A stretch of DNA of 64,000 nt, taken from Bispira polyomma. Lineage: Eukaryota. Location of the stretch: the NCBI GenBank assembly GCA_965649765.1, contig OZ287754.1, positions 24,800,001 through 24,864,000 of the forward strand. The letters are read 5' to 3'. Position 1 is the first letter of the stretch. Every line of letters starts with the position of its first letter. The position numbers were made by a program, and so were the translations under genes. Positions 1-64,000 of this stretch are shown here, piece after piece. The notes under the pieces were generated by a model. It saw nothing but the letters and a program-made list of their open reading frames with translations. It searched no databases and was not told where the DNA came from.

Positions 1-3000
1 TTTTAAAACAACAAGTACTCTTAAGAGACATCTGGATAAATGTTACAACAAAACTCGATACATATATCCAGGTGGGTTTTATCACCCTAGTAAAACCATT
101 TTTGAAAAGCTCAGTGGTTATGGTATTGAGGTTGAGACTAGTAGAAGGATTTATCCCTATTATACAGTTTTTGATTTCGAATCTATGTTATTAAAGAGGG
201 AGGGGGAGAACCAACAAATTCTAAATTGATTTACACTGTAGAACATCACCCCATCAGCGTTTCTATATGTTCAAATGTAGACGGTTACAAAGAAGCCAGC
301 TGTTTTGTAGAGGCAGATGTGGACAAACTACTTGAAAACATGGTTAGTTAACGAAATCAGCGAAAGAGCACTTATTTTAGCCACTGAAAGGTGGGCAGAT
401 GTAAGATAGAGAGTTTAAAGGGGGTTATTGTAGGAGGGGACTTTAAATGTAGTCATATAGAGTTATTAGAAAAAGAATTTGTAAGGTATATTAGACAAAT
501 TCCTGTGTTGGGATTTAACAGTGGGAAATACGATTTAAATTTAATTAAAGCCCAATTGGCGGGTCATTTATTTCAAAATAAAGACAGGGCAAATTTCACC
601 ATTAAAAGAAACAACAATTACTTATCTCTCAGTTCAAATAAGTTAAAATTCTTAGATATTAGTAACTATATTGCTGCGGGTGTCAAAATTTCTCAAGTGT
701 TATGGGGTAACAGAAACTAAAGGCTATTTTCCATATGAATGTTTTGATTCTATAGACAAGCTTAATTATAGAACATTACCTCCTTATGATGCTTTTTATT
801 CGACATTAAAGCAATGTAATGTTTTATCTGATGGAGATAATTATACTTTACTCCAGACTGTGTGGAAAGACAAAAACATGAGCACTTTTAAAGATTTTTT
901 ACAATGGTATAACAACCTAGATGTAGTCCCATTTTGTTCAGCAATCGAAAATATGCAAGAATATTATGTTAATAAGGGTATTGATATTTTTAAAAATTAC
1001 ATATCAGTGCCAGGAATAGCTAGAAAAATGCTTTTTGATTCGACAGATTGTAAGTTTTCACTTTTTGATGATAAAAATAAGGATCTATACATTACAATGG
1101 AAAATGGTATTGTAGGGGGTCCTTCCATAGTATTTCGACGTTACCACGAGGTAGATAAAACATTTGTGAGGGAAAATATAGATAAGCCTGTTAAACTTAT
1201 CGAGGGTCGGGATGCAAATAGTTTATATTTATGGTGTATTGGGCAAAAACTCGGAACAGGATTATTCGTAAGAAGACACAAAGAAACTGGTTTTAAAGGG
1301 GAGGTTCCAGTGAAATATCTAGAACAATATATTTGGTTAGATTATGAGGCAGAAAAAAATAATATTTATATACAACACGGTTTAAATAGTAACAAAGAAT
1401 TTCGTATTGGACCTTATTTAGTAGATGGTTATGACTCCAAAAACAAGACAGTGCGAGAATATTCAGGCTGCTATTACCATTATCACGAGGGGTGTTTTTT
1501 GACTAAGAATATAACATCTCCTAAATGGCACAAGAAAAAAGAAATATTTCACGAAAGAGAACAACAAAGGAGGGATTATATCACGTCTCTGGGTTACAGA
1601 ATAATTGAAATGAGATAGTGTGAATATCAGAATGAAATTAAACCGCTGACAGAACATATTAGACTCAAATATTTACCCCAATTTTATGGGAAACATAAAG
1701 GTAAGGTCTCTCTCACTAGCCTTATACAGGCTATCAAATCTGAGGACATTTTTGGTGCTATGGAGGTTGACATAGAGGTGCCAGACTCTTGGCCTGAGGG
1801 TACTAGAAGAAATGGGTTTGCTTCCCCTAAGCAGTATTTTGCTGAAATGTCACCCATATTTAGTCGAACGCAGATCCCTTTCAACGTTATTGGTTCACAT
1901 ATGCAAAAGCATGTGCAGAAATTTGGCATATCTAAAAAACCTAAAACATTATTGGTGGGGGGGATGAAGGCTGAACAAATTTTTTTAGCTACACCACTTT
2001 TAAAATGGTATTTAGACCACGGTATGAAAATTACTGAGATATATCAAGTTGTAGAATACGTACCCAAAAATTGTTTTGAAAATTTTACCTCTGAAATTTG
2101 TGACAGAAGGAGACGATATTAGCGCTGATAAGGCTATAATAGGGGAACTCTCTAAGCTACAAGCTAATAGTGCTTATGGTTCTACAATTATGTCTAAAGA
2201 AAGACATTTAGACATTAAATATGTAAAGGGCCTGGAGAGGCTACTTTACTAGTCAATAATCCGTCTTTTAAAAATTTAACAGAATTGAATAATGACATGT
2301 ATGAGGTCGAGAAATATAAAACCAAAATTAGCTTAGATTTACCTATTCAAATAGGTTATTTTATTTTACGATATGCTAAATTAAAACTATTGTCTTTTTA
2401 TTACGACTGTTTAGATCGTTATGTTGATTTTGAAATGTTAGAAACGGATACTGACAGCGCCTATTATGCTCTCAGTAAAAGATCCTTTGAGGAGAGTATC
2501 AGACCGGGGTTACGTTTGGAATATAGAAAAGATGTTTATGAATCTTGTAGAGATAATTTTAAACCTAAGTGGTTTCCAAGACTTTGCTGCCCTAGGCACA
2601 TAGCCTTTGATAAAAGAAGTCTAGCCCTTTTAAAGGTCGAGAGCCTTGCATCCAAGGCTATTTGTCTGTCTTCTAAAACTTATATAATGAGAGAGTTAAA
2701 TGAAACAGATAAAATATCATGCAAAGGGATTTCTAAGAAAAGTCTTAATAATGCAATGAAATTATTTGAAAATGTATTGAATACTCAAAAGCCACAAAAA
2801 TCTACAAATATGGGATTCAGAGCAAGATACAATACAATTTACACATACACTCAGGAAAAATTAGGTTTCTCATACTACTATATTAAAAGAGAGGTGTTAA
2901 AAGATGGTATTCGAACTAAACCCTTAAACATAATATTAAAACCTTGGTCAGACGATATTGTTATAGTTAAAAACAACCTTGATCCATTAGCTAATGGTTA

Positions 3001-3382
3001 TTTATTTGATATCAGTATAGGGGGTAATAAATATTCGAATATAATCAACTATTTTGATGAATATAAAAAAAAACATTATTTATCCCCTATATCAACCGAT
3101 TGTAGCAAGCTTAAGGAATGGGAGTGGTTCAAACAAAGAGATAACATTATGTATACATTATTACTTTATAAAATACAACAGTGTCCTCGTTTTGCAGATG
3201 CACTACATCAAACAAAAAAATCTTATATATCCTATAATGTAACAGATAATTTATATTGGAATGTTGGATTAAGTAATAATCTGGTGAGGGTTATAAATAG
3301 GGACTCATACCCGGGTCAAAATCAAATGGGAGAGTTATTAATGAAACTTAGAGATAGCGTTTTAATGACTGCATCAGTATGA
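1..3382 (+). pseudogene. Protein-primed family B DNA polymerase (frameshifted, internal stop) with an inserted nuclease-like domain and a C-terminal NADAR-like extension
   Basis: ExoI VFDFES (~170), ExoII GFNSGKYDL, ExoIII YNNLDV, PolA DANSLY, PolB KLQANSAYG (~2155-2180), PolC DTDS. Split across ORFs 391, 671, 1760 and 2285. Confidence 0.92.
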
Positions 3383-4011
3383 GTATCAAATTTGAAGATC
3401 CTGCTAGTATACTTATGTCTGGGTGTAGTAATTCAGGCAAGACCACTTTTCTATACAAACTCTTGGGCAATATGAGTGATATGTTTGTGAGACCTCCTAA
3501 GAAAATATTATATTGTTACTCCGTCTGGCAACCTATTTTCGATTCTCTTCAAAATGAAATTGACATCAGCTTTATTAAAGGACTGCCCGATCAGAGTGTA
3601 ATTGATTCTATGAATGATGGAAATCACAATATATGTGTCATAGATGATCTTCAAGAAGAGGTATCTGGTAATAAATTTATAGAAAAATTGTATACCACAT
3701 TATGTCATCATTATCACCTCACTGTCATTACTATTTTACAAAATTTATTTTGTCAGGGTAAAACGTTAAGAACTATTAATCTACATAGTCATTATTTAAT
3801 TTTATTTAAAAATCCTTGTGACATCAATCAAATAAAATATTTAGGACAGCAAACAGGTTTCAAAAAAACTTTGGAAGAAGCATATAAAGACGCAACCGAT
3901 GAGTGTTATAATTATCTGTTATTAGACTTGTCTCCACATTCGAGCACGCAATGCAAATTAAGAACACACATATTACCTGGTGAAGATACTGTAGTATATT
4001 TATCTAGGTAG
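3379..4011 (+). CDS. Polinton packaging ATPase (A32/FtsK-like)
   Basis: Walker A GCSNSGKTT, Walker B ICVIDD, downstream ITILQNLF and YLILFKNP motifs. Intact 210-aa ORF. Confidence 0.92.
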   Translation: MSIKFEDPASILMSGCSNSGKTTFLYKLLGNMSDMFVRPPKKILYCYSVWQPIFDSLQNEIDISFIKGLPDQSVIDSMNDGNHNICVIDDLQEEVSGNKFIEKLYTTLCHHYHLTVITILQNLFCQGKTLRTINLHSHYLILFKNPCDINQIKYLGQQTGFKKTLEEAYKDATDECYNYLLLDLSPHSSTQCKLRTHILPGEDTVVYLSR

Positions 4012-4034
4012 TGTAATAAAAAAAGCCTATAAAT

Positions 4035-4355
4035 ATGTCTGGAAGACTAAAAGCCGGGACAGATTTTATTAGATTTTTGTTAAAAACACACTTCAAACAG
4101 AGACATGTCATATTAGAGACTTTGAATGAAAAACAGACTGGAGTTATAGTAGAAATAATTCACAATATCCTACGTCTGAACCACTTAAAGAAGTATAAGC
4201 CTATTATTAATAGAAACCTCAGAGTTTGGAAAAAATTAACCAATAGGAAAATATCATGGAAGGATAAACAGAGGGTCATAAAAGGAAATAGTAAAAAAAT
4301 AGAGACTCTTATTGATTCGGTAAGGGGAGCTCTACTGTCTATATTAGACGTTTAG
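4035..4355 (+). CDS. Small basic Polinton protein of unknown function
   Basis: 106-aa Lys/Arg-rich ORF directly after the ATPase, in the same tightly packed orientation. Confidence 0.6.
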   Translation: MSGRLKAGTDFIRFLLKTHFKQRHVILETLNEKQTGVIVEIIHNILRLNHLKKYKPIINRNLRVWKKLTNRKISWKDKQRVIKGNSKKIETLIDSVRGALLSILDV

Positions 4356-4359
4356 AAGT

Positions 4360-4792
4360 ATGAATAAATTTGTTTTAGTACCTTATGAAAGATATAAAGT
4401 TTGGACAAATTCTAAACTAATCTCTACTGAAGAAAAGCATAGGGTAAATAAGGATAATAGCGCGGGTGAGGGTATTCAACAATCTTAATCTAAGGAAGAA
4501 AGTACATTAAATAATTCCATTGATAATAAAAGCAATGAATTTGAAACGAGTTCTGAATAAATCAGTGGAGTTAGAGACAAGATTATCAGATGCTGTTGAT
4601 ATAATAAAACCAGCTAAGGTGGTAAAAAAACACAAGCTTAAAACTATTATAAAAACCCCTCAGATTGGAAAGGGAGTAGATAATATTAAACTACCACCAC
4701 CAGGTTTGCCAGATAAATCGGGTAAATTAAAGTTAAAGACCACTAGGAGGGGTGCCTACACTGTCTGGGTTAAAAAATGGGAGAGGTATTAA
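4360..4792 (+). pseudogene. Disrupted basic Polinton protein (possible core protein)
   Basis: ATG at 4360 (MNKFVLVPYERY), stop/frameshift near 4490, C-terminal part with QIGKG and PPPGLP in ORF 4520-4792. Confidence 0.5.
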
Positions 4793-4874
4793 TATATAAA
4801 ACTGATCAAATTTAATATATTGAAGACTGTTGAACTTAAAAAAGGCTGTATTTTAAAATCGTAAGGGAGTAATA

Positions 4875-6008
4875 ATGGAAAAAAATAAGACCGATTATTT
4901 ACACGACCTATATTACAATTCTAAAAATTCAACCTCATTCAGCGGTTTCAATAAATTCTACACTTTTGTTAAAAAGGATAATAAATATCCTTTTACTAAG
5001 AAAGATATAAGAGAATGGATGGGTAAACAAGAGGCCTTTGTATTACACCGTCCAGTTATAAGAAAATTTAAGAGACCTGTTACCATAGCAGTTAAAAAGG
5101 ATCAACAGTGGAATACAGACACAGCTAATATGATCAAATTTAAGAAATACAATAAGGGCTACCAACATTTGATAGGTGATAGATAGCTTAACCAGATATC
5201 TGTGGACCTTTTCAATGCATGATCTCACAGGATTAGAAATGAAGGAGGGATTTAAACAATTACTGGGAGCCCACAAACCCCATTTTTTATTCTCAGATAA
5301 TGGGAGTGAGTACAAGAGCAAAATATTTTATAATTATGTTAAAGGACAAGGTGTACAACATTTTATGAGTACTAATGAGACTAAGGTAGCTTTGGCTGAG
5401 AGAGTGATAAAAACTATTAAATTAAGGTTGATTAGACGAATGACTGCTCAAAACAATTTTATATGGTATGATGGATTATCTAGCCTGACTGAGGCTTACA
5501 ATAATTCTTATCACAAAATTATTAAAACAACTCCGTCCAAAGCAAGAAATATGGATGATTACGATTTGTGGTCAAATCAGTACAGTATTGGTTATAATGC
5601 AAGGAGCAAAAAACATATGAAGAAGAAGACTGGGCCCTCACCACAAAAATTACCATATAAATATAGGGTGGGAGATATGGTAAAGGTAGCCTATTTATCT
5701 AGAACCTCTGAAAGAGAATACGACGAAAAATATTCAGGGGAAAATTTTACCATTGCTGACAGACATATAAATCAGGGTAAAGCGCAATATAAGATTAAAG
5801 ATCTCAATAATAAACTGATCGGTGGTAATTTTTTTAACAACGAATTTATATTTAGAAGGTATATGTAGATAATGAAACTACATATCGAATAGAAAAAATA
5901 CTTAAAAATCGAACTAGAGGGGGCAAAAAGGAATATTTGGTGAGGTTGGAAAATTATTCTCCAAAGTTTGACAGTTGGGTGACTGAAGAAGATATTAAAG
6001 ATATATAA
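4875..6008 (+). pseudogene. Retroviral-like DDE integrase with C-terminal chromodomain (frameshifted)
   Basis: QWNTD, SDNGSEY and AERVIKT catalytic motifs. Chromodomain YRIEKIL...EYLVR..NYSPKFDSWV in a shifted frame at 5880-6008. Confidence 0.92.
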
Positions 6009-6032
6009 TAGGTTATTGCATTAAGTATCACA

Positions 6033-6429
6033 ATGAATCATTTATACTTCTACATACATTCTACGGATTCTGCTAAATATCACCCACAAAATAATTCGTG
6101 GGAATTTATTATCGAATTAAACGATGTGTTAGAGTTAGATGGAGTGTGGAAATGTGGATTGGCTGAAATTAGTTACGGTGAAGAAATTAAAGAAGAGCTA
6201 TACGTATATTGTGATATTGTAGATGAGAGAAGATCATTGTAGACCTATTTTAAGAGTAGTTAATTCACCCACAGTTTTTAATCACATTTATTATAAAAGG
6301 GTGGTTAGACAAGATTTAGCCAGAATTAGAGTATATATAAGAGGTAAAGATTTAAAAAAGGTTACTATTAGTAATACTCCAACCTTTGTGGTATTGTCAC
6401 TGATAAAACAAAGAGGTCAAAATGGTTAA
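6033..6429 (+). pseudogene. Short minor capsid (penton)-like protein, frameshifted near 6230
   Basis: N-terminal FYIHSTDS..YHPQN..EF..EL...LELDGVWKCGLAEISY, then LYVYCDIV and PILRVV, the pattern of Maverick minor capsid proteins. Confidence 0.7.
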
Positions 6430-6576
6430 TTGGAATAAAGTTTGTGAGAGTATGAGAGACGGGAAGTTAGCAATGGAAAGAAACCTATATATAATAGGAG
6501 AGCAGACAGGAGGGGGCACAAATGGGAACGATCTGGTAACAATAATTTCACCTACTGAGCAACAGGTGGATATGGC
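6422..6576 (+). pseudogene. N-terminus of a small Polinton protein with a QTGGG motif, cut by a deletion
   Basis: MVNW...QTGGG...ISPTEQQVDMA runs directly into major capsid sequence read in another frame. Confidence 0.45.
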
Positions 6577-7146
6577 CCTGCATTATACCCTTATTGGCAA
6601 AGTGATTTTAAAACGTTCACCATACCTAAAGGAAATATGATGTGGAGTGATGATGGAACTTTTCATGGAGAGGTGCCAAGCAAACTAATTGTAGGTTTTG
6701 TCCCTGGAGAAGGTTATAGCGGTAGTTATACAAAAAACCCCTTTAAATTTCATCACTACTATTTAAATTACTTAGAATTTAGCGTTGATGGTTTACCCGT
6801 TCCATGTCGCCCATTTAGACCTAGTTATGTAGAGGGTAGTATCAGTGCAAGACCCACATATACAACCGGGCATTATGCCGAATCGTATAATAGCCTATTT
6901 TATGGTAAATATGGTGAAAATGAAAACAATCTGATTAAATATACCGATTATCCTAACGGCTATTGTATGTACGTATTCAATATAGATAGTAATGTGAGCG
7001 GTCCACTAAAGTCGGAACGTAAAAAGGGACATACAAGGATAACGGTTAATTTTGGAAAGGCTTTACCCGAAAGTGTTACAGCTATATTATATGCTCGTTT
7101 TCCGGCTATGATCAGTATTGATGAGTCTAGAGCGATAGATCAATGA
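6577..7146 (+). pseudogene. C-terminal part of the double-jelly-roll major capsid protein
   Basis: Frame reads PALYPYWQSDFKTFTIPKG...PSKLIVGFV...YSGSYTKNPFKFHHY...VDG..VP..PF.P...ISIDESR. The N-terminal part is missing. Confidence 0.8.
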
Positions 7147-7589
7147 ATACCTCTCAATTAAGAGTTAAAATGTTGACTGATAATTATATCAGTCAATATT
7201 ACGGTGGGGTATATGCAGCAAATGAATTGCCCTTAAAATTAAAAAATTTACCTAAAATTATAATTGTTAATACCAAATCTTATCCACATCAGGGTGAGCA
7301 TTGGATAGTCATGTATGTAGATAAAAATCGAGTAGAATATTTCGATTCCTTGGCTGGTTTTATTCCAAAAAGTTTTGAAAATTTCCTTTTGAGACATCAA
7401 GATAATTATACCAAAAATACTACAAGGGTACAAAGTTATAGGTCTATGTTATGTGGTGAATATTGTTTGTATTATGCCTATCATAGATGTAGGGGTAAGA
7501 GCTATGTGGATATATTAAAAGATTTCGGTGATAATTATAATATTAATGACAAAAAAATAACCACCTTTTATGATACTAAATTTGGTTAA
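7143..7589 (+). CDS. Adenain-like cysteine protease
   Basis: Catalytic set GEHW (His), YFDS (Asp), and Q...S..CGEYC (oxyanion Gln, Cys). Intact 148 aa. Confidence 0.92.
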   Translation: MNTSQLRVKMLTDNYISQYYGGVYAANELPLKLKNLPKIIIVNTKSYPHQGEHWIVMYVDKNRVEYFDSLAGFIPKSFENFLLRHQDNYTKNTTRVQSYRSMLCGEYCLYYAYHRCRGKSYVDILKDFGDNYNINDKKITTFYDTKFG

Positions 7590-8055
7590 TATGAGTCAGT
7601 ATATGGGACAGATGCTATCATGTAGTTTTCTTTGTGTTACAAAGGGTTTCAGACTGATATAGAAATTATGTCATTCAGACTATGTTAAAATTGCTGACAA
7701 ATAGTTTTCTTTGTGTGAGGGAGAGTTTTAGTCTGATATCAAAATGACATCATTTAGTGTAAAGTTTATTTGATGACAAAGATTTATAGTGGGGATGTAA
7801 ATGGAGTAAAGAGACAAAAGGTTCTACTATTTACATAATGTAAATGTTAATCTATGACATAATGTAAAAAGGTGGGTGGGGAAGGGTGAGTTCTTATGAA
7901 ACAGATATTGGTGATGTAATTCAGGTAATGAGATAATGATATTATAAATAATAAAAGGTTAGGTAATGAGCTATAATTAGATTTCTAGGAGGGAAAAAGT
8001 GTATATATTGAGGGGTGAGAATGACTGAGGGTATAGATTCAACTGACTGATTAGA

Positions 8056-8742
8056 ATGGCTACTACAACTACAACTAGTAAAAATGGCAGGACAGGACAA
8101 GATGAGTCTGATTGTGTGGTGGCAGCATCATCTTCAAGTTTTAGAAGGAGGGGGGACGATATAGATAAAATGGAGGATCTTAGTAATAAGTTCCAAAATT
8201 TCCAGTATACTGAAGAATCCTTATGCATGTGTCGAGATTGGCTGGACTACAAACTCTACTACAATAGGCTGGATAGTTTCAAGGGTTGGCCCAGAGGGAT
8301 TGGTATCACACCTAAAGAACTAGCCAGAGGAGGATTCAGGTACAGCGGGTATGGAGACAACTGCGTCTGTCCTTGGTGTCATATGCAGCTCAAGAACTGG
8401 AACTATTTTGATGAACCGCTTAAACTAAATGCCAAACAGAACCCCAGTTGTGAGTATGTACAAACGGTGTCTCCTAGTACAAATAAGTATATAGAAAGGG
8501 GAAATTACAAGCTGTACCAAAACCGACTGGAAAGCTTCAGAGGTTGGAAAGTCAGCAACATAGTTAGACCAGAGAGATTAGCTAGAGCCGGGTTCATGTA
8601 TACAGGGTTAGGCGATAGATGTCAGTGTTTGTGGTGTTCTGTCATATTACATTCCTGGGATTATTTAGACGAACCTCTGGATGAACACAAGAAAAATTCT
8701 AAAGACTGTGGCTATTTGAAAATGATTCTGCATGATGAATAA
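8056..8742 (+). CDS. Inhibitor-of-apoptosis-like protein with two BIR domains and no RING
   Basis: Two repeats of RLxSF.GW...LARxGFxYxGxGD. BIR2 has the full CX2CX16HX6C; BIR1 has Asn in place of His. Confidence 0.9.
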   Translation: MATTTTTSKNGRTGQDESDCVVAASSSSFRRRGDDIDKMEDLSNKFQNFQYTEESLCMCRDWLDYKLYYNRLDSFKGWPRGIGITPKELARGGFRYSGYGDNCVCPWCHMQLKNWNYFDEPLKLNAKQNPSCEYVQTVSPSTNKYIERGNYKLYQNRLESFRGWKVSNIVRPERLARAGFMYTGLGDRCQCLWCSVILHSWDYLDEPLDEHKKNSKDCGYLKMILHDE

Positions 8743-9129
8743 GTTCAGACATTTTTTTGAGACATTATGAGTGTAAATTAATTATGTTTTGATTTATGAA
8801 AAAAAAAATATATTATTATAGCAAAAAAAAAAAAAAAAAATTTTTATTATATATAGTTGTATATATTATATGTCAAATTGGTGTTATTGCATGTGTGATT
8901 TAGATAGATTTTAGTTGTTTTTTTTTTGTAAAATATATATATATGTGTATATATACATATAAAGTTTTGTATATTTGATGTAAATATTGTTAATAAAATT
9001 AGACTAGATTATAATTGAGTTGTTGTTTATTTCCAATAATGTCAATTTTGTTGACAATAGAAAATGTAGATTGCTAATACTGGTTATATAAGAGAGGATA
9101 ATATTCAGCGTTATCATTCATTCATCAAG

Positions 9130-9564
9130 ATGGCTAGAATAAAGACAGAGCTGGATTTAGGCAAAAATGTGCACAGACAAATAATAAATATTAGAAAATA
9201 TTTATTCGACAAATCAGATAATTTAGTTGATTTAAACGTAATAAGTTTGAGAGGTGAGAGTTATACAAGTTTGTATAGGAACATAGCTTTGATCAATAAG
9301 GCTTTGAAAAGAAAAAACAATATCAAAAACTTTCCACTAAGCGATTATGAGACTGTAGGTTTATACAGACAACATCGCTGCAGGAAGATGGGGAAATTCT
9401 GCATATTTGCTGAACCTGAAATGAATGTTGTAATATCAAAGAGAGGCACATGCTTTGCTTTAGAGGAGAAAGAGTGGAAGGACCTTGTGAGAATATGGAA
9501 AAAAGTAGAAAGTAGTGAGACTAGTTGTTATAAGAGTATAACTCTATCCGATATAGCTGATTGA
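9130..9564 (+). CDS. Polinton protein, possibly a tandem PC4-like ssDNA-binding fold
   Basis: 144-aa ORF after TATAA. IINIRKY and KRG..FALEEKEWKDL loosely resemble PC4 motifs. Confidence 0.4.
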   Translation: MARIKTELDLGKNVHRQIINIRKYLFDKSDNLVDLNVISLRGESYTSLYRNIALINKALKRKNNIKNFPLSDYETVGLYRQHRCRKMGKFCIFAEPEMNVVISKRGTCFALEEKEWKDLVRIWKKVESSETSCYKSITLSDIAD

Positions 9565-9699
9565 TAATAGTTCATATTTTACCCGTGTATGCATTACAAT
9601 ATATTTTAATAATGACTGTATAAAACCGTCTTTGGTCAAAGCCCATTTAAAATCTTGTATCAGTGTTTTGTCAAATTTGACTGTACCTACTTGTTCATA

Positions 9700-10396
9700 C
9701 ACAAATACATATAAGCTGATCATATCTCCTGTGGGGGGCGAAAATGGGTTGAGGAGTTCAATCATCTCATATTTATTCGTTTGCCTATTAGTTATTCGTT
9801 TGCCCATTAGATATTCATTTTCCTACGAGATTTCTTAGAGGACAATAATGGTTGTATAAGTCGCTGTAGTGGTAGAGGGTGTAAGTGAGGTTCCTGCTTC
9901 ACATTCATCAAAGCGACATAATAATATATAGCACCCAATACTATATCAGCGCTTTGTAAAAGTTTTCAAATTTGGTAGTAACAACGTCCGCATACACAGG
10001 TCCATATAAAGTTGTGGGAGTGATAATGGACTGACGAGTTCAATCATCTCATATTTATTGGTTAACCTATTAGATTAATTGGGGTAGAATAGGTAAAACA
10101 TCTCATATCATATTTGTTTACCTATTAGATATTCTTTAACCTATTAGAGATAACTTGATGCTTTCCTTATATTCGAATAGAAGTCGCTTTTTTAAATTTC
10201 CTTTCCATCACCTATATCAGCGCTTTGTAAAAGTTTCAAATTTGAAGGTAACAACGTCCGCATACACGAGTTCATATAACGGCCTCATATTGCTGGGAGC
10301 GATAAAAGAGCGAAACTTTCCCCCCCATCTACTTGTACAGGGAGCGAAACTAATGAGCGAAATTACCCAGGCTCTTCTCTTACATCAACTACTACT
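9700..10396. repeat. Polinton subterminal repeats / probable right terminal inverted repeat
   Basis: Direct repeats ctatatcagcgctttgtaaaagttt...aacaacgtccgcatacac (~9941, ~10212) and gagttcaatcatctcatatttatt (~9755, ~10037), then the terminal ACTACTACT. Confidence 0.65.
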
Positions 10397-11242
10397 AATA
10401 TCTTTGGCTAATTTGGTGAGTTTATCATGATAGCTTGGAGAATGCTTCTGGATTGACCCTGCTTGGTTCTTGCTGCCCTGTCAACAACTGGGTTGGGATT
10501 AATGTTCATTCAAAGGAAAGCTAAGGTAAATGCATGCATTTACCCTAGCAGCAGCTTGGGTTAAATTTTGTCGTTGATGTTACTATGCTAACAAATAAGT
10601 ATTTGTTTTGTCTAAGATGAAATCTCATGGGCGCTGAAGGATGTACATGTCAGTTCCCGTGGTGGCCACATCACTGTTAAAGACAGATGTTTGTTTTAAT
10701 TTCCTGTTATTTTCGTTGTAAGGGATTTAAGGTAATCAACTGAGACCTTGGGAGATGACTGCGGAGGAAATGCATAATTATACAAATATATATTGAATGA
10801 GTGCCACAGGAAATATAAGGCAAGAGTTGTTCCTAATGAAATTGTCCCATTCTATACTGTGGGACAAATATATGCCAAAACTTCTACAGCCTATGTTGAA
10901 TTTTTACATGTAATTTCTGTGACAATAACTTATAATTCTAAAACGGCTACAGAAATTCAACATGACCCCAAAAAAACCCAAAATTTTACCCCCAAAATGT
11001 CAACCTATTGCATTGACAGAGTCCTGTTTTTAATTTATTTCACCATACTGTTTGTGAAAGGACTGAAACTGGTGCTCAGAATATTCCTACAGCTATGAAT
11101 ACCAAATAAAAAGTAGATAAAAGGTAAATAAAATAGCTAAATATATATAGTGCTAATATTAGAGTAGTATTTCTGTTCACTAGCGCTTTGGCGATGATAA
11201 TGAGACAAAAAAATATGTACATGTACAATATTTAGTTTAAAT

Positions 11243-12200
11243 TTACATACAATAAGCTCTTCTAAAAAGATATGACTTTAATTGTTTTTTGAAAGATGTC
11301 ACTGATTCACAGTTTTGTATGTTTTCAGGAAGTTTATTCCAAAGTTCTGGTGCTGCCTTTCCAAAGACTTTGTGACCATATTTCTTTAAGTTGGTTTTGG
11401 GTATTGTCAGTAAGGAATCACTTGTGGAGCGAAGTGTACGTGTTGGATTATATGGAGTAAGAAGGTCAGTGAGGTATTTTAGTCCCGTGTCCTTTAGGCA
11501 TTTGTAAGTGATAAGGAGTAGTTTGTATTTAATCCTCTCTTCTATTGGGAGCCAGTGTAATTCAGTCAATAATTAAGTTACAGAGTCAAATTTTTGGCCA
11601 CCTAGGATTAATTTTGCTGCACAGTTCAAAACTGAGTGTAATTTGTTGAGCTGCTTTTTTGACATTTGTAGAGATGTAAGCAAACGGTTACAAAAGCATG
11701 GACGAGGGTTTAGCATGCCCTTTTGCTAAGATATTTTCTAATTTTATTCAGGTTTCTTAGATGACTCTAAGCTGCAGCTATGTGATTAATTTGATGCTGC
11801 ATACTTAGTTCTGAGTCCAGATAGACGCTAATGATTTTCACAGAGGATTTAATCACAATTTTTAGGTTTTTTGCTTGAATTAAGGTAATGCTGCATTTTT
11901 TAAGCTGTACTTTAGTTTCAAAACCCTTAGCCTCCGTCTTGTCATCATTCAATTTTAGAATTTTTGCAGCAGCTTTCAATTCCTAAAACTGCGTCTGTTA
12001 CTGCAGTTTCCTTGAAGTGTTCACTGCCTTGAAGTGAACATATAACTGGGAGTCATCTGCGTAGAAGTGGATAGCACTGAATGTGATCTAATGACTCTGC
12101 CAACTGGCTTTGTGAAGTTTGAATATTTACCTGGTCCAAGAAGAGACCCTTGTGGAACATTCAGTTTTATGATGGCATCCTTTGATAACATGTTTTTCAC
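11243..12200 (-). mobile_element. Decayed L2/CR1-clade LINE 3' fragment
   Basis: LHWLPIEERIKYK...AAPELWNKLP...FKKQLKSYLF C-terminus, LKLNDDKTE, and YADD / PQGS remnants at ~12050-12160. Confidence 0.85.
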
Positions 12201-13800
12201 TAGCAGAAATCAAATTCAGCCATCAATGTGCAGAGATAATTTATGTGAAAATGTGTAAAATTAGCCATTGTGGAGAATAGAATCCAGAACCTTCTGACCA
12301 TAAAAGCAGACCATAGGACAGATACCGTCAAGTTATTTGATTATAGAGCCAGAATGTCTGATAATTAAAACAACAATGTTGATTTCAAACTGTGCATGTC
12401 TTTATTTGAAAAGATTGTGATATGATTAAAAACATTTCTTTTAACAAAAACACTGCTTACCCGATCTTTATATAACTTAAGTTTTTGACAATTTATCAAA
12501 AATCCCCAAAATATTTACTTTTCCATCAAGTTTAATTCTTTCTAGCAACACTTATACCATCAAGATTTATGGGATAATGATGTAGTTATATATCTGTCGA
12601 TTTAGAAGATTCAAACGAGCATAATTGATGGATAAGCATAAAGAACTTATAAAATCGTCAACGTCATAAAGTAATAAATGTTAAGAATATAGCTATATGC
12701 ATACACAAAATTAATATTACTGTGTGAGTGATGTTAAATATACATCATTAAAATTAATAACAGTATTAGCCAAAGCTTTACATGTGACATTAGCCCCAAT
12801 TAACAACAGTATTAGCCCCAAACCAAAGCTTTACATGTGACCTGACCAATTTTATATTACTCAATAATTAAATGATAATTGTTTCACAAGACAGAAAAGT
12901 ATTAAAACATACTTGTAGAATTAAGTTTCAAGTAAATATGTTTTTTATAATTATAATTGTATTATTTTTAAAATATCACATGGTCTTTAAAGATTGAGGT
13001 AATGAATAACAAACTAAAGCAAAACAAATTTTCAGTCCACACCAGTTTGATAAAAATGTTAAGTATATTATTTTCACTATATCACTGCTAACTTCAAATT
13101 TATAGGTAAAAAAGAGTTATTTAAAATTAATGAATGCCTCATACTTAAATGGAATTGTTTTGCATTCTTTGAAATTGTTGATAAATTATATAAAAGTATT
13201 ACGTATCCATTACTAGTAAAGACTAAAAGAAAGTATGTTATTGGTAATATAGAAGATTGATTAAACAACAATACAGTATAGGAAATGTTGATAATCGGAT
13301 TTGACACTTTCATCAGCACATCTTAAAATGTTCAAAACATGTAGTCTTTATTTAAATACATAGTTTACTTTAGAGTCAAACGACAATAACTAGTGGAAAT
13401 CATCGTAATTGAAATTTAACAACAGTATTGGCCCTTTACTGAAGTTTTACCTGTAGCATTATAAATTGTTATTAGTTAATAAATAAATGATTACTCGTTT
13501 AGTAGCAAAATAGATTGAATTAATGAATAAATATACAAAAATAAAATAAATTTTCTGTCCAAACCATTTAATTTTTTTTTATGATGTTCTGTTACTGTCA
13601 ATTACATTAAAACTCTTTGTTATTTACATTCTTATTCTTTGTTATTTACATTCTTATTCTCTATTAAAAGCTAAAATAAATTAAATAACTTAAATCAAGT
13701 ATACACACAACTTTCAAATTGATAGTGTCAAACAGTTGGTTCTTTAGTTTAGAGTTGATCAAAACGTCAGCCTTAAATAATAAGCTTCTTTTGTTCTTGC

Positions 13801-16800
13801 TTAGTTGTTCATCCACATGGCTGGAATGGTCAGCATCATCAGTGTAAGGCAAGGTTCCTTTAGTGTTGCACTGCCTTCAGCTAACGAAAGTTAAAAAACA
13901 GATATTACTTGACAGGTTCAGTCTATTACAAAGGCAGTTTTTACTTTTTACAGGTGGGTACCCAAATCTTGAATAATAATAATAGCACATACTATCTACT
14001 TAATCCACAATAGAAAGTATTAACTTTTGAACTGACATTTAAATTTGTTGATGAAGCATAAATAGTTAAGGCAATAAGTGAATGTGTAATCTAGCACTCT
14101 GTTCCAGAATATATGAGTTAAATTTTATTTTGTGTGTACTCACCTTGACAAACAGTGTTGTCTTCCCTGAGGACTTTGTCATTACTACAAGCCGTACAAT
14201 TGTCATGTGAGACACATGCTGCACAATCACCCATTGCCTCAGAGCAAGCTAAAGATATAGCATAATATTTAGCCTTTTGTGTTTAATAGTACAGATTTAC
14301 ATAAATAAAAGATATCTCCTTAGTAACTCAAGCACAAATAGGTTGGGTAATAGGTGAAGGGTACTCAGTTCTAAAAAATATAATTAGGGTGACTGTGTAA
14401 CAGGCGGGAGCCAGGAAGTATGGGCACCTTTATCTGGTCAATTGAGCATGAATTCAAACGTAGGTCTTCTGTGTTCCTTAGCGAATAGTGTTACCCATTA
14501 GCCCACCTTGACTGACAAAACAAATAATCACAAAAAAAAAAAATGTAAACCTTGTAAAAGCAAATCTGTTGTCTTGCCTAAAACATGATTTAATGTGCAT
14601 ATTTAAAATTAAAGTTAAGATAATGATAGTTGTGAGGCTTGATATGTGCACAATTTTCAAAATATTTTATGACACAAAAGTTCTATTGTGATATTGACAT
14701 TGAGAAGACATTTGAAATTTATTTTAGTTGTACTTACTTTGACAGCCAGTGTTGTCTTCCTTTAGTACTTTGTCATTAGTACAATTCATACAATGGTTAT
14801 GTGAGTCACATTCTACACAATCTTCCATTGCCTCAGAGCAAGCTGAATATAGCATTATATTTAGCATGTTGTGTTCAATAGTACAAATTTACATTACTAC
14901 AAGTTATCTCCTTTATAACATAAGCACAAAATAGATTGGGTAATAAGTGAAGGTGTAATAGCATAATCGGTTCTAAAAGATAGAATTCTGGTGGCTGTGT
15001 AATGGGCGGGAACCAGGAAGTATGGGCACCTGTATCTGGTCAATTGAGAATGGATTCAAACGTAGGTCCTCTGTGTTCGTTAGCGAATGTGTTGCACACT
15101 AGCCCAACTTGACTGACAAAATAAATGATCACAAAATCTATAACTAAGTAGTAGTTAAGGTAATGATACTTGTGAAGCATGATATGTGCACAATTTTCGA
15201 AATATCTATTATGACACAAAAGTTTTAATGTGATATTGACTTTGAGAAGACATTTGAGATTTATTTTGGTTGTACTTACTTTGACAGCCAGTGTTGTCTT
15301 CCTTTAGTACTTTGTCATTAGTACAATTCATACAATGGTCATGTGAGTCACATTCTACACAATCTTCCAATGCCTCCAAACAAGCTGAACATAGCATGGA
15401 ACAGATTTACATTACTACAAGTTATCTCCTAGATGAACATGCATGCAATAATCTTTTTTTTTAAAAAGTAATATCAATAATTTAGTTATTTCCATTATGT
15501 ATGCGGTGCAGTACTTAGAAGTATCTTCATTAATTTATGGGGGTCACCCATTATTTTAGTGGAGTTTGCTGCATAATCACTGGCCTCTCATCAATGTGGT
15601 TTGAATCCTATTGATTCCTTTATGTAGAAATTTTGTCTGGTACTTTCTACTGGCCAGTGGTTTACACTTTACACTACCACTGGTTTCCCACTGTTAAATC
15701 TGACCATGATATGACCTGTTGAAAGTAACATTAAAGGTAACCAAATTTTAATCCCGTTATATTAAAGGTATACTTTACTTTATAATTTGTCCACATGTTT
15801 TGGACATATTATATCCTTCATTTTGTTCTTGTAGATGTAGCTCAATGAGTAGAGTTCAATACGGTAGACTTAGACTTACTGTGTTAATAAAAAATTTGGC
15901 TATTGTTACATGCAGAATTCTGTTTAGTTCTGAAGGTTTTGTGAGCCATGTTATCAATCTCATTTTGGAGAAAATCAAAGATGGATTATTTGTCCAGTCC
16001 TTTGTGTTTTATTGTGTTTACACTTTCTGAGTTGAGTTAAACCATGTGACTGCAAATATGTTTTATGCTGTGGAGATCCTGATGGGATACAAATTTTAAG
16101 AGCTATATCAGACAATTCATGCATATATTGCCTGCTATAATATGCAAGTAATAATGAATACTTTATAATAATATTAGCCATCTTAGATTTTTATGACAAA
16201 AGTGTTTTTGTATTTCTCTTATGGGGTAATTTAGTATCATCACTTTCTTCTTTTGATACACTAAACAGTAATATAGAAAATTAAAAATATCTTAAAACTG
16301 TGCGAGTGATTTTGACTCTGACTTCTCCCACAACAGTCGTGTTTTAAACATCAACAAATCATACTATTATAACATTTGCGACTTTTATCGGCACCTAATT
16401 ATTGAAAATAATGTTGCTGTCAACTTGACTGTTACTAGAATATCAATACAATTACAAGGATGTTTTATGAAGTTATCATATTTTAAGGTATTATGCTATA
16501 AATGATCAGTATGTTTGTAGTAAGATTGACATATAATTAGCTGGCAAACTTTAAACGATAACTGTGCATGCATCATGTTGGGCTGCATCATGTTGGGCTG
16601 TTGAAAACCTTTAATGCACTACAAAATCATGTTATTACATGTTGGGAAATTTAAACTGTTATGAATACTGCTCACCTTCACAAGCATCACCTTCAGCATT
16701 TACCACCAGATCCATATCACAAGCTGTGCAAAGGTCATGAGCTGTGCAATTAGTGCAATCGTCCATTAACACTGGGCATTCTGAAACATCATGAAAGACT

Positions 16801-19169
16801 TGGGCAAGGATTTTGTTAGGGTTTATTTCCGTCAATAATTCAAATAATGTCATTATTATGTTCTGGCATATTTAGCAAAATCATCTATATATTTAAGGGT
16901 ATATGTCCCGCGTTTTAGACATTCCGAAAGATTAATATCGTTCTTACAAATAGAATAGCTATTTGTTGGAGGCATCCAACGAACTGACTGACAAACAAAG
17001 ACATAGTTTTAGGCCACCTTAAGAATACCAGTTAATACTTCCTTTCTTCTTGCCTGCTTTAATTCAGCTTATGTTAGGAATTTATTCCAAATTTAAAGGA
17101 ATGTTACTTGCCATTTATTAACAAGGTGAGTACCTCCCCCTTCCTTGCAATTCAGTGTTTCCTATGGTTTGTCTTGCAACAAAAACGGATAAAAGTGAAC
17201 TGTATCGGGGTCCTCACGGGACACTAACGGATCACAGCATAGATATTTTGTCTCTGTTTACCAGTCAGTTGGACGGCTGCCACATATAGCTATTACCCTC
17301 CTAATAATTTGTAAATGTGCTTCTTTGAATGTTAAAATTTTGAATATCTTTTGTGTAGACAAACATCTAACTGTAACACTTCACTACATATGCAATTCAT
17401 ATCTGAAACAAAATAATAAATTAAGATCTACCTTCACAAGAATCCCTGCTGACATCCACTCCAAAACCAGTCTCACAAACTGTGCACACATTGTAGCCTG
17501 TACAGTCCATGCAGTTGCTCATCGCCTCAGAACAGGCTAAATGCAATAAAAAGTAACATCCACTAATCACTTGAACAGTGCTCAATAGCAAGACATTTTA
17601 AGCTTTAAAATGATGGATAAATGACTAGGAAAACTATTTTCAAAAATATAGGAATCATTCAAATATTAATAATTGAAGGTCCTATAAAGAACAAAAGATA
17701 TGGATCATTTTTGAAGACGTTAATTCTCCGTTAGTAAGCATACAAGGTCATCACAAAAAGGTGTTCAATTGGCTAAAGTGGGTATGGATGGGAGCTAGGC
17801 TAACCTGAAAACCATAGTTGTGGTAGTTTAATTTAAGCAACTTGAACTGCAGCAGTTTCTATTGTGCTTGTTAAGACCAACCACCTATTGCCAGATGTCA
17901 GGTCTTGATGAGACGTTACAGATCAGCGGCCAGGTTCAAAGTTATGGCTTTATACACCTAGAGGCTAAACTAAAAAGGTATTTACTGTTTTAAGGGTAGC
18001 ATAAGGGTGACACATATTTAGGCAAGATGATATACTCAACCTAACTGATATATAGTACAGCAGAGAGCTTTTATACTCAGTTAAATTAACTTGATTTAAT
18101 CTATGCAACAATGATTTGTTGTAGTCCAAATGGCTGCTACCAATGTATTTGCCATTTGCAAATGGCGGCTACCAATGTATTTGAGGGGCCGCGGTGGCCT
18201 AGTGGTTAGCAAGTATTGCACTTCACAATCACTGGTCTCTCACCTCTGGGCGGCGTGAGTTCAAATCCCATCAATGCCTATGTGGGAAAGGTTGTAGTTC
18301 CTTACTGTGGGCCGCTGGTTTCAGTGCAGAACCTTGACTGACTGTATGCAATTTTTCCTCCAGCGTTTCCAACTACCCGTCCCAATATAACCTACTAAAA
18401 GGTACTAGAGTGGACATTAAATATCCAAATTCAAAAATTCAAACCAATGTATTTGCCACCAGGACACCAAATTTAGAAAATAGTTGGCTGAAAAAATAAC
18501 TGTATTGAGTCCAACCTAAGTCTAGATGTGTAGGGGAACTTGATAAGTTATTCTGGCTGAGATTAATTTTTCGTTCAGACCTAAATCTCATATCAAGATA
18601 ACACCTCATAAAAGTTATTATATATATAGCAATATTATAGTGACTTATCAGATTCATGGGACGGGAGTGCCACATTGGTAACCATATTAATTGCGCAGTT
18701 TGTGCCATAGCTTGCTGGAGATAAGTTTGCTATAATACTCTGTCTTATCCTCGTTAACAAGTACATTGCACCGAGCAATCTGGCGATGAAGTCGACTTCT
18801 ATTCAATAGATTCTTGGCCCTTCAACAAGTTCATTTCACAAATAGGTTGGGTAATAAGTGAAGGGTACTCGGTTCTAAAAGATATGATTCGAGTTGCTGT
18901 GTAACGGGCGGGAACCAGGAAGCATGGGCACCTGTATCTAGTCAATTGAGAATGGATTCAAAGGTAGGTCCTCTGTGTTCCTGTACGAATTGTGGTAGTC
19001 CAAATATAACTATACTAATACCAATATATTTACCAATCCCAAATTACCTTGACCATAATATGTAATCATACACCCCAATGTGATAATTGCTATTATTTAC
19101 AAATGTCATATTCCTGTCGTATCATAACAAATTATTCAGAAAATATGTACTTATGTAATAATACATTTA

Positions 19170-19204
<35 letters not shown>

Positions 19205-22200
19205 TAGATTGTATTTCTTCGAATCTTGCATATAGTAATTCGATCTGGCATTTGTCAGTAGACTTACTGAACAAAATAAGGAGCTGAGTAGTATGTACAA
19301 AGTAAGTAAATTTGCACCAACCAGAATGTATATAATGTGTGTGTTTCAGACACAAAAAGTCACTCACTTAAGCATGCCTTCTCATCCAGTTTAAACACTC
19401 TGTCCCCTTCACATTCGGTACAGTTAGTGAGGATATAGTCATCTTCTTCATATATTTTACAAGGCAGGCAGTTGGAGACATCAGTACAAGCTGTAACATG
19501 AGCAAATCATATGGACCCTATTAATATATCATTCACTACATGATGTGGGACAGTTGTTGGATACTAGATCGGTGGTTTTATATCTACCATTATTAGATCT
19601 GGCCATCGTGAAATGAAACCAAGCTGTTGTAAGCAACAAAAACCCATACATATCGTCTTTTTAGGAACCAGTACTCGGAATGGTATGGTAAAACAATATT
19701 TAGTCATAACAATAAAGTACAGTCCTTCACTGGAAATGCCTGAGAATAAGAATTTATCCCCTTGACTTTGCTTATTGTTACTAAAAATAGAAATGTGGAC
19801 AAAATTGGTCCTAATTTTTTTCAAAATATCAGAACATCAAAAGGGGCTTTAACTTTTATTAAAAAAACTGTTGGACTTATTGATACATCTATAGCCATAT
19901 ACAAATAATAGGAACAGGAGCTCTGTGCGTGAGGAAGCCCACTGAATTGAATTTGAATCTGATTGTGGAGGAGGCCAACTTTGAGGGGTTTATACATAAA
20001 TATAGACAATTTTGTGCAATGTTTGTTGCTGTTATGTAACTCTGTAAAGAATAGGGTCCTAATTAGAAGATTTGTGCTTAAAGTAGTTTAAAAGCACAAA
20101 AAATTTATTTGTATTTCAGAAACAATAAATCATGCCAAAGAATGGTGGATATTTTGCTATTTCTAGTAGTGTGTGTAAAATATTTTAGGTGTAATTTTGA
20201 AGTAGTGTAACCAGCTTTACAAATTGTAATTAAGAATTAAGTTGGTTTGACATCACTTAAAAAGACTTATGATTATGAAACAAATGCTTTTTCACTAAGC
20301 CATCACTACCACCCACTCCCCCAGGAGTAGGAAATGAAATACATAACTTCTGTTGTTTTCAACTCTACACAACATGACACAGCTTCTAAGTTGTAATAAG
20401 TTGTTACTTACTTGGGATAAAAATCCAGATTGCTGGGTCAGTACATTCATCTGGGTCATAAGTTATAGCTGGAGTCATGCAGCCTGCTTCCTCTGCTGGT
20501 TTTGGGTTTGGGTAACTTTTTGCCAAATGTACCGGAATAGACTCAACAATCATGCCAATGACAGTGACATACTCAGATTCATGTACAAGCTTAAAGTACG
20601 TTATAACTTCAGAATCTATAAAGGTATTTTCTTCAGACTTAATCCCTCTTTCTGTTCCGGAAAATACTAGTAAAATTTCGTCTGTTTAAAAAAAAAAGAA
20701 AAAGACATAATCGGAGAAAACACATGAAAAGCAAGTTTTAGATGTATCAAAATCAAACAACTTTAATTACATGTTCAGTCTAATAGCAGATGGGGTTCCC
20801 GAGGTTCAAATCAAGTTTTCTCTGCATGTGTTCTCTTATATGTGTGTATAATTTAAATTATTTTTGTTTTGAATACTTCTACATAACCTTTATTTAGGCA
20901 TTGTATGGCAGAGTTATTAGTTTCTAATACATTTTTAATGAGAACTGATAAACAATAGTCAAACGGTTCAATAATATGCAGTAGCTTTGCTTTTATACAT
21001 GCTGACACATCATGATTCAATTATGACCATTTTTAATTGAAAGACATTCACGGAAACAGGTTGTAGATAGTTGGAGTCATTAAATTACACATCTCAGATG
21101 ACTCACGGAATTTCACAACAACTTCATGTATAGTTTTTAGGGTTAAGGTCCAATTACATGTCCTTGTATGCTTCACAGGTTTTTTGTTGTTAGGAAAAAT
21201 ATTCCAACGATTGGTTCTTCCAACAATTAAAAAATATCATGTCACCTTTTCAGGATTAAGATTAACATTATGTTTCACATCACATTTTTCACAAAATCTA
21301 TACAGTTATTATCACATCATATCTAACTGCTGCAATAAATATATTACCAACATGGCCAACAATAATAATGGAGACCACTTTTCTTTTTGATATACACTGA
21401 ACTAGAGCCACTTCAAGAAATCTTACATACCAAAATACACCTTAGTGGGCAAATCGAGTAGTAGACTCATTGTAGTGCACTGCAGTAGGTCTGATGTCAG
21501 TGTCAGCCCTTCACGTATCAGGCATTGAGATTTGTCTCCATTATACATGATCACATCTGGGCCTAATAAATAGTGACAACAAAATTTTATATACAAAAGG
21601 TTTACTTCTGACGTTGGTACTGGAAGAAGGATATATATTGATTCCTTCTTTGTATATGATTTATGTCGTCTTGTAGTGGTGAAGCAGTAACATATTGACC
21701 ATTTTGATACATGTATTGTAAATATGCAAAATACTTGTTAATATGGCACAAAACCAAATTTTATATACAAAAGGTTTACTTCCGACGTTGGTATTGAAAG
21801 AAGGATATTGATTCCTTCTTTGTATATGATTTATGTTGTCATGTAGTAGTAAAGCAGTAGGTGGAACATATAAACCATTTTGATACATTGTAAATATGCA
21901 AAATACCTGTTAATATGGCACTCGATATGTATAAATCAACACACAATAAAATATATATCATTCTTTATTATTTTCGACTCATAAAAATATAAGTATGTTG
22001 CTGATACAATAAAATTAAGGCAATTAAAGTAAGACAGTATATTTTTGCAACGTGGATTATCAACGTTTGGTTTTATGTGTTTAAGTTAATATATCGTCAT
22101 CCAAACAACCCCAAACAAGTGTTCAAATTACAAAATTCTAAAAGTCAAAGGCCAAATGGTTTGAATGAGGTGTCATGACGTTTGTCTGGTTGGAGAAAAC

Positions 22201-23114
22201 TTTACAGAGTGATTGCAAACTACTAAAACATAAGGAGGATAACAAAGTATATTTAGATTTCACATTAACTATGAAAGAGATTTCTTGTGCTTTAACATAT
22301 ATTGCAGGCTACAATTGTTCAGACATTAGTACCAAACTAAATATAAATAGGTTATCCATCAATTGAGTTTAAAGCTACAGTAGTAAAGTAGCACACTTTC
22401 AAGAAGCTCTTTCACATGCAAGATAGTTTATCGGCAATTAATTTATGTTTTATCATTACTAAACCTTTAATGCCAAAAATGGACAAAATTGGTGGTTTAC
22501 AGTTCAATCTAAATTCTTATATGGTATTACTGTCCTTGCCGAAAGCATCTAACTATGTTAAAATAGGACTAAAACCCCAATTAAGTGGTAACACATGCTG
22601 CTCACCTCTGCAGTCCAGCTGGTGTTAAACTTGGTCATGGGCTGTATTTGGAAAAATTGATAATATACTTTCTGAAAGCTTGTCTTTTTGCCAAGCAGGA
22701 CACCTTAAAAGAGCTGACCATCATGATATTGCACAATATGTGTTGAAAGCCATGTTAAACCAAAACTACAATACCTGATATGAAAACATCAGGGATGTTA
22801 TTCTTGAACGTATACTCGGCTCAAACTCATACTCAACTCAAATCTGGATTCTCTATAACTCGGGATACGGTAAATATATCTAAAATCTGACTTGATACTT
22901 GAATTCAGGGTTAAAAGCTCTATTAAAATGAATGGTCACAAGTATAGGTTACTCCCATGTACATTGATTTCCACATGACCTATACTTGAGTTGAGTATGA
23001 GTTTAAGCCGAGTATACGTTTGAGAATACGGGCCCAGGAGCTTTAGCATTTGAATACAATGGAAGGTAAAAACAACATACCGAAATAGAGGCTTTTAACT
23101 TGTGCTGATGTCAC
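13801..23114 (-). CDS. Host multi-exon gene for a Cys-rich (CxxC repeat) protein with a probable GPI-anchor signal; 5' exons uncertain
   Basis: GT-AG exons in consistent phase: 23114-23081, 20681-20412, 19490-19368, 17536-17432, 16780-16676, 15384-15280, 14842-14738, 14248-14144, 13880-13801. Five 105-nt phase-1 exons each encode a 6-Cys unit (e.g. ACSEAMEDCVECDSHNHCMNCTNDKVLKEDNTGCQ). Last exon reads AEGSATLKEPCLTLMMLTIPAMWMNN*. Confidence 0.85.
14130..15430. repeat. Tandem triplication of an exon-plus-intron unit (~540-590 bp)
   Basis: Near-identical exons at 14144, 14738 and 15280 with homologous flanking intron sequence. Confidence 0.9.
14333..14485 (-). mobile_element. SINE-like interspersed repeat (other copies at ~14925-15088 and ~18836-18990)
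   Basis: Three ~150-bp homologous copies (ggcgggaaccaggaagtatgggcacc...), with a B-box-like GTTTGAATCC on the minus strand. Confidence 0.65.
18184..18442 (+). mobile_element. tRNA-derived SINE with target-site duplication
   Basis: A box TGGCCTAGTGG, B box GTTCAAATCC, 13-bp TSD accaatgtatttg (18171-18183 / 18443-18455). Homologous copy at ~24420-24655. Confidence 0.85.
21585..21905. repeat. Tandem duplication of a ~175-bp intronic unit
   Basis: ttttatatacaaaagg...gattccttctttgtatatgatttatg...gtaaatatgcaaaatac occurs twice in succession. Confidence 0.8.
22798..23038. mobile_element. MITE-like inverted repeat element
   Basis: ~42-bp arms: attcttgaacgtatactcggctcaaactcatactcaactcaa and ttgagttgagtatgagtttaagccgagtatacgtttgagaat. 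Confidence 0.75.
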
Positions 23115-24419
23115 CTGAAAGTAGAAAAAATTATAAGAAGCGATAAATACAATTTGTGGAGTAATGATGACTTAAAAATATCAATTTTTGATACTGAAAT
23201 ATGATTGTTTCATCAGTAGACATTCAAAGAATTGCTAACTAGTTATACCTTAAGCATGATATATACTCAGGTGAATACTAGAGATATGTGTTGGGAAACA
23301 TTAGTTTCTTCTGTTACCAGACAAAAGAAGCATGTTCTATCTTTTTCTAGTGTAGAAATTTAAATCTATACCTAATAATAACCGACGACTTCAGTGACCT
23401 TCAGTGACCTTGACCTTTGATCACAAAGTGAAGTAAAAAAATTTAAGGTTTGGGATAATATTCTTACACATTAGTAAATCTGTGGTTGTTAGATGGAATA
23501 TATATCTTTACAATATTCAAAAACATGGTTTAAAAATACTTCCCACTCAGGGGAACAAAATACTGAGATAAATGTAGCATAAGAGCATCAAATATATTTC
23601 ATAAGATTAATACAAAAACATAAATAAAAAATATTGGACGCTTGTTTACAAATTGAAGTCTAATGTTGTAAAGCTGAAGTAGGCCATAAGCATTTAATTA
23701 GTGCGATTGGAAATGTAAAAAATTAACATTAATATTTCCAATGTACTGTATTAGAATATTTTAAAAATCCTGATATATAAAACATTATTGGTGAGTGGAA
23801 AATGCTCCTTGATAACATCAGGAGTTAAACATTAGACAGATTAAACTGTTAAAGATAAATTAGCTGACCTTAATTAAAAGTTATACGCTTCATTTATAGT
23901 GTGGTTTACATTATTTTTACAGACTAACATTTAGATGAACCTGAATACATACAGTTTAATTAGTTATAAATTGAGGGGGGAAGTCGTAAAATTCGTAAAA
24001 CTCAGAAGACAATAACATATTAGATGAACCTGAATACATATGCCAAGTATTTACCAAGGTAGAATATGTACCAAGGAGTTTGTAATAAAATTTGTATTAT
24101 CAAACATGATGGCGTCGTCCTACTTTCAAGACCTAAATAACATGATTCCATCATCGTTTTAAAATGTGTGAATGTGTATATTGCAAAGTGTACACTGGAG
24201 TATTATATATGCAAGATAGTTTACTGTTTATCTCTGTGCGAGGTTGCCTTTACGCATGTATCCAGTGACAATTTACATGGAAAAAAAATATTGTCACACA
24301 CAAAACATAGATAGTCATACATAAGAAACCTCAAACTTAAAATCAACATTGAACCCCTATTTTTTACCCTCATTTCAGTAATGTTTACTACTATAAATAA
24401 TACAATCATAGAACAAAAA

Positions 24420-24655
24420 CGTTGGCGGTTAGCATGCATTGCGTTTCACAATCACTGGTCTCTCACCTCTGGGTGGTGTGAGTTCGACTCCTGTCGATGC
24501 CAATGTGGGAATGTGGTAGTTCCTTACTGTGGGCCGCAGGTTTCTGCGCAGAACCTTGATCAACTGTATGAAGGTGTTTCCTGCAGCGTTTCCAACTACC
24601 CGTCCCGATATACCTTAACAGGTACTAGAGTGGACGTTAAATATCCCAATTTTAA
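24420..24655 (+). mobile_element. tRNA-derived SINE, second copy (5' eroded)
   Basis: Colinear with 18200-18435; B box GTTCGACTCC. Confidence 0.8.
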
Positions 24656-25049
24656 AAACCCTTCTATATTATATTGTACGTGAAAATGTCAGAGCTTTTA
24701 TGGACATAAACAGAACCAAGTTAAATTCAAAAGGAATTGAACACAATGATAGTCATTCTATTATAATCTCAATTCAGGGGCGACTTTAGCAATCGCCCTG
24801 CATGCAAGTTACATTCCCAGCTGACTCAGCAACTCAACCCATACTTTTTGTTTTTGTGACTAGTGCATTATTTTTACAATTGTTAAATATACGATGGTTT
24901 GTACGTCTTTGCGTGTTGAGTTCATAATGCGTCACATTTTCTGCAGAAACAATAGGGGGGGATCTAATTATGCAATCACAGATGGTCTACATGGGTGAGA
25001 TCTTTGCTCTTGTACTGTGTGATCCTTGCAATGTATGGTTAATGTTTTA

Positions 25050-25810
25050 TGCCTGTTGGAATGTCGTGAGGAAACTCTGTGACATAAATCTTAATAATAC
25101 TCAATGGTAAAACAGTTGTGGTCTTCTCAGTGAACTATCAATGAATTTATACTCAGTCTGAATGAAGACATGCAAAAAAGGTGGGGTGCGAATTATTTTT
25201 GGCAAGAATATATGATTAAAACTATTGAAAACTATTGAAAACATGTTATCAATTGTAAAATCTTATAAAGAAAATAAATGCTTTGGGGATACAAACATTA
25301 ATACGTATATGTGGGCCTAATAAAGATTCACCTTCTTTTTACAATAATATTTTCAATGCTGTTGTTTCTCATGTTGAAGTTTATGTTCTCATATGTGGAG
25401 ACTTCAACTTAGCCTTAAATTCTCTCAAAATGAATGTCCAATTATACTATTATTAATAATCTATAATTAAGAAAGGTTGTTTTAAATGTGATGGAGGACT
25501 TGAATTAACTGATGTCGATAGGAATTGGCATTAAGATACCCTCAAAAATTCCTTTAAGAAACAAAGTTGAATACACTATTTCGTGGCATCAAAAATTTAT
25601 CAAAGTTGATTCATCTTGTACCTGGTCATAGAAATGACCATTCTTTAATTAAGTTAGAAATATTTATTGCTAAGTTTGAATATGGAGAACAACTGTGCAA
25701 GTTCAACACACTATTACTGTAAGGACAGGAATATGTAAAATTGATAAATAAAACAAATAACAGACAATGTGTTTAATATGTGATTCATGTGTATAATTTT
25801 GAGTATTTGA
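25050..25810 (+). mobile_element. Highly decayed L1-clade APE endonuclease remnant
   Basis: Fragments GPNKDSPSF (~25315), LICGDFNLAL (~25390) and PGHRNDHS (~25620) match the endonuclease at 40539-41513. Confidence 0.7.
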
Positions 25811-26391
25811 GAGACGATGACTGCAATAACCATAAACCCCTTCACCACCTATGGAGAGTAATTCTACTATACTGAGAGAGAAAAACTTTGACCCCCTTCC
25901 ATGACGTACCAGGTGACATTTTTGCTACTACTTATTACCTGACAAAATAAACCAAATATTTAATTTTATGTTAAAAGCACTGTACCACATAGATTGTATT
26001 CCTCTGTGCTGAGGAAGCTTTATAATACTATTGTATAGCATCGACTGCTGGCCGACGGACATGGCATTGGCAAATAGAAATGGCCGTCATCTGCTGGTTG
26101 ACAAAGTCGTCAAGAGGTTTATAATAACTGATTTTGCAAAATTATAATAGTAAGGTTAAAGATGAAATTCTTTACAAGTACAGAACAATTATAATTGTTT
26201 TATCGTTAACATTAGAGTGGTGCCAGGTACACGTAACATGTGTATAGTAACAGCAAAAACCGTTTTACATTCAAAGGAACAAATATCATTCCATTGATAT
26301 GCCAAATGAGTTGATCTCATTATAAGATTATTTCCAAAAAGCACAAATAAGTTTATTCTGGTTCATAATGACAAAGCAATTGAAGAGTTTA

Positions 26392-27458
26392 ATGCCGTGG
26401 TCACACCGAGTACGTTCGTGTTACGTTTTTTATTCATAAACAGGAGAAAACGAACTGAAAACCGTGGGAAAATGGACAAACGTAGCAAAAATCAAATGTA
26501 TGGGCCGTTTTGTACAGGTTCAGTACGGATCTGTACACATTTGTACATGCATTTAATACGTTTTATTAGCTTTTTCAATTATGTTTACCTCATTAGCCAC
26601 GTTTTAATAATATGTGAGCCTGGTTAGCCACGTTATAGCCCTATTAGCCACGTTTTAGAACTACACTAGTCACGCTTCTAAACCCGTTTCAGTCTCGTTC
26701 CCCTCGTTTTTAACGTTTGTAAACCTGTTTCGTGCTTGTTCTCCTCTTGCCTAATATTATGTGTATGTAGAGTTTGTTTTACTCCCGCTCTACATGTCAA
26801 ATATGCATTGAGTATGTTTCATACGTTTGCCGCAAACGCACCACCTGTTTCCAGAAATTTTTGCAGCAAACGGCTAAAAACGTAAAAAATTTCGAGCAGT
26901 CCAAAAATTAAGATGTTTTTTTAAAAGCAGGAGATAACAAAACTTGAGGTACCACCTTTTCCTTACGTTTACTTCCGTTTCTTCTATTTACTACGTTTTA
27001 CCTTACATTAGCCATTTTCCGTGCGAAAGCGAATCGTAAGCCCAGTGTGACCACTGCATAAGGCGAAGATTGATTGATTTATTAATTGTTAACACCTAAC
27101 AACATAATTACAGAAATTACACATACTCTCACATTTCATCATAATGTTCTTATTCATGCCGTAGTCACACTGAGTTTTACTTTCATCCACTACGTTCTAC
27201 CTTATGTTAGCCATTTTTCGTGCGTAAGCGAAGCGTAAGCCCAGTGTGACCACTGCATAAGGCAAAGATTGATTGATTTATTAATTGTTAACACCTAACA
27301 ACATAGTTACAGAAATTGCACGTACTCTCACATTTCATCATAATGTTCTTATTCATGCCGTGATCACACTGAGATTTACTTCCATTCACTACGTTTTACC
27401 TTACGTTAGCCATTTTTTGTGCATAAGCAAAGCGTAAGCTCAGTGTGACCATGGCATC
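26392..27458. mobile_element. Harbinger-type MITE (26392-27059) followed by two ~100-bp mini-derivatives in a ~198-bp tandem array
   Basis: TIRs atgccgtggtcacac / gtgtgaccactgcat flanked by TTA/TAA. Similar TIR pairs at 27156-27258 and 27355-27457, separated by duplicated spacers. Confidence 0.75.
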
Positions 27459-27469
27459 AAGTTTAGATT

Positions 27470-28293
27470 TATATCAGTTTTACAACATACATCTTTTGAA
27501 TTAACACTATTTTTTTTGGAACTATTAAAGTTCTTTGGCTAACATCTGGTTGTAGAATTTCCTATTTATTTGCACCACTATTCTCTGTTTACCAGCATTT
27601 TCTTTTTAGTATTAAATTCTGGATGATTCGCAATCTTTCCTAGCACTTTAGCACAGTGCCATCAGTAATGCTTATAGTTTCCATGGTCCCCCTTATAAGT
27701 ACATTTACCATTGTTGAATACTCTGCAAATGTTCCTGTGTTCTCCAGCCCTCTTGCTTTGATTCTGCCCATTCACCTTGCCCAACTGCGACACATTGAGT
27801 CAAATAATTGCCCACTGTGTGTTGTCTTGCCATAAGAGGCACCCCTCTACTACCTTATGCATGTTCAAAGCCCATGCTGAGCTAACTAATGAAAGCGAGG
27901 TCGAGTCCTAAAGCGCCGCCAACTGGGGTAGGGACATGTCTTCGAAAGCGGGTTTCTTCTTAGTTCAAATTTGACTCTAGCCACCTCAGTATTGACAGCA
28001 TTTTTTCAAATGCTTCGTTCGGCGCTGAATGAACTACAGAGGTCACTGTACCGCTAGGTGGCAAGTTGGTGATTTTAGATTTTTAGTTTAGAAGTCCATA
28101 TGTGGACTGTTCTGGCCAAAGTACTGAGGAAGTTAAAGAACCGGCTGCTTCGTTTAACTGAATTTGAATGCTATGAGGTACACCATCTGATACCTAACCC
28201 CTACTGTTTGTAGACATCCCCACATCATTGGACTTCTTGGGTTTTTTTCCTTTGCCCGTTCGCATCACTGGTGTTTTTTTCGTTCTTTCCATC
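27470..28293 (-). mobile_element. Decayed gag remnant of a tyrosine-recombinase retrotransposon
   Basis: Minus strand reads MERTKKTP..., KKKPAFEDMSLPQLAA, AWALNMHKVVEG, FNNGKCTYKGDHGNYKH..WHCAKVLGK..HPEF, homologous to the gag at 56578. Ends in TAG at ~27562-27564. Confidence 0.85.
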
Positions 28294-28952
28294 TTATTGT
28301 TGTTTAAAATATATAATCAGTATGTTGGTGGCCATGTAAAAACCACAGACGAATAATAACAAAAACTAAAAACTTTAAACACACATACTGACATTCAATT
28401 CCGATACACTAAAATTTTCTTTGTTGCTTGTTCAGTTTTAAAATTCACTATTCTCATCTAAAGCCCCAGTCACACAGTCCTACCAACCAGTTGTAGAGCT
28501 GCTGTGATCTGGAAATCAAAGAAAAACGGCCAATCACTGGGGACTACTTGGGATATTTTTAAGATTTTTAAGTTGCCTACCACTCTGGTGATGACCAGCA
28601 TTCAATCCATGGCAGCTCTCCAGACCTTGTAGCGATCAACTGAGATCTGTAGAGACTGGTTGTGTGATGGTTGGCGACTTGCAAAACCTCTGTGCGATTG
28701 TCGGTGTCGAGTCCGAGATCGCTGTGCAACTATCAGAGACTAGTCGCCATTTTCTGCATGATGGTGGCACATCCATCGCAGACCTCTTCAGGAGCATATT
28801 GATCTGGATATAAATACTGGTACCAATGCTGCAGCCATCAGTATGAAATGAGTTATTGAATAGTAAACATAGTGGTTAAAAAAATAGTAGTTAGACAGTA
28901 GTTAGATAGTAATTGCATAGAATATACTGGTCCAGCAGCAGCAGATCAAATC

Positions 28953-30173
28953 ATGACTGTGAGAAGGCATCGTCAGCAGCAGCAGGTAGCTGGCCTAGGA
29001 TTGCTGTTATACCTCAGGAGGAGAAGAAGGAGGGCCAGGCAGTACTGGGTGAGGCCCTGGATCAGCAGGCGCCTGCAGTTTGGGGACTATGACAACCTTA
29101 CGGTGGAGCTAGACATAGAATCACACGGTGATTTTCTGAACTACCTCAGGATGGAACCAGCGATGTTTCGAGAGTTGCTGAACAGGATGACACCAAGAAG
29201 GACACCAACTGGAGGCCTGTGCTACAGCCTGGTATGAAGTTGGCCATCACCTATCTGGCATCTGCTAACAGCTACCACAGCCTGAGCTATGTATTCTGAG
29301 TGCCCCACAACAGCATTTCTGTGTTTGTGAGAGAGATATGTGAGGCCATAGTGAAAGAATACGGTGCAGAGATGGTGACTCTGCCTACAATTCCGGATGG
29401 CTGGCATGCACTGAGTGACAGATTTGCAACCAGTTGGAACTTTCCTTATGCTGTGGGTTCAATTGATGGAAAACACATTGCAATCAAGGCTCTTAAGAAC
29501 TCTGGCTCAGTGTACCATAACTACAAGGGATTCTTCTCTATCATCTTCCTTGGTGTTGTCGATGCAGATTACCGCTTCATCTATGTAGAAGCAACGGTTG
29601 GCAATGGTTCTACGTCGGATTGTTCCTTGTACAACAATTCTGACCTGAAAACAAAATTGGACAATGGGACACTGGGTCTACCACCGACTGAGGCATTTCC
29701 ACATGATGTTCAGGACATACCTTACTCCTTCATTGCCGATGATGGCTTTAGTTTGCCCCCCCCCCTACATGATGAAGCCATTCTCCCAATGCAACATGAC
29801 AGAAGAAGAGCAAATTTTTAACTACAGGTGATCTCGTGCTCGAAGATTTGTTGAGAATACCTTTAGTATCCTTGGCAATCCGTTTTGCGCCCTGCTGACT
29901 ACTCTTTAACAAGACCCAGAAACTGATAAGTCAATTGTGTTGCCGTGCATTTAGTTGCACAATTCAATGCGTACAAGTATCCAGCCTTGCAGAATGCAGC
30001 AATGGACCAAGAGGGGAACGATCACCAACTCATGCCTGGAGGGATGACACTGTCTTGGCAGACTGCCAGAATGTCCCACACAGTTTTCATGTAGGGCCAA
30101 GAGACAGAGGAAAAACTTAAAACATTATTTAAATAGCGTAGGTGCTATACCATGGCAGAGAGAGATGCTTTAA
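28953..30173 (+). pseudogene. Harbinger (HARBI1-like) DDE transposase with stops and frameshifts
   Basis: YWVRPW, NYLRMEP..F.ELL, GSIDGKHIAI, YHNYKGFFSI, VDADYRFIYV, FIADDGF, ARRFVENTF. Confidence 0.92.
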
Positions 30174-30487
30174 TAAGTGACTGTGACTATATGTGGTGAT
30201 GTTACGTTATGTGATTTTTACATTTGTTATTTGAAATCAATCAATCAATCATTCCAGTGAATTGTTTATACAATAAATTGCATCTACACAGAAGTTTATT
30301 TCAGTGTTCTCATTATCTTTCTTAAAATTAGTAGGCCATGACCATAGTAATCCAGAATAATGTTTAGCTAGCAAGTGAACCACAGGAGACCACAAGAAAT
30401 CATTACCTTGATCTTGATTACTATAAGTTTGATCTTGTCTCATCTCCAAATAATAAATGTTTTGGTAAAATTAAGCATGACACTTCA

Positions 30488-32580
30488 AATATTGTACACC
30501 AATATATCTTCATGTGTAGGTAATAATGGCTGTTACTCTCAATATTTTCAGCTAACACGTGGAATTAGACAAGGTTGCCCAATTTCTCCTCTACTTTTTC
30601 TTCTTGTTGCAGAAATAATGGCCATATATATAAGACACAAAGATGCTATCAAGGGACTGGCTGTAAATGGATGTGAATTCAAAATTAAAATGCTAGCTGA
30701 TGATAAAACTCTTTTTTAAAAGAATATGGCATCTGTTGAAGAAGCCGTTCAACAATATAAGAAATTTTCTCAATGTTTGGGGTTAAAACTCAATCTTGAC
30801 AAAACTAAAATAATACCAATTGGTACAAATGTCCATAAAATTATCACCACTCCTAAGTCAATCAATATGGTTAAAATAAAAACACTGCATTTAAAACATT
30901 AGGGATTTGGTTTTCCAAAAGTAAAAAAGAAATGGTTGATTTAAATTTTAACGTTAAGATAGAAAATATGAAAAAGATACTTTTTATTTGGAACTCACGA
31001 AACCTATCACTAAAAGGGAGAATAATAATCCTAAAGTCGCTAATTCTGCCACAAGTTTTATATCTTTTTAATGTTATTTATGTACCAAAAGAGATTTTAG
31101 ACCAAATTAATACCATGTTTTTATCATTTTTGTGGAAAAATAAACCTGCAAAAGTTAAAAAAGATACCATTGTTGCATCAATTGAAGATGGTGGGCTAAA
31201 AATGGTAGACATCTATTCTATGCATACAGCAGCTAAATGTAGCTGGATTAAAAGACTTGCCTATAATGATAATGCTAATTGGAAAATATTGACATACAAA
31301 ATGCTCTCTCTAAATGAAAATTTACTAATAAAAATTTCAGTTTTATCTCTACAAAAAAGTGCTTGGCAATGTTCCATCAACAAGTTTTAGAAAGCTGGTA
31401 TAAAGTCTACTGTACAACTCCTGACAATGAAACCGAGATATTAAATGAATATATTCTTTATAATAAAGAAATTACTATAGCTAAGAGGCCAATATCCAGA
31501 ACTCAATTTCCGAACAAATTTAGCTATAACATTAAAATGATAGATATCTTGGACCAAAATGGATATATTTTACAAAGACATGAATTAAACCGAAGGCTAA
31601 ATTGCAAGCTTAAGCCAAATGTTCTACAACTCTATTGTGAGTTCCATTCCAAAATTGTGGAAGGGAAAACTAAAACTTTATTCCATAGATCGTTGGAGTG
31701 ATGAAATTCATTTGAATCTTTCTAATAAATGGATTCCATTAAAAAAAATTACCTGTAAACAAGTTTATGAAGAACAAATAAGGAAAATAACTAAAACACC
31801 AACTGCAATTGAAAGCTGGATCGAAACTTATCCTTTCTTGGAATCTCATCATTGGACTGAAACTTTTACACTGCCGTATAAATTTTTAATAGAACCTTAC
31901 CATCAAAGTTTTCAATACAAGATAATTAACAGACTTTTAAATTGTAATTACAACTTATATAAGTGGCACATACTGACTTCACCAAATTGTTTGTACTGTG
32001 GGAGTGTAGACACAATTTCTCACCATTTATATGAATGTCAAGAAAGTATAAAATTCTGGAAAAAATTGGAGGATTGGATCTATAGTTACATAAACACAAG
32101 GTTTAACTTTACTGTATGTGAAGTGCTATTTGGAATACCTTATACACATGATCCCATATTAGAAACCATAAATTATATTTTAACTCTTGGAAAATGGTTT
32201 ATCAATAAAAAAAAGAACAAATAAGAATAGTCTAATATTCTTTGAATTTATTTTAGTTTTGAAAGAAAAATTTAAAGTTCTCTGCACAACAAAAATGCTT
32301 AAAGGAATTACACCAGACAAATATTATTATTATGAATTATTATACAAGAGTTAATAAAATGTTGTTTTGTTTCAAAACATGTAATAGAAATGATATATCT
32401 GAGACTGATTAATAAACATATTATCATAGTAATGTTGTATTATGTTTGTCTATTTCTGAGTTCTCTTGTTTTGTAATACTTGTATATTGTAATGTTGTAT
32501 TGTATTGTAATTTAAGTATATATATATGTAAAAAAAAAACAATCAAAAAAAAGAAATGGTAAAAAAAAAAAGAAAAAAAA
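30488..32580 (+). mobile_element. 5'-truncated L1/Tx1-clade LINE inserted in the Harbinger element
   Basis: RGIRQGCPISP, LADD, C-terminal CLYC...HHLYEC zinc knuckle, A-rich tail at 32530-32580, 14-bp TSD agcatgacacttca (30474-30487 / 32581-32594). Confidence 0.92.
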
Positions 32581-32624
32581 AGCATGACACTTCACAACAT
32601 TTATTATTTGAAGTCGGTCTGTGT

Positions 32625-32768
32625 TATACACCAAAGGCCAAGTTCAAGTACGAAATGTTCAAGTTAAACACCAAAGGTCAAGTTTGAAATGTTCAAGTTA
32701 TACACCAAAGGTCAAGTTTGAAATGTTCAAGTTATACACCAAAGGTCAAGTTGGAAATGTTTAAGTTG
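32625..32768. repeat. Minisatellite, ~34-bp unit, about 4 copies
   Basis: tacaccaaaggtcaagtttgaaatgttcaagtta repeated head to tail. Confidence 0.85.
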
Positions 32769-33089
32769 ATTTCATGAAGGTAAATTGGAAATGCATTAAT
32801 TTATTTCCAAGTAAAAAAGTCAGTAAGTAACATAAAATTCATTTATTTAACAAAATATCATCCACTTAAATATTATATACATGCATATGCCACAGTGTCA
32901 CAAATGTCACAATATCACAGTTCCCACTAGCACCCCACCGCACCAACATAACAGTCGCACAACCACCGATGTTCCCCGTCTACTGCTGTGCCTGGCCACC
33001 ACTACTTTGGTCACACGCATAGATGTACGTCACCACATCTCCAGTGCCAGCCTTAGTTGTTTGAGTGGGCTGACCTTGAGGTGTCCATT

Positions 33090-34952
33090 ACCCCTGTATG
33101 GTGTTCAGCATGTTTAATATGCCCAAGGTGTTAAGAATCCCAAAACCACTCTGTGATAGGTTCAGCTGTTCTTGTTGTGGTGTTGGTGGTGACCAGATGT
33201 TTGTTGGTGTGAACGAACTTGAAGCAGATGCTTGGCCAGGCGGAGCAGAGGAAGGCCTAACCCTGGTCTGGGAGAAGAATGTTTGTTGGGGTGATGGCCG
33301 GTGTACCGCTGGTTGGTTGGCTGTCTTTTGGCGCAACATGGCCTGAAAAGTCTCCTGTATAAATGTATCCCACTGCTAGTCGGTGAGAGATTCCACCTTC
33401 AGCCCAATCCAGTGGCAAAAAGACATTCCGGGGTTGTTGGCCACAGTCACCTTAGACTGCAGCGGATCGGTGCATTTGGGGGTGGAAAACTGGTTGGCCA
33501 GCTGTATAATGGTGTCATCATTCCTCCGGGCGCTACTCTTTCCTGGCTTTGGCCCCAAACCCTGAGCGGCGCTGTTGGGGCTGGTGCGGGGCTGACCAGG
33601 CTGGCTAGAATTGGAAAGGGTGGGGTGGGTGAGGCTTGACTTTGCTCTGGTCTCAAAAGTACGTGGAGAGGGAAGATTGGAGATCTCCTCATCATCCTCA
33701 TCATCCATGATTGGCAGGGGAGGCACCATTCCAAGCCTACGACTCTCAGAACGGGCCACCAGATGCGCCTCCAGGAATTTGAAGGATCCCAGTGTCCATG
33801 TCTGGTGTGCAGTTAGCGCCATAGTTGTCTGGCATGACTTTGTCTTTTTTTCAGCTTGCCATAGATGGTCCACATGGACTTAAACCATGTGCTGATTCGA
33901 TCATCTAATGAAAAAGTACAAGGACAGCTGTTAAGTATAATGGTAAGTATTTGGGTAAGTATTTGGGTAAGTACATAATAAACCCAGTTACAGCAATAGC
34001 TCTGGCCTGTAAATAAAATGTGTTTTAATACACAATAACTGGTAAAATGAGATAACTGGTCAACCCAAGCCTACTGTTAAGCTAAAACAAATGCAGTTGC
34101 AGGTGTAATTAGATAGTAATATAACTTATTACTATTAACTTATTACTTGCAACAACCGGAATAATAAAATCATATAAAAAAACTCTACTGACAGTAATTT
34201 AATATTGTAAAGCGGATGTGAATTAGATAATTACATAACATTTGACAGGTTCCTTACAATTACATACATTAAAATTTAACTCGAATGTAAAAATGAAATA
34301 TATGCAGTCACAATTTTAATTAAATATTAATACTTATTACTACCAACAACCGGAATAATAAAAAACTTCACTTACAGTCACTTGATATTGTAAAGCTGAA
34401 CTGAAATAGATAATTACACAACATTTTGCAAGTTTCTTAAAAATTACAAACATTACAATCTAAACCCAATGTAAAACTGAAATACATGCAGACACAATTG
34501 TAATTAGACATTAAATGCAACTTACCAGTGAGCCCCATGCTCTCTCCCTGTCTGGCCATCAACTGGGACTTCTTGGCCCTGTTCTTAAAGTCACATAGCG
34601 ACTGGTCATAGAAGAGGGGCTGCGTTGCCAAAAGGGTCAAACAACTGCTGCTCCTGGTCATCTGACAATTGGTCAGTCACCTTTGCCTTCTTGCTCAGCC
34701 CCTCATAATTTTCCTCATTCTTTCATTCATGTCTGTATGTGCAGGGTCAGTATTCACATTGCCGGTGTCAGTTAAGCCCACACTCCCTGTGGCCAGGCTA
34801 GTTTCAGTGCCTGGAATGGCTCCTTCCTCAGTTGTACCTGTGCTTGGTGGACCCTCTGGTACAATGGTACCAGTACCCTCACCCTCAGCTGTGATATTGG
34901 CTTCAACAATCTTTAACACAACCTCAGCCAACTCAGTTTCTTCCTGAAACAT
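33090..34952 (-). pseudogene. Harbinger Myb/SANT-like (MADF) DNA-binding protein, spliced and decayed
   Basis: QPLFYDQSLCDFKNRAKK, then a GT-AG intron (34525-33905), then DRISTWFKSMWTIYGKLKK..LTAHQTW..FKFLEAH. Confidence 0.75.
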
Positions 34953-35848
34953 GGGTTCCTAAGACAAAAGAAGTTATTTAGTATCTCCCTTCTTCTTCCA
35001 CTTCCGATTGGTCGCCATCCTGTGGGGGGGATTTTAAAATAATAGAAGAGCGTTCTCCGATAATTTGATTTGTCGGCGATAGGGGTGATAGGTGGTGAGA
35101 CCACTCGGGGATTTGTTACAGACCGGTGAATAGTCGTTGGGGATTTTTTTTGATGGTAGACATGTTGGCGACAAGTGGTGACACTTCTCGGGGATTGTTT
35201 GCACAACCCTAAGGGATAAGGGATTTGATAAGAGATTAGTCGCCGTCTTGCTAAGATCACGAAATATTGCTTTTTTGAACGACAACCCATCTTCAGGCTG
35301 GTCGGAGACAGATTTAAGATAGGTTGCTGATTAAAAATATCAAAGACCAGTTAAGATCAACAAGGATGGCAAACCCAAAACTAAGGGATTCAAATGCTGT
35401 GATTGGATGTTGGCAATGATAGAGAGAAGAAATCAATAGCATTAGATCTAATGGTAATTTTTATTAAGGTAGTTGGTGAACTAAACTGCTTGTGCTTTAG
35501 ACTGAATCAGCAGATATACATGATTTTGCATACGTTATAGATACACATATAGGAGACAATGTTCATAAAATAGTAATGCCAGTTAGAGTGAATTCTTAAA
35601 TTATTTTTAAGGTATATGTTAGTAGACCAGGTATACTTACAATAAATTAATACTCTGCAAATAGATAACTGACATTAACAAACTTAAAGATATGTTATAA
35701 TACAAAAGACAATAATAATTAGAGAGCAATGCGTATTCTCAATTGATTCAAAATATCAGTCCTACCAATATTCTAATTTGATATACTTCTTGCTCATACA
35801 AGTCACACCAATATTTCGGCAGATTGCCCAGCACGACCACTTTAGGGG

Positions 35849-36070
35849 ACTGTGACTAGCACGACCACTTCAGGGGACTGCTGTATCAGTTCACATCACA
35901 ACTTTAATTACCATTTTAAAAACACTTCTGGTTAATGCTGTTCATTGAACCTTATCAGCCATAACCAATCACCTATTGACCTCCCTCCTGAAATAGCTTA
36001 TACTGCCCCAACTTCTGGCACCATTTTGAAAGCAAGCTTCCACCAGTAAACACTGGAAAAAGTTAAAATT
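35849..36070 (+). repeat. Split direct repeat A1
   Basis: 222 bp; 2 mismatches by eye versus 47067-47288. Confidence 0.95.
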
Positions 36071-36206
36071 GGAATCTTGTTTTATGTGCTTTTAAACTGA
36101 GTTAGGATTTTACTTTTTTACATTAAGCTTAAGTATACATTTATATACATATATTATACCGGGTAAAGACTTACTAGTGCAGTTCTAGCACACTCGTCTT
36201 ACAATT

Positions 36207-37319
36207 ATGGGAAGAACGAAGAAAACTCCCGGTAGTGCACCTCAAGCAACTAAGAAACCAGTGACCACCAGGAGGGCTGCTTCTGCAAAGATTAAAGACC
36301 CTGTGGTAAGGAACTTAAGAGACCCGTTAGCCGAGTCAGAGATTTCTATGGGGGGATCTAACGGATTGTCCGGGGTAATGGCCATATTGCAGCGTCTCTA
36401 GTTGGCAAACGCTGACATTAACAAAAGACTAGACCAAGTTGAACTGAAAGGGTCAGTTAATTCAACCCCTTTGACGTCCCCTGTAATACTAGTCAGGAAC
36501 AACACTATGCTAGATTTACGTCCTCACGTAGCGTTGCCATTACCCCCGAATCTGCGTCCAGGTCAGACTGCTCAGCAGCTGGGTCACTCAACTTCGTATA
36601 CTGGCCACCAACATCACGACTACCAATGGGACGGCATCATTCCCAGGCTTGATGTTCTGAAATCCATTCCGGACGTTAACGCCGCTGTGAACCAAAGGCT
36701 TGCTGCATATGACACCCAACTACGACAAGACTTATCCCAAGGTAAGACGTCCTTACGCCAAAAGTCCGGCTGTTACAACACCACAGACGTATATGGTGTG
36801 GAACCTCAGTCACGTTGGGCTAATGAGGGATGGATAGGGGGAACAGCCCGAAAGAGGCCAAGCTTCGATGATCTTACTATGCCCCAATGGGCAGCTGGGC
36901 AACTTGCCAACATCACCCAGGTTTCCGACCCTAATCTGATGAGGCAAATGCTGCACCAGAGGATATACTCGCTCCGGGATGCAGACGCGCTACCATGGAC
37001 GGCAGTGAGGGCAGCATGGGGCGGAAACATGCAGCAGATCGAAGAGGGGCGACTCGACTGGTCGAACTTGAACCGCCTTAGCACTTCTCAGTTGGCACTC
37101 GTCAACCCTCAGACCACGCACCAGGCTCAGAAGGCAAAAGTTTTGTGCAAATACTATAATAATGGTTCTTTCAATAATGAAAATGATCATGGCCAATATA
37201 GGCATATTTGTAATTACTGTTACCGTAACCTAAACAAAGAAAGTGCTCACCCTGAACATAAATGTAACAAAGCGAATGCTACTAAGAAGCCATCTGATGG
37301 CAACCAGTTAACAAAATAG
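36207..37319 (+). pseudogene. gag-like ORF1 of YR retrotransposon 1 (one internal stop at 36399-36401)
   Basis: Same frame across the stop. C-terminal CKYYNNG...HICNYC...HPEHKC zinc-finger region. Homologous to 56578-57942. Confidence 0.88.
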
Positions 37320-37687
37320 GTAGCTAGTCAACGACCAAGTGGATGAACAATTGAACATGTTGTAAATTGCAATAATTTTTTTTATTATATTATTTTTTTT
37401 TTCTCCAGTGCACAAGTACACGTTAATATATAGAAACGTTTAACACCACAACACACTAGTATCAAATGATTGAACAAATTTACATCAAGATATTCATGTT
37501 ACTGACTTCAAGAATTTACATCATATAACGTTTAACACCATAACACGCTAGTATCAATAATTGTATAACTTTACATCTAGATATTGATGTTACTGACTTT
37601 GGGAATTGACAATATTCTGTTATTTAATTTTACATACAATATTTCTTACATTTACCGCTCTAAAAAAAAAAAAAAAAAAAAAAATTT

Positions 37688-40600
37688 CTATATGATCCCT
37701 GTGACAGAAAAAAGAGGACTCCATTTCCCCCATATATTTGAAAAATTCAATGCTTTATCTGTGAGTTTTGCTAAATATTCTTCATCTATATAAATAGATT
37801 CTAATCGTTGCAACAGTGTACTTATATTACGCATATTGTCACTAATGGATGTATCACAAATAAATTTCTTGGTGACAATGATTATTGCATTTAATGGTTT
37901 TTGATTTTGATCAGTGAAAGGATATCCAAATATAATGTCCCAAGTACTAAAAATTACATTAACGTTGATCCTGTCTTTAATAACCCTTGAGAGCTGGGCC
38001 CATACATTTTTTGTACTTTCGCATTCAACAAACATATGCAAAATGGTTTCATCCCGTCCACATTTTCGACACAATGGGTCATCTTTTATCTGAAGTTTAT
38101 ATAAATAGCCTTTTGTTCCTAATATTCTGTAAAGTATTTTCATTTGGAACCATATTAAATTGTTACTCTTAATTGTTCTATGGCAGATGTTGAATATAGT
38201 GGACCATGTTTCATTATCAATAATTAATTTCATGTCTCTGTTCCATTTTAATTTCATTGAATGTTCATTTACATTATTTTTGTTGAATGTTCTGTAGAAA
38301 ACCCTAGCCCCTTGGTTTGCCTTAAATAGTATTTTCATAAAGAAGGGTATTGTCGGTCTTTGCATAATTGCATTTCCTTCTGAGTGTACTTTGCGGAGGA
38401 ATATAGTAACATTTTGTCTAACAGTTAAGTAATTTAATGGATCAATATGATTTATACCGAACTTCTGCTTTAGTCGGCTAAGATCAAGAACTTTTCCAGA
38501 TGTATCTATTACATCGGCCACCATATCAATGCCATTTTTATACCATGTAGACATAAACATAGTCTCTCTTGATATTCTTTCATTAAACCAAAGTGGACTT
38601 GCTAGTAAGTCAAGCCAATATTTCTCGGTTTGGTTTTGACAAATAATGTCCCAGGCATTAAAAACATCCACCCAGAATTTATTTGAGGTTTTTCTTATCA
38701 CATATTTCAGGTAAGTAGGTCCTAAAATAAGAAATTGCGTCAAATCTTCAGTTATGGTATTCTGGAACAGCTGCAGCCACGGTTTATTACAATCTCTTAC
38801 TGTGCGTCGTATCCATGTAGCTTTCGTAGCTTGCATAATATAATCTAAATTACACATCTTAAGTCCACCCAAGTAATAATCAAGCATTAATGTTTTTCTA
38901 TTTATTTTATCAGGTTTATTAGACCATATAAAGTTGAAACATAGGTTTCCTATTTCACTCAATATTGATTTGTCAGGATTTGGAAGACATATAAATATGT
39001 GGTTCAATTTAGAGAGTAAAAGACTCTTAATAACAGTAATTTTTCCTATGGGTGTCAGTGTTCTTCTGCTCCATCTATTTACTAGTTCTTTTACCTCTTT
39101 AAGTTTTTCTATATAATTTAGCTCGATGCACCTGTGTAAGTCTACCGAGAAATTAACTCCCAAAAGGGTAAACTGGCTGGTATCCCATTGAAATTTAATA
39201 TTTATTAATTTTTCTTTGCAATGCTTCTTTTTGCCAATCCATACAATTTGTGTTTTATCTTTGTTTACAATTAATCCAGATATATTGCCAAACACTTCCA
39301 AAGTATTAAGTGCTGCTCTTAATGAATCAGCCGAACCATCCAAGATTAAAGTGGTGTCGTCAGCAAATTGTGTTAGCTTAAATGTCATATTGTTACATTT
39401 AATGCCCTTTATGTCTGGGTTATTTGAAATTAATATAGCTAATATTTGTGCCGCAAGAATAAAAAGATAAGGGGAGATAGGATCTCCCTGTCTACACCCA
39501 CATTGAATGTTTATGAACTCAGAGAGAAAACCACATTGAATCACGCTTGCTTTGATGTCACTGTTAAATAGTCTGATCCAGTCTATAAAGGTTTCATTAA
39601 AATTTAGAAATCTAAGAACATCGTAGATGAAAGGCCATGTAATCGAATCAAAGGCCTTTTCGAAATCAATCATGACTAACATTCCCGGAATATGATGAAC
39701 TTCTGTGTAATGCATAATGTCATAGATGAGACGTGTTGATTCACCGATGTACCGACCTGGGACAAAACCGCATTGTGTGTTATCAATTAAATGATCCAGA
39801 AGAGGCTTAACTCGATTAGCTATTGCTGCAGAGGCCATCTTATACAATACAGTAAGCATAGACAACGGACGCCAATATTTAACAAGCTCACGTGGCTTTC
39901 CTTTCTTTGGTAGGCAAGTAATAACACACTGTCGCAGTGTAAGTGGTAATATTCCTTTTTTAAAGCTGCAATTTAAAGCCTGGGTGATAAAAACTCTTAA
40001 ATCCTTCCAGAATATCTTAAAAAACTCAGAGGGAAATCCATCAATACCGGGTGTTTTATTATTCTTCATTTGTTTTAAGGCCAGACCAATTTCATCTGTA
40101 GAAAGCAGGTCACCAAGATGTGATGTTTGTGCTTCAGTCAATTTCTTTACCTCATAATCCTTTAATAAATTATTCAAATCATAATCCTCCAATTTATCTT
40201 TGCATAGTTGAAAAAGTTTTTTATAATATTGTCTCAGTTCAGCCAAAATTTCATCTTGCTTTGTAATATAGGTATTATCTTTACGTTTTATTCTTTTTAT
40301 TGTTTTTTCAATGTAATTATGACGTTCCAAGGCTAAAAAGTACTTGCTAGGTTTTTCTCCTTCAGCAAGCCATTCAAAACATGACCTTACCTGCTGACCT
40401 TGCATTTTAATATATCTTAAATTTTCAAGTTCAGTTTTTTTAGATTCAATTGTATGAAGCTCATCTACTGGTTTATGTTCTTCTAACCAAGCTATCTCTG
40501 ATAAAAGTGTTCTCTCAAGGTCACAGTTTTTGCGCTTTTTACCAGTTGCATATTTGATGGATTAACCCCCTGATACGTAAAAGTAGTACCTCAATGAACA

Positions 40601-41513
40601 TGTCATAATCAATAGTCATGTTAATATCAGTAAAAGGCTGTTTATTTAGAAAATCAATATTGTAGACTGGAGCTGCATATCTAACATATTCCTCCCTTAT
40701 ACACTGTTTTATTCGACATAAAAATTGGTTTTCTTTCAGAAGACTTGTATTGAGTTTCCATATACCCTTACCTTTGGTGAAATTATTTATTACAAAGCTA
40801 AGTTCCAACATCGAGTGGTCTGATCTATATCCCGGTTTTATGTCTACATTACTAATAAGGTCTGTCATACCAGCTGAAAGCAAAAAATAGTCTAACCTAG
40901 CTTGTTTTGTGGGATTGCGTCGGCGCCATGTATATCTAATTTTGTTTGGGTAGCAATGCCTATAAATATCTAATAAATTATTTTCCTTCAAAATTTGTAG
41001 CACAGTTTGTCTCGAATTTGGATTGTTTACATTAACATAATTATAACTGTCCATATCAGGATTTAAGGTCAAGTTGAAATCACCACACAGTAAAATATAG
41101 TCTTGTTCATTAGTTGCTACTAAGGATCCAACATTTTTATAAAAATCTATATCATCTTTATTTGGACCATATATATTTATAAGCCTTAAGTTAATTCCGT
41201 TAATCTGAAAATCGATCAATATCAAGTTTCCACCTTTGTCTTTGTCTATTTTGCCAATCGTGTATTCAAAATTTGTGCTAAATAGTATTGCTACCCCTCT
41301 TGCATTACCCCTGTTGCCGTTCATAATACATTGGCCATCCCATATTTTTTTCACATCTGGTTCATTTATATCTCTCAAATGAGTATCCTGAAGACATACT
41401 ATATGAGATTTTTTGCCTTTAAAATAGTTCAATACATCAAATAATTTTTCTTTGTTATTTAAACCGCGACAATTTGCTGACAACACAGTTATGTTATTAT
41501 TTACTGCTGACAT
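37688..41513 (-). CDS. LINE ORF2: APE endonuclease, reverse transcriptase and zinc knuckle; single frameshift near 40565
   Basis: SANCRGL, LQDTH, NIYGPN, CGDFN, RLDYF, SDH; KTPGIDG, DFEKAFD, RQGDPISP, QFADD; CRKC...HMFVEC. Confidence 0.95.
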
Positions 41514-42572
41514 TTATTTTGATGCCTAATGATCGCTTGACAAAACAAACTTGTCAAGATGCGCCCATATAAATTCTCTACATAAAAGAGCAACCAGAAT
41601 GTGTACAAAAATCTGTCATCTAGCCTGTACATGTGTTTCAACAGAGCCATTATCTTTAAGATAATAAAAAGTTCAATCATATTGATACTGACACTTAAAT
41701 TACGGTAAAGAAAGTACACTGGAGTAATGCAATTATAACAAAAAAAAATATAAAAAGGAAAAAAAATAAGTACATAAAAAATGCTTGTCATATTTTGACA
41801 ACAAAAGAAAGACAAGCTAACAAATTTGGAAAAAAAAGAAAAGTAAAAAAAAAAAAAAAGTTAGGTTATTACTGGCTGAAGTCCGGTGTGTGGCTACTTA
41901 ATTAACCTGCAAATCAATTTGATTATAAAAGTTAAAAAATTATATAACAAAGGATAAACAAAGTGTTCCATTTGCTTTTAAACACTAGAATACAATGAAA
42001 TAAAAGGCTCCCTAATATTTACTTTTGTCCACCAGCATTTGTGTGGTAAACCATGCAATAGACTAGAGTTAGTGTAAATTCCCCCAATATGGGTGGAAGT
42101 TTTACCCTATACAAGAGTGACCATTTAACCCAATTTAGAACAAAAAGTGGAAATATAACTCTACACACAAGAATGTCCAAATGAAACAAACCTCTATATA
42201 AACACATAGCCAAATTTGTGTGGGGGGGTCATCTCAAGGGGACAAAATCTTCTATTGATAAAACAGAAAATTACATCACACACTTAGGAACAGAATAAAC
42301 ATATCATATATGTTTATCACATAATATTACCAACATATAGATTCAAATATATATACATATACTTATCAATTTAAATTCACCAATTTAAATGATTGTTTAT
42401 GATATTTATAAACAGTTTATAATTATTTCTAGCCTTACCTACTGCAGGTGAATTTTCAAATGAGGGCAACTGTAACTTTAGAACAAATAATTGTTTAGGT
42501 TTTTATAAACTGTTTATGAATATTTCTAGTTTAACTACTGCTGGTAAATTATCAAGTGAAGGTACTTTATCT

Positions 42573-43544
42573 TTAGGACAATGCATGTCTCACACGTTCC
42601 AATGTCTTACCAGCTACATTTTTGCCTGGCCATTTGTCTGGATTGAATATGTCTCTGCTAATCAGTGGTAATCCAACCCCCCAGAATTTGTCAAACATAT
42701 TTGCCTCAACTAGAGTATGCTTGCCTGTGGACAACAAGAAGGACTTTAACTGCTCATTCTGATGAAATTTAGCAAACATTCCTTCATACATATAGTCCGG
42801 AGCCACCTGGAACCATTCTGCCTTTTTGAAACCTCTTACAGATTTGGCCATCTGTTTAATCGTAACAGGGTCTTGGGCTTGAAGGATGCCTTCCGCTGTT
42901 TCCTTATCTTTAAAGTGAGTGGCTTTTTTGTACATCAAGTACTGCTCTGTTGATGTGAATACAATGTCCTCTGCATTAAACTTCGCGGGATGGTGGTTAC
43001 TTAACGGGGAGTTTCTAGTATAAAATGCTTGCACTCCACCATGCCTGGGTGTGAACACATTCTGAGGCAAAAGCAATGGGTTATCAATTGTGTCAATATT
43101 GTCACTAGTGTAAATCTTACCGCCTAGAATGATTCTGTCAACATTGAATCTTGGCTTTAAATCTGGATGTAGCTGAAGTGCTTTGAAGAAAATCGGAAGC
43201 AGCAATTTACGTCTCTCAACAACTTCTCTAGGAAAGTCCTCTTGCACAGTAACACTCATCGTGCGTAGATTCTTTTTTGCTTTCATTATCTTTTCCTTAT
43301 TGTGCCATTGCCAGACCTTTACAATCACTGGTCTAGATCTTCCTTCCATTCTTGGGCCAATAAAATGAGCCTCTGCGATATCCTGCTCTGTAACAGCAAT
43401 TCCCACTTTGGCAAGAATTTCTATAACAACATTGACAAGGTTTTGGGGAGTTGGGCATTGAATACCCAACATCCTAATATTATTTTTTCTTGAGTATGTC
43501 TCTTGCCTTAAATGTTGTTCCTTTAGACTTTTATTTTCTCTTTT
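42573..43544 (-). CDS. LINE ORF1 (end of coiled coil, RRM, CTD) fused to a C-terminal NADAR (YbiA/DUF1768) domain
   Basis: Frame is open to the truncation point (..ETYSRKNNIRMLGI, RPVIVK, VQEDFP..V.ERRK). C-terminal FY...PLSNH, FTSTEQY.M..KA..F.D, AKF.QN..L...LLSTG...LVEA...DKFWGVG, GKN..GK.LE.VR. Confidence 0.92.
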   Translation of the reverse strand, partial: KRENKSLKEQHLRQETYSRKNNIRMLGIQCPTPQNLVNVVIEILAKVGIAVTEQDIAEAHFIGPRMEGRSRPVIVKVWQWHNKEKIMKAKKNLRTMSVTVQEDFPREVVERRKLLLPIFFKALQLHPDLKPRFNVDRIILGGKIYTSDNIDTIDNPLLLPQNVFTPRHGGVQAFYTRNSPLSNHHPAKFNAEDIVFTSTEQYLMYKKATHFKDKETAEGILQAQDPVTIKQMAKSVRGFKKAEWFQVAPDYMYEGMFAKFHQNEQLKSFLLSTGKHTLVEANMFDKFWGVGLPLISRDIFNPDKWPGKNVAGKTLERVRHALS

Positions 43545-46078
43545 TAAATTGCAATAATAGCAGTGGCATAGTTAGTAAATCTAATGTTAGAACTAATAGC
43601 TATTCTGGAAGTAAAGTAGAAAACAAAACTAATGTCAATAACTCTGAGTATCATGTAATTGCTAGTAAAGAAGAAAAAATACAATGTGAAAGTACAGTGA
43701 AATTCTGGGAAAGTACAACTCAGAAAAGTCCAGTTCACGAATATATACACCAGGTTGGGCATTATGAAGTTCATAATGCACTAATATATAGTGATATTTC
43801 TGAAATTGAATGTAACATTTCTACTATAAACTGTATATTTGTGTGTCCACAAGATAATCGTGACCACCAGGTGGTATACTTGCACTTTCCAAAACATAAC
43901 AGCTGGTCAGGTTTCTGCTATGGGATAAAAAGTACCACAAGTGTTAGATATCAGCATTTAGCCAATTTACCAGGCTTTCAGTTAATGGTTACTGACAAAC
44001 AAAAGGTCAATATGTCTGTGCAAACTTGTTATCATGTATATCAGTATAATAATACTGACCGAGAACATGCTGGTCTCACCTTTCGAAACTATCACAGAGA
44101 CCTTACCAGCTACCAGAAAGATAATCACGATTATGTGCAATACATGTATAATATTACTGACATGCTTATTGAAAAGGATAATGTGATAATTTATGTTAAT
44201 AAAGATGAAAAGGTTGGAAAGTCCAAGGTGAGTAGCAAACGAGCGCACACTCCGCCTGTGGATCATGTCGACGGGTTGTTCAGCCCCGACACGGGACACA
44301 GTTCTTCTTCCAAACTAAGTGACATTAAGGACATTACAGACTCTTCCAAAAGTCTAGGCTTAATTAAACTTTCTAGAAAAACCTTCAATTTTGCTGGACC
44401 TGACAGGGATTCGGTTCAGATAGATAGTATAAGTAAAATGACTGATATAGCAAACATTATTAGAAGTACAGGGGTGTCCAACTATAAGCAGGTACGCATT
44501 CCAATTAAATCTCAGTTGAACATTAAGGCCTGGGAGGATATCACCCAGAACCACCCTGACAAAATAATTACACAATATTTAAAGTTTGGCTTTCCACTGT
44601 CATTCAGTGACTCCAAACAACTTAACTCACAAGATGTTACTAACCACCACTCTGCTTTGCAATTTCCTAAGGCTATTGACGAATATCTGAATAAAGAAAA
44701 GAGTAAGGGCGCCATGTTGGGTCCTGTGGCCAACATCCCAGATTCTCAATTCTACTGCTCACCCTTACTTACTAGGCCCAAAAATGGCAGTAAGAGACGA
44801 GTCATTCTTAACCTCTCTTATCCGGTAGGTAATTCAGTTAATGACAACGTTAGTCGGGGAATTTATGATGACACGGAATTCTCACTCAAATTCCCTAGTA
44901 TTGACAATATAACTGCAAGTATTCGGGACACTGATAACCCACTTATGTTTAAGGTGGACATGGCCCGCGCGTTCAGAAATTTAAGAGTCGATCCGGTGGA
45001 CGCCTTAAAGCTGGGTATCAAACATAACGACCAGTATTACGTTGACGCTGCCGTGGTGTTTGGCTGTGCCTACGGCAGTGCTATCTTTCAGCGATGTTCG
45101 GATATCATAGCAGATCAGATGAAAACATTGGGTTATAACCTTCATTGCTACATCGACGACTATGCTTGCATATGTCCGGAATCTCAGGCAAAACAATGTT
45201 TTGACCACCTCTGCAAATTACTGAATTACGTAGGTCTTTCAATGAATCCTGATAAGGTTTGTGCTCCCTCTACTAAGGTCACATTTGTGGGTATTGACAT
45301 TGACATTACTAAGGGAACAATCAGTATAACTAAAGAAAAAATTGCTGAAATATTTCGAACATGTGTCGATACACGGAAAATATCCTGGATATCTCGTACA
45401 AATTTTCAGTGTGTGCTAGGAAAATTGCTTTACATACACAAATGTGTAAAACCTGCCCGTTACTTTATTAATCGTGTCCTTTCAGTTTTTAGGGCTTCCC
45501 CTGGAGCCAAGCGCTTCAAAATTACTAAAAACCTTAAAAGTGATTTAGACTGGTTCATTAATTTTCTTTTTAATTACAACGGGGTCACATATATAAATCC
45601 TCTCCCAATTAAGGCAAACAAAGAAATGTATTTACCTGCATGCCTCACAGGTTTGGGGGGCATTTGGAATGACCAAGTTTACCACACACCTATCTATAAT
45701 GTTTACCAATATGACCTCCATATTACACAATTAGAAATGGTCAATATTGTAGTGGCTTTGAAAGTTTGGGGAGAAAATTGGGCTCACCAAAGGGTGACAG
45801 TCCATTGTGACAACATGGCCGTGGTCTTGGTCGTCCAGACTGGCAAAACTAGAGATCCATACTTAGCTGCTTGTATTCGCAACATTTGGTTGCTTACTTC
45901 AACACACGACATTACTTTAGAAATAGTACACATTAAGGGTAAAAAGAACATATTGGCGGATGCTTTGTCCAGAATCTATTCGGACAATCCTCCTAAACAA
46001 AGTATGATGCAGTTACTTAATCAGTATTAACGAAAACCAGTTCCAATTAGTCATTTTAATTTAAACCTTAACATATAA
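43545..46078 (+). pseudogene. RT-RNase H of YR retrotransposon 1 with a long N-terminal extension
   Basis: FKVDMARAFR, YIDD; RNase H LEMVN, HCDN, ADALSR. First RNase H Asp appears replaced (YLPAC versus HLDAC in element 2). Premature TAA at 46028-46030. Confidence 0.9.
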
Positions 46079-46084
46079 TTTCAG

Positions 46085-47039
46085 GTGCTACATCATCATC
46101 TGACACCTTAGGGAGGGCAGCCATTGACAGAATACATGCTGCTCGCAGACCTTCTACCACAGCAGCATACTCCAGCCAATTCAGAACATACTTGTCGTTT
46201 TTACAGTATGTCCAAATACAGGACATCACCGTCCACTCCGTACTAGCGTTTCTAGAGTATCTGACACAGAACAACATATCTCCAAAAGTGGTGAACAATT
46301 GTTTAGCAGGCATAAAGTTCATGTGTTTGAAGTATAATCTTAATCATACAGTGCTCCAACATAATTCCATTGCTCTGTTCACACGTAGCCTCACTCACAG
46401 TTCTTCTTTTAGACCAGCCCCTAAAGGAGTATTTGATGTCAAACAATTACTGTCAATTTCTGAAAATTGTGAAATACTTAGTGATCCCATACTCTACAGG
46501 GCCATATTTCTGGTAGCTTTCTATGGCTTCCTGCGCATGTTGAACATTGCCCCTCACTCCAGAAGGCAATTTGACCCTTCAAGGCACTTGCTGTGCCAAG
46601 ATTTGATATTTGGCCCTCCTGGGCTTCACATAATCATCAAGTGGGCCAAAAACATGCAGGACCGTTCATACTCGCACATGGTCCAATTACCAAAAATAAA
46701 AATACCACTCCTCTGCCCAGTATGGGCTCTACAGAACCTACTACAATCCAGGAAAATCTCAGATCACTCCCCATCTTTGTAACTGCATCTCCCCCGTACC
46801 ACCCCATAGTGGATTCACACGTTAAGGCAGCTTTGAGAACAGTATTACAACACATAGGTATAAATCATACCATACATGGCTTTCATACGTTCCGTAGATC
46901 CAGAGCTACCCTTGCTTTTAACAACAATATATCACTTCAAAACATCATGGCACACGGGCTGTGGCGAAGCTCTGCTGTATGGACACACCTACAAACAACT
47001 TCCCAAGCTGCCTCAATAATTCCTTCCACACTTTACTGA
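46085..47039 (+). pseudogene. Tyrosine recombinase of element 1 (frameshift near 46775, 3' end clipped)
   Basis: FYGFLR, KWAKN, HTFRRS, HGLWRS; catalytic Tyr appears replaced by His (VWTHL). Frame opens right after tttcag. Confidence 0.9.
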
Positions 47040-47288
47040 CTTTACTTACCATCACACACTAAGGGAACTGTGACTAGCACGACCACTTCAGGGGACTGCT
47101 GTATCAGTTCACATCACAACTTTAATTACCCTTTTAAAAACACTTCTGGTTAATGCTGTTCATTGAACCTTATCAGCCATAACCAATCACCTATTGACCT
47201 CCCTCCTGAAATAGCTTATGCTGCCCCAACTTCTGGCACCATTTTGAAAGCAAGCTTCCACCAGTAAACACTGGAAAAAGTTAAAATT
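47037..47288 (+). repeat. Internal B1-A2 junction repeats
   Basis: B1 47037-47070 matches 47987-48020 (1 mismatch); A2 47067-47288 matches A1. Confidence 0.9.
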
Positions 47289-47986
47289 CCCTCAACCTTC
47301 CGCTTATTCTCCTCCTATAAAAATATACTTTACTTATACAACTCGCGTGGCACCACGTGCTGGTTGGAACCCGGATCCGTGTGGTGCTGGTTCCCAGCTT
47401 ACATCTACCCCCTGGTGTGGGCTACCGGGGATTAAAGCTCTACAGCTGGGAACCTTCACTGCTAGGCGATTAGATGCCGTAGGACCCGGGTTCTGGCGTT
47501 GGTGGTGTTTTCGTTGGAGAAACAATGATTAATTAGTTAGAATCAATTTGTTACATTACTTGTCTGTAAAACTTTATATGCACAATCAGTGCTAGATACA
47601 TTAACAAATCGTAAGGCTCACTGTCAATGAACATTGGGTACCTCAGACGTGGTTCAAGGGATCATTATGATAGTTGCAAGAAAGGTGCATAATGCACTAA
47701 TATACATTGTTAGAACAGGCTTATATGTATGCTTATGATTCTTTTATTGTTTTTAATTGTAACTTTTAGTGACATACTTTTTGGTTAATGGGTAGTCCTA
47801 CATGTATGTTAACTATAGTATTGTGTTTGTATGGTATTACTTACCTATTGTTTGTGCATGTCTGCTTCGGTGGGCTTATTATCGACTATATTTTAAAATT
47901 TTAAATATATCTCATAAACCTGTACATAGATACTAACATGTACAGAAAATAAATCTCCAAACCTTAAAATTCTTGTTATTATTTTA

Positions 47987-48020
47987 TGACTTTACTTACC
48001 ATCATACACTAAGGGAACTG
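47987..48020 (+). repeat. Terminal repeat B2 (part still matching B1)
   Basis: tgactttacttaccatcatacactaagggaactg. Confidence 0.85.
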
Positions 48021-49949
48021 CTGCCTCAGCTCCAACCACAACCATATTTGTTTAGCACCTGTGCTTTACTTTCTGACAATCTCCCACAGCTGGCTAGGCC
48101 AATCATTAATTAGCCTCTTAATTAGATAATTTATTCCCATAATCAAGCACCATATTGAATCTCACAGACCAAGGTGAAAAACTGGAAAATTCCCACCCCA
48201 CACCTTATATTTATCCTGTTAGTAGTTTCTTCGATCACACATATTACATTTTTATATAGGGATTTGAGGCAATTGGGCCAAAGATATGGTGACAATATTA
48301 AGCCATTAATATTAATGATACCTTCTCTGGACCAAACTATGGTCTACGCTTGCTGGGTAACCAGAGCTCAGGCACCATGTAGAGCATCCTGTCTCCTATA
48401 TGTCCTCTGAGTGCACGTTCATGGCACCAGAGTTGAAAAAGAGCTCTGGGAGGCAGGACCCCCTGCTATGCAATTAGGTGCCGAGTTCCTGCTCCAGTCC
48501 GACACACTAAGGGTTACACAGAGGTTACACTTCTTACTGTTTTTATGTCGTCAATACCAAATTCCTGTATAATTCTATTAGGGATTACATTTATTACCTT
48601 TCTGCTTATATCTTTAACTGGTGGGCTTTAATACATCCTTCTATGGAGTTGAATTGATAAACTTCGAGGGCCAGTCTCATGATATTGTGTTACTACGCTA
48701 GCTTATATTTTTAGTGTTTTAATATATGTTAACATAATAATGGTTACGTTTATTATACGTCCAACTATAGTGTTGTTTGCAAAATAGTGCAAATAGTGGT
48801 TCATTACATAACACTTTTACACTTCTTTAATTGAATACATTTTATGATGCATTTCCCCCCTGCCATAGCTATTTTAAACATAGCCATTTTACTTCACCCT
48901 TCTGAGGCTAACATAAACCCTCTGTCTAACATTAAGTTGACCTTAGTTTTGCCTTAGAATCCTGCAGTATGACGATTAAGCACATGGTTTTCTAATTAAA
49001 TAAACAAATCTTAATGCATGGTTAATGCATTTATTCTAGCCTGCTATAGTTACCAAGCATGGGACGGTATATACATTATACTCAATGCTTTCTATAGCAG
49101 AATCCAATTCAACTTGTCTACATGGTGGGACTTGTAATCTTCTTCTAAAGGAGAAGCATTTACTAATTCAATATGTTATTGTTGGGTTTAGTAAGATGGT
49201 GTATGTAATCCTTCTTCTAAAGAAACATTTACTAATTTAATATTTTATTGTTGGGTTTAGTAAGTTGGTGTATGTATCAATACTAATATTATAGTGTGAC
49301 CTCTTATTATGTACGTTTGTTTGTATGATAGATAGGTTTATCAAATAGAAGAGACATTTTTATATGAAACAATAGGAAAAAAATTATTTGGGAGAGTTGA
49401 AATATGTTCATACAATTGAAATATGTGTTTATAATAACAGAAGATTGGATAATAAAGGTTTTACTGTATTATGATTAGACTGGAACCTCCATTATCTAAA
49501 CATACTTACCATCAATAGAAAAACATTTCTATATAAAACAACAGGAAAACATGAACTTATAAAATTGAATATTTGATAATATAAGTTCAGATAGTAGAGG
49601 TTCCACTGTCTTACTTTATTAATGTATTCATATGTCACTCTCAATACAAGTTATATTACATTGCATAGTCTATATATAGCTAATGCTCCAATCTTTGGGC
49701 TAGCGCCAGTTTTGACGTCAGTGGAATATCTTCAAAACAAGGCAGTTATATGCAATAAAATCGCTAAAACTAAATTTATATTTATTAAACTTTTGTCATA
49801 GTTTAACTGACATTGCATAGAAGAGTCCCATTGTCTGCTTGTTGTCATATTTTTACAACAATGTTTCACTGTAACATTCTTAATAACATTAGATTCAGGT
49901 AAGACAATAGCTGTGATTTTTCCCACCATAATAATTATCAAATTTCAGT

Positions 49950-52670
49950 CTGCGTTAATGCTAATGTCTCTTGCTCTTTCAGTTGACCTTTTTAATATTC
50001 TCACGGGAAAGGGCAGTATTGGGTCTAATTGTTAAAAGTTTCTGTTATTGTTGTTCTGAGTAAAAAAATGCTTACCACCCCCTTGTACAACAGTCAAAAA
50101 CAAAACATGATGGGATATTACACATTTTGTTTATTTTATTGAATAGAAGTACTTCTCCCTCATTATCTACTATGTCAGCTATAAAGAGTATTCTAGCCTG
50201 ATGCCATTTGAGCATGCAAAGATCATTTTTACTTATATTGTTCTGATACCATAAAAGAGATAAACAAAATTCTTCAGTTGTTTTAGGTTTAACATTATTG
50301 ACATCCATTATCCAAGCATTAAGAACAGATTTCCAAAAATCATTACTAGTCCTAGATATCAATTTTGATACCATAGAGAGCCTTTGCTTGTCAAGTGTTT
50401 AGTGTTGGTAATGACTCTTTGAAATAGTTGTGTCCGGGGTGGTTGGTAAGCTTGGAGTAATCTTCTTATCCATGTAGTTTTGATGGCATGAATAAACTTT
50501 TCAAGACTGAGCATATTTAGCCCACCCTTAGCATATATCTTTTATTTTATCAGGCTTGTTCTCCCAAATATATGAGTTAAACGATTTTTTGGGTTTTGGT
50601 GATGTAGCTTAGCAGAAGTGTGGGAAGACTTCTAAATAGATGATTAAGTTTTGTTGGTATAACCAGTGTTTTTAAGACAGTGGTTTTACCAATAGGAGTG
50701 ATATGCCTGTTTGACCAGGAGCTCAAAAGCTTGTTAATTTCAACTAATACATGATCAAAAATTATCTCTACTATTTTATTGAGATTGATAATAAATTTCA
50801 ATCCCAAGAATAAATTTGGTGTCTTTCCAGTCTAACTTTCATTTATTTTTAATTTCTCATTTAAATTTTTTTCCTACCTGTCCACATTAAATTTTATTTT
50901 TCTCGAGTTTATAATAAGACCAGATAAGACCAGTGCCCTTTTTACCATTAAATCTTGTGACTTAGATCCCATCCCAGCAGTTATACTGAGTCAATGTCTT
51001 GACATTCTTGTCACACCCATAACAAATATATTAAATTTTTCTCTTCGGGATGGTGTTTTTCCCACCTGTTTCAAGACGGCAAACGTAACTCCCTTGATTA
51101 AAAAACAAGGGCTTGATAAAAACCAGCTCAAAAACTACAGACCGGTGTCAAACCTCAGCTTCGTCTCAAAAGTCATCGAGAAAGCTGTAGCTAAACAAAT
51201 TTCTGACCACCTAAATAGACAAAACATTCAGTCTGCTTATAGAAAATTTCACTCTACAGAAAGTGCCCTTTTTTCAATTAGCAATGATATCAATCTTGCA
51301 CTGGACCGCAACGACACAGTGGCCCTCACCCTTCTAGATCTCTCAGCTGCTTTCGACACTATTGATCATGTCCTGCTCTGCGACACTCTCAAGCAGTGGT
51401 TCGGTATAAATGGCAGTGTCCTTAAATGGATCAGATCCTACCTTACTCTTAGAGCACAAAGAATTAAACTAGATGATTACCTATCATCTTCCATAGAACT
51501 TCCATATGGAGTACCCCAGGGATCCGTCCTTGGTCCTCTACTTTTCACCCTTTATACACATCCTCTCAGCACTGTCATCAATAAACACAATATAAAGCAC
51601 CACATGTATGCAGACGACACTCAAGTCTATCTCTCCATCAAACCACAAAATGCATATACTAACATAGACCTACTTGCAGACTGTCTGTCTGATGTCCAGG
51701 CGTGGATGAACTACTCCAAACTAAAGCTTAACCCGGACAAAACAGAATTCATCCTCATAGGAAACAAGAAAAACAGTGAACTCCTAAAATCTTTGTTTCC
51801 CATCTCCCTGCTGGGAAAAGACATACTACCTTCCGAAAATGCTAAAAACCTGGGTGTCACTTTTGATTCAGCTTTTTCGTTTGATACGCATGTTGCCAAC
51901 ATCTGTCGCTCCTGCTATTACCACATACGTGACATCAAAAGAATCAGAAACCACTTGTCCATGGACACAGCGATAACTGTGGCAAATGCCCTTGTGAGTA
52001 GCCGCCTCGACTACTGCAATTCTCTCTTGTACGAAGCAAACAAGTCAAACATTAAAAAGCTCCAGTCCATCCAAAACTACCTATGTAGGGTCATTTTTCG
52101 CCTGGGTTGTCGCACAGATGTCACTCCTTACCTCAAAAAATTACACTGGTTGCCCATTGAATCTCGAATTTTGTTTAAGATTCACGTTACCACTTTTAAG
52201 GCTGTAGTCACTCAACAGCCACCCTACCTTGCCTCCCTTCTTTCCTTCAGTAACCGTAAGAGAGGAAACAGACTCTCTGTCACTTCGGTCAGACCAATCA
52301 GAAAGGCGGGTTTCAGAGCATTCTCCACTGCAGCTCCACGGTTATGGAACAGTCTCCCAGTCGACCTCAGATCAGTTGATACGCTTATCGGTTTTAGGAA
52401 AAAGCTTAAAACCTATCTTTTTAATCTTGCCTACCCACCTTAGCTTTCCTCGTGCACGCTCCCACTTCCTTCCTTACGACTTTGCAATTTCCACGGACTT
52501 AATGATTGGACTAATGATTCTGCTGTTGTGCTTTAGAAGATGCCTAGCATCAATAAAGCGCGTTAAAAATCCATAATAATAATAATTGTATTATATGTTT
52601 CCAAAATGTTTAGTGCAGTTTCAAGGGATGCTAAAGAACCGTCCAGAAATAAATTGCATATTGACTGATT
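49950..52670 (-). mobile_element. Decayed L1-clade LINE fragment split by the L2 insertion
   Basis: FLDGSLASLETALNILETY (52590-52650) continues as SGLIIN (~50910), ITPIGKTTVLKTL and NDFWKSVLNAW; homologous to the 37688 ORF2. Confidence 0.85.
50930..52586 (+). mobile_element. 5'-truncated L2/CR1-clade LINE with an intact RT segment (ORF 51094-52443)
   Basis: [47 protein letters not shown]; AATAAA followed by an (AAT)n tail. Confidence 0.93.
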
Positions 52671-55600
52671 TTAATCTCGAATCATTATTGAAATTGAGGT
52701 ACCATATTATAGTTCAGTGAATTGCCTGTCCATACCATTTATTATCATGCTTCCCATCATTGATGATGTCACGCGTCACATCAACCGTTTAGGCAGAGGA
52801 TACAAACTATGTCAAATCAAATTTCATGCGTGTTTAGGCATATCAAAGTGGATTCAGGGGAATATGATTTATTAGGATTAAAATTAGACAATTTCGAAAT
52901 GGAAGCGCACTATTTCAATGCAGCAGTGCAGCAGAGCCCTTCATGACGAAATGTCAGGGTCATGACGTTATCGACTGCATTGACAATGTTGTTGGATATG
53001 AACCACACTGAAAAGTACCCCAAGACTTTGGTTTTAAAATAAGTGAGAAAAACTAGTAAAGCAAGCCACAAAATTATTACAATTTTTACGGTTGTGTTCT
53101 TTTTTTTTTTGTTTTATTCTGTTAACATTCCGTAAAATATGTATTTGGATACTTAGAGTTTGAATAAATAAATAAAATAAGATTCTCATCAAACAGCATT
53201 ATAGAAATATGGTTAGAAGCAAAAACACAAGTTTAAGTTTGGGCTAAGATTTATTGTAAAGCTCAGCCTAAAGTTACACCTTGATCCTACTCAGTCACTC
53301 AACCTTTGTCGACCGTATTAATACCTTATACTATGTTTGCAACACAATATATTAAATATTAAGGTAACAGAAAAGTGATATCATATTAGTGATATTAAGT
53401 ATTTGTATGTACACTTAACTTGTGTAAGTTAAGATGTGTTAAAGAAGAAGATCAAAACCAATGTATAACAAACATAGCACTGTATGAGATTCCTAAAAAG
53501 ACCTTGATTGCAATATTCTGAATGAAATTAGCTTGTTGTCTAACAGTTGGTCTTTGAGATTTGTGTGTGGCAATAAATAACTGTAGTATAATCTAGTCAT
53601 CATCAACCAGACAATTGTTTTGTTGTGGATTGTTTATTCTACGAGACAATGTACTCAAGATCAGGGAGGTGGCTGTAGAGTATAATAAAAATAATGTCTT
53701 TTGGTCTTATGCTTGAATACAAGTTCATTCAAGCTTAAGAAAAGTCGGGGATAAAACTAACATTAATTGGTGCCAATTAAAAACATAAATGTTGAACAAT
53801 ATTGTCTGTGAGTGTAATATTATAATAAAATTTGCTTATAATAATATTAGCTGGCAAAGAAATTTAGTAAACAAGATCACTTCACCATGTATCAATGGCA
53901 CAGATCAGAGAGTCGGTAAACATATTATGTACTCTGATTATTCATATAGAGTAAAGAATCTAAAGTGGATATTGGAGTTCGATGAAAAGAATGGGATCTG
54001 GCTTTGTACTTGAATTCAACTCTAATTCTAAACCCCACAAAGGGGAGATTGAATGATCAATTCAGGGAGGTGGCTCAAAAAGAATTTCAGTAAACAAGAT
54101 CCTGTCAGCATGGTTTAATAGTACAGGTCAGAATGTCAGAGAGTCAGTATACTCCGATTATTAACAAATATTAAATTAAGAAAGGGAATTTATTTTTCCC
54201 CAAAAGAATGTCCACTATTCCTAAAGAGTGTTAAAACATCGAATACAGTTACTCGGTTACTTTGGGACATGGATAACTGGTACTTCATTTTAAAAGAGAT
54301 ATCACAAACATGGACTATAACATATATATACGTCTGAGCATAAACTGACACTGTACTTAAGCCTTGAACATTTTGTCCCAGCAAAGTTTTGTCATTATCA
54401 TGGATTCACAACACATACTCAACAAAACTTAAGTCATAACAGTTCCATTTTAAATTAATGTAAAAAAATACAACTGTGCTTAAAAATACATAGGTTTCTT
54501 TATTATTACACGATCTATATTATTAAAAATTAAAAATAATTAGAAAATACTGGTGGAATACAATAAAATCAAGTGACATATAAAATGTTTATTATGCACA
54601 TAGTTTAAATATTATATATTCTAAGAGTCCCACACAACATAAAGCCAAAGTTATTGCTCCGATAGACCATTTAGCATGTTAGAAATATGAGTTATAATTT
54701 ATTAAAAAAAAATTGGTCTTAATTCATCATGGCAGAGATGTTATAGTTAGAACAAAACAAAGGTTTAAGTTTTATGAGGCTCAGCCTAAGCTTAGACTCA
54801 ATTTCACCATTAATCTAAGGACATTTTGTAAATCCTGCCTTGACTGTACAATGCAATTTGATATCTTATATCTTAGAGTTAGACTACTATTAATTTTGTT
54901 AAATGTTATCTTATAACCTTTTGCGCTATACTGAAGTCCCTACAAATCATATATCAAATTAAACATCAATCATAGCCTGACATTTCAGTATAAACTACTG
55001 TTTTTTAGATATCTTGAAAAAATAAAGAACTAGGTGATTTTCTGTTCAATCCAAGATGACCAAGAATTACACAAAAATATTAATAAAAAAGTTTGTTATT
55101 ATATTATTGATATTAAGTATTGGTATACACTTAACTTGTATGGTTTAGAAATGCAGTTCTTTTAGTATATTATGAAACAGTTGTTGCATGTAATAACATA
55201 TATAAATGGAAATTTTCATTATGGCATATACCATAAGATTAAAGTGTAATAATCAGTTCTCTTTAAAATCAGGGACCATATTTACAAAACCTTTTGTGAA
55301 TACAGCCATGGTCTTCAAATGTGAATATATGGGCATAACTAGGTTAATAAAATACAAATTTCCACTATGTGGTATCAAATGAAAAGGGTCTGTACTTTAT
55401 TTGCTGACCCATTGTAAAATTGTAAACCTCTTAAAGTAAGCAATCTGATAGCATATAGAAAAATCAATGAATAAGTTATCTGACCAAGTATCCCAAGTCT
55501 TACTGGTTATGTAGGCATAAGGTTAATAATTATTCAGGTGCCCAATGCCCTAGCCCTGAGAACGATACTAATTACCCAAAAGACATTAAAAACACAAATT

Positions 55601-56577
55601 GGCTACATATATTTATTCTAAAATTTATTCTATTTTTTAACGATGTATAACATTGCTCATATCATATTATAATGTAGACATGACTAGAAAGGAGCAACAA
55701 GTAGTATGATTTTATTAGCATAATGTTTAATTCAGGAAATGAATAAAAGATAAATAGTGTTTTTATTACGTGATATTATGAAACTATAAATTTGAGGTCA
55801 TTAAGCCAACACTGACTATGAACGGTACTTTTCTCATCCCACATGTTCACAAACAATTTTTTTCAATAATAACCATAGAATTAGGAAAGCAGAGGGAAAT
55901 ATTACTTTTCATAACCACCCATAAAGTAAGAATTTGGACAAAAATGATATACCCCAGAGATACCGTTACCAATCTAGTAAAGCATAAAAGGCCAAAAAGC
56001 CTACAACAATGTTTAACCCCAAGAAGAATTTACAAGGGATACATACAAGGGCGGCAATGTAACGAGACAGAATCATCTTGAAAAAGCTTAAAGTTAGATA
56101 GAATGTTTCTATAAATGACATATGAATGATATGTCATTTTTACCAGCAAGCACACTTTAGTGGGCTGATGTGTTAGTTCTAAAACACATCTTTAAAACTA
56201 TTCTTGTTATACACTCAGTCCATCATAAACTGGACACTGACCAATCAGCATCCAACACACCTCTGCACAACACGACTACTATAGGGGTCTGTTAGTTCAG
56301 TCCAACATAAGATTAATTCAACCTTAAACACCATAGGTTATACCTACTTTTTATTTTCTTGTTTATTGGGTAACAACCAATTAAATTCAAACCCATCCAC
56401 CCATGACCGCTCCCCTCTACTTTCCACCATTATTAACTCGAGACTTGAACGAGCAACAACATATATTGCAAAAACGACTGGAATGTACATAGAATTTTAT
56501 TTTTGTTTGATTTTAGTTTGTTTTTACATTATACATTCAGTCTGACAATATATATACACTTTATATGAACTAAGAAG

Positions 56578-57942
56578 ATGGGGAAGACGGCGAAGAAGCC
56601 TCCTGTTACGCGGTCTACTACTACGAAGGTGAGGGGGAAGAAAACTAAGGGTGTTCCGACAGACGACGGTTCACAGGTAACTGATATCATAGCCTCAGAA
56701 GTACATGCCCAGCTCACCGCTCTAGCCTCTAGAGCTTCGGATCTTTCTTCAGATGCACTATCATCGATCATAACTACGTCCGGAGCTACTTATGTTCAGG
56801 CCACACCTCCACGTGCGCCTTTGAGTACAAGCGTTGTACCAGAAGTCGGGCTCTCTCTACCATTTAATTTCCAAACGCTTGGTAAAGATTCGGCTTATGG
56901 CGGGATCACACCACCACGTTGCCAGACTTTACACACAGATCAACAACTCCCTTCGGGTAGCGGGTCGACTTCAGACAACTCTTCACAAATGCTAGCCATT
57001 TTAAAGCGACTTGAGACTTCAAACGCCGAACTCGGCAAACGTATCGAACGGGTCGAGACTGCTCAGACTCAACAAACACTTCTCAATAGGCAGGTAGCAG
57101 ACGTCGCCGCAACTCAGCTCTTCACGGCGAATCCCAGTACTTCAGCAGTGGCTTCGGCAGGAGCGAACCCTGGCTTGGTTCACCAACTTCCGGTTCAACA
57201 CGAATTCGGCCGTGATGGAGTGGTTCCACAACTAGATACACTGAGGGCGATTCCAGCCATCCAAGCAGCTATAGCCAGACAGTTGGCTGGGTATGATGCG
57301 AATATACAGCGGGACATTTTGCAAGGTAAGCCAGTAAAACAAAAATCTGGTCGTTACAACAGTGCTGATATTTCAACAGCAGACCCCAAGTTTAGATGGC
57401 CGAATGAGGGGTGGGTCGGAGCGAATGCAAAACGTAAACCTACATTTGATGAACTTTCTTTGGCCCAATGGGCAGCAGGGCAAGTAAACAACGCTCTCTT
57501 AGTGACAGACTCGGTCGTGATGAAAGGTATGCTTCAACAGATAGTACATACACTCAGGGACGCGGCCGCTCTCCCCTGGCCGGTCGTCCGCACGGCATAC
57601 GGACACAGTATGCAAGAGGTAGAGGAAGGACGTCTCACGTGGGACAATCAAACGCAGTGGGCGCTAAATAGACTTAGCGCATCACAGACGGCATTAGTAA
57701 GCAGCAATACTAACAATGTCACTGGGGATTCGAGCAAGGGGAAACAAAGTAATGAATTCAAGACGATCTGTAAATTGTATAATAATGGGAAGTGTTCTTA
57801 TAAAGCTGACCATGCAAATTACCGTCACATTTGTTGGCATTGTTCAAAGACATTAGGCAAGGATGCTGTGCATCCAGAGTTTAAATGCTTCAAATTTCAA
57901 TCCAATTTGAACAAGAATCCAGAACTTAGTACGAATCGCTAG
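56578..57942 (+). CDS. gag-like ORF1 of element 2
   Basis: 454 aa; basic N-terminus, coiled coil, C-terminal CKLYNNGKC...H...HICWHC...HPEFKC. Confidence 0.9.
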   Translation: MGKTAKKPPVTRSTTTKVRGKKTKGVPTDDGSQVTDIIASEVHAQLTALASRASDLSSDALSSIITTSGATYVQATPPRAPLSTSVVPEVGLSLPFNFQTLGKDSAYGGITPPRCQTLHTDQQLPSGSGSTSDNSSQMLAILKRLETSNAELGKRIERVETAQTQQTLLNRQVADVAATQLFTANPSTSAVASAGANPGLVHQLPVQHEFGRDGVVPQLDTLRAIPAIQAAIARQLAGYDANIQRDILQGKPVKQKSGRYNSADISTADPKFRWPNEGWVGANAKRKPTFDELSLAQWAAGQVNNALLVTDSVVMKGMLQQIVHTLRDAAALPWPVVRTAYGHSMQEVEEGRLTWDNQTQWALNRLSASQTALVSSNTNNVTGDSSKGKQSNEFKTICKLYNNGKCSYKADHANYRHICWHCSKTLGKDAVHPEFKCFKFQSNLNKNPELSTNR

Positions 57943-60711
57943 GGACAATACCGTCAGCCAATCAGCGGAAATAGCAAGTTTAAAGGTAAGCAGAGTAATG
58001 ATATTAACCAATTTATTAACATTGAGAATAATGTTCCAAAACTCAATAAATGTAGGTATACAAAATTAAATTCTAACAATGCCAATAACGGTGATGTTCA
58101 AGGTATAAACAACTCTGAATGTTTACATTATGAGAACATTGGGAAAAATAAAAATGTCAGCATTCAGGCAACCGAGGAGTTTGAATGGGGGCATTATGAT
58201 AATTATGATATAGAATATAAAGATGTCATAGACACTGTTGAGAAGAATGGTGTAATAGATATAATTCAATGTGATCAGAATATTACAGACAATCTGAATA
58301 TGGGAAAACCAAATGGCATGAATTGTAATGATAAAAAGGTGATTATAAATGAACTTTGGCAGAATGTTGTTAGCCAACTTGACATGGTTAGTAAAGTAAA
58401 AATTTCAGTCACGAATTGGTATGCAATTTCTACATACGGGGGTGTTATGGCACCTGTAGTGCATATGTCTAGTGTAAGTAACGGCTTTTATTGTATATGT
58501 CATTCTGATACTGATAATTGTATGATCTATTCACCTACTGCCATAACCTTTACAGATAAATTGCAGATCATAGATTGTTATGAGACTGAGATTTGGTTGA
58601 ATCACAGTATAAGCAATGATGTAACACCATATAGTATGGTCATGCATTCTCACACTGATAAGCAACAGTCGGTCAATGACCATTACAATTATACTAAAGA
58701 TCTGCAATGCTGGGAGCGTTATGGCTATGATTATACTTCATACATTGAAAATATTATTGACACATTAATGTTGCAATCTGAGGTGTCAGATTATAGTTCA
58801 GATTTAGTAAATGATGATTCAATAAACTTAACTGATAGTACTACCAGGCAACAGCAGGTGAGTAATAACGACGTACCAGAAAAAGACGCATCCCTCTTCT
58901 TCGAAAATTGTGACAGTACATATATACATGAACTTAAAGAAGTTACCAGTTCTGGTGACATTGACATTAATGATCCAGATAAGAAAAAAGGCTTTCTTGC
59001 ACTTTCTAATACAAAATTTGAGTTCAATGGCCCTGATAGACAACCAGTGAACATTGATTCCATTGATGAGATGATTAGAATAGGCAAGGTAATTAGTGAC
59101 ACTCAACTTCCTAATTACAAACAAGCTAGATTTCCTATTGGTTCGGGGTTGAACCCAACTGCTTGGGAAGACATATTTCATGATTACCCTGATCAATTGA
59201 TAATACAATACATTAAGTTTGGCTTTCCTCTAAGTCTTACAAATCATAATAAGTTAAAGAACACAGAAATACACAATCATTTCTCTGCTTTACAATATAC
59301 CAAAGAAGTTGGTCAATACCTGGAGAAAGAAAAGAGTAAGGGAGCTATGTTGGGCCCAGTCAAAGCAATAAATTCCTCTCAACTTCATTGTTCTCCATTG
59401 TTAACTCGTCCCAAAGATATTGATAAAAGACGAATAATCTTGAATCTCTCATATCCTGATGGAAATTCGTTGAATGACAATGTTGATAAAATACACTTTG
59501 ACGGTGTAAAATTTAAATTAAAATTTCCTACTATTGATGACATCACACAGGCAATTATTAATACTGAAGAACCAACTCTATTCAAAATTGATATTTCGCG
59601 CGCGTTTCGTAACCTCAGAGTCGACCCAGCTGAGGCCATTAAGTTGGGCATACTCTGGAATGACAACTTGTACCTTGATCCGGCAATTCCCTTCGGCTGG
59701 GTACATGGAAGCGGGGCATTTCAGCGTTGTTCAGACACAGTCGCTTACTTTATGAGAAAATCCGGTTTTAACTTATTATGCTACATCGATGATTATATAT
59801 GTATAGTACCTAAATCCAAGGCTCAGCAGGGTTTTGAAATTCTTATAGATCTCTTGACAAAACTAGGTCTACCCATGAATAGTGAAAAACTCACTACTCC
59901 CACCTGTAACATTACATGTCTAGGTATAGACATAGACGTGCAGGAAGGTACTATTTCTATAACTAAGGAAAAAATTACTCAAATTTGGAACCTTTGTTTA
60001 GAAATATATAACAAAAAATTCATTTCCAAAAATAAATTTCAATCCCTTTTAGGCAGTTTACTTTACATACATAAATGTGTCAAACCAGCGCGTACTTTTA
60101 TAAATAGACTGTTAATGGCGTTTAGAGGTAATACAGACAAACGTATAAAGATCGATACTGCTATGAAAAACGATTTACAATGGTTTCTAACATTTCTCCC
60201 AGTTTATAATGGCATCACATATATTCAGCCTACCATCATTCAACACGCGAACGAACTGCATCTTGACGCTTGCCTTACTGGCTGCGGAGGAATCTGGGGT
60301 GAACAGATATACGCAACCCCTATTCATAACCTTTACAACAGAGATCTCAACATAGCACATTTAGAAATGTTGAATATCATTATTGCAGTAAGAATATGGG
60401 CTAATGACTGGGCCCACAGCAAACTTAATATTCATTGTGACAATATGGCTGTAGTATTGGTTGTCGGATCACAGAAAACCAGAGACGACTTTTTGGCACT
60501 CTGCTTAAGAAATTTATGGCTGATAGCAGCAACATTCGACATAACACTCACCATCGAACACATCCCTGGTAAGCAAAACGTTATAGCTGACGCTCTTTCA
60601 AGGATTTACTCAGCTCATCCACCTCCTTTGGAAATGTTAAATACACTCAATAACAAATTCCAGTGGAAACAAGTCACACTGGAACACTTTAATCTCAATT
60701 TATTTGTTTAA
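57943..60711 (+). CDS. RT-RNase H of element 2, in frame with gag after a single TAG (first ATG at 58300)
   Basis: No stop codon from 57943 to 58299. FKIDISRAFR, PFG, YIDD; RNase H HLDAC, LEMLN, HCDN, ADALSR. Confidence 0.92.
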   Translation, partial: GQYRQPISGNSKFKGKQSNDINQFINIENNVPKLNKCRYTKLNSNNANNGDVQGINNSECLHYENIGKNKNVSIQATEEFEWGHYDNYDIEYKDVIDTVEKNGVIDIIQCDQNITDNLNMGKPNGMNCNDKKVIINELWQNVVSQLDMVSKVKISVTNWYAISTYGGVMAPVVHMSSVSNGFYCICHSDTDNCMIYSPTAITFTDKLQIIDCYETEIWLNHSISNDVTPYSMVMHSHTDKQQSVNDHYNYTKDLQCWERYGYDYTSYIENIIDTLMLQSEVSDYSSDLVNDDSINLTDSTTRQQQVSNNDVPEKDASLFFENCDSTYIHELKEVTSSGDIDINDPDKKKGFLALSNTKFEFNGPDRQPVNIDSIDEMIRIGKVISDTQLPNYKQARFPIGSGLNPTAWEDIFHDYPDQLIIQYIKFGFPLSLTNHNKLKNTEIHNHFSALQYTKEVGQYLEKEKSKGAMLGPVKAINSSQLHCSPLLTRPKDIDKRRIILNLSYPDGNSLNDNVDKIHFDGVKFKLKFPTIDDITQAIINTEEPTLFKIDISRAFRNLRVDPAEAIKLGILWNDNLYLDPAIPFGWVHGSGAFQRCSDTVAYFMRKSGFNLLCYIDDYICIVPKSKAQQGFEILIDLLTKLGLPMNSEKLTTPTCNITCLGIDIDVQEGTISITKEKITQIWNLCLEIYNKKFISKNKFQSLLGSLLYIHKCVKPARTFINRLLMAFRGNTDKRIKIDTAMKNDLQWFLTFLPVYNGITYIQPTIIQHANELHLDACLTGCGGIWGEQIYATPIHNLYNRDLNIAHLEMLNIIIAVRIWANDWAHSKLNIHCDNMAVVLVVGSQKTRDDFLALCLRNLWLIAATFDITLTIEHIPGKQNVIADALSRIYSAHPPPLEMLNTLNNKFQWKQVTLEHFNLNLFV

Positions 60712-60717
60712 TTGTAG

Positions 60718-61694
60718 GTTCTACCAACATCAGCAGCAGCTTTATACCCTCTGCTTGGGCCAGGATTGATACAGCCATCAGGCCAAAGACTGCTAGCACA
60801 TATAAAGCACAATTTAATACTTTCCTGTCCTTTAATCACTTTGTGGGCATTTCCGAGGTAACAGTTCATTCAGTGTTAGTATTTCTAGAATATCTGGTTC
60901 AGGCAGGGTTATCACCTGGTGCAATAAACAACTATGTAGCAGCTATTAAATACATGACACAAAAATTCCAACTAGATACCACTCCTTTATCTCATAAGTA
61001 CATACAGCTTTTCTTGAGAAGTTTGACTCATAATTCAACTTTCAAGCCTAAACATAAAGGCATTTTCAGCATACAACAGTTAGCCAGCATATCTAAAGCA
61101 TGTGACATTTTACACGATCCACCACTATTTAGGGCCATTTTTCTGCTGGCATTTTTTGCCTTCTTAAGGCTTTCTAATATAGCATCACATTCTAGGGCTT
61201 CATTTGATCCTACAAGACAATTCCTCAGACAGGATCTATTGTTTATTCCACCTGGAGCCCATATTACATTAAAATGGGCAAAAAATCTACAGAATAGATC
61301 TGATACACACAACATACAGATTCCTCAATTGCAGAACTTGGTGTCATGTCCAGTCCTGGCTTTGAGGAAACTACTAGCTTCCAGGGATTTACCTCCTCAT
61401 GCACCTTTATTTGCATCAGCTACTCCACCTTTTTACCCAATAGTGGATTCTCACGTGAGGGCAGCCCTTCAAAAAATATTACAACACATTGGGATAGAAT
61501 ACAAATTTCATGGATTTCACACATTCAGGCGATCAGGCGCCACATACGCATTCAATAATAATGTTTCACTACAGAATATTATGTCACACGGCTTATGGAG
61601 ATCCTCAGCAGTGTGGACTTATCTACAACAAACTTCAGAAGCAGCTTCTGTAGTTCCCCTCACGTTCGCTTCCACCATTCCTTCTTTCTCTTAG
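60718..61694 (+). CDS. Tyrosine recombinase of element 2 (no initiating ATG; probable spliced exon)
   Basis: FAFLRLSN, KWAKN, HTFRRSGAT, HGLWRS, VWTY: complete catalytic set. Frame opens after ttgtag at 60717. Confidence 0.92.
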
Positions 61695-62099
61695 TTGGGC
61701 TTGGGTGTCAAAATTTTAAAGTAAACTTTTTAAAAATTTTTACTTTTATTTCATTATCTGTATTTGTATATATATATACTAACGTGTAAAATAAAATCCT
61801 CAAACAAGAGTTTTACTGTCTTGTCAAATTTACAACTTTCCATCCCCTTTAAGAATTATTTGGGAAAGAATTATAACTTATTAGCTTCACATCTTATAGA
61901 ACTGGACTGACTTATTTAGCATGTGCGTCCCCTCACATACAATCTGCCATTTTAACCCCAGCAAGACAAGGGTAAACATGTGAATAGCAAATGTGTTGAA
62001 AAAAAAATTCTTTTAAAATTTTATGAACTTGTTCAGCATTTAATATTGTTTTTAGTATATGTTTATTTTTTAATATTGTATACGCTCGTTCATAACACT

Positions 62100-64000
62100 A
62101 CCATTATAGGACGCACCAAGAAGACACCATCGAGTGTTCCACAAAAGAATAAGACTGCCATCATCAAGAATCAACGAGAGGTGCAGGATCTGGCTATTCG
62201 GATGCGGTAGTACAAAACCTACAAGTACCCCTATCCGAGCCTAAGGCTAGTACCAATAGCAACCTGGACAGTACAATACTTGTCATTCTCCAGCATCTTG
62301 AAAAGGCCAACATAGAAATAAATAGGTGGCTAGACCGGTTAGAGGCCAGAGGGACCCATAACTCAACACCGCTTGCTTGACTGAGTATTCCTCAAAACGA
62401 TTCACTAGCAGATCTGTGTCGCCAGAATGTCCACATCTAGACAGCACATGTTCCCATTAACCTGACGGTTCAACCTGTCATGAATCAACTGACAGCAACG
62501 GTAGCTGGTCAAGACTATCAACAGGATGGCATTTTTCCATGGGTGGATGTCCTACGCAACATTTCCAAAGTCACCGAGGCCGTCAACTCATGACTAGCAG
62601 CATTTGACACTCACTATACACAGGACCTTGCTCAAGGTAAGACAACCACGAGGCAAAAGTCAGGTAGATACAATTCTACAGATGTGTGCTTAGCAGAACC
62701 CCAGTTTAGATGGCCTAATGAGGGTTAGATCGGGGGTACAGCCTGTAAGAAAACCTAATTTGACGAGCTCTCTTTATCACAGTGGGCAGCTGGCCATTAA
62801 TATAATCCATGTTAAACCAGATGGTCTACGCTTTCAGAGACTTGCACGCTTTGTCCTGGCCACAGGTTCAAGCTGCATGGGCCCATAATATGCAGGAGAT
62901 AGAGAAAGGAAGACTCGACTGGTCCAATGCTACACAACTGAATCACCTTAGCTTATCACAACTGGCCCTGGTATAAGGCCATTTCACGCACACCTCTGCG
63001 AATCAACAGAAGGCCGAGGTTATTTGTAAATATTTCAACAGTGGGTCGTGTAGTCACGACAGTGATCATAGTCAATACAAGCATCATTGCTTATATTGTT
63101 TTAAGGTATTAAACAAGGAAAACAGTCACCCTGAGTTTAAATTCTGAAAGCCAACACTTCAAACACTAAGTCTGGCATCTAGTATGGTGGTCGGCGACCT
63201 TGTACAGCTTTTGACAATGATAAATTTAGTAGAGTTAACAGAGACGTAAATGTAAAAGTATGTAAATTTATTGAAAATAGAAGTAGCATATTTATTGCAG
63301 TTAACTTAGACAATAGTACAGAGACAAACAATAGTCAAGGAAGTATTGAATCAAATGTGATTGCTAATGTTGACTCACCTGTTATGGGAGTTGACATGGA
63401 GCATGCTAGCATAATTGCAGAGCAGGATAAGCACAAAAGTCATAACGTATACAAAAATGGGGGTCATTATGATTCTTACTAATCAGATTTGTATTACAAA
63501 AATGTCAAAAATGCACCCATGTATTTTTGTACATGGAACTTGGCCTGCAAAATGTTTCAATATGTTAACTGCTGGGGTAACCAAGCGGTAGTTTAATAAT
63601 ATGTGGCAGATTACATGGAAATTTCAGGTTTTTACTGTGAGAGTTACAACTCTTTTTCCAAGAACTCCACTTATACTCCACTAGGGGAAATCCCCACTTT
63701 TCCCTACGGGGTTTCTTATACACTTGATACTAAAGTCAATATTGACTACAACTCGGTAAGAATTGAATGTTTTAACAAAAGTAAAACTATGTATGCAAAA
63801 TTGACCCAAGATAATCACAGCGGGGACCTGGAATGCCATAACTTATTTGGTCTTGATTATACAACATACATGCAGCATGTTATTGACTGCATTATTGAAT
63901 GATATTATTTCAGTATTAAGAAATTAAAAATACCTGTGAAGGCAAGCAAATTTGGAAGTGTAAGTGTCTTCGAACGTGTATCTGTCAACATAAATGAGTC
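62100..64000 (+). mobile_element. Decayed tyrosine-recombinase retrotransposon 3 (gag and start of pol), running off the window
   Basis: GRTKKTPSS, QDLAQGK..RQKSGRYNST, FRWPNEG, CKYFNSGSC..HC.YC..HPEF with stops. TAG at ~63180 is followed by ~100 open codons. Confidence 0.88.

Follow-up and report, generated by a model that had tools for sequence, protein, structure and literature searches.

The Polinton in the window and its polymerase gene

The window, that is, the whole 64,000-nucleotide stretch of Bispira polyomma contig OZ287754.1 that we analysed, begins inside a mobile element of ~19,660 bp (19.7 kb) bounded by terminal inverted repeats and a 6-bp target duplication. The right terminal inverted repeat lies at 10189..10396, with the target-site duplication AATATC next to it at 10397-10402, and the left repeat starts at L037:739, L037 being the 10 kb upstream of the window. 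A 213-bp inverted match (97.7%) joins L037 and window positions 10189-10401, and AATATC flanks both ends. Terminal inverted repeats and a 6-bp target-site duplication define Polintons. In this element we saw the terminal repeats, the target duplication, a PolB of the protein-primed type (pPolB) and an integrase, the last with an rve match under the cut-off.

Behind the polymerase gene, on the same plus strand, lies a putative packaging-type P-loop ATPase gene (3379..4011), which has weak Pfam AAA and Pox_A32 matches and is named after Polinton gene sets. It is followed by a retroviral-type integrase in two reading-frame pieces (4857..5868; rve E 0.0035) and by a probable major capsid protein fragment (6559..7146; no Pfam match), homologues of which occur in metagenome loci close to pPolB, integrase and protease. 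An adenovirus-type maturation protease (7131..7589; weak match to Pfam Peptidase_C5, E 0.038) and a two-BIR inhibitor-of-apoptosis-like gene (8047..8742; Pfam BIR, 125 bits, 2 stretches) also lie within the element.

The pPolB gene starts upstream of the window, from L037:8451 onward, and its exonuclease and palm parts, at 1..2218 (+), are interrupted by stops and frameshifts in the window copy. This copy consists of the pieces 388-720, 656-1618, 1619-2122 and 2219-3382, the stops and frameshifts lying upstream of the last frame; on the broken state of the upstream gene the initial annotation was silent. A Vsr-like endonuclease insertion occupies 1400..1615 (+, approximate limits), and a profile of the Polinton polymerase alignment matched E. 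coli Vsr (1vsr, 1odg and 1cw0) at E 3e-05 to 5e-05. The C-terminal part of pPolB (2219..2944, +) contains motif C (TDTDS), a CKG motif and the thumb end PLNIILKP. When the catalytic part of an uninterrupted copy was modelled, its best match was phi29 polymerase (E 3.4e-12). The earlier naming of the polymerase as a Polinton pPolB holds. Compared with L021, a further copy in the same genome, the window polymerase showed a dS of 0.01-0.02 and a dN/dS near 1; therefore, the window copy is a young insertion in neutral decay.

The open reading frame at 2219-3382 (+) passes uninterrupted from the C-terminal part of the polymerase via KREVLKDGIRTKPLNIILKP into a tail of 145 aa (2945-3379), so that the frame does extend ~145 aa past the pPolB end, as had been read from the window. 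We assign this tail, together with the stop codon at 3380-3382, to a catalytically degenerate NADAR (YbiA-type) domain at 2945..3382 (+), on the basis of Pfam, a structural model and the residues described below. Unfused relatives terminate at the thumb motif PLNIILKP or shortly beyond, and the stop of the polymerase-NADAR frame overlaps the ATG of the ATPase gene in the sequence ATGA at 3379-3382. In a 1,090-aa model built from Polinton rows, the first NADAR strand starts ~5 residues past the thumb end, with a pLDDT of 94-96 across the junction; thus, no loose linker is predicted between thumb and tail. This model reached a pTM of 0.84, which does not tell whether the tail is docked. No clear inter-domain signal of covariation between tail and thumb was obtained from 51 rows (~41 effective), an alignment too shallow to read.

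The tail is a NADAR-like domain

The tail matched the Pfam NADAR family (PF08719) with 48.2 bits, where the curated cut-off is 35.1 (E 1.8e-12), the match covering profile positions 76-161 of 163, and in BLASTP it matched the NADAR of a LINE in the window with an E value of 2e-09 over 92 aa. These two results indicate that the likeness to NADARs is not due to chance. The LINE NADAR, at 42576..43055 (-), is a canonical domain at the C terminus of ORF1 in a separate element; it scores 144.8 bits in Pfam, and its alignment to the Phytophthora nicotianae NADAR 8bau shows that its catalytic residues are intact. Its family has at least 150 matches in the genome and is of a known type, as the Tx1 LINE ORF1 of Crassostrea gigas is reported to carry a NADAR (PMC12477816). 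All six motif pairs that the initial annotation had aligned by eye between tail and LINE NADAR are present in both sequences. The middle of the tail is indeed shorter, with 27 residues between the columns of E43 and W89 (8bau numbering), where the LINE NADAR has 44 and an intact fused homologue 42.

A HMMER search of 1.84 billion representatives returned 261 homologues of the tail at E <= 0.001, and among the 150 matches listed of these 261, 145 also matched the LINE NADAR. When 30 homologues were scanned with Pfam, NADAR was found in all but P0009, a repeat protein, that is, in 29. The AlphaFold2 model of the tail, whose alignment included canonical NADARs, had a pLDDT of 92.6 and a pTM of 0.87. 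Only two PDB entries matched this model at E <= 0.001, and both are NADARs, namely 8bau (Z 13.8, rmsd 2.8 over 138 residues) and E. coli YbiA 2b3w (Z 11.9, rmsd 3.2 over 128); the next-best structure had a Z of 3.6. In addition, 26 predicted viral structures matched the model, most of the named ones being NADAR proteins. A profile derived from 91 Polinton polymerase rows alone found 8bau at E 1e-10 and YbiA at E 1.8e-09, and a model from Polinton polymerase rows alone had the same tail elements as the first model. With the tail as a single query, phmmer did not find a NADAR among the PDB sequences, whereas the profiles did. The Pfam match, the structure match and the Polinton-only profile thus agree that the tail is a NADAR-like domain, and the YbiA/NADAR fold was recovered by structure and profile comparison alike.

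Fused copies in the genome and in other datasets

Two other copies in the same genome, L021 and L022, have a single uninterrupted frame for polymerase plus tail, of 1,659 and 1,669 aa, respectively. Further subfamilies in this genome are represented by L023 (1,256 aa; tail ~50% identical) and L036 (511 aa; tail 42% identical). The source genome holds at least 150 matches to the tail, ~100 of them within one tandem array. Across the 60 residues of the junction, 32 of 39 locus rows were free of stops, which corresponds to 29 of 36 distinct places because three of the rows are places fetched twice.

In other datasets, an alignment search retrieved 159 proteins, of which 120 were listed. Among the 120 listed, 61 have a polymerase end and a NADAR-like tail in one chain, 38 stop at most 25 residues from the thumb motif, and 21 have other or cut-off tails; the alignment query is biased towards fused forms, and in the weakest of the fused calls only the last motif matches (E 1e-03 to 1e-06). 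When metagenome loci were chosen by polymerase patterns alone, 7 of 80 were fused in frame, including L043 (1,730 aa, followed by an ATPase) and L070 (at least 1,609 aa), 2 more carry a broken NADAR behind the polymerase, and most have no tail. Long fused relatives were not recovered by two word-seeded protein searches, which is weak evidence, as the alignment search found many shorter ones; among viral contigs, none of 120 pattern matches was confirmed.

No stop separates pPolB from the tail in L021 or L022, and many relatives are simply tailless. The fusion is therefore real, as shown by the open frames of these two copies and by the 61 fused chains among the 120 listed homologues. Since many close polymerases have no tail, both among the 120 listed (38) and in most of the 80 metagenome loci, pPolB as a class can do without the tail.

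Active-site residues of the fused tails

In the structure of 8bau with ADP-ribose, E43 and E125 are described as holding the distal ribose; the pyrophosphate is contacted by K50, R79, W89, R93, W133 and D130, and the adenine by Y84, G78, V81 and K50 (PMC11543638). The segment comprising K75, G78, R79, V81, Y84 and D86 binds the adenine ring and screens the pyrophosphate (PMC11543638). The same source reports that mutation of the E125- or K50-equivalent in an E. coli C7 NADAR abolishes efficient hydrolysis, and that NADAR subfamilies have Glu, Asp or His at the E125 site (PMC11543638). We transferred this numbering through the 8bau-LINE alignment and multiple alignments, so that the positions below are those of a sequence alignment and not of a superposed active site.

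In the window tail, E43 is replaced by Ile, E125 by Tyr and D130 by Asn, in agreement with the earlier observation that both glutamates are absent. The E125 column is Tyr in the window, L022, L023 and L036, and the E43 column, Ile in the window, is Asn, Glu and His in L022, L023 and L036, respectively. Lys is found at K50 in the window and L022, beside a gap where the register is less sure, and is lost in L023 and L036. The adenine-binding segment of the window tail is 15-17 residues shorter, with K75 changed to Ile and R79 to Cys. Judged by the alignment, the window family appears to keep K50, W89, R93 and W133 along with the fold core.

To these copies we compared 50 complete fused tails, defined as external ones that extend to the C-terminal motif. 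The E43-K50-E125 triad is present in 2 of the 50 (P0023 and P0169) versus 60 of 97 unfused NADARs, and the E125 column has an acid or a His in 2 of the 50 versus 79 of the 97. The residues of P0023 and P0169 suggest that these two homologues may still be active. The C-terminal G-x-N is found in all 50 by definition of the set, and W89 in 46; R93, K50 and W133 are kept in only 14, 21 and 33, respectively, so one binding surface common to all lineages is not evident. The central helix is missing in 16 of the 50. Together with four added rows, the fused tails fall into 36 clusters at 50% identity, with a median identity of 20%, and it is the structural core that is conserved across lineages.

Because the two glutamates for the distal ribose are replaced and the adenine segment is shortened, an ADP-ribose eraser role for the window tail appears unlikely from its sequence, and a role as an ADP-ribose reader is doubtful. 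The initial annotation had proposed a reader or eraser tethered to the polymerase and possibly catalytically dead. The possible loss of catalysis holds. The eraser fits only the few homologues that have the triad and not the window family, and the reader is weakened by the shortened adenine segment and the loss of K75 and R79.

Selection and history of the tail

The dN/dS of the tail was 0.31 between the window and L022 (pN/pS 0.34, bootstrap 0.16-0.70) and 0.43 between L021 and L022. Comparisons with L023 and L027 gave 0.30-0.34 (window vs. L023, 0.32), and those with L036 gave 0.19-0.25 with dS near saturation (window vs. L036, 0.19). For the adjacent 190 polymerase codons, dN/dS was 0.18-0.21 where dS was measurable (window vs. 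L022, 0.18). The tail is under purifying selection that is less tight than that on the polymerase. Its pI is 8.5 in the window family and 5.2-5.5 in L023 and L027; thus, a basic charge is not uniform.

Quick trees were built to trace the origin of the fusion. In the NADAR tree, which excluded heavily deleted as well as cut-off tails, 3 changes are needed to separate 32 fused domains from 40 other NADARs, and with the fused domains held as one clade the likelihood was better than that of the free search (p-AU 0.96). In the polymerase tree, built without rows under 140 aa, P0083 and P0003, fused and unfused rows interleave, with 9 changes for 35 fused rows; the fused rows as one clade were not rejected (p-AU 0.17, LG+G4). 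Taken as they stand, these trees would fit a single old capture followed by repeated loss.

Two other origins were considered and ruled out. Capture from the LINE in the window disagrees with an identity of 27% over 92 aa and with separate branches in the tree. Chance read-through into adjoining DNA is ruled out by the family match, the selection and the spread of the tail.

Possible functions of the tail

NADARs are described as reversing G- and C-linked ADP-ribose, and homologues of the guanine-modifying CARP-1 are reported above all from bivalves, with further ones in cnidarians, sponges and other bilaterians (PMC12945103). ADP-ribose on DNA has been proposed to block phage polymerases, polymerase mutations giving escape (PMC11481870). 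In the scenario that we favour, an active YbiA-type NADAR would have been gained, directly behind the thumb, by an ancestor among the Vsr-containing pPolBs, and this ancestral tail may have stripped host-added ADP-ribose from template guanine or cytidine near the fork. Most lineages, including that of the window, would then have lost the glutamates for the distal ribose along with some or all of the adenine pocket. Rather than hydrolysis, retention of the core and of several phosphate-contacting residues could reflect DNA-backbone binding or a structural function at the thumb. The present tail would thus be a putative non-catalytic accessory domain, kept by selection, that aids the polymerase in holding DNA or in its shape, an explanation with an about even chance of being correct. 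Against it speak the many tailless polymerases, the uneven charge of the tail, the patchy retention of R93, K50 and W133 among fused tails, and selection that is weaker than on the polymerase.

The tail might instead be a reader that binds ADP-ribosylated bases or host proteins without cutting them, so that the polymerase bypasses adducts or docks at marked sites. The pyrophosphate-contacting K50, W89, R93 and W133 kept in the window family speak for such binding, as does the proposed block of phage polymerases with its escape mutations (PMC11481870). However, both residues for the distal ribose are replaced, the adenine segment is short and without K75 and R79, and even the central helix is missing in 16 of the 50 fused tails, which makes a reader rather unlikely. 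An enzyme with rearranged chemistry, an N-glycosidase using other residues or another substrate, meets the same loss of both acids and of the adenine pocket. The E125 site does accept Glu, Asp or His across NADAR subfamilies (PMC11543638), Tyr stands in this column in 15 of the 50 fused tails and, within this genome, in each of the four subfamilies checked, and the window family has an Asp four residues ahead of W133. Yet the residue two positions ahead of E125 is Ile, so a shifted acid is absent there, and the column itself is Tyr, Asn, Val, Phe, Cys or a gap depending on the lineage; we consider an altered enzyme highly improbable.

Another function without catalysis would be that of a decoy or protein-binding module, which would inhibit an ADP-ribosyltransferase of the host or bring in a host factor at the replication site. 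The fast change of the surface around a fixed core (median identity 20%, 36 clusters) may be what a host-facing module looks like, non-catalytic antitoxin function has been described for the C-terminal domain of DarG and for phage AdfB (PMC11481870), and the CARP-1 homologues of bivalves, cnidarians, sponges and other bilaterians (PMC12945103) also speak for it. However, dN/dS was well below 1 in all between-subfamily pairs, with no sign of positive selection on the whole domain, and none of the scanned open reading frames of the element matched transferase families; we regard this function as unlikely. A search of the genome for Scabin-like transferases (PF22596) matched neither the genome nor the controls and so speaks neither for nor against it. 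Finally, the tail could be a decaying vestige, tolerated only because it has to remain folded or because its stop shares bases with the start of the following gene. The gradient from intact to heavily deleted tails, the many unfused relatives and the ATGA overlap with the ATPase gene speak for a vestige, but a dN/dS of 0.2-0.4 over a dS of 1 or more, and a junction with no common stop in four subfamilies whose tails are 42-88% identical, argue against it. A single nonsense change would remove a useless C-terminal domain, and we therefore hold a vestige to be very unlikely.

Relation to known systems and implications

The window tail resembles 8bau and YbiA 2b3w in its fold, in K50, W89, R93 and W133, and in the G-x-N-x-x-G motif; unlike them, it has no E43, E125, D130, K75 or R79, its hairpin is shortened, and it is fused to a DNA polymerase. 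The polymerase shares exonuclease, palm and Vsr-like insertion with the pPolB2 described from molluscs and marine nematodes (10.1101/2023.08.22.554363) and, by its Vsr insertion, probably belongs with this Vsr-containing group. It differs by its C-terminal NADAR, since neither NADAR nor YbiA is mentioned in the main text of that study. Other fusions of pPolB are on record, namely pPolB-SF1 helicase and TP-vOTU-pPolB (PMC11161782, PMC12721341) as well as further ones described in 10.64898/2026.10.13.758929. These likewise place extra domains on a preplasmiviral pPolB, but only here is the added domain related to ADP-ribose, as far as these sources extend; the term ADP is absent from the available text of PMC11161782.

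NADARs within or beside the replication machinery of an element are also known from the Gypsy Pol of Ectocarpus and the LINE ORF1 mentioned above (PMC12477816), and from RNA-virus polyproteins and large DNA viruses (PMC9503650). The NADARs of retroelements and RNA viruses are described as conserved domains of the YbiA type, whereas the present one sits on the DNA polymerase of a DNA element and its catalytic residues are mostly lost. We found no report of a Polinton polymerase-NADAR fusion in the literature searched, supplements, most subscription papers and Repbase annotations being outside its scope. The fusion represents a new architecture for protein-primed polymerases, with a clear series from enzyme to pseudo-enzyme, and intact and disarmed tails on the same polymerase scaffold provide ready test proteins.

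The role of NADARs in animals is stated to be open (PMC11125620). In this one genome, two unrelated mobile elements carry NADARs, intact in the LINEs and disarmed on the polymerase in the Polintons, and their presence on both element types points to base ADP-ribosylation as a possible invertebrate defence against mobile DNA. It is conceivable, though we suggest it only tentatively and think it well short of probable, that an animal Polinton lineage once fused an eraser to its replicative polymerase against host base adducts ahead of the fork, in which case the disarmed tails would be readers or decoys in the same arms race and the two intact ones would belong to adduct-removing polymerases. 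If an eraser was captured in this way, it would mean that invertebrates defend their genomes against both Polintons and LINEs by ADP-ribosylating nucleic-acid bases.

Other genes of the Polinton

The stop codon of the polymerase-NADAR frame shares bases with the start codon of the packaging-type P-loop ATPase gene in an ATGA at 3379-3382 of the window, an overlap that may couple the translation of the two genes. Further along the element, a two-BIR inhibitor-of-apoptosis-like gene was recognized by its BIR match at 8047-8742 (+) of the window, and in the metagenome locus L061 a BIR match is likewise located behind the polymerase. In the part of the Polinton that lies upstream of the window (L037), we observed a PC4-like ORF (L037:1294-2130, E 0.003) and several short ORFs (L037:5151-7426, minus strand) that have the look of secreted or single-pass membrane proteins and gave no match in a Pfam scan.

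Duplicated copies in the genome

A copy of window positions 1445-4879 lies 403 kb upstream (L001, G000:C7:24398318-24401752); the two are 99.97% identical and carry the same breaks, so that L001 reflects either segmental duplication in the recent past or a sequence duplicated during assembly. At L003/L004 (G000:C9:50141568-50146940), two near-identical polymerase-NADAR pieces oppose each other as an inverted duplication. The tandem array L035 (G000:C5:44912791-45031215) repeats a unit of some 1,150 bp about 100 times, and every unit contains a Polinton NADAR-tail fragment interrupted by a stop; this array is a satellite derived from the NADAR-tail part of the Polinton.

NADAR variants and retroelement-type ORFs

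Among the homologous proteins, the NADAR of P0020 (Saccostrea XP_062576620.1) lacks the middle hairpin, as does the Polinton tail of the window, and is joined to a tetraspanin-like region, which may be a gene-model fusion. In one fused lineage (P0190-P0239), all that remains of the NADAR is the opening strands plus the final W..G..PGQN..G motif; the central helix is gone, and several members end in a DHDY-like motif.

The window also contains reverse-transcriptase and recombinase-like ORFs (43478-47039 and 56569-61694, plus strand), which resemble those of DIRS/Ngaro-type retroelements. On the minus strand, a LINE ORF1 (42573-43571) bears a C-terminal NADAR that keeps the catalytic residues, and its family has at least 150 matches genome-wide, 150 of 2,147 candidates having been scored. 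The same ORF1-NADAR type is already known from oyster Tx1 LINEs (PMC12477816).

What the first reader, a model, noticed from the sequence alone, without database searches (positions are those of the whole stretch)
42573..43544. LINE ORF1p fused to an intact-looking NADAR domain: candidate retrotransposon anti-ADP-ribosylation module
Seen: inside TSD-bounded LINE 37377-43544, an L1-type ORF1 (SRKNNIRMLG, RPVIVK, EDFP..ERRK) runs without a stop into ~150 aa (about 43030-42576) with the NADAR motifs LSNH, STEQY...KA, AKF.QN, LVEA..DKFWG and GKN..G..L..VR. Known: NADAR/YbiA proteins are N-glycosidases; bacterial NADARs remove ADP-ribose from guanine modified by DarT1; guanine-specific DNA ADP-ribosyltransferases exist in animals (pierisins, clam CARP-1). 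The LINE ORF1 accessory domains I know are esterase, PHD and zinc knuckles. Inference: ORF1p could carry an ADP-ribose eraser into the RNP to protect RNA, cDNA or target DNA from a host defence. I cannot confirm from here that this fusion is unreported.
Basis: partly seen in the sequence, partly recalled or inferred. Interest (0 to 1): 0.9.

Follow-up and report, generated by a model that had tools for sequence, protein, structure and literature searches.

The report
LINE ORF1 protein carrying NADAR enzyme
A dead copy of an L1/Tx1-type jumping gene encodes an RNA-binding ORF1 protein fused to an intact-looking NADAR domain, an enzyme type that strips ADP-ribose off DNA and RNA bases. The fusion is real, ancient and conserved, has already been noted briefly for oyster elements, and has never been tested for function.

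Summary
Window 37377-43544 (minus strand) is a 5'-truncated L1/Tx1-type LINE flanked by an exact 14-bp target-site duplication.

**Anatomy**
- The ORF1 remnant runs without a stop from coiled-coil end through RRM and CTD into a NADAR domain (Pfam PF08719, E 2.7e-42).
- A family profile hits solved NADAR structures 8BAU and YbiA, and human L1 ORF1p.
- The AlphaFold2 model is confident (pLDDT 94.7).

**Conservation**
- The residues equivalent to catalytic E43, K50 and E125 of the Phytophthora NADAR are present.
- They are essentially invariant in 25 fusion proteins of 29-73% identity.
- NADAR is the best-conserved part of the protein.
- Against the closest relative, dN is about 0.15 with dS saturated.
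- At least 80 clusters at 50% identity share the architecture.
- 116 of 117 fused NADARs lie on one side of one tree branch, which fits a single capture.
- Related loci carry ORF2 downstream, one of them intact.

**Novelty and function**
- Novelty is limited. A 2025 Genome Biology paper already states that Repbase Tx1 LINE ORF1 proteins of Crassostrea gigas contain YbiA-family NADAR domains.
- The anti-ADP-ribosylation reading is plausible, because all NADARs assayed so far remove ADP-ribose from bases.
- It remains untested, and no host transferase could be searched for.

The parts
43545..43558 (-). 5' copy of the 14-bp target-site duplication
   Evidence: Exact match to 37363-37376. There are only 2 matches in the window and 0.01 are expected by chance (sequence read).
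37377..43544 (-). Body of a 5'-truncated L1/Tx1-type LINE: partial ORF1, spacer, ORF2, 3'UTR and A-rich tail
   Evidence: Bounded by the TSD. ORF2 matches human L1 ORF2p best (RT E 5e-61, APE E 1e-29) against E 6e-21 for R2.
43488..43544 (-). Last ~19 residues of the ORF1 coiled coil (the truncation point of the copy)
   Evidence: Aligns to the end of the coiled coil of full-length relatives. AF2 predicts a helix at residues 2-19.
43233..43487 (-). ORF1 RRM domain
   Evidence: The family profile aligns to the RRM of human L1 ORF1p (2YKO, 2W7A). Foldseek hits 2W7A and generic RRMs. AF2 shows a beta-alpha-beta-beta-alpha-beta pattern.
43098..43232 (-). ORF1 C-terminal domain (CTD)
   Evidence: Foldseek aligns about 190 columns to the human ORF1p trimer and to the RRM-CTD structure 2LDY. 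The conserved EDFP..RR..L.PI motif is.
43038..43097 (-). Linker between CTD and NADAR
   Evidence: Modest conservation (30.6% mean pairwise identity, about that of the RRM) with a P-rich consensus LP..L.P...TP.
42576..43037 (-). YbiA-family NADAR domain (stop codon at 42573-42575)
   Evidence: Pfam PF08719 E 2.7e-42. The single sequence hits 8BAU at E 2e-14 and the family profile hits it at 6.8e-35. Foldseek to 8BAU gives target-normalised TM 0.76 and to YbiA 2B3W 0.75. Catalytic E176, K183 and E256 (299-aa ORF numbering) are present (PMC11543638).
41514..42572 (-). Inter-ORF spacer, 1.06 kb, no long ORF
   Evidence: Stops in all three frames. It does not align to the spacer of the closest relative L001, although ORF1 and ORF2 align at 74-75% nucleotide identity.
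40539..41513 (-). ORF2 part 1: APE-type endonuclease
   Evidence: Pfam Exo_endo_phos E 1.2e-13. Human L1 ORF2p endonuclease E 1e-29.
37688..40405 (-). ORF2 part 2: reverse transcriptase plus zf-RVT C-terminal domain, out of frame with part 1 (one frameshift near 40567)
   Evidence: Pfam RVT_1 E 7e-33 and zf-RVT E 5e-5. Human L1 ORF2p E 5e-61. The frame change is seen.
37377..37687 (-). 3'UTR with a 91-bp tandem duplication (37435-37611), a 23-nt homopolymer (37662-37684) and an A-rich tail
37363..37376 (-). 3' copy of the target-site duplication

Best explanation
**What it is (shown).** The region is the surviving part of ORF1 of a 5'-truncated, frameshifted and therefore dead copy of an L1/Tx1-type LINE. 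It inserted into a DIRS-like retroelement. In this LINE lineage ORF1p is a four-part protein: coiled coil, RRM and CTD, which together form the L1-type RNA-binding chaperone, followed by a C-terminal YbiA-family NADAR domain. The data fit a single capture of NADAR, and it has been kept with an intact active site through a large radiation of families.

**How it most likely works (inferred).** ORF1p trimers coat the element's own RNA in cis. That places three NADAR active sites per trimer on the RNP and at the integration site. There the domain acts as an N-glycosidase that removes ADP-ribose from guanine or cytosine bases of the LINE RNA, the nascent cDNA or the exposed single-stranded target DNA. 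Such adducts would otherwise block reverse transcription. On this reading it is a transposon-borne counter-measure, or repair function, against base ADP-ribosylation by host or microbial transferases. It would be analogous to the orphan NADARs that T4-like phages use against DarT1.

**My probabilities.**
- Identity and architecture: about 0.97.
- In-vitro base-ADP-ribose hydrolase activity: about 0.75.
- That this is its role in retrotransposition: about 0.35-0.4.
For: **Architecture**
- Pfam NADAR E 2.7e-42.
- The family profile hits 8BAU at 6.8e-35, YbiA at 1e-22 and human L1 ORF1p at 2e-11.
- The AF2 model has pLDDT 94.7 and pTM 0.84. Its Foldseek top hits are 8BAU, 2B3W and the L1 ORF1p trimers.

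**Active site**
- P. nicotianae residues E43, K50, K75, W89, E125, D130 and W133 (roles in PMC11543638) map to E176, K183, K206, W220, E256, D261 and W264 of the 299-aa ORF.
- Across 25 fusion proteins these positions read E 25/25, K 24/25 (one R), K 23/25, W 25/25, E 25/25, D 23/25 and W 23/25.

**Constraint**
- NADAR has the highest mean pairwise identity, 0.44 against 0.30 for the RRM.
- Window against L001: dN 0.148 in NADAR and 0.181 upstream, with dS 1.75 or saturated.

**Breadth and origin**
- 33 homologues turned up in the first search.
- 80 of the top 150 50%-identity clusters found with the NADAR domain alone carry the ORF1 core immediately upstream.
- 116 of 117 fused NADARs lie on one side of one tree branch.

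**Element context**
- ORF1-NADAR is followed by APE/RT ORF2 in L001, L002, L003, L005, L006, L010 and L011.
- L006 is intact in both ORFs, and its family copies are 98-99% identical.

**Biochemical precedent**
- Every NADAR assayed so far removes guanine-ADP-ribose from DNA: DarT1-linked, YbiA-type, phage and oomycete enzymes (PMC11543638, PMC11125620).
- NADARs also act on RNA (PMC11833690) and on cytidine-ADP-ribose, including a sponge enzyme (PMC12945103).
- T4-like phages carry orphan NADARs to neutralise DarTG1 (PMC11825919).
- Guanine-N2 DNA ADP-ribosylating activity is reported in six clam species, including CARP-1 (PMC11209040).
- Relatives of this NADAR are fused to an ARH-type ADP-ribosylhydrolase (P0086).
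Against: - No enzymatic or genetic test exists for any transposon NADAR.
- The host species is unidentified, and no ADP-ribosyltransferase could be searched for in its genome. The defence being countered is therefore hypothetical.
- YbiA-family enzymes also cleave small-molecule N-glycosides (riboflavin intermediates), and their physiological substrates are stated to be unknown (PMC11543638 discussion).
- Two adenine- or phosphate-contacting residues of the Phytophthora enzyme (D86, R93) are not conserved here.
- The only published comment on these elements proposes RNA processing instead (PMC12477816).
- Within-family dN/dS rests on 0-8 differences and is uninformative.
- The tree is a FastTree of a sample biased towards the query. 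It is unrooted, and the key branch has support 86.
Confidence: 0.45

Rival explanations
1. RNA-processing role. The NADAR acts on the LINE transcript itself, for instance by removing an NAD- or ADP-ribose-derived group from RNA ends or intermediates or by assisting RNA maturation. It would not be countering a defence.
For: - This is the suggestion made for these very elements and for the Ectocarpus Gypsy NADAR in PMC12477816.
- NADAR domains occur in RNA-virus replicases of invertebrates; Foldseek hits yellow head virus, gill-associated virus and nido-like virus polyproteins.
- The C. elegans triple-NADAR protein SNA-3 is implicated in trans-splicing (PMC11125620).
- The domain is fused to an RNA-binding chaperone.
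Against: - NADARs tested were inactive on 5'- and 3'-phosphate-linked RNA ADP-ribosylation (PMC11833690).
- No RNA-end chemistry has been shown for any NADAR.
- The activity that has been shown, removal of ADP-ribose from bases, is also an RNA activity, so this rival overlaps with the main explanation.
Confidence: 0.2
2. ADP-ribose or NAD sensing, or modulation of PARP signalling at the integration nick. The domain would bind or trim ADP-ribose on proteins or DNA ends so that the RNP is recruited to, or protected at, DNA breaks.
For: - The NADAR fold binds ADP-ribose (8BAU is a complex with ADP-ribose).
- From my own knowledge, L1 integration is reported to involve PARP activity at the nick. 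I did not check this here.
Against: - The catalytic Glu/Lys/Glu set is invariant in 25 of 25 or 24 of 25 diverse proteins. That argues for catalysis rather than binding alone.
- NADARs are not known to act on protein-linked or phosphate-linked ADP-ribose.
Confidence: 0.1
3. Small-molecule N-glycosidase. The domain would detoxify reactive nucleotide-like metabolites, as E. coli YbiA does with riboflavin intermediates, or generate abasic sites from damaged bases. Either way it would benefit the element only indirectly.
For: - It belongs to the YbiA family, with Glu in the last strand.
- YbiA and plant homologues have this activity (cited in PMC11543638 and PMC11125620).
Against: - A metabolic housekeeping enzyme has no evident reason to be fixed for so long on a cis-acting nucleic-acid chaperone, in what the tree suggests was one capture followed by at least 80 clusters.
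- YbiA-type enzymes also cleave base-ADP-ribose.
Confidence: 0.07
4. Artefact or accident. The options are a chance motif match, an assembly chimera, or a LINE that landed next to a host NADAR gene in this one copy.
For: None beyond the fact that this copy is truncated and dead.
Against: - E 2.7e-42 to Pfam.
- The reading frame is continuous.
- The same junction is found in 24 other proteins of 29-73% identity and in at least 80 further clusters.
- The same gene order is found in seven other loci from at least two assemblies.
Confidence: 0.01

Closest known systems
Repbase Tx1 (L1-Tx1) LINE families of Crassostrea gigas whose ORF1 proteins contain a YbiA-family NADAR domain (noted in PMC12477816, Genome Biol 2025)
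   Same: Same architecture as described there: an L1/Tx1-type LINE with a YbiA-type NADAR in ORF1p, in a TE-rich invertebrate-style genome.
   Different: - I could not compare sequences directly because Repbase is not available here, so identity with any named family is untested.
- The closest protein I found is 72-73% identical (P0001).
- The paper gives one sentence and a supplementary alignment. It reports no breadth, selection, active-site or structural analysis.
Ectocarpus Gypsy LTR retrotransposons with a NADAR at the N-terminus of Pol (PMC12477816)
   Same: A retrotransposon-borne YbiA-family NADAR conserved across families of one lineage.
   Different: - Different element class (LTR/Gypsy) and host (brown alga).
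- The domain is fused to Pol, not to the RNA chaperone.
- The authors infer a bacterial origin by horizontal transfer, so it is most probably an independent capture.
Phytophthora nicotianae NADAR (PDB 8BAU) and E. coli YbiA (PDB 2B3W)
   Same: - Same fold: target-normalised TM 0.76 and 0.75.
- Same catalytic Glu/Lys/Glu and the D..W motif.
- Glu in the last strand, which defines the YbiA family.
   Different: - Those are stand-alone proteins, whereas here the domain is the C-terminal module of a trimeric nucleic-acid chaperone.
- D86 and R93 equivalents are not conserved.
- Sequence identity is only 23-26%.
Orphan NADARs of T4-like phages that neutralise DarTG1 (PMC11825919), and DarT1-linked NADAR antitoxins (PMC11543638)
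   Same: A mobile element carries a NADAR without a partner transferase. The proposed logic is the same: erase base ADP-ribosylation imposed by a defence.
   Different: - Phage NADARs have His and DarT1-linked ones have Asp at the position where this protein has Glu.
- Those act in bacteria against a known toxin. Here no transferase is known.
Human LINE-1 ORF1p (PDB 2YKO, 2YKP, 2YKQ, 2LDY)
   Same: Coiled coil, RRM and CTD organisation. The protein is encoded upstream of an APE-RT ORF2 that matches L1 ORF2p best.
   Different: - Human ORF1p ends after the CTD and has no enzymatic domain.
- About 20% identity.
LINE ORF1 proteins with other accessory enzymatic domains, such as the esterase-type ORF1 of CR1/L2-like elements (from my own knowledge, not tested here)
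   Same: Precedent for an enzyme domain riding on a LINE ORF1.
   Different: Unrelated fold and chemistry, and different LINE clades.

Membership tests
NADAR superfamily, YbiA family | Sequence match to PF08719 above the curated cut-off | tested here: met
   145.2 bits against a cut-off of 35.1, E 2.7e-42, covering profile positions 9-162 of 163.
NADAR superfamily, YbiA family | YbiA fold (helical core flanked by two small sheets) | tested here: met
   AF2 pLDDT 94.7. Foldseek to 8BAU gives E 6e-11 and target-normalised TM 0.76; to 2B3W, TM 0.75.
NADAR superfamily, YbiA family | Catalytic Glu and Lys of the first helix region (E43 and K50 of P. nicotianae; E88 and K95 of E. coli C7) | tested here: met
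   E176 and K183 of the 299-aa ORF. In the family these read E 25/25 and K 24/25 plus one R. Residue roles come from PMC11543638.
NADAR superfamily, YbiA family | Glutamate in the last strand. Glu defines the YbiA family, Asp the BC4488/DarT1-linked family and His the phage NADARs. | tested here: met
   E256 in LVEA aligns to E125 of 8BAU. It is invariant, 25 of 25. The definition comes from PMC11125620.
NADAR superfamily, YbiA family | N-glycosidase or base-ADP-ribose hydrolase activity | not testable with these tools
   Needs a biochemical assay.
DarT1-associated (BC4488) antitoxin NADAR | Aspartate at the last-strand catalytic position and genetic linkage to a DarT1 transferase | tested here: not met
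   The position holds Glu, not Asp. The element's other ORFs are APE and RT only, with no ART domain.
L1-type (coiled coil, RRM, CTD) ORF1p | RRM and CTD homologous to L1 ORF1p | tested here: met
   The family profile hits 2YKO at E 2.2e-11, 2LDY at 2e-7 and 2W7A at 1e-4. Foldseek to the trimer gives E about 3e-6 over about 190 columns. Pfam alone gave no hit for this half at E below 0.01.
L1-type (coiled coil, RRM, CTD) ORF1p | N-terminal coiled coil | tested here: met
   Only the last ~19 residues survive in the window copy. Full-length relatives have 70-150 residues upstream that hit coiled-coil structures.
L1 superfamily LINE (L1/Tx1) | APE endonuclease plus RT ORF2 most similar to L1 ORF2p; TSD and A-rich tail | tested here: met
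   Human L1 ORF2p RT E 5e-61 against R2 at 6e-21, and APE E 1e-29. TSD; tail.
Tx1 clade specifically | Placement inside the Tx1 clade in an RT phylogeny with reference elements | not tested
The Tx1 label rests on PMC12477816's statement about similar oyster elements.
Tx1 clade specifically | Sequence-specific target sites (typical of many Tx1 elements; from my own knowledge) | tested here: not met
   Four insertions have four unrelated, T/A-rich targets and TSDs: the window copy and L002, L005 and L006.

The most novel reading that the evidence does not exclude
Base ADP-ribosylation of nucleic acids, by CARP-1/pierisin-like host enzymes or by toxins of associated microbes, is a real restriction on retroelements in marine invertebrates. 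This large LINE lineage survives it by carrying its own eraser on ORF1p. The parallels are NADARs in invertebrate RNA viruses, giant viruses and phages, and the NADAR-like tail on a Polinton-like polymerase in this same window. [quoted passage not shown]
Probability: 0.2. Interest if true: 0.85.

Novelty: new member of a known kind. Interest (0 to 1): 0.55.

Why it matters
**If the eraser idea holds**
- This would be the first enzymatic counter-defence module described on a LINE ORF1 protein.
- It would also be the first indication that base ADP-ribosylation of RNA or DNA restricts retrotransposons in animals.
- It would give a physiological context to eukaryotic NADARs, whose roles are stated to be unknown in the NADAR literature.

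**Material this work supplies**
- A confident structural model.
- The catalytic residues to mutate.
- An apparently intact, young family (locus L006) to clone from.

**If the idea fails**
- The finding is still a well-supported example of long-term retention of a captured enzyme domain by a LINE.
- It is not a first report, because the fusion was noted for oyster Tx1 elements in 2025.

Tried and rejected
1. **Host identification failed.** Cluster look-ups gave no names. A literature search for the assembly accessions found nothing. Rfam found no RNA genes in the window. The only organism name obtained is a scallop, Ylistrum balloti, for a distant NADAR-less ORF1-core relative. 'Bivalve' therefore remains a guess.
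2. **Domain-swap idea rejected.** P0017 and P0018 matched the ORF1 core without a NADAR annotation. Their sequences show that they are truncated or frameshifted copies that still begin the NADAR motif SPLSNF.
3. **Search for close NADAR-less ORF1 relatives was limited.** The region-restricted and profile searches are word-limited and returned few proteins. NADAR-less hits are far weaker, at E 1e-26 or worse. Loss of the domain inside the clade can be neither shown nor excluded.
4. **Within-family dN/dS is uninformative.** In two young families there are only 0-8 differences per comparison.
5. **The inter-ORF spacer shows no conserved element.** It does not align between the window copy and L001 and has no ORF.
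6. **Polinton-like PolB-NADAR in IMG/VR:** no match. The PolB piece also has no PDB or Pfam hit.
7. **Donor of the NADAR is unresolved.** The nearest unfused relatives sit in gene-dense prokaryote- or virus-like contigs. The tree is unrooted and the sample is biased, so no donor is claimed.
8. **No contig that I would take for human was met.**
9. **No spliced gene model was involved.**
Full report

Yes. On the minus strand an ORF of 299 aa runs from 43472 to 42573, and the frame is open upstream to 43544.

The C-terminal half matches Pfam NADAR (PF08719) at 145 bits against a curated cut-off of 35.1, E 2.7e-42, over nearly the whole profile.

The element limits are also right. The 14-mer TAAATTGCAATAAT occurs exactly twice in the window, at 37363-37376 and 43545-43558, where 0.01 matches are expected by chance. 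The 3' end carries an A-rich tail.

Downstream of ORF1 lie, in order:
- a 1.06-kb spacer without an ORF;
- an APE endonuclease ORF (40539-41513);
- an RT plus zf-RVT ORF (37688-40405).

The two ORF2 pieces are separated by a single frame change near 40567.

The copy is 5'-truncated within the ORF1 coiled coil. The first LINE codons align to the last turns of the coiled coil of full-length relatives. It is therefore a dead copy whose remaining ORF1 is intact. It sits inside a DIRS-like retroelement, whose plus-strand ORFs 36402-37319 and 43490-46030 (the latter RVT_1 plus RVT_3) flank the insertion.

**2. What are the two halves?**

Pfam does not recognise the N-terminal half. A profile of 25 homologues does hit human LINE-1 ORF1p: 2YKO at E 2.2e-11, 2LDY at 2e-7 and 2W7A at 1e-4. 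The same profile hits the two solved NADARs, 8BAU at 6.8e-35 and E. coli YbiA 2B3W at 1.1e-22.

An AlphaFold2 model built on that alignment is confident throughout, with mean pLDDT 94.7, pTM 0.84 and no segment below 70. Foldseek against the PDB returns these hits, followed by generic RRMs:

| Target | E-value | TM (target-normalised) |
|---|---|---|
| 8BAU | 6e-11 | 0.76 |
| 2B3W | 4.6e-8 | 0.75 |
| Human ORF1p trimers (about 190 aligned columns) | about 3e-6 | 0.46-0.53 |

The protein is therefore coiled coil, RRM, CTD, a short proline-rich linker, then NADAR.

ORF2 is most similar to human L1 ORF2p (RT E 5e-61, endonuclease E 1e-29), far ahead of R2 at 6e-21. That places the element in the L1 superfamily. 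I could not test the finer Tx1 assignment because no reference RT set is at hand.

**3. Is the active site intact?**

Structural and mutational work on NADARs identifies these residues in the P. nicotianae enzyme (E. coli C7 equivalents in brackets):
- E43 (E88), K50 (K95) and E125, the last being the Glu that defines the YbiA family. It is replaced by Asp in DarT1-linked NADARs and by His in phage NADARs.
- K75, W89, D130 and W133, which contact ADP-ribose.

These roles come from PMC11543638 section 12 and PMC11125620.

The pairwise HMMER alignment to 8BAU (the chain numbering is offset by +2 from the paper's) maps them to E176, K183, E256, K206, W220, D261 and W264 of the 299-aa ORF. All are present. 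D86 and R93 are not conserved.

In the 25-protein alignment the same columns read as follows:

| P. nicotianae residue | Residue in the family | Count |
|---|---|---|
| E43 | E | 25/25 |
| K50 | K | 24/25 (one R) |
| E125 | E | 25/25 |
| W89 | W | 25/25 |
| K75 | K | 23/25 |
| D130 | D | 23/25 |
| W133 | W | 23/25 |

The domain is a YbiA-family NADAR that looks catalytically competent.

**4. One-off or fixed feature?**

It is fixed.
- The first protein search found 33 homologues. Most are about 400 aa, cover the query in full, share 29-72% identity, and all but two (truncated copies, see below) carry PF08719.
- A full-library HMMER search with the NADAR domain alone found 11,909 proteins at E below 1e-3.
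- Of the best 150 clusters at 50% identity, 80 have the ORF1 core immediately upstream of NADAR by a local hmmsearch.
- In a FastTree of 219 NADAR domains, 116 of the 117 ORF1-fused domains lie on one side of a single branch, with SH-like support 86.
- The 12 unfused rows on that side are short proteins. Several of them are known truncated members of fused clusters.

This fits a single capture followed by a large radiation. The caveats are that the tree is unrooted, the sample is biased towards the query, and one fused protein (P0100) falls outside.

Genomic context confirms that these are LINE ORF1s. In L001, L002, L003, L005, L006, L010 and L011 the ORF1-NADAR gene is followed, after a spacer of roughly 0.9-1.9 kb, by APE/RT ORFs.

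In one large assembly (ERZ22147071) three 7.16-kb copies are 98-99% identical and have TSDs. One of them, L006, has both ORFs intact, with ORF2 at 1274 aa. That family looks recently active. Their target sites are unrelated to each other and to the window's target, so these families are not site-specific.

**5. Is the domain under selection?**

- NADAR is the most conserved part of the protein. Mean pairwise identity is 0.44, against 0.30 for the RRM and 0.37 for the CTD.
- Between the window copy and its closest relative L001 (74% nucleotide identity), dN is 0.148 in NADAR and 0.181 upstream.
- dS is 1.75 upstream and saturated in NADAR, so dN/dS is about 0.1 or lower.
- Within the two young families there are only 0-8 differences per comparison, which is too few to use.
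- Two proteins that seemed to have the ORF1 core without NADAR (P0017, P0018) are simply truncated copies.
- NADAR-less ORF1-core relatives exist only at much lower similarity, E 1e-26 or worse. One of them is annotated from the scallop Ylistrum balloti.

**6. How does it most likely work?**

What has been shown for the enzyme class:
- Every NADAR assayed removes ADP-ribose from guanine in ssDNA (PMC11543638, PMC11125620).
- NADAR and YbiA-type enzymes, including a sponge protein, also reverse cytidine ADP-ribosylation on DNA and RNA (PMC12945103).
- T4-like phages carry orphan NADARs as a counter-defence against DarTG1 (PMC11825919, abstract).
- Guanine-N2 DNA ADP-ribosylating activity occurs in six clam species, including CARP-1 (PMC11209040).

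What is inferred:
- L1-type ORF1p binds its own RNA in cis as a trimer (from my own knowledge).
- The fusion would therefore concentrate the hydrolase on the template RNA, the nascent cDNA and the single-stranded target.
- Bulky base adducts there would stall reverse transcription.
- The invariant catalytic residues argue for catalysis rather than mere binding.

Supporting context:
- Relatives of this NADAR are fused to an ARH-type ADP-ribosylhydrolase (P0086) and to a C5 DNA methylase (P0091).
- NADAR folds recur in phages, giant viruses and invertebrate nidovirus replicases.

I rate in-vitro base-ADP-ribose hydrolase activity at about 0.75. I rate a counter-defence or repair role in retrotransposition at about 0.35-0.4.

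The rivals are:
- an RNA-processing role, which is the published suggestion for these elements;
- ADP-ribose sensing or PARP-signal modulation at the nick;
- a small-molecule N-glycosidase role.

An artefact or chimera is excluded.

**7. Comparison with what is known, and novelty**

A full-text search found one paper that joins NADAR and LINE ORF1. PMC12477816 (Genome Biol 2025, Ectocarpus transposable elements) describes a Gypsy lineage with a NADAR at the N-terminus of Pol. [quoted passage not shown] It also makes a tentative RNA-processing suggestion.

The fusion is thus already recorded, both in Repbase sequences and in print.

As far as the searchable library shows, the following are not published:
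- the breadth of the family;
- its apparent single origin;
- the intact active site;
- the strength of constraint;
- the structural model;
- the anti-ADP-ribosylation hypothesis for LINEs.

I file the window copy as a new member of a known kind.

**8. Limits**

- The host species is unknown.
- No host transferase search was possible.
- The Tx1 placement is not tested.
The comparisons use natural copies only.
- No contig that I would take for human was met.
- No spliced model was involved.

Noticed in passing
window 1-7600 (+), especially 2285-3382: A decayed Polinton/Maverick-like element. It has family-B polymerase pieces (a DTDS motif and a weak PHROG DNA-polymerase hit), an ATPase (3379-4011), an rve integrase (5176-5868) and two further ORFs. 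The polymerase piece 2285-3382 ends in a second NADAR-like domain (Pfam E 5.3e-12; hhalign probability 97.4 to the LINE family). Both catalytic glutamates are replaced (E to I, E to S) and 17 residues are deleted. So a second class of mobile element in the same window carries a NADAR, probably inactive or decayed. There is no relative in IMG/VR.
   Followed up: partly
window 36402-37319 and 43490-46030 (+); also 56578-61694 (+): The LINE is inserted into a DIRS-like retroelement. A gag-like ORF lies upstream, and an RT/RNase-H-like ORF (RVT_1, RVT_3) lies downstream of the insertion. A second similar element at 58300-61694 carries RT, RVT_3 and a tyrosine recombinase (Phage_integrase).
   Followed up: partly
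window 41514-42572 (-); L001 2199-4067; L006 8198-9764: Unusually long inter-ORF spacers of 1.06, 1.87 and 1.57 kb. They have no ORF and do not align between families, although both ORFs align at 74-75% nucleotide identity. How ORF2 is translated in these elements is unexplained.
   Followed up: partly
L006 6707-13866 (also L002 7707-14860, L005 6707-13854): A young family of 7.16-kb NADAR-bearing LINEs in assembly ERZ22147071. Copies are 98-99% identical, have TSDs and have different T/A-rich targets. L006 has an intact ORF1 (398 aa) and ORF2 (1274 aa), so it may be active.
   Followed up: partly
proteins P0053, P0054, P0086, P0091: The closest non-LINE relatives of this NADAR include giant proteins with 5-7 tandem NADAR domains, a NADARx2 plus ADP-ribosylglycohydrolase (ARH) fusion, and a NADARx2 plus C5 DNA methylase fusion of 3063 aa.
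   Followed up: partly
window 8056-8742 (+): An ORF with two BIR (inhibitor of apoptosis) domains, Pfam E 1.5e-36. It may be a host gene or exon next to the Polinton-like element.
   Followed up: no
window 37435-37611 and 37662-37684: The LINE 3'UTR holds a 91-bp tandem duplication (1.9 copies, 84% match). A 23-nt homopolymer run follows directly after the ORF2 stop.
   Followed up: no
window 25271-25809 (+), 30483-32224 (+), 50114-50927 (-), 51094-52443 (+): Further fragments of other LINEs, with APE, RT and zf-RVT similarities of 30-48% to this element's ORF2. None has an adjacent NADAR. The window is almost entirely transposable elements.
   Followed up: no
BFVD hits of model m1e01f1145d1e: Foldseek finds NADAR folds inside replicase polyproteins of invertebrate nidoviruses (yellow head virus, gill-associated virus, Wenling nido-like virus). 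It also finds them in many giant viruses and phages.
   Followed up: no

What the first reader, a model, noticed from the sequence alone, without database searches (positions are those of the whole stretch)
57325..61694. Tyrosine recombinase apparently made by splicing from mid-gag (Gag-N/YR fusion)
Seen: neither YR frame has an initiating ATG. Each opens right after a T-rich 3' splice site just past the natural RT stop (ttgtag|G at 60717/60718; tttcag|G at 46084/46085). Each gag has a consensus donor CAAG|GTAAG at the same aligned QGK codons (after 57325, 36741 and 62636). Donor and acceptor are both phase 1, so joining 57325 to 60718 or 36741 to 46085 gives an in-frame protein (about 249 aa Gag plus 325 aa YR in element 2). 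The signals persist in elements whose flanking sequence has diverged strongly. Inference: a subgenomic spliced mRNA, like retroviral env, supplies the recombinase and leaves out the Gag zinc-finger half.
Basis: partly seen in the sequence, partly recalled or inferred. Interest (0 to 1): 0.78.

Follow-up and report, generated by a model that had tools for sequence, protein, structure and literature searches.

The report
Retrotransposon splices Gag onto its recombinase
A family of jumping genes in an animal genome appears to make its DNA-inserting enzyme by splicing the front half of its structural gene onto it, which would explain how an enzyme gene that usually lacks its own start codon is expressed; RNA evidence is still missing.

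Summary
The sites are real and under selection. The elements are Ngaro-type retrotransposons (split direct repeats A1…B1A2…B2). Across 125 copies in 47 sequence clusters, down to 33–46% recombinase (YR) identity and including another organism, a phase-1 donor G|GTA ends a conserved Gag helix in 37 of 39 scorable clusters. A phase-1 TTNYAG acceptor opens YR in 42 of 44. The three donor codons rank 1–3 of 769 positions for synonymous conservation. The frame of YR relative to RT varies over all three values, but the splice phase does not. Pol probably comes from readthrough of a single in-frame gag stop (TAG-G in 19 of 19 clusters). The retained Gag part holds a predicted trimeric coiled coil. 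No RNA data were available, no spliced DNA copy was found, and 10 of 29 close clusters have an ATG near the YR start. Ten literature searches found no description, but two key papers were unavailable. This scan reported a similar splice before, on other DNA (a diatom-like genome and protists). Verdict: about 85% real, a new variant of Ngaro gene expression.

The parts
56264..56473 (+). Element 2, left terminal repeat A1
   Evidence: Repeated as A2 directly after B1 in full-length copies L031-L036
56578..57942 (+). gag ORF, 454 aa: basic N-terminus, coiled coil, variable Q/P linker, helix pair, helical core, Cys/His zinc-finger-like C-terminus
   Evidence: ORF, alignment, AlphaFold2 model pLDDT 71.8; no Pfam family
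56977..57129 (+). Predicted parallel coiled coil in the Gag part retained by the splice
   Evidence: Three-copy model score 0.66, best control 0.01, contacts agree at least 48%, partner pLDDT at least 52; helix
57322..57331 (+). 5' splice donor CAAG|GTAAG, phase 1, exon ends at 57325, at the end of a conserved helix
   Evidence: low-confidence loop right after helix 95-117 of the model
57326..60717 (+). Inferred 3392-nt intron holding the Gag C-half and all of pol
   Evidence: inferred, not seen in RNA
57940..57943 (+). gag stop TAG followed by G, in frame with pol; candidate readthrough site
   Evidence: TAG-G in 19 of 19 clusters with an intact Gag C-half; pol frame open from the stop to the RT core in 16 of 79 copies; in-frame TGA in L111 and L113
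57943..60711 (+). pol frame, 922 codons: variable linker, RT, RNase H; no methyltransferase match
   Evidence: RVT_3 for element 2; RVT_1 and RVT_3 for element 1
58384..58785 (+). Conserved 134-aa beta-plus-helix domain of unknown role in the pol linker
   Evidence: Alignment of 14, model pLDDT 76.7
60712..60718 (+). 3' splice acceptor TTGTAG|G, phase 1, directly after the RT stop TAA (60709-60711)
   Evidence: TTNYAG at the aligned column in 82 of 82 close copies
60718..61694 (+). Tyrosine recombinase exon with R, K, HxxR, H/W and Y motifs present
   Evidence: Pfam Phage_integrase and SAM-like domains; motifs
61703..61909 (+). Repeat B; the A2-spacer-B2 block is missing in this copy
   Evidence: Segmental duplicates L031 and L032 keep about 1.67 kb more between B1 and B2; loss by B1 x B2 recombination is inferred
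35844..48020 (+). Element 1, a broken relative: A1 35844-36070, donor 36741, LINE insertion about 37377-43541, acceptor 46084, A2 47062-47288
62100..64000 (+). Element 3, a decayed relative running past the window; donor after 62636 kept, acceptor AG lost
   Evidence: locus L166

Best explanation
An Ngaro-type retrotransposon makes three proteins from one start codon. (1) Unspliced RNA gives Gag. (2) Occasional readthrough of the single in-frame gag stop gives Gag-Pol. (3) A conserved phase-1 intron from mid-gag to just behind the RT stop is spliced out, giving a Gag-N/recombinase fusion (574 aa in element 2). The fusion keeps Gag's basic N-terminus, coiled coil and helix pair and drops the helical core and zinc fingers. 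The shared coiled coil most likely lets the recombinase co-assemble with Gag on the RNP where cDNA is made. Shown by sequence: the sites, their phase, nucleotide-level constraint and the in-frame stop. Inferred: that splicing occurs (about 0.85), readthrough (about 0.75), co-assembly as the purpose (about 0.5).
For: Donor: GGT in 27 of 27 Gly-bearing clusters against a top-codon share of 0.29-0.81 at 29 other conserved Gly; AAG in 28 of 28 against 0.50-0.81 at 16 other Lys. The three codons rank 1-3 of 769. In distant families the residue after Gly changes (K, N, T, M, R) yet always begins with A. Acceptor: TT, Y, AG and G each in 29 of 29 clusters, with position -4 free (A7 G11 T11), the pattern of a 3' splice site (consensus from established knowledge). 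These bases follow the RT stop, and in the YR frame the codon varies (S, V, T, A) but always ends in A. Phase 1 in 37 of 39 donors and 42 of 44 acceptors, against at most 2 in either other phase. The RT-to-YR frame offset takes all three values (5, 4, 2 of 11 families), and L111 has a 339-nt spacer yet keeps the acceptor. Of 17 database YR proteins that extend past the junction, 16 read I-(S/V/P)-(G/D). The only donor-like site kept in over 60% of clusters among 3378 positions scored is this one. The retained Gag part models as a trimer: 0.66 against best control 0.01; the mark was reached by 17 of 29 eukaryote pairs and 0 of 30 single chains; agreement at least 48%, pLDDT at least 52; coiled coils may pass from memory and the calibration used two copies.
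Against: No transcript or protein shows the junction. No fusion protein among database hits. No precisely spliced DNA copy: 0 of 13 motif matches and 0 of 27 young copies, although the spliced RNA would keep the repeats. 10 of 29 close clusters have an in-frame Met within 21 codons of the acceptor or just upstream of it. Which donor pairs with which acceptor is inferred from phase and uniqueness only. A second phase-1 donor-like site near the RNase H end (60568/60569) is present in 17 of 29 clusters. Clusters are related, so counts are not independent, and the windows were set after I had seen the sites.
Confidence: 0.83

Rival explanations
1. The acceptor is used, but with another donor (near the end of RNase H, or from an internal promoter), giving a Pol-YR fusion or a separate YR mRNA; the gag donor serves something else.
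For: Phase-1 donor-like site at 60568/60569 in 17 of 29 clusters. An NCBI gene model from a hemichordate joins RT-RNase H to YR (P0263). A TTTCAG at 59719-59724 is kept in 25 of 29 clusters.
Against: The 60569 codon shares (0.61) are ordinary, and splicing there would remove the conserved end of RNase H. The 59724 site gives only 3-22 open codons with the gag donor. No conserved in-frame acceptor exists for pol. P0263 is a distant, predicted model.
Confidence: 0.07
2. YR is made without splicing, by termination-reinitiation, leaky scanning or a non-AUG start at the RT stop.
For: YR starts within 30 nt of the RT stop in 10 of 11 families. An ATG overlaps the stop in 2 of 29 clusters, and 8 have Met at codon 10.
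Against: 19 of 29 clusters, including both window elements, have no Met before codon 45. The overlapping codon is ATA, TTA, GTA, CTA, GTG or CTG in 27 of 29. L111 has a 339-nt spacer. This reading does not explain the frozen donor.
Confidence: 0.05
3. YR is reached by frameshift or readthrough from RT, as a Gag-Pol-YR polyprotein.
For: In 4 of 11 families RT and YR share a frame. In fungal Ngaro elements YR can be in frame or shifted (PMC3783388, passages).
Against: The offset takes all three values. The YR frame opens as few as 4 codons before the acceptor. No slippery heptamer shows in the base counts. L111 has stops in the spacer.
Confidence: 0.03
4. The motifs are conserved for another cis role (RNA structure, packaging, protein binding) or are splice signals that regulate RNA export or stability without a translated product.
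For: No RNA or protein evidence exists here; retroelements carry many cis signals (established knowledge).
Against: Two independent motifs match both splice consensuses, including the free -4 position, and keep the one phase that preserves the frame.
Confidence: 0.02

Closest known systems
Ngaro-like tyrosine-recombinase retrotransposons (order DIRS)
   Same: gag, RT/RNase H and YR on one strand; split direct repeats A1 ... B1 A2 ... B2; no methyltransferase (definition: PMC13465315, PMC4157794, PMC9210276).
   Different: None of the passages I read says how YR is expressed; 'splic' had 0 hits in PMC3783388, PMC3266345, PMC9210276 and PMC8547959. No SGNH hydrolase ORF, unlike Xenopus Ngaro. 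Extra 134-aa domain in the pol linker.
Gammaretrovirus expression plan: gag UAG readthrough for Pol, spliced env (recalled, no call)
   Same: In-frame UAG-G between gag and pol, and a spliced subgenomic RNA for the last gene.
   Different: The donor lies inside gag, so the last gene is fused to half of Gag. The last gene is the integrating enzyme, which retroviruses place in Pol.
Murine leukaemia virus SD' RNA, a Gag/integrase-fragment fusion (recalled, no call)
   Same: A donor inside gag spliced to a downstream acceptor gives a Gag-N fusion.
   Different: As I recall it carries only a C-terminal piece of integrase and is accessory. Here the whole recombinase would depend on the splice.
Foamy virus spliced pol; copia-type spliced gag RNA (recalled; related reviews seen only as search listing)
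   Same: Splicing sets the ratio of structural to enzymatic proteins.
   Different: Those splices separate Gag from the enzymes; this one joins part of Gag to the recombinase.

Membership tests
Ngaro-like retrotransposons | Split direct repeats A1 at the 5' end; B1, A2, B2 at the 3' end | tested here: met
   All four repeats in L031-L036, B1A2 adjacent. The window copy has lost A2-B2.
Ngaro-like retrotransposons | gag, RT/RNase H and YR in that order on one strand | tested here: met
Ngaro-like retrotransposons | No methyltransferase domain after RNase H | tested here: met
   No such Pfam match at E 0.05, and pol ends 36 residues after the RNase H match (808-886 of 922)
Ngaro-like retrotransposons | RT/RNase H groups with reference Ngaro elements in a tree | not testable with these tools
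   No named reference sequences were on hand; the YR tree (quick method) holds only unnamed relatives
DIRS1-like retrotransposons | Inverted terminal repeats with an internal complementary region | tested here: not met
   Only direct repeats flank the elements
PAT-like retrotransposons | Split direct repeats plus a methyltransferase domain | tested here: not met
   Repeats present, but no match and little room for the methyltransferase
Spliceosomal GT-AG intron | Consensus donor and acceptor under nucleotide-level constraint, frame-preserving phase | tested here: met
   consensus from established knowledge, not calibrated on host introns
Spliceosomal GT-AG intron | Branch point upstream of the acceptor | tested here: inconclusive
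   An invariant A at -26 in a YTRAY-like context is also explained by an Asn/Asp codon of RT
Spliceosomal GT-AG intron | Removed from the RNA | not testable with these tools
   No RNA run holds the element

The most novel reading that the evidence does not exclude
Splicing of the recombinase onto part of Gag, together with gag-stop readthrough, is the general and so far undescribed expression plan of a wide Ngaro lineage. The Gag coiled coil then acts as the packaging tag that brings the integrating enzyme into the particle, a third route beside polyprotein cleavage and separate translation.
Probability: 0.4. Interest if true: 0.8.

Novelty: new variant of a known kind. Interest (0 to 1): 0.64.

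Why it matters
Tyrosine-recombinase retrotransposons are widespread but little studied mechanistically, and I found no account of how their third ORF is translated. This gives an exact, testable answer: one RT-PCR product and one junction peptide. It implies that the working recombinase is a Gag fusion, so annotations and biochemistry based on the bare YR ORF may use the wrong N-terminus. It also makes host splicing a control point for the element.

Tried and rejected
RNA evidence: no RNA holder listed. The three runs found, laid as contigs, show flat cover over the element and cover of its flanks, so they behave as DNA; no 57325>60718 joint was listed. This is uninformative. Fusion proteins: the 'longer' search gave 1 hit, a frameshifted RT/YR; of the best 150 representatives only one (P0263, 761 aa) had YR starting beyond residue 200. 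These collections seem to hold mostly unspliced ORF calls (inferred from the proteins' starts), so the blank is weak. Spliced DNA copies: a 12-letter motif was too loose; a 20-letter motif gave 13 matches against 8 for the control, none in an element; 5 copies with unusually long YR frames were internal deletions or lost stops; 27 of 27 young YR starts lie 2.9-3.5 kb from a gag donor (paired by hand). A second acceptor for pol: none conserved among 16 open copies. Other collections: single-protein metagenome scan and two viral scans found nothing. Folds: no match above Z 3.8 for the linker domain or Z 5.2 for Gag; an Atlas hit to 2OG-Fe(II) oxygenases at 0.87 is a weak lead that I did not adopt. 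Papers: Goodwin and Poulter 2004 and Poulter and Butler 2015 are not held. The careful tree did not finish; only the quick tree was seen. Host introns were not collected to calibrate the consensus. No supplements were read.

Full report
Observation. The window holds three related elements. Pfam finds RT and RNase H families in the second frame and a phage-integrase-type recombinase with a SAM-like N-terminal domain in the third. The catalytic motifs of the recombinase are present. Element 1 is broken by a stop, a LINE insertion and a frameshift. Element 3 is decayed and has lost its acceptor.

Identity. The window comes from a 1.04-Gb genome with many relatives; that it is an animal is inferred from its size and element content. 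Full-length copies show A1 at the left end, B1 joined to A2 after the recombinase, and B2 at the right end. This arrangement, with no methyltransferase, defines Ngaro-like elements (PMC13465315 and PMC4157794, passages). The window's element 2 lacks about 1.67 kb (A2 to B2) that its segmental duplicates keep. At least 27 copies are 98-100% identical at the recombinase start, so the family copied recently.

Close copies. I fetched 80 of the 273 matches listed, choosing for few internal stops and spread of identity, and added the two window elements. They form 29 clusters at 90% identity, with a median of 60% nucleotide identity between clusters. TTNYAG stands at the aligned column in 82 of 82, followed by G in 81. 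Per cluster, positions -6, -5, -2, -1 and +1 are invariant, -3 is always a pyrimidine and -4 is free. These bases lie after the RT stop, and in the recombinase frame they give four different amino acids whose codons all end in A, so the constraint is on the bases. The donor region could be anchored in 75 of 82 copies and the motif was found in 72, two of them with a point change. The Gly codon is GGT in 27 of 27 clusters and the Lys codon AAG in 28 of 28. The commonest codon reaches only 0.29-0.81 at 29 other conserved Gly and 0.50-0.81 at 16 other Lys. The three donor codons are the top three of 769 positions for synonymous conservation.

Distant families. I added 40 more stretches from the genome and three metagenome loci from another organism, making 125 sequences in 47 clusters. 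With windows anchored on protein motifs, G|GTA is in phase 1 in 37 of 39 scorable clusters (phase 0: 1; phase 2: 0), and TTNYAG is in phase 1 in 42 of 44 (2 each in the other phases); 8 and 3 clusters could not be anchored. The window limits were set after I had seen the sites. The misses are a copy with a frameshift beside an intact donor, a copy with a changed donor, the decayed element 3, and a two-copy cluster in which one copy keeps the acceptor. At 33-46% recombinase identity the residue after the donor Gly becomes Asn, Thr or Met, always from a codon starting with A. The RT stop lies 11 to 339 nt before the recombinase anchor and in all three frame offsets, while the splice phase never changes. 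These families sit on deep branches of the quick tree.

Start codons. In 19 of 29 clusters there is no Met before codon 45 of the recombinase and none upstream; in both window elements the first is codon 80, which would cut off the SAM-like domain. Ten clusters do have a nearby Met, which keeps internal initiation open for them but does not explain why they also keep both splice signals.

Pol. Earlier scan notes on other genomes proposed several acceptors for one donor, so I looked for one for pol and found none conserved. Instead gag ends in TAG-G in 19 of 19 clusters with an intact C-half, and the pol frame is open from that stop through 317-376 linker codons to the RT core in 16 of 79 copies. 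L111 and L113 have an in-frame TGA. Readthrough is the simplest reading and is inferred.

What the fusion keeps. Gag-N is 174-332 residues in copies read from their first Met: a basic start, a conserved heptad helix, a variable linker and a conserved helix pair that ends at the donor. AlphaFold2 puts the donor in a low-confidence loop right after that helix, a natural boundary. Three copies of Gag residues 132-250 model as a parallel coiled coil (0.66 against best control 0.01; mark reached by 17 of 29 eukaryote pairs and 0 of 30 single chains; agreement at least 48%, pLDDT at least 52). This supports but does not show self-association, and coiled coils can pass from memory. Co-assembly of the fusion with Gag is my inference.

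Against. No RNA run was available. No fusion protein or spliced DNA copy was found. A second phase-1 donor-like site near the end of RNase H occurs in 17 of 29 clusters, and an out-of-frame TTTCAG inside RT in 25 of 29. A distant hemichordate gene model joins RT to the recombinase. Clusters are related, so counts overstate independence.

Literature. Ten searches found no paper describing this splice. I read term-matched passages of PMC7192593, PMC4157794, PMC2632668, PMC8547959, PMC3783388, PMC3266345, PMC13465315, PMC4495291, PMC6681497, PMC5633606 and PMC9210276 (also its section 8); none in full and no supplements. The founding paper and the main review are not held, so an earlier mention there or in Repbase is possible; I put it at about 25%. 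Retroviral parallels are recalled. Unchecked notes of this scan report a similar Gag-to-recombinase splice in a diatom-like genome and readthrough stops in protist Ngaro elements; they are leads, not support.

Verdict. The feature is real, conserved far beyond this window, and best explained as a spliced Gag-N/recombinase mRNA (0.83). It is a new variant of a known kind, decidable with one RNA data set. Interest 0.64.

Noticed in passing
window 57940-57960: After the gag TAG-G a CRR-CRR-CYA-like motif recurs four to six codons on in most clusters; a possible readthrough signal.
   Followed up: partly
window 58384-58785: A conserved 134-aa domain (five strands, two helices) sits in the otherwise variable pol linker; no clear fold match.
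   Followed up: partly
window 59689-59735: RT codons around the F-Q-R motif are biased (CAG in 25 of 28 Gln; GCG in 17 of 24 Ala), hinting at an unexplained cis element.
   Followed up: partly
window 656-9564: Polinton/Maverick-like gene cluster in pieces: polymerase-like frames and a protease-like frame (recalled motifs), ATPase-like and integrase-like frames (below Pfam cut-off), a NADAR domain and a BIR protein.
   Followed up: no
window 37377-43541, minus strand: LINE inserted in element 1 with a NADAR domain at the end of its first ORF, then endonuclease and RT frames. NADAR also occurs in the Polinton-like cluster.
   Followed up: no
window 55220-62046 versus L031, L032: The region lies in a segmental duplication at 99.9% identity on the same contig; only the window copy has lost A2-B2.
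   Followed up: partly
L145; G000:C7:12454575-12463782: Two copies of a distant family stand head to head as an inverted pair.
   Followed up: no
L111:30-1121, L113:90-1316: These distant Gags begin with a Cys/His knuckle-like motif in place of the basic start, so their fusion would carry it.
   Followed up: no
window 29300-29821, 30875-32224, 50836-52443: Fragments of a DDE_Tnp_4 transposase and two further LINE-like elements.
   Followed up: no

Follow-up and report, generated by a model that had tools for sequence, protein, structure and literature searches.

In-frame stop codons are found between gag and pol in MuLV and in Tca2, and between pol and env in SIRE1 (PMC2194720). Readthrough in MuLV needs a purine-rich spacer and a pseudoknot; Tca2, an LTR retrotransposon of Candida albicans with the arrangement gag-UGA-pol, makes pol from its gag-pol RNA, and 300 nt around its stop gave no readthrough in yeast (PMC2194720). 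In described members of the DIRS order, including Ngaro elements, the open reading frames (ORFs) often overlap (PMC6681497, PMC5633606, PMC7192593), as all of them do in Xenopus Ngaro (bioRxiv 2021.08.05.455354). We found in the literature no account of how Ngaro pol or tyrosine recombinase (YR) is expressed, and no report of readthrough or of Gag-YR splicing for the DIRS order; a remark in the founding Ngaro paper, the main review, Repbase or supplements is quite possible.

The window (the whole stretch of DNA analysed here, 64,000 nucleotides from Bispira polyomma) is AT-rich eukaryotic DNA, rich in transposable elements. One of these, element 2, matches in structure a Ngaro-like tyrosine-recombinase retrotransposon, and has the following parts:
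56578..57942, plus strand: gag-like ORF of 454 aa
57940..57942, plus strand: lone in-frame TAG between gag and pol, the candidate readthrough codon, followed by the codons GGA CAA
57943..58299, plus strand: ATG-free, stop-free stretch of 119 codons in the pol frame, with coding periodicity
58408..58812, plus strand: moderately conserved linker domain of pol, in the structural model a small beta sheet and a helical hairpin
58960..60711, plus strand: reverse transcriptase (RT; YIDD) and RNase H
60718..61694, plus strand: coding part of the YR, with no start Met before its conserved region (PF00589, E 3.6e-6; SAM-like domain)

We used the structural definition of Ngaro given in PMC4157794 and PMC8547959. 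As in Ngaro, gag is followed by RT/RNase H and, downstream on the same strand, by a tyrosine recombinase rather than a DDE integrase, and no methyltransferase (MT) domain follows RNase H. The pol of element 2 ends 35 residues past the last RNase H motif, which leaves no space for an MT domain; among the best 120 homologues, 91 have this motif, and pol ends at most 35 aa past it in 89 of them. The split direct repeats expected of Ngaro are present in another copy in the window, element 1, in the order A1-ORFs-B1-A2-B2:
35844..36070, plus strand: terminal repeat A1 of element 1, a 99% match to 47062-47288
47032..48012, plus strand: 3′ repeats of element 1, comprising B1 (47032-47061), A2 (47062-47288), a spacer and B2 (47983-48012)

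Direct repeats are also found in two of the distant loci described below, L001 and L005. In the window element 2 lacks a second A copy, and contig joints from 61909 to 56266 suggest one in other copies. We rejected a DIRS1-like assignment, having found neither inverted terminal repeats with an internal complementary region nor an MT domain. A PAT-like assignment is less likely, the split direct repeats being present and the MT domain absent, but MT loss is known in one PAT lineage (PMC4157794) and may have occurred here too. Despite the likeness to Ngaro, the frame of gag here continues past a single stop into pol, the N-terminus of pol is a long linker, and about 700 bp separate A2 from B2 in element 1. 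Our assignment to Ngaro is made on structure, and structure alone can mislead in assigning tyrosine-recombinase elements (PMC4157794).

A sequence-only reading of the window had described gag and RT of element 2 as sharing one frame, with a sole TAG between them and 119 ATG-free codons after it, and coordinates and stop counts fully confirm this layout. The C-terminal Cys/His zinc-finger region of gag stops 17 residues short of the stop codon (a Pfam search with the gag-like ORF gave 0 matches), and the pol frame, 57943-60711, continues in the same frame for 922 open codons, the first Met being codon 120 (ATG 58300). The stretch that precedes this Met, 57943-58299, has 0 stops in the pol frame and 8 and 24 in the other two; 9.6 were expected (mean of 2000 dinucleotide shuffles), and none of the 2000 shuffles was stop-free. 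Its codons, like those in the remainder of pol, follow a G-first, A-second, T-third pattern (chi-square p 2e-8), a periodicity that the same test did not detect in two non-coding flanking controls (p 0.17 and 0.78). The linker domain further downstream was modelled with a pLDDT of 77 and a pTM of 0.43; its Atlas matches were all below 0.9, and the best structural match (Z 4.0) was to generic helices, in a comparison that hardly probed the beta part.

High-depth contigs that cover the TAG leave it unchanged, the 7 and 8 differences of two X2 records all lying elsewhere. Note that these contigs come from three runs of a single study, among which the sample behind the window may be present, and that neither TAG-containing record bridges the TAG by the 31-letter rule. 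Among the 28 listed differences examined, 6 fall in 57943-58299, of which 5 are non-synonymous and 1 is synonymous, with no stop created. The coding constraint proposed for this stretch is borne out by its open frame and periodicity, but the contig differences give no sign of purifying selection on its residues.

The same layout had been claimed for three further copies in the window, for which the relevant features are:
37317..37319, plus strand: gag TAG of element 1, in the same register as the element 1 pol across a LINE insertion
37363..43558, minus strand: LINE-type insertion that breaks the element 1 pol, with a 14-bp target-site duplication
63180..63182, plus strand: TAG of element 3, a decayed copy; shares the frame of the pol linker but not that of the last gag stretch still readable
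27578..27580, minus strand: gag-frame stop TAG (then TGG) of a remnant

Element 1, whose RT is 55% identical to that of element 2, fits the claim. From its gag TAG to the end of the first target-site duplication there are 57 nt (19 codons), the two copies of the duplication lie at 37363-37376 and 43545-43558, and the piece of pol past the LINE is in the same register, so that removal of the LINE and one duplication puts pol in frame with the gag TAG, with a single extra in-frame TGA at 37344. Element 3 agrees in part: its TAG is in frame with the match to the pol linker and has 99 open codons after it, but the last stretch of recognisable gag is in a different frame, and a frameshift would be needed to join the two. 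The minus-strand remnant does not agree. The TAG GAA placed near 27562 is found at 27564 in another frame, the true gag-frame stop is the TAG TGG at 27580-27578, and no pol match is left, so this remnant says nothing on the gag-pol layout.

A scan of metagenome contigs yielded 13 loci, of which six contain the gag end (L001, L004, L005, L006, L008 and L010). The counts of junctions leave out L007, in which a gag without its C-terminal half is followed by TGA and then pol in frame, and L002, L003, L009, L011, L012 and L013, which do not reach the junction. Searches of viral contigs and genome contigs, and a gag-pattern scan of metagenome contigs, gave no relatives. All six loci that reach the junction have gag, one stop and pol in the same frame; with elements 1 and 2, gag and pol are in frame with a stop at the gag end in 8 of 8 readable junctions (element 1 having its extra TGA). 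The expectation of a constant frame among intact copies is thus upheld, and it is upheld over a long distance: RT/RNase H of the six loci is 37-42% identical to that of the window elements and 40-73% identical among the loci, which lie across the deepest split of a tree that holds family members only. Over the same set the pol linker varies from 84 to 549 codons. As an internal control, pol and YR are in a common frame in only 5 of 13 elements, which agrees with a comment that fungal Ngaro elements have no fixed YR frame (PMC3783388).

The codon itself was expected to be an invariant UAG, and this is not the case, as all six distant loci have UGA. Its identity is nevertheless restricted. Gag ends with TAG in elements 1 and 2, with TGA in the six distant loci and with TAA in none, whereas the 23 stops of pol and YR comprise 17 TAA, 6 TAG and no TGA (Fisher p 4e-4 for avoidance of TAA at the gag end, with the kinship of the elements not corrected for). 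Downstream of it, none of the six intact junctions tested has any stop before RT, where 10-30 would be expected in each, and the first 80 codons past the gag stop show triplet periodicity in 6 of 7 cases (p<0.05). The lone in-frame stop is thus conserved and followed by coding constraint, as in programmed stop-codon readthrough. We reasoned that ribosomes cross this stop, since in each readable element the stop-free, periodic stretch upstream of RT extends precisely as far as the gag stop, and that, given that the layout is kept in very distant relatives, they most likely read through it now and then. We conclude that the single-stop layout is real, conserved and probably functional.

Given the many decayed copies in the window, one might suppose that the stop reflects decay of a once-fused gag-pol ORF, or else that the hosts read the codon as sense. 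Against both stand the occurrence of the stop at the same position in eight elements, two deep clades and two different codons, and the absence of any in-frame TAG or TGA elsewhere in seven pol frames. We also rejected an alternative genetic code in the hosts: the 80 Trp codons in these frames are all TGG, so that TGA is not a sense codon in the hosts. Protein collections agree. A gag profile search matched 3917 clusters, and none of the best 150 matches exceeds 692 aa; 135 of them have the terminal Cys motif, with the protein ending a median of 14 residues past it (within 40 residues in 128 of 135). Similarly, no protein among the best 120 of 266 pol relatives is longer than 968 aa, although lengths up to 1614 were searched. 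No fused Gag-Pol ORF is present among these 150 gag and 120 pol matches; a directed search for longer gag forms also found none, which is weak evidence. We regard decay or sense reading as very unlikely and largely refuted.

The pol frame might instead be translated from an AUG of its own, at 58300 in element 2, with an internal promoter supplying a shorter RNA, or through reinitiation. This ATG lies in a context favourable for initiation (A at -3, G at +4), the first Met lies no more than 23 codons past the stop in L004, L005, L006 and L010, and a weak promoter was found at the junction of Tca2 (PMC2194720). However, initiation there predicts a gag-pol frame as free as that of pol and YR, and it would leave unconstrained the 98-119 open, ATG-free codons of element 2, L001 and L008 (shuffle P 0.001 or less). 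In addition, there are 14 out-of-frame ATGs between the gag stop and 58300. Moreover, no Met is conserved among homologues: across the elements the first one past the stop ranges from codon 5 to codon 120, and an alignment of the N-termini of 102 pol relatives has no conserved Met column upstream of RT. Of the 69 homologues that have the linker motif, 60 have an open frame that extends upstream beyond the position of the element 2 ATG, although their annotated starts are gene-caller choices, which indicate an open frame and not real starts. We consider an independent start for pol unlikely.

For readthrough, a signal near the stop might be expected. The eight junctions have no sequence in common after the gag stop, the +4 base being G, G, C, C, G, A, T and T. 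Local folding around the stop, compared with shuffles, fell below a z of -2 in 1 of 32 windows (in L005), and the region downstream of the stop in element 2 folds at z +0.1 to +0.7. No long-range duplex rose above controls, Rfam gave no match in five sources, and no strong first stem of a pseudoknot was seen with a folding tool that does not predict pseudoknots as such. The suggestion of a stem or pseudoknot 3′ of the TAG therefore did not hold up, folding having given no stem or long-range pairing above chance.

Since no motif, hairpin or pseudoknot stem was found, the comparison with gammaretroviruses, which the sequence-only reading had drawn, holds for the layout only. Elements 1 and 2 resemble MuLV in that a G follows the UAG between gag and pol, but the combination of UAG, purine-rich spacer and stem or pseudoknot is not present, and nor is the protease that follows the MuLV stop (PMC2194720). 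The likeness to Tca2 is an in-frame stop between gag and pol in a local sequence that, in Tca2, yields no portable signal (PMC2194720). Tca2 differs in being an integrase-type element with a predicted pseudoknot, whereas here the element is of YR type, uses UAG and UGA, and has no predicted structure. The yeast result with Tca2 is a caution for the readthrough interpretation. The signal seems either to amount to hardly more than a weak stop codon or to sit in sequence not recognised here.

A route that would dispense with ribosomal misreading is A-to-I editing, by which part of the RNA would lose the stop (UAG or UGA becoming a Trp codon). Editing accounts for every feature of the layout, and it fits UAG and UGA but not UAA, since one edit suffices for the former and two are needed for the latter. 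However, we found no stable duplex around the stop above shuffles, and the predicted pairing of the stop bases is erratic. We consider editing decidedly unlikely.

The elements also carry putative splicing signals, which in element 2 are:
57326..57331, plus strand: putative phase-1 splice donor CAAG/GTAAG in gag, six codons upstream of the conserved KSG motif
60700..60717, plus strand: putative splice acceptor, a T-rich tract with TTGTAG/G, phase 1, six nt past the pol stop

A donor at the same place is found in element 1 (36742), element 3 and distant loci; 5 of 6 gags have a phase-1 donor 6-14 codons before the KSG motif, and L001 has a weaker GGTAGT at that place. All 13 elements in which the start of YR is present have a T-rich phase-1 acceptor a short way upstream of its conserved part (the sites were chosen by eye, then scored by leave-one-out for 5). 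There is no conserved Met in the conserved part of YR, whose frame in element 2 spans 60693-61694, and joining donor to acceptor in element 2 is in frame and gives a predicted Gag-YR of 574 aa. Among the 15 of 47 contig joints that were listed, none matches the predicted intron. We conclude that the conserved phase-1 gag donor and phase-1 YR acceptor point to a spliced Gag-YR.

With splicing signals present elsewhere in the element, the gag donor might also be joined to a phase-1 acceptor inside the linker, which would skip the stop and yield Pol from a spliced RNA. Element 2 has phase-1 AG sites in the linker at 58288 (score 5.6) and 58555 (score 6.9), and the best-scoring linker AG is in phase 1 in three of six linkers (L001, L005 and L006). 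These sites score far below the YR acceptor of element 2 (13.4), those of L004 (1.4) and L008 (2.4) are poor, and their positions are not conserved, ranging from 24 to 321 codons before RT. The gag stop itself scores -1.8 as an acceptor, and a TGA cannot serve as one. Such splicing would also leave unexplained why the 115-228 codons between stop and acceptor are open and periodic, why the frame is fixed and why TAA is avoided. We think it an unlikely source of Pol. The sequence-only reading had treated the gag donor only as an alternative to be set aside; the acceptor before the recombinase, rather than the gag-pol junction, is its likely partner.

We conclude that bypass of the gag stop is strongly supported, by the eight in-frame junctions, the avoidance of TAA and the coding signature past the stop, and that readthrough is the best mechanism for it, even though the stop is not invariant and no signal of gammaretrovirus type accompanies it. 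We give low-level readthrough as the source of Gag-Pol a probability of about 0.7. The sequences show the layout, its conservation, the coding signature and the positions and phases of the splice sites, whereas the occurrence and rate of readthrough and splicing are inferred. In the resulting scheme, three proteins would be made from one transcription unit, all begun at the AUG of gag. On the full-length RNA, most ribosomes would terminate at the end of gag. A minority would decode the lone UAG (in the sister clade, UGA) as an amino acid, most simply by means of a near-cognate tRNA, and would continue via the long, variable linker to RT/RNase H; the product, a Gag-Pol of about 1377 aa, would be packed with Gag. 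A spliced RNA joining the mid-gag phase-1 donor to the phase-1 acceptor before the recombinase would encode Gag(N-half)-YR. Since no protease is known in these elements (PMC3783388), the Gag-Pol fusion would remain uncleaved or need a host enzyme.

The probable recoding is of a familiar kind but seems not to have been described before in this group, with the mechanism as we infer it. The scheme provides a complete expression model, with exact coordinates, for the RT and the recombinase of a DIRS-order element, both of which have no conserved starts of their own. More tentatively, a retrovirus-like three-product scheme new to the order, with Gag, Gag-Pol by readthrough and Gag-recombinase by splicing, may be in use in a large branch of tyrosine-recombinase retrotransposons that comprises thousands of gag clusters. 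In this branch readthrough would have switched between UAG and UGA and, there being no local hairpin or known motif, might depend on a signal that has escaped recognition or on a factor encoded by the element, such as the RT or the linker domain acting on termination. If the readthrough model is true, gag-pol readthrough would reach a third group of retroelements beyond retroviruses and LTR elements, and these elements would offer many natural readthrough sites for which no signal is known. Annotation would change as well, since gene callers start pol at an arbitrary ATG and miss Gag-YR.

Elements 1 and 2 of the window, Ngaro-like retrotransposons with the gag–pol–tyrosine recombinase (YR) order, have a putative splice donor in mid-gag and a putative acceptor before the YR:

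57326 to 60717, element 2, donor and acceptor both phase 1
36742 to 46084, element 1, donor and acceptor both phase 1

A putative T-rich, phase-1 acceptor lies about 20–25 codons upstream of the conserved YR start in all elements that have this start (13 of 13, among those of the window and the distant related loci L001–L013). The putative mid-gag donor recurs in distant loci as well. Given the matching phase of the mid-gag donor and the T-rich acceptor, we reasoned that the YR is probably produced as a spliced Gag-YR fusion.

The pol linker, between the gag stop and the reverse transcriptase (RT), includes a conserved domain in the near clade:

58408-58812, linker domain of about 120 aa

Its motif reads VY..GFY..C..P.G.L, followed by Y.NY..D..Y..Y...IID, and the domain matched neither a family nor a fold. 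The linkers of L005 (3010-4657) and L007 (732-2169) are very long, at about 480–550 codons, and contain several Cys-x-x-Cys motifs. L007 gag lacks its C-terminal half; the in-frame TGA is still present ahead of pol.

Contigs almost identical to element 2 (56100-62100) had a depth of about 300, compared with 12–15 for other contigs of sets X1 and X2, and carry an extra 15-nt in-frame stretch at 58479. Although depth is not copy number, the element 2 family therefore looks young and multi-copy.

The repeat order of element 1 is unusual, since about 700 bp (47289-47982) separate its direct repeats A2 and B2; this spacer shows partial similarity to the 3′ untranslated sequence of element 2. A 199-bp tandem repeat (26978-27472) immediately follows the minus-strand gag remnant. 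Further features are:

37688-41513, minus strand, LINE inserted in element 1, endonuclease and RT ORFs
42573-43571, minus strand, NADAR-domain ORF (PF08719, E 4e-42)
2219-3382, plus strand, NADAR-domain ORF (PF08719, E 6e-12)
29300-29821, DDE_Tnp_4 (Harbinger-type) fragment
50836-52443, further RT fragment

The endonuclease and RT ORFs of the inserted LINE differ in frame around 40550, its ORF1 region contains the minus-strand NADAR ORF, and it extends about 300 nt beyond its own poly(A) tract, up to the target-site duplication. Overall, the window represents a cluster of elements nested within one another.
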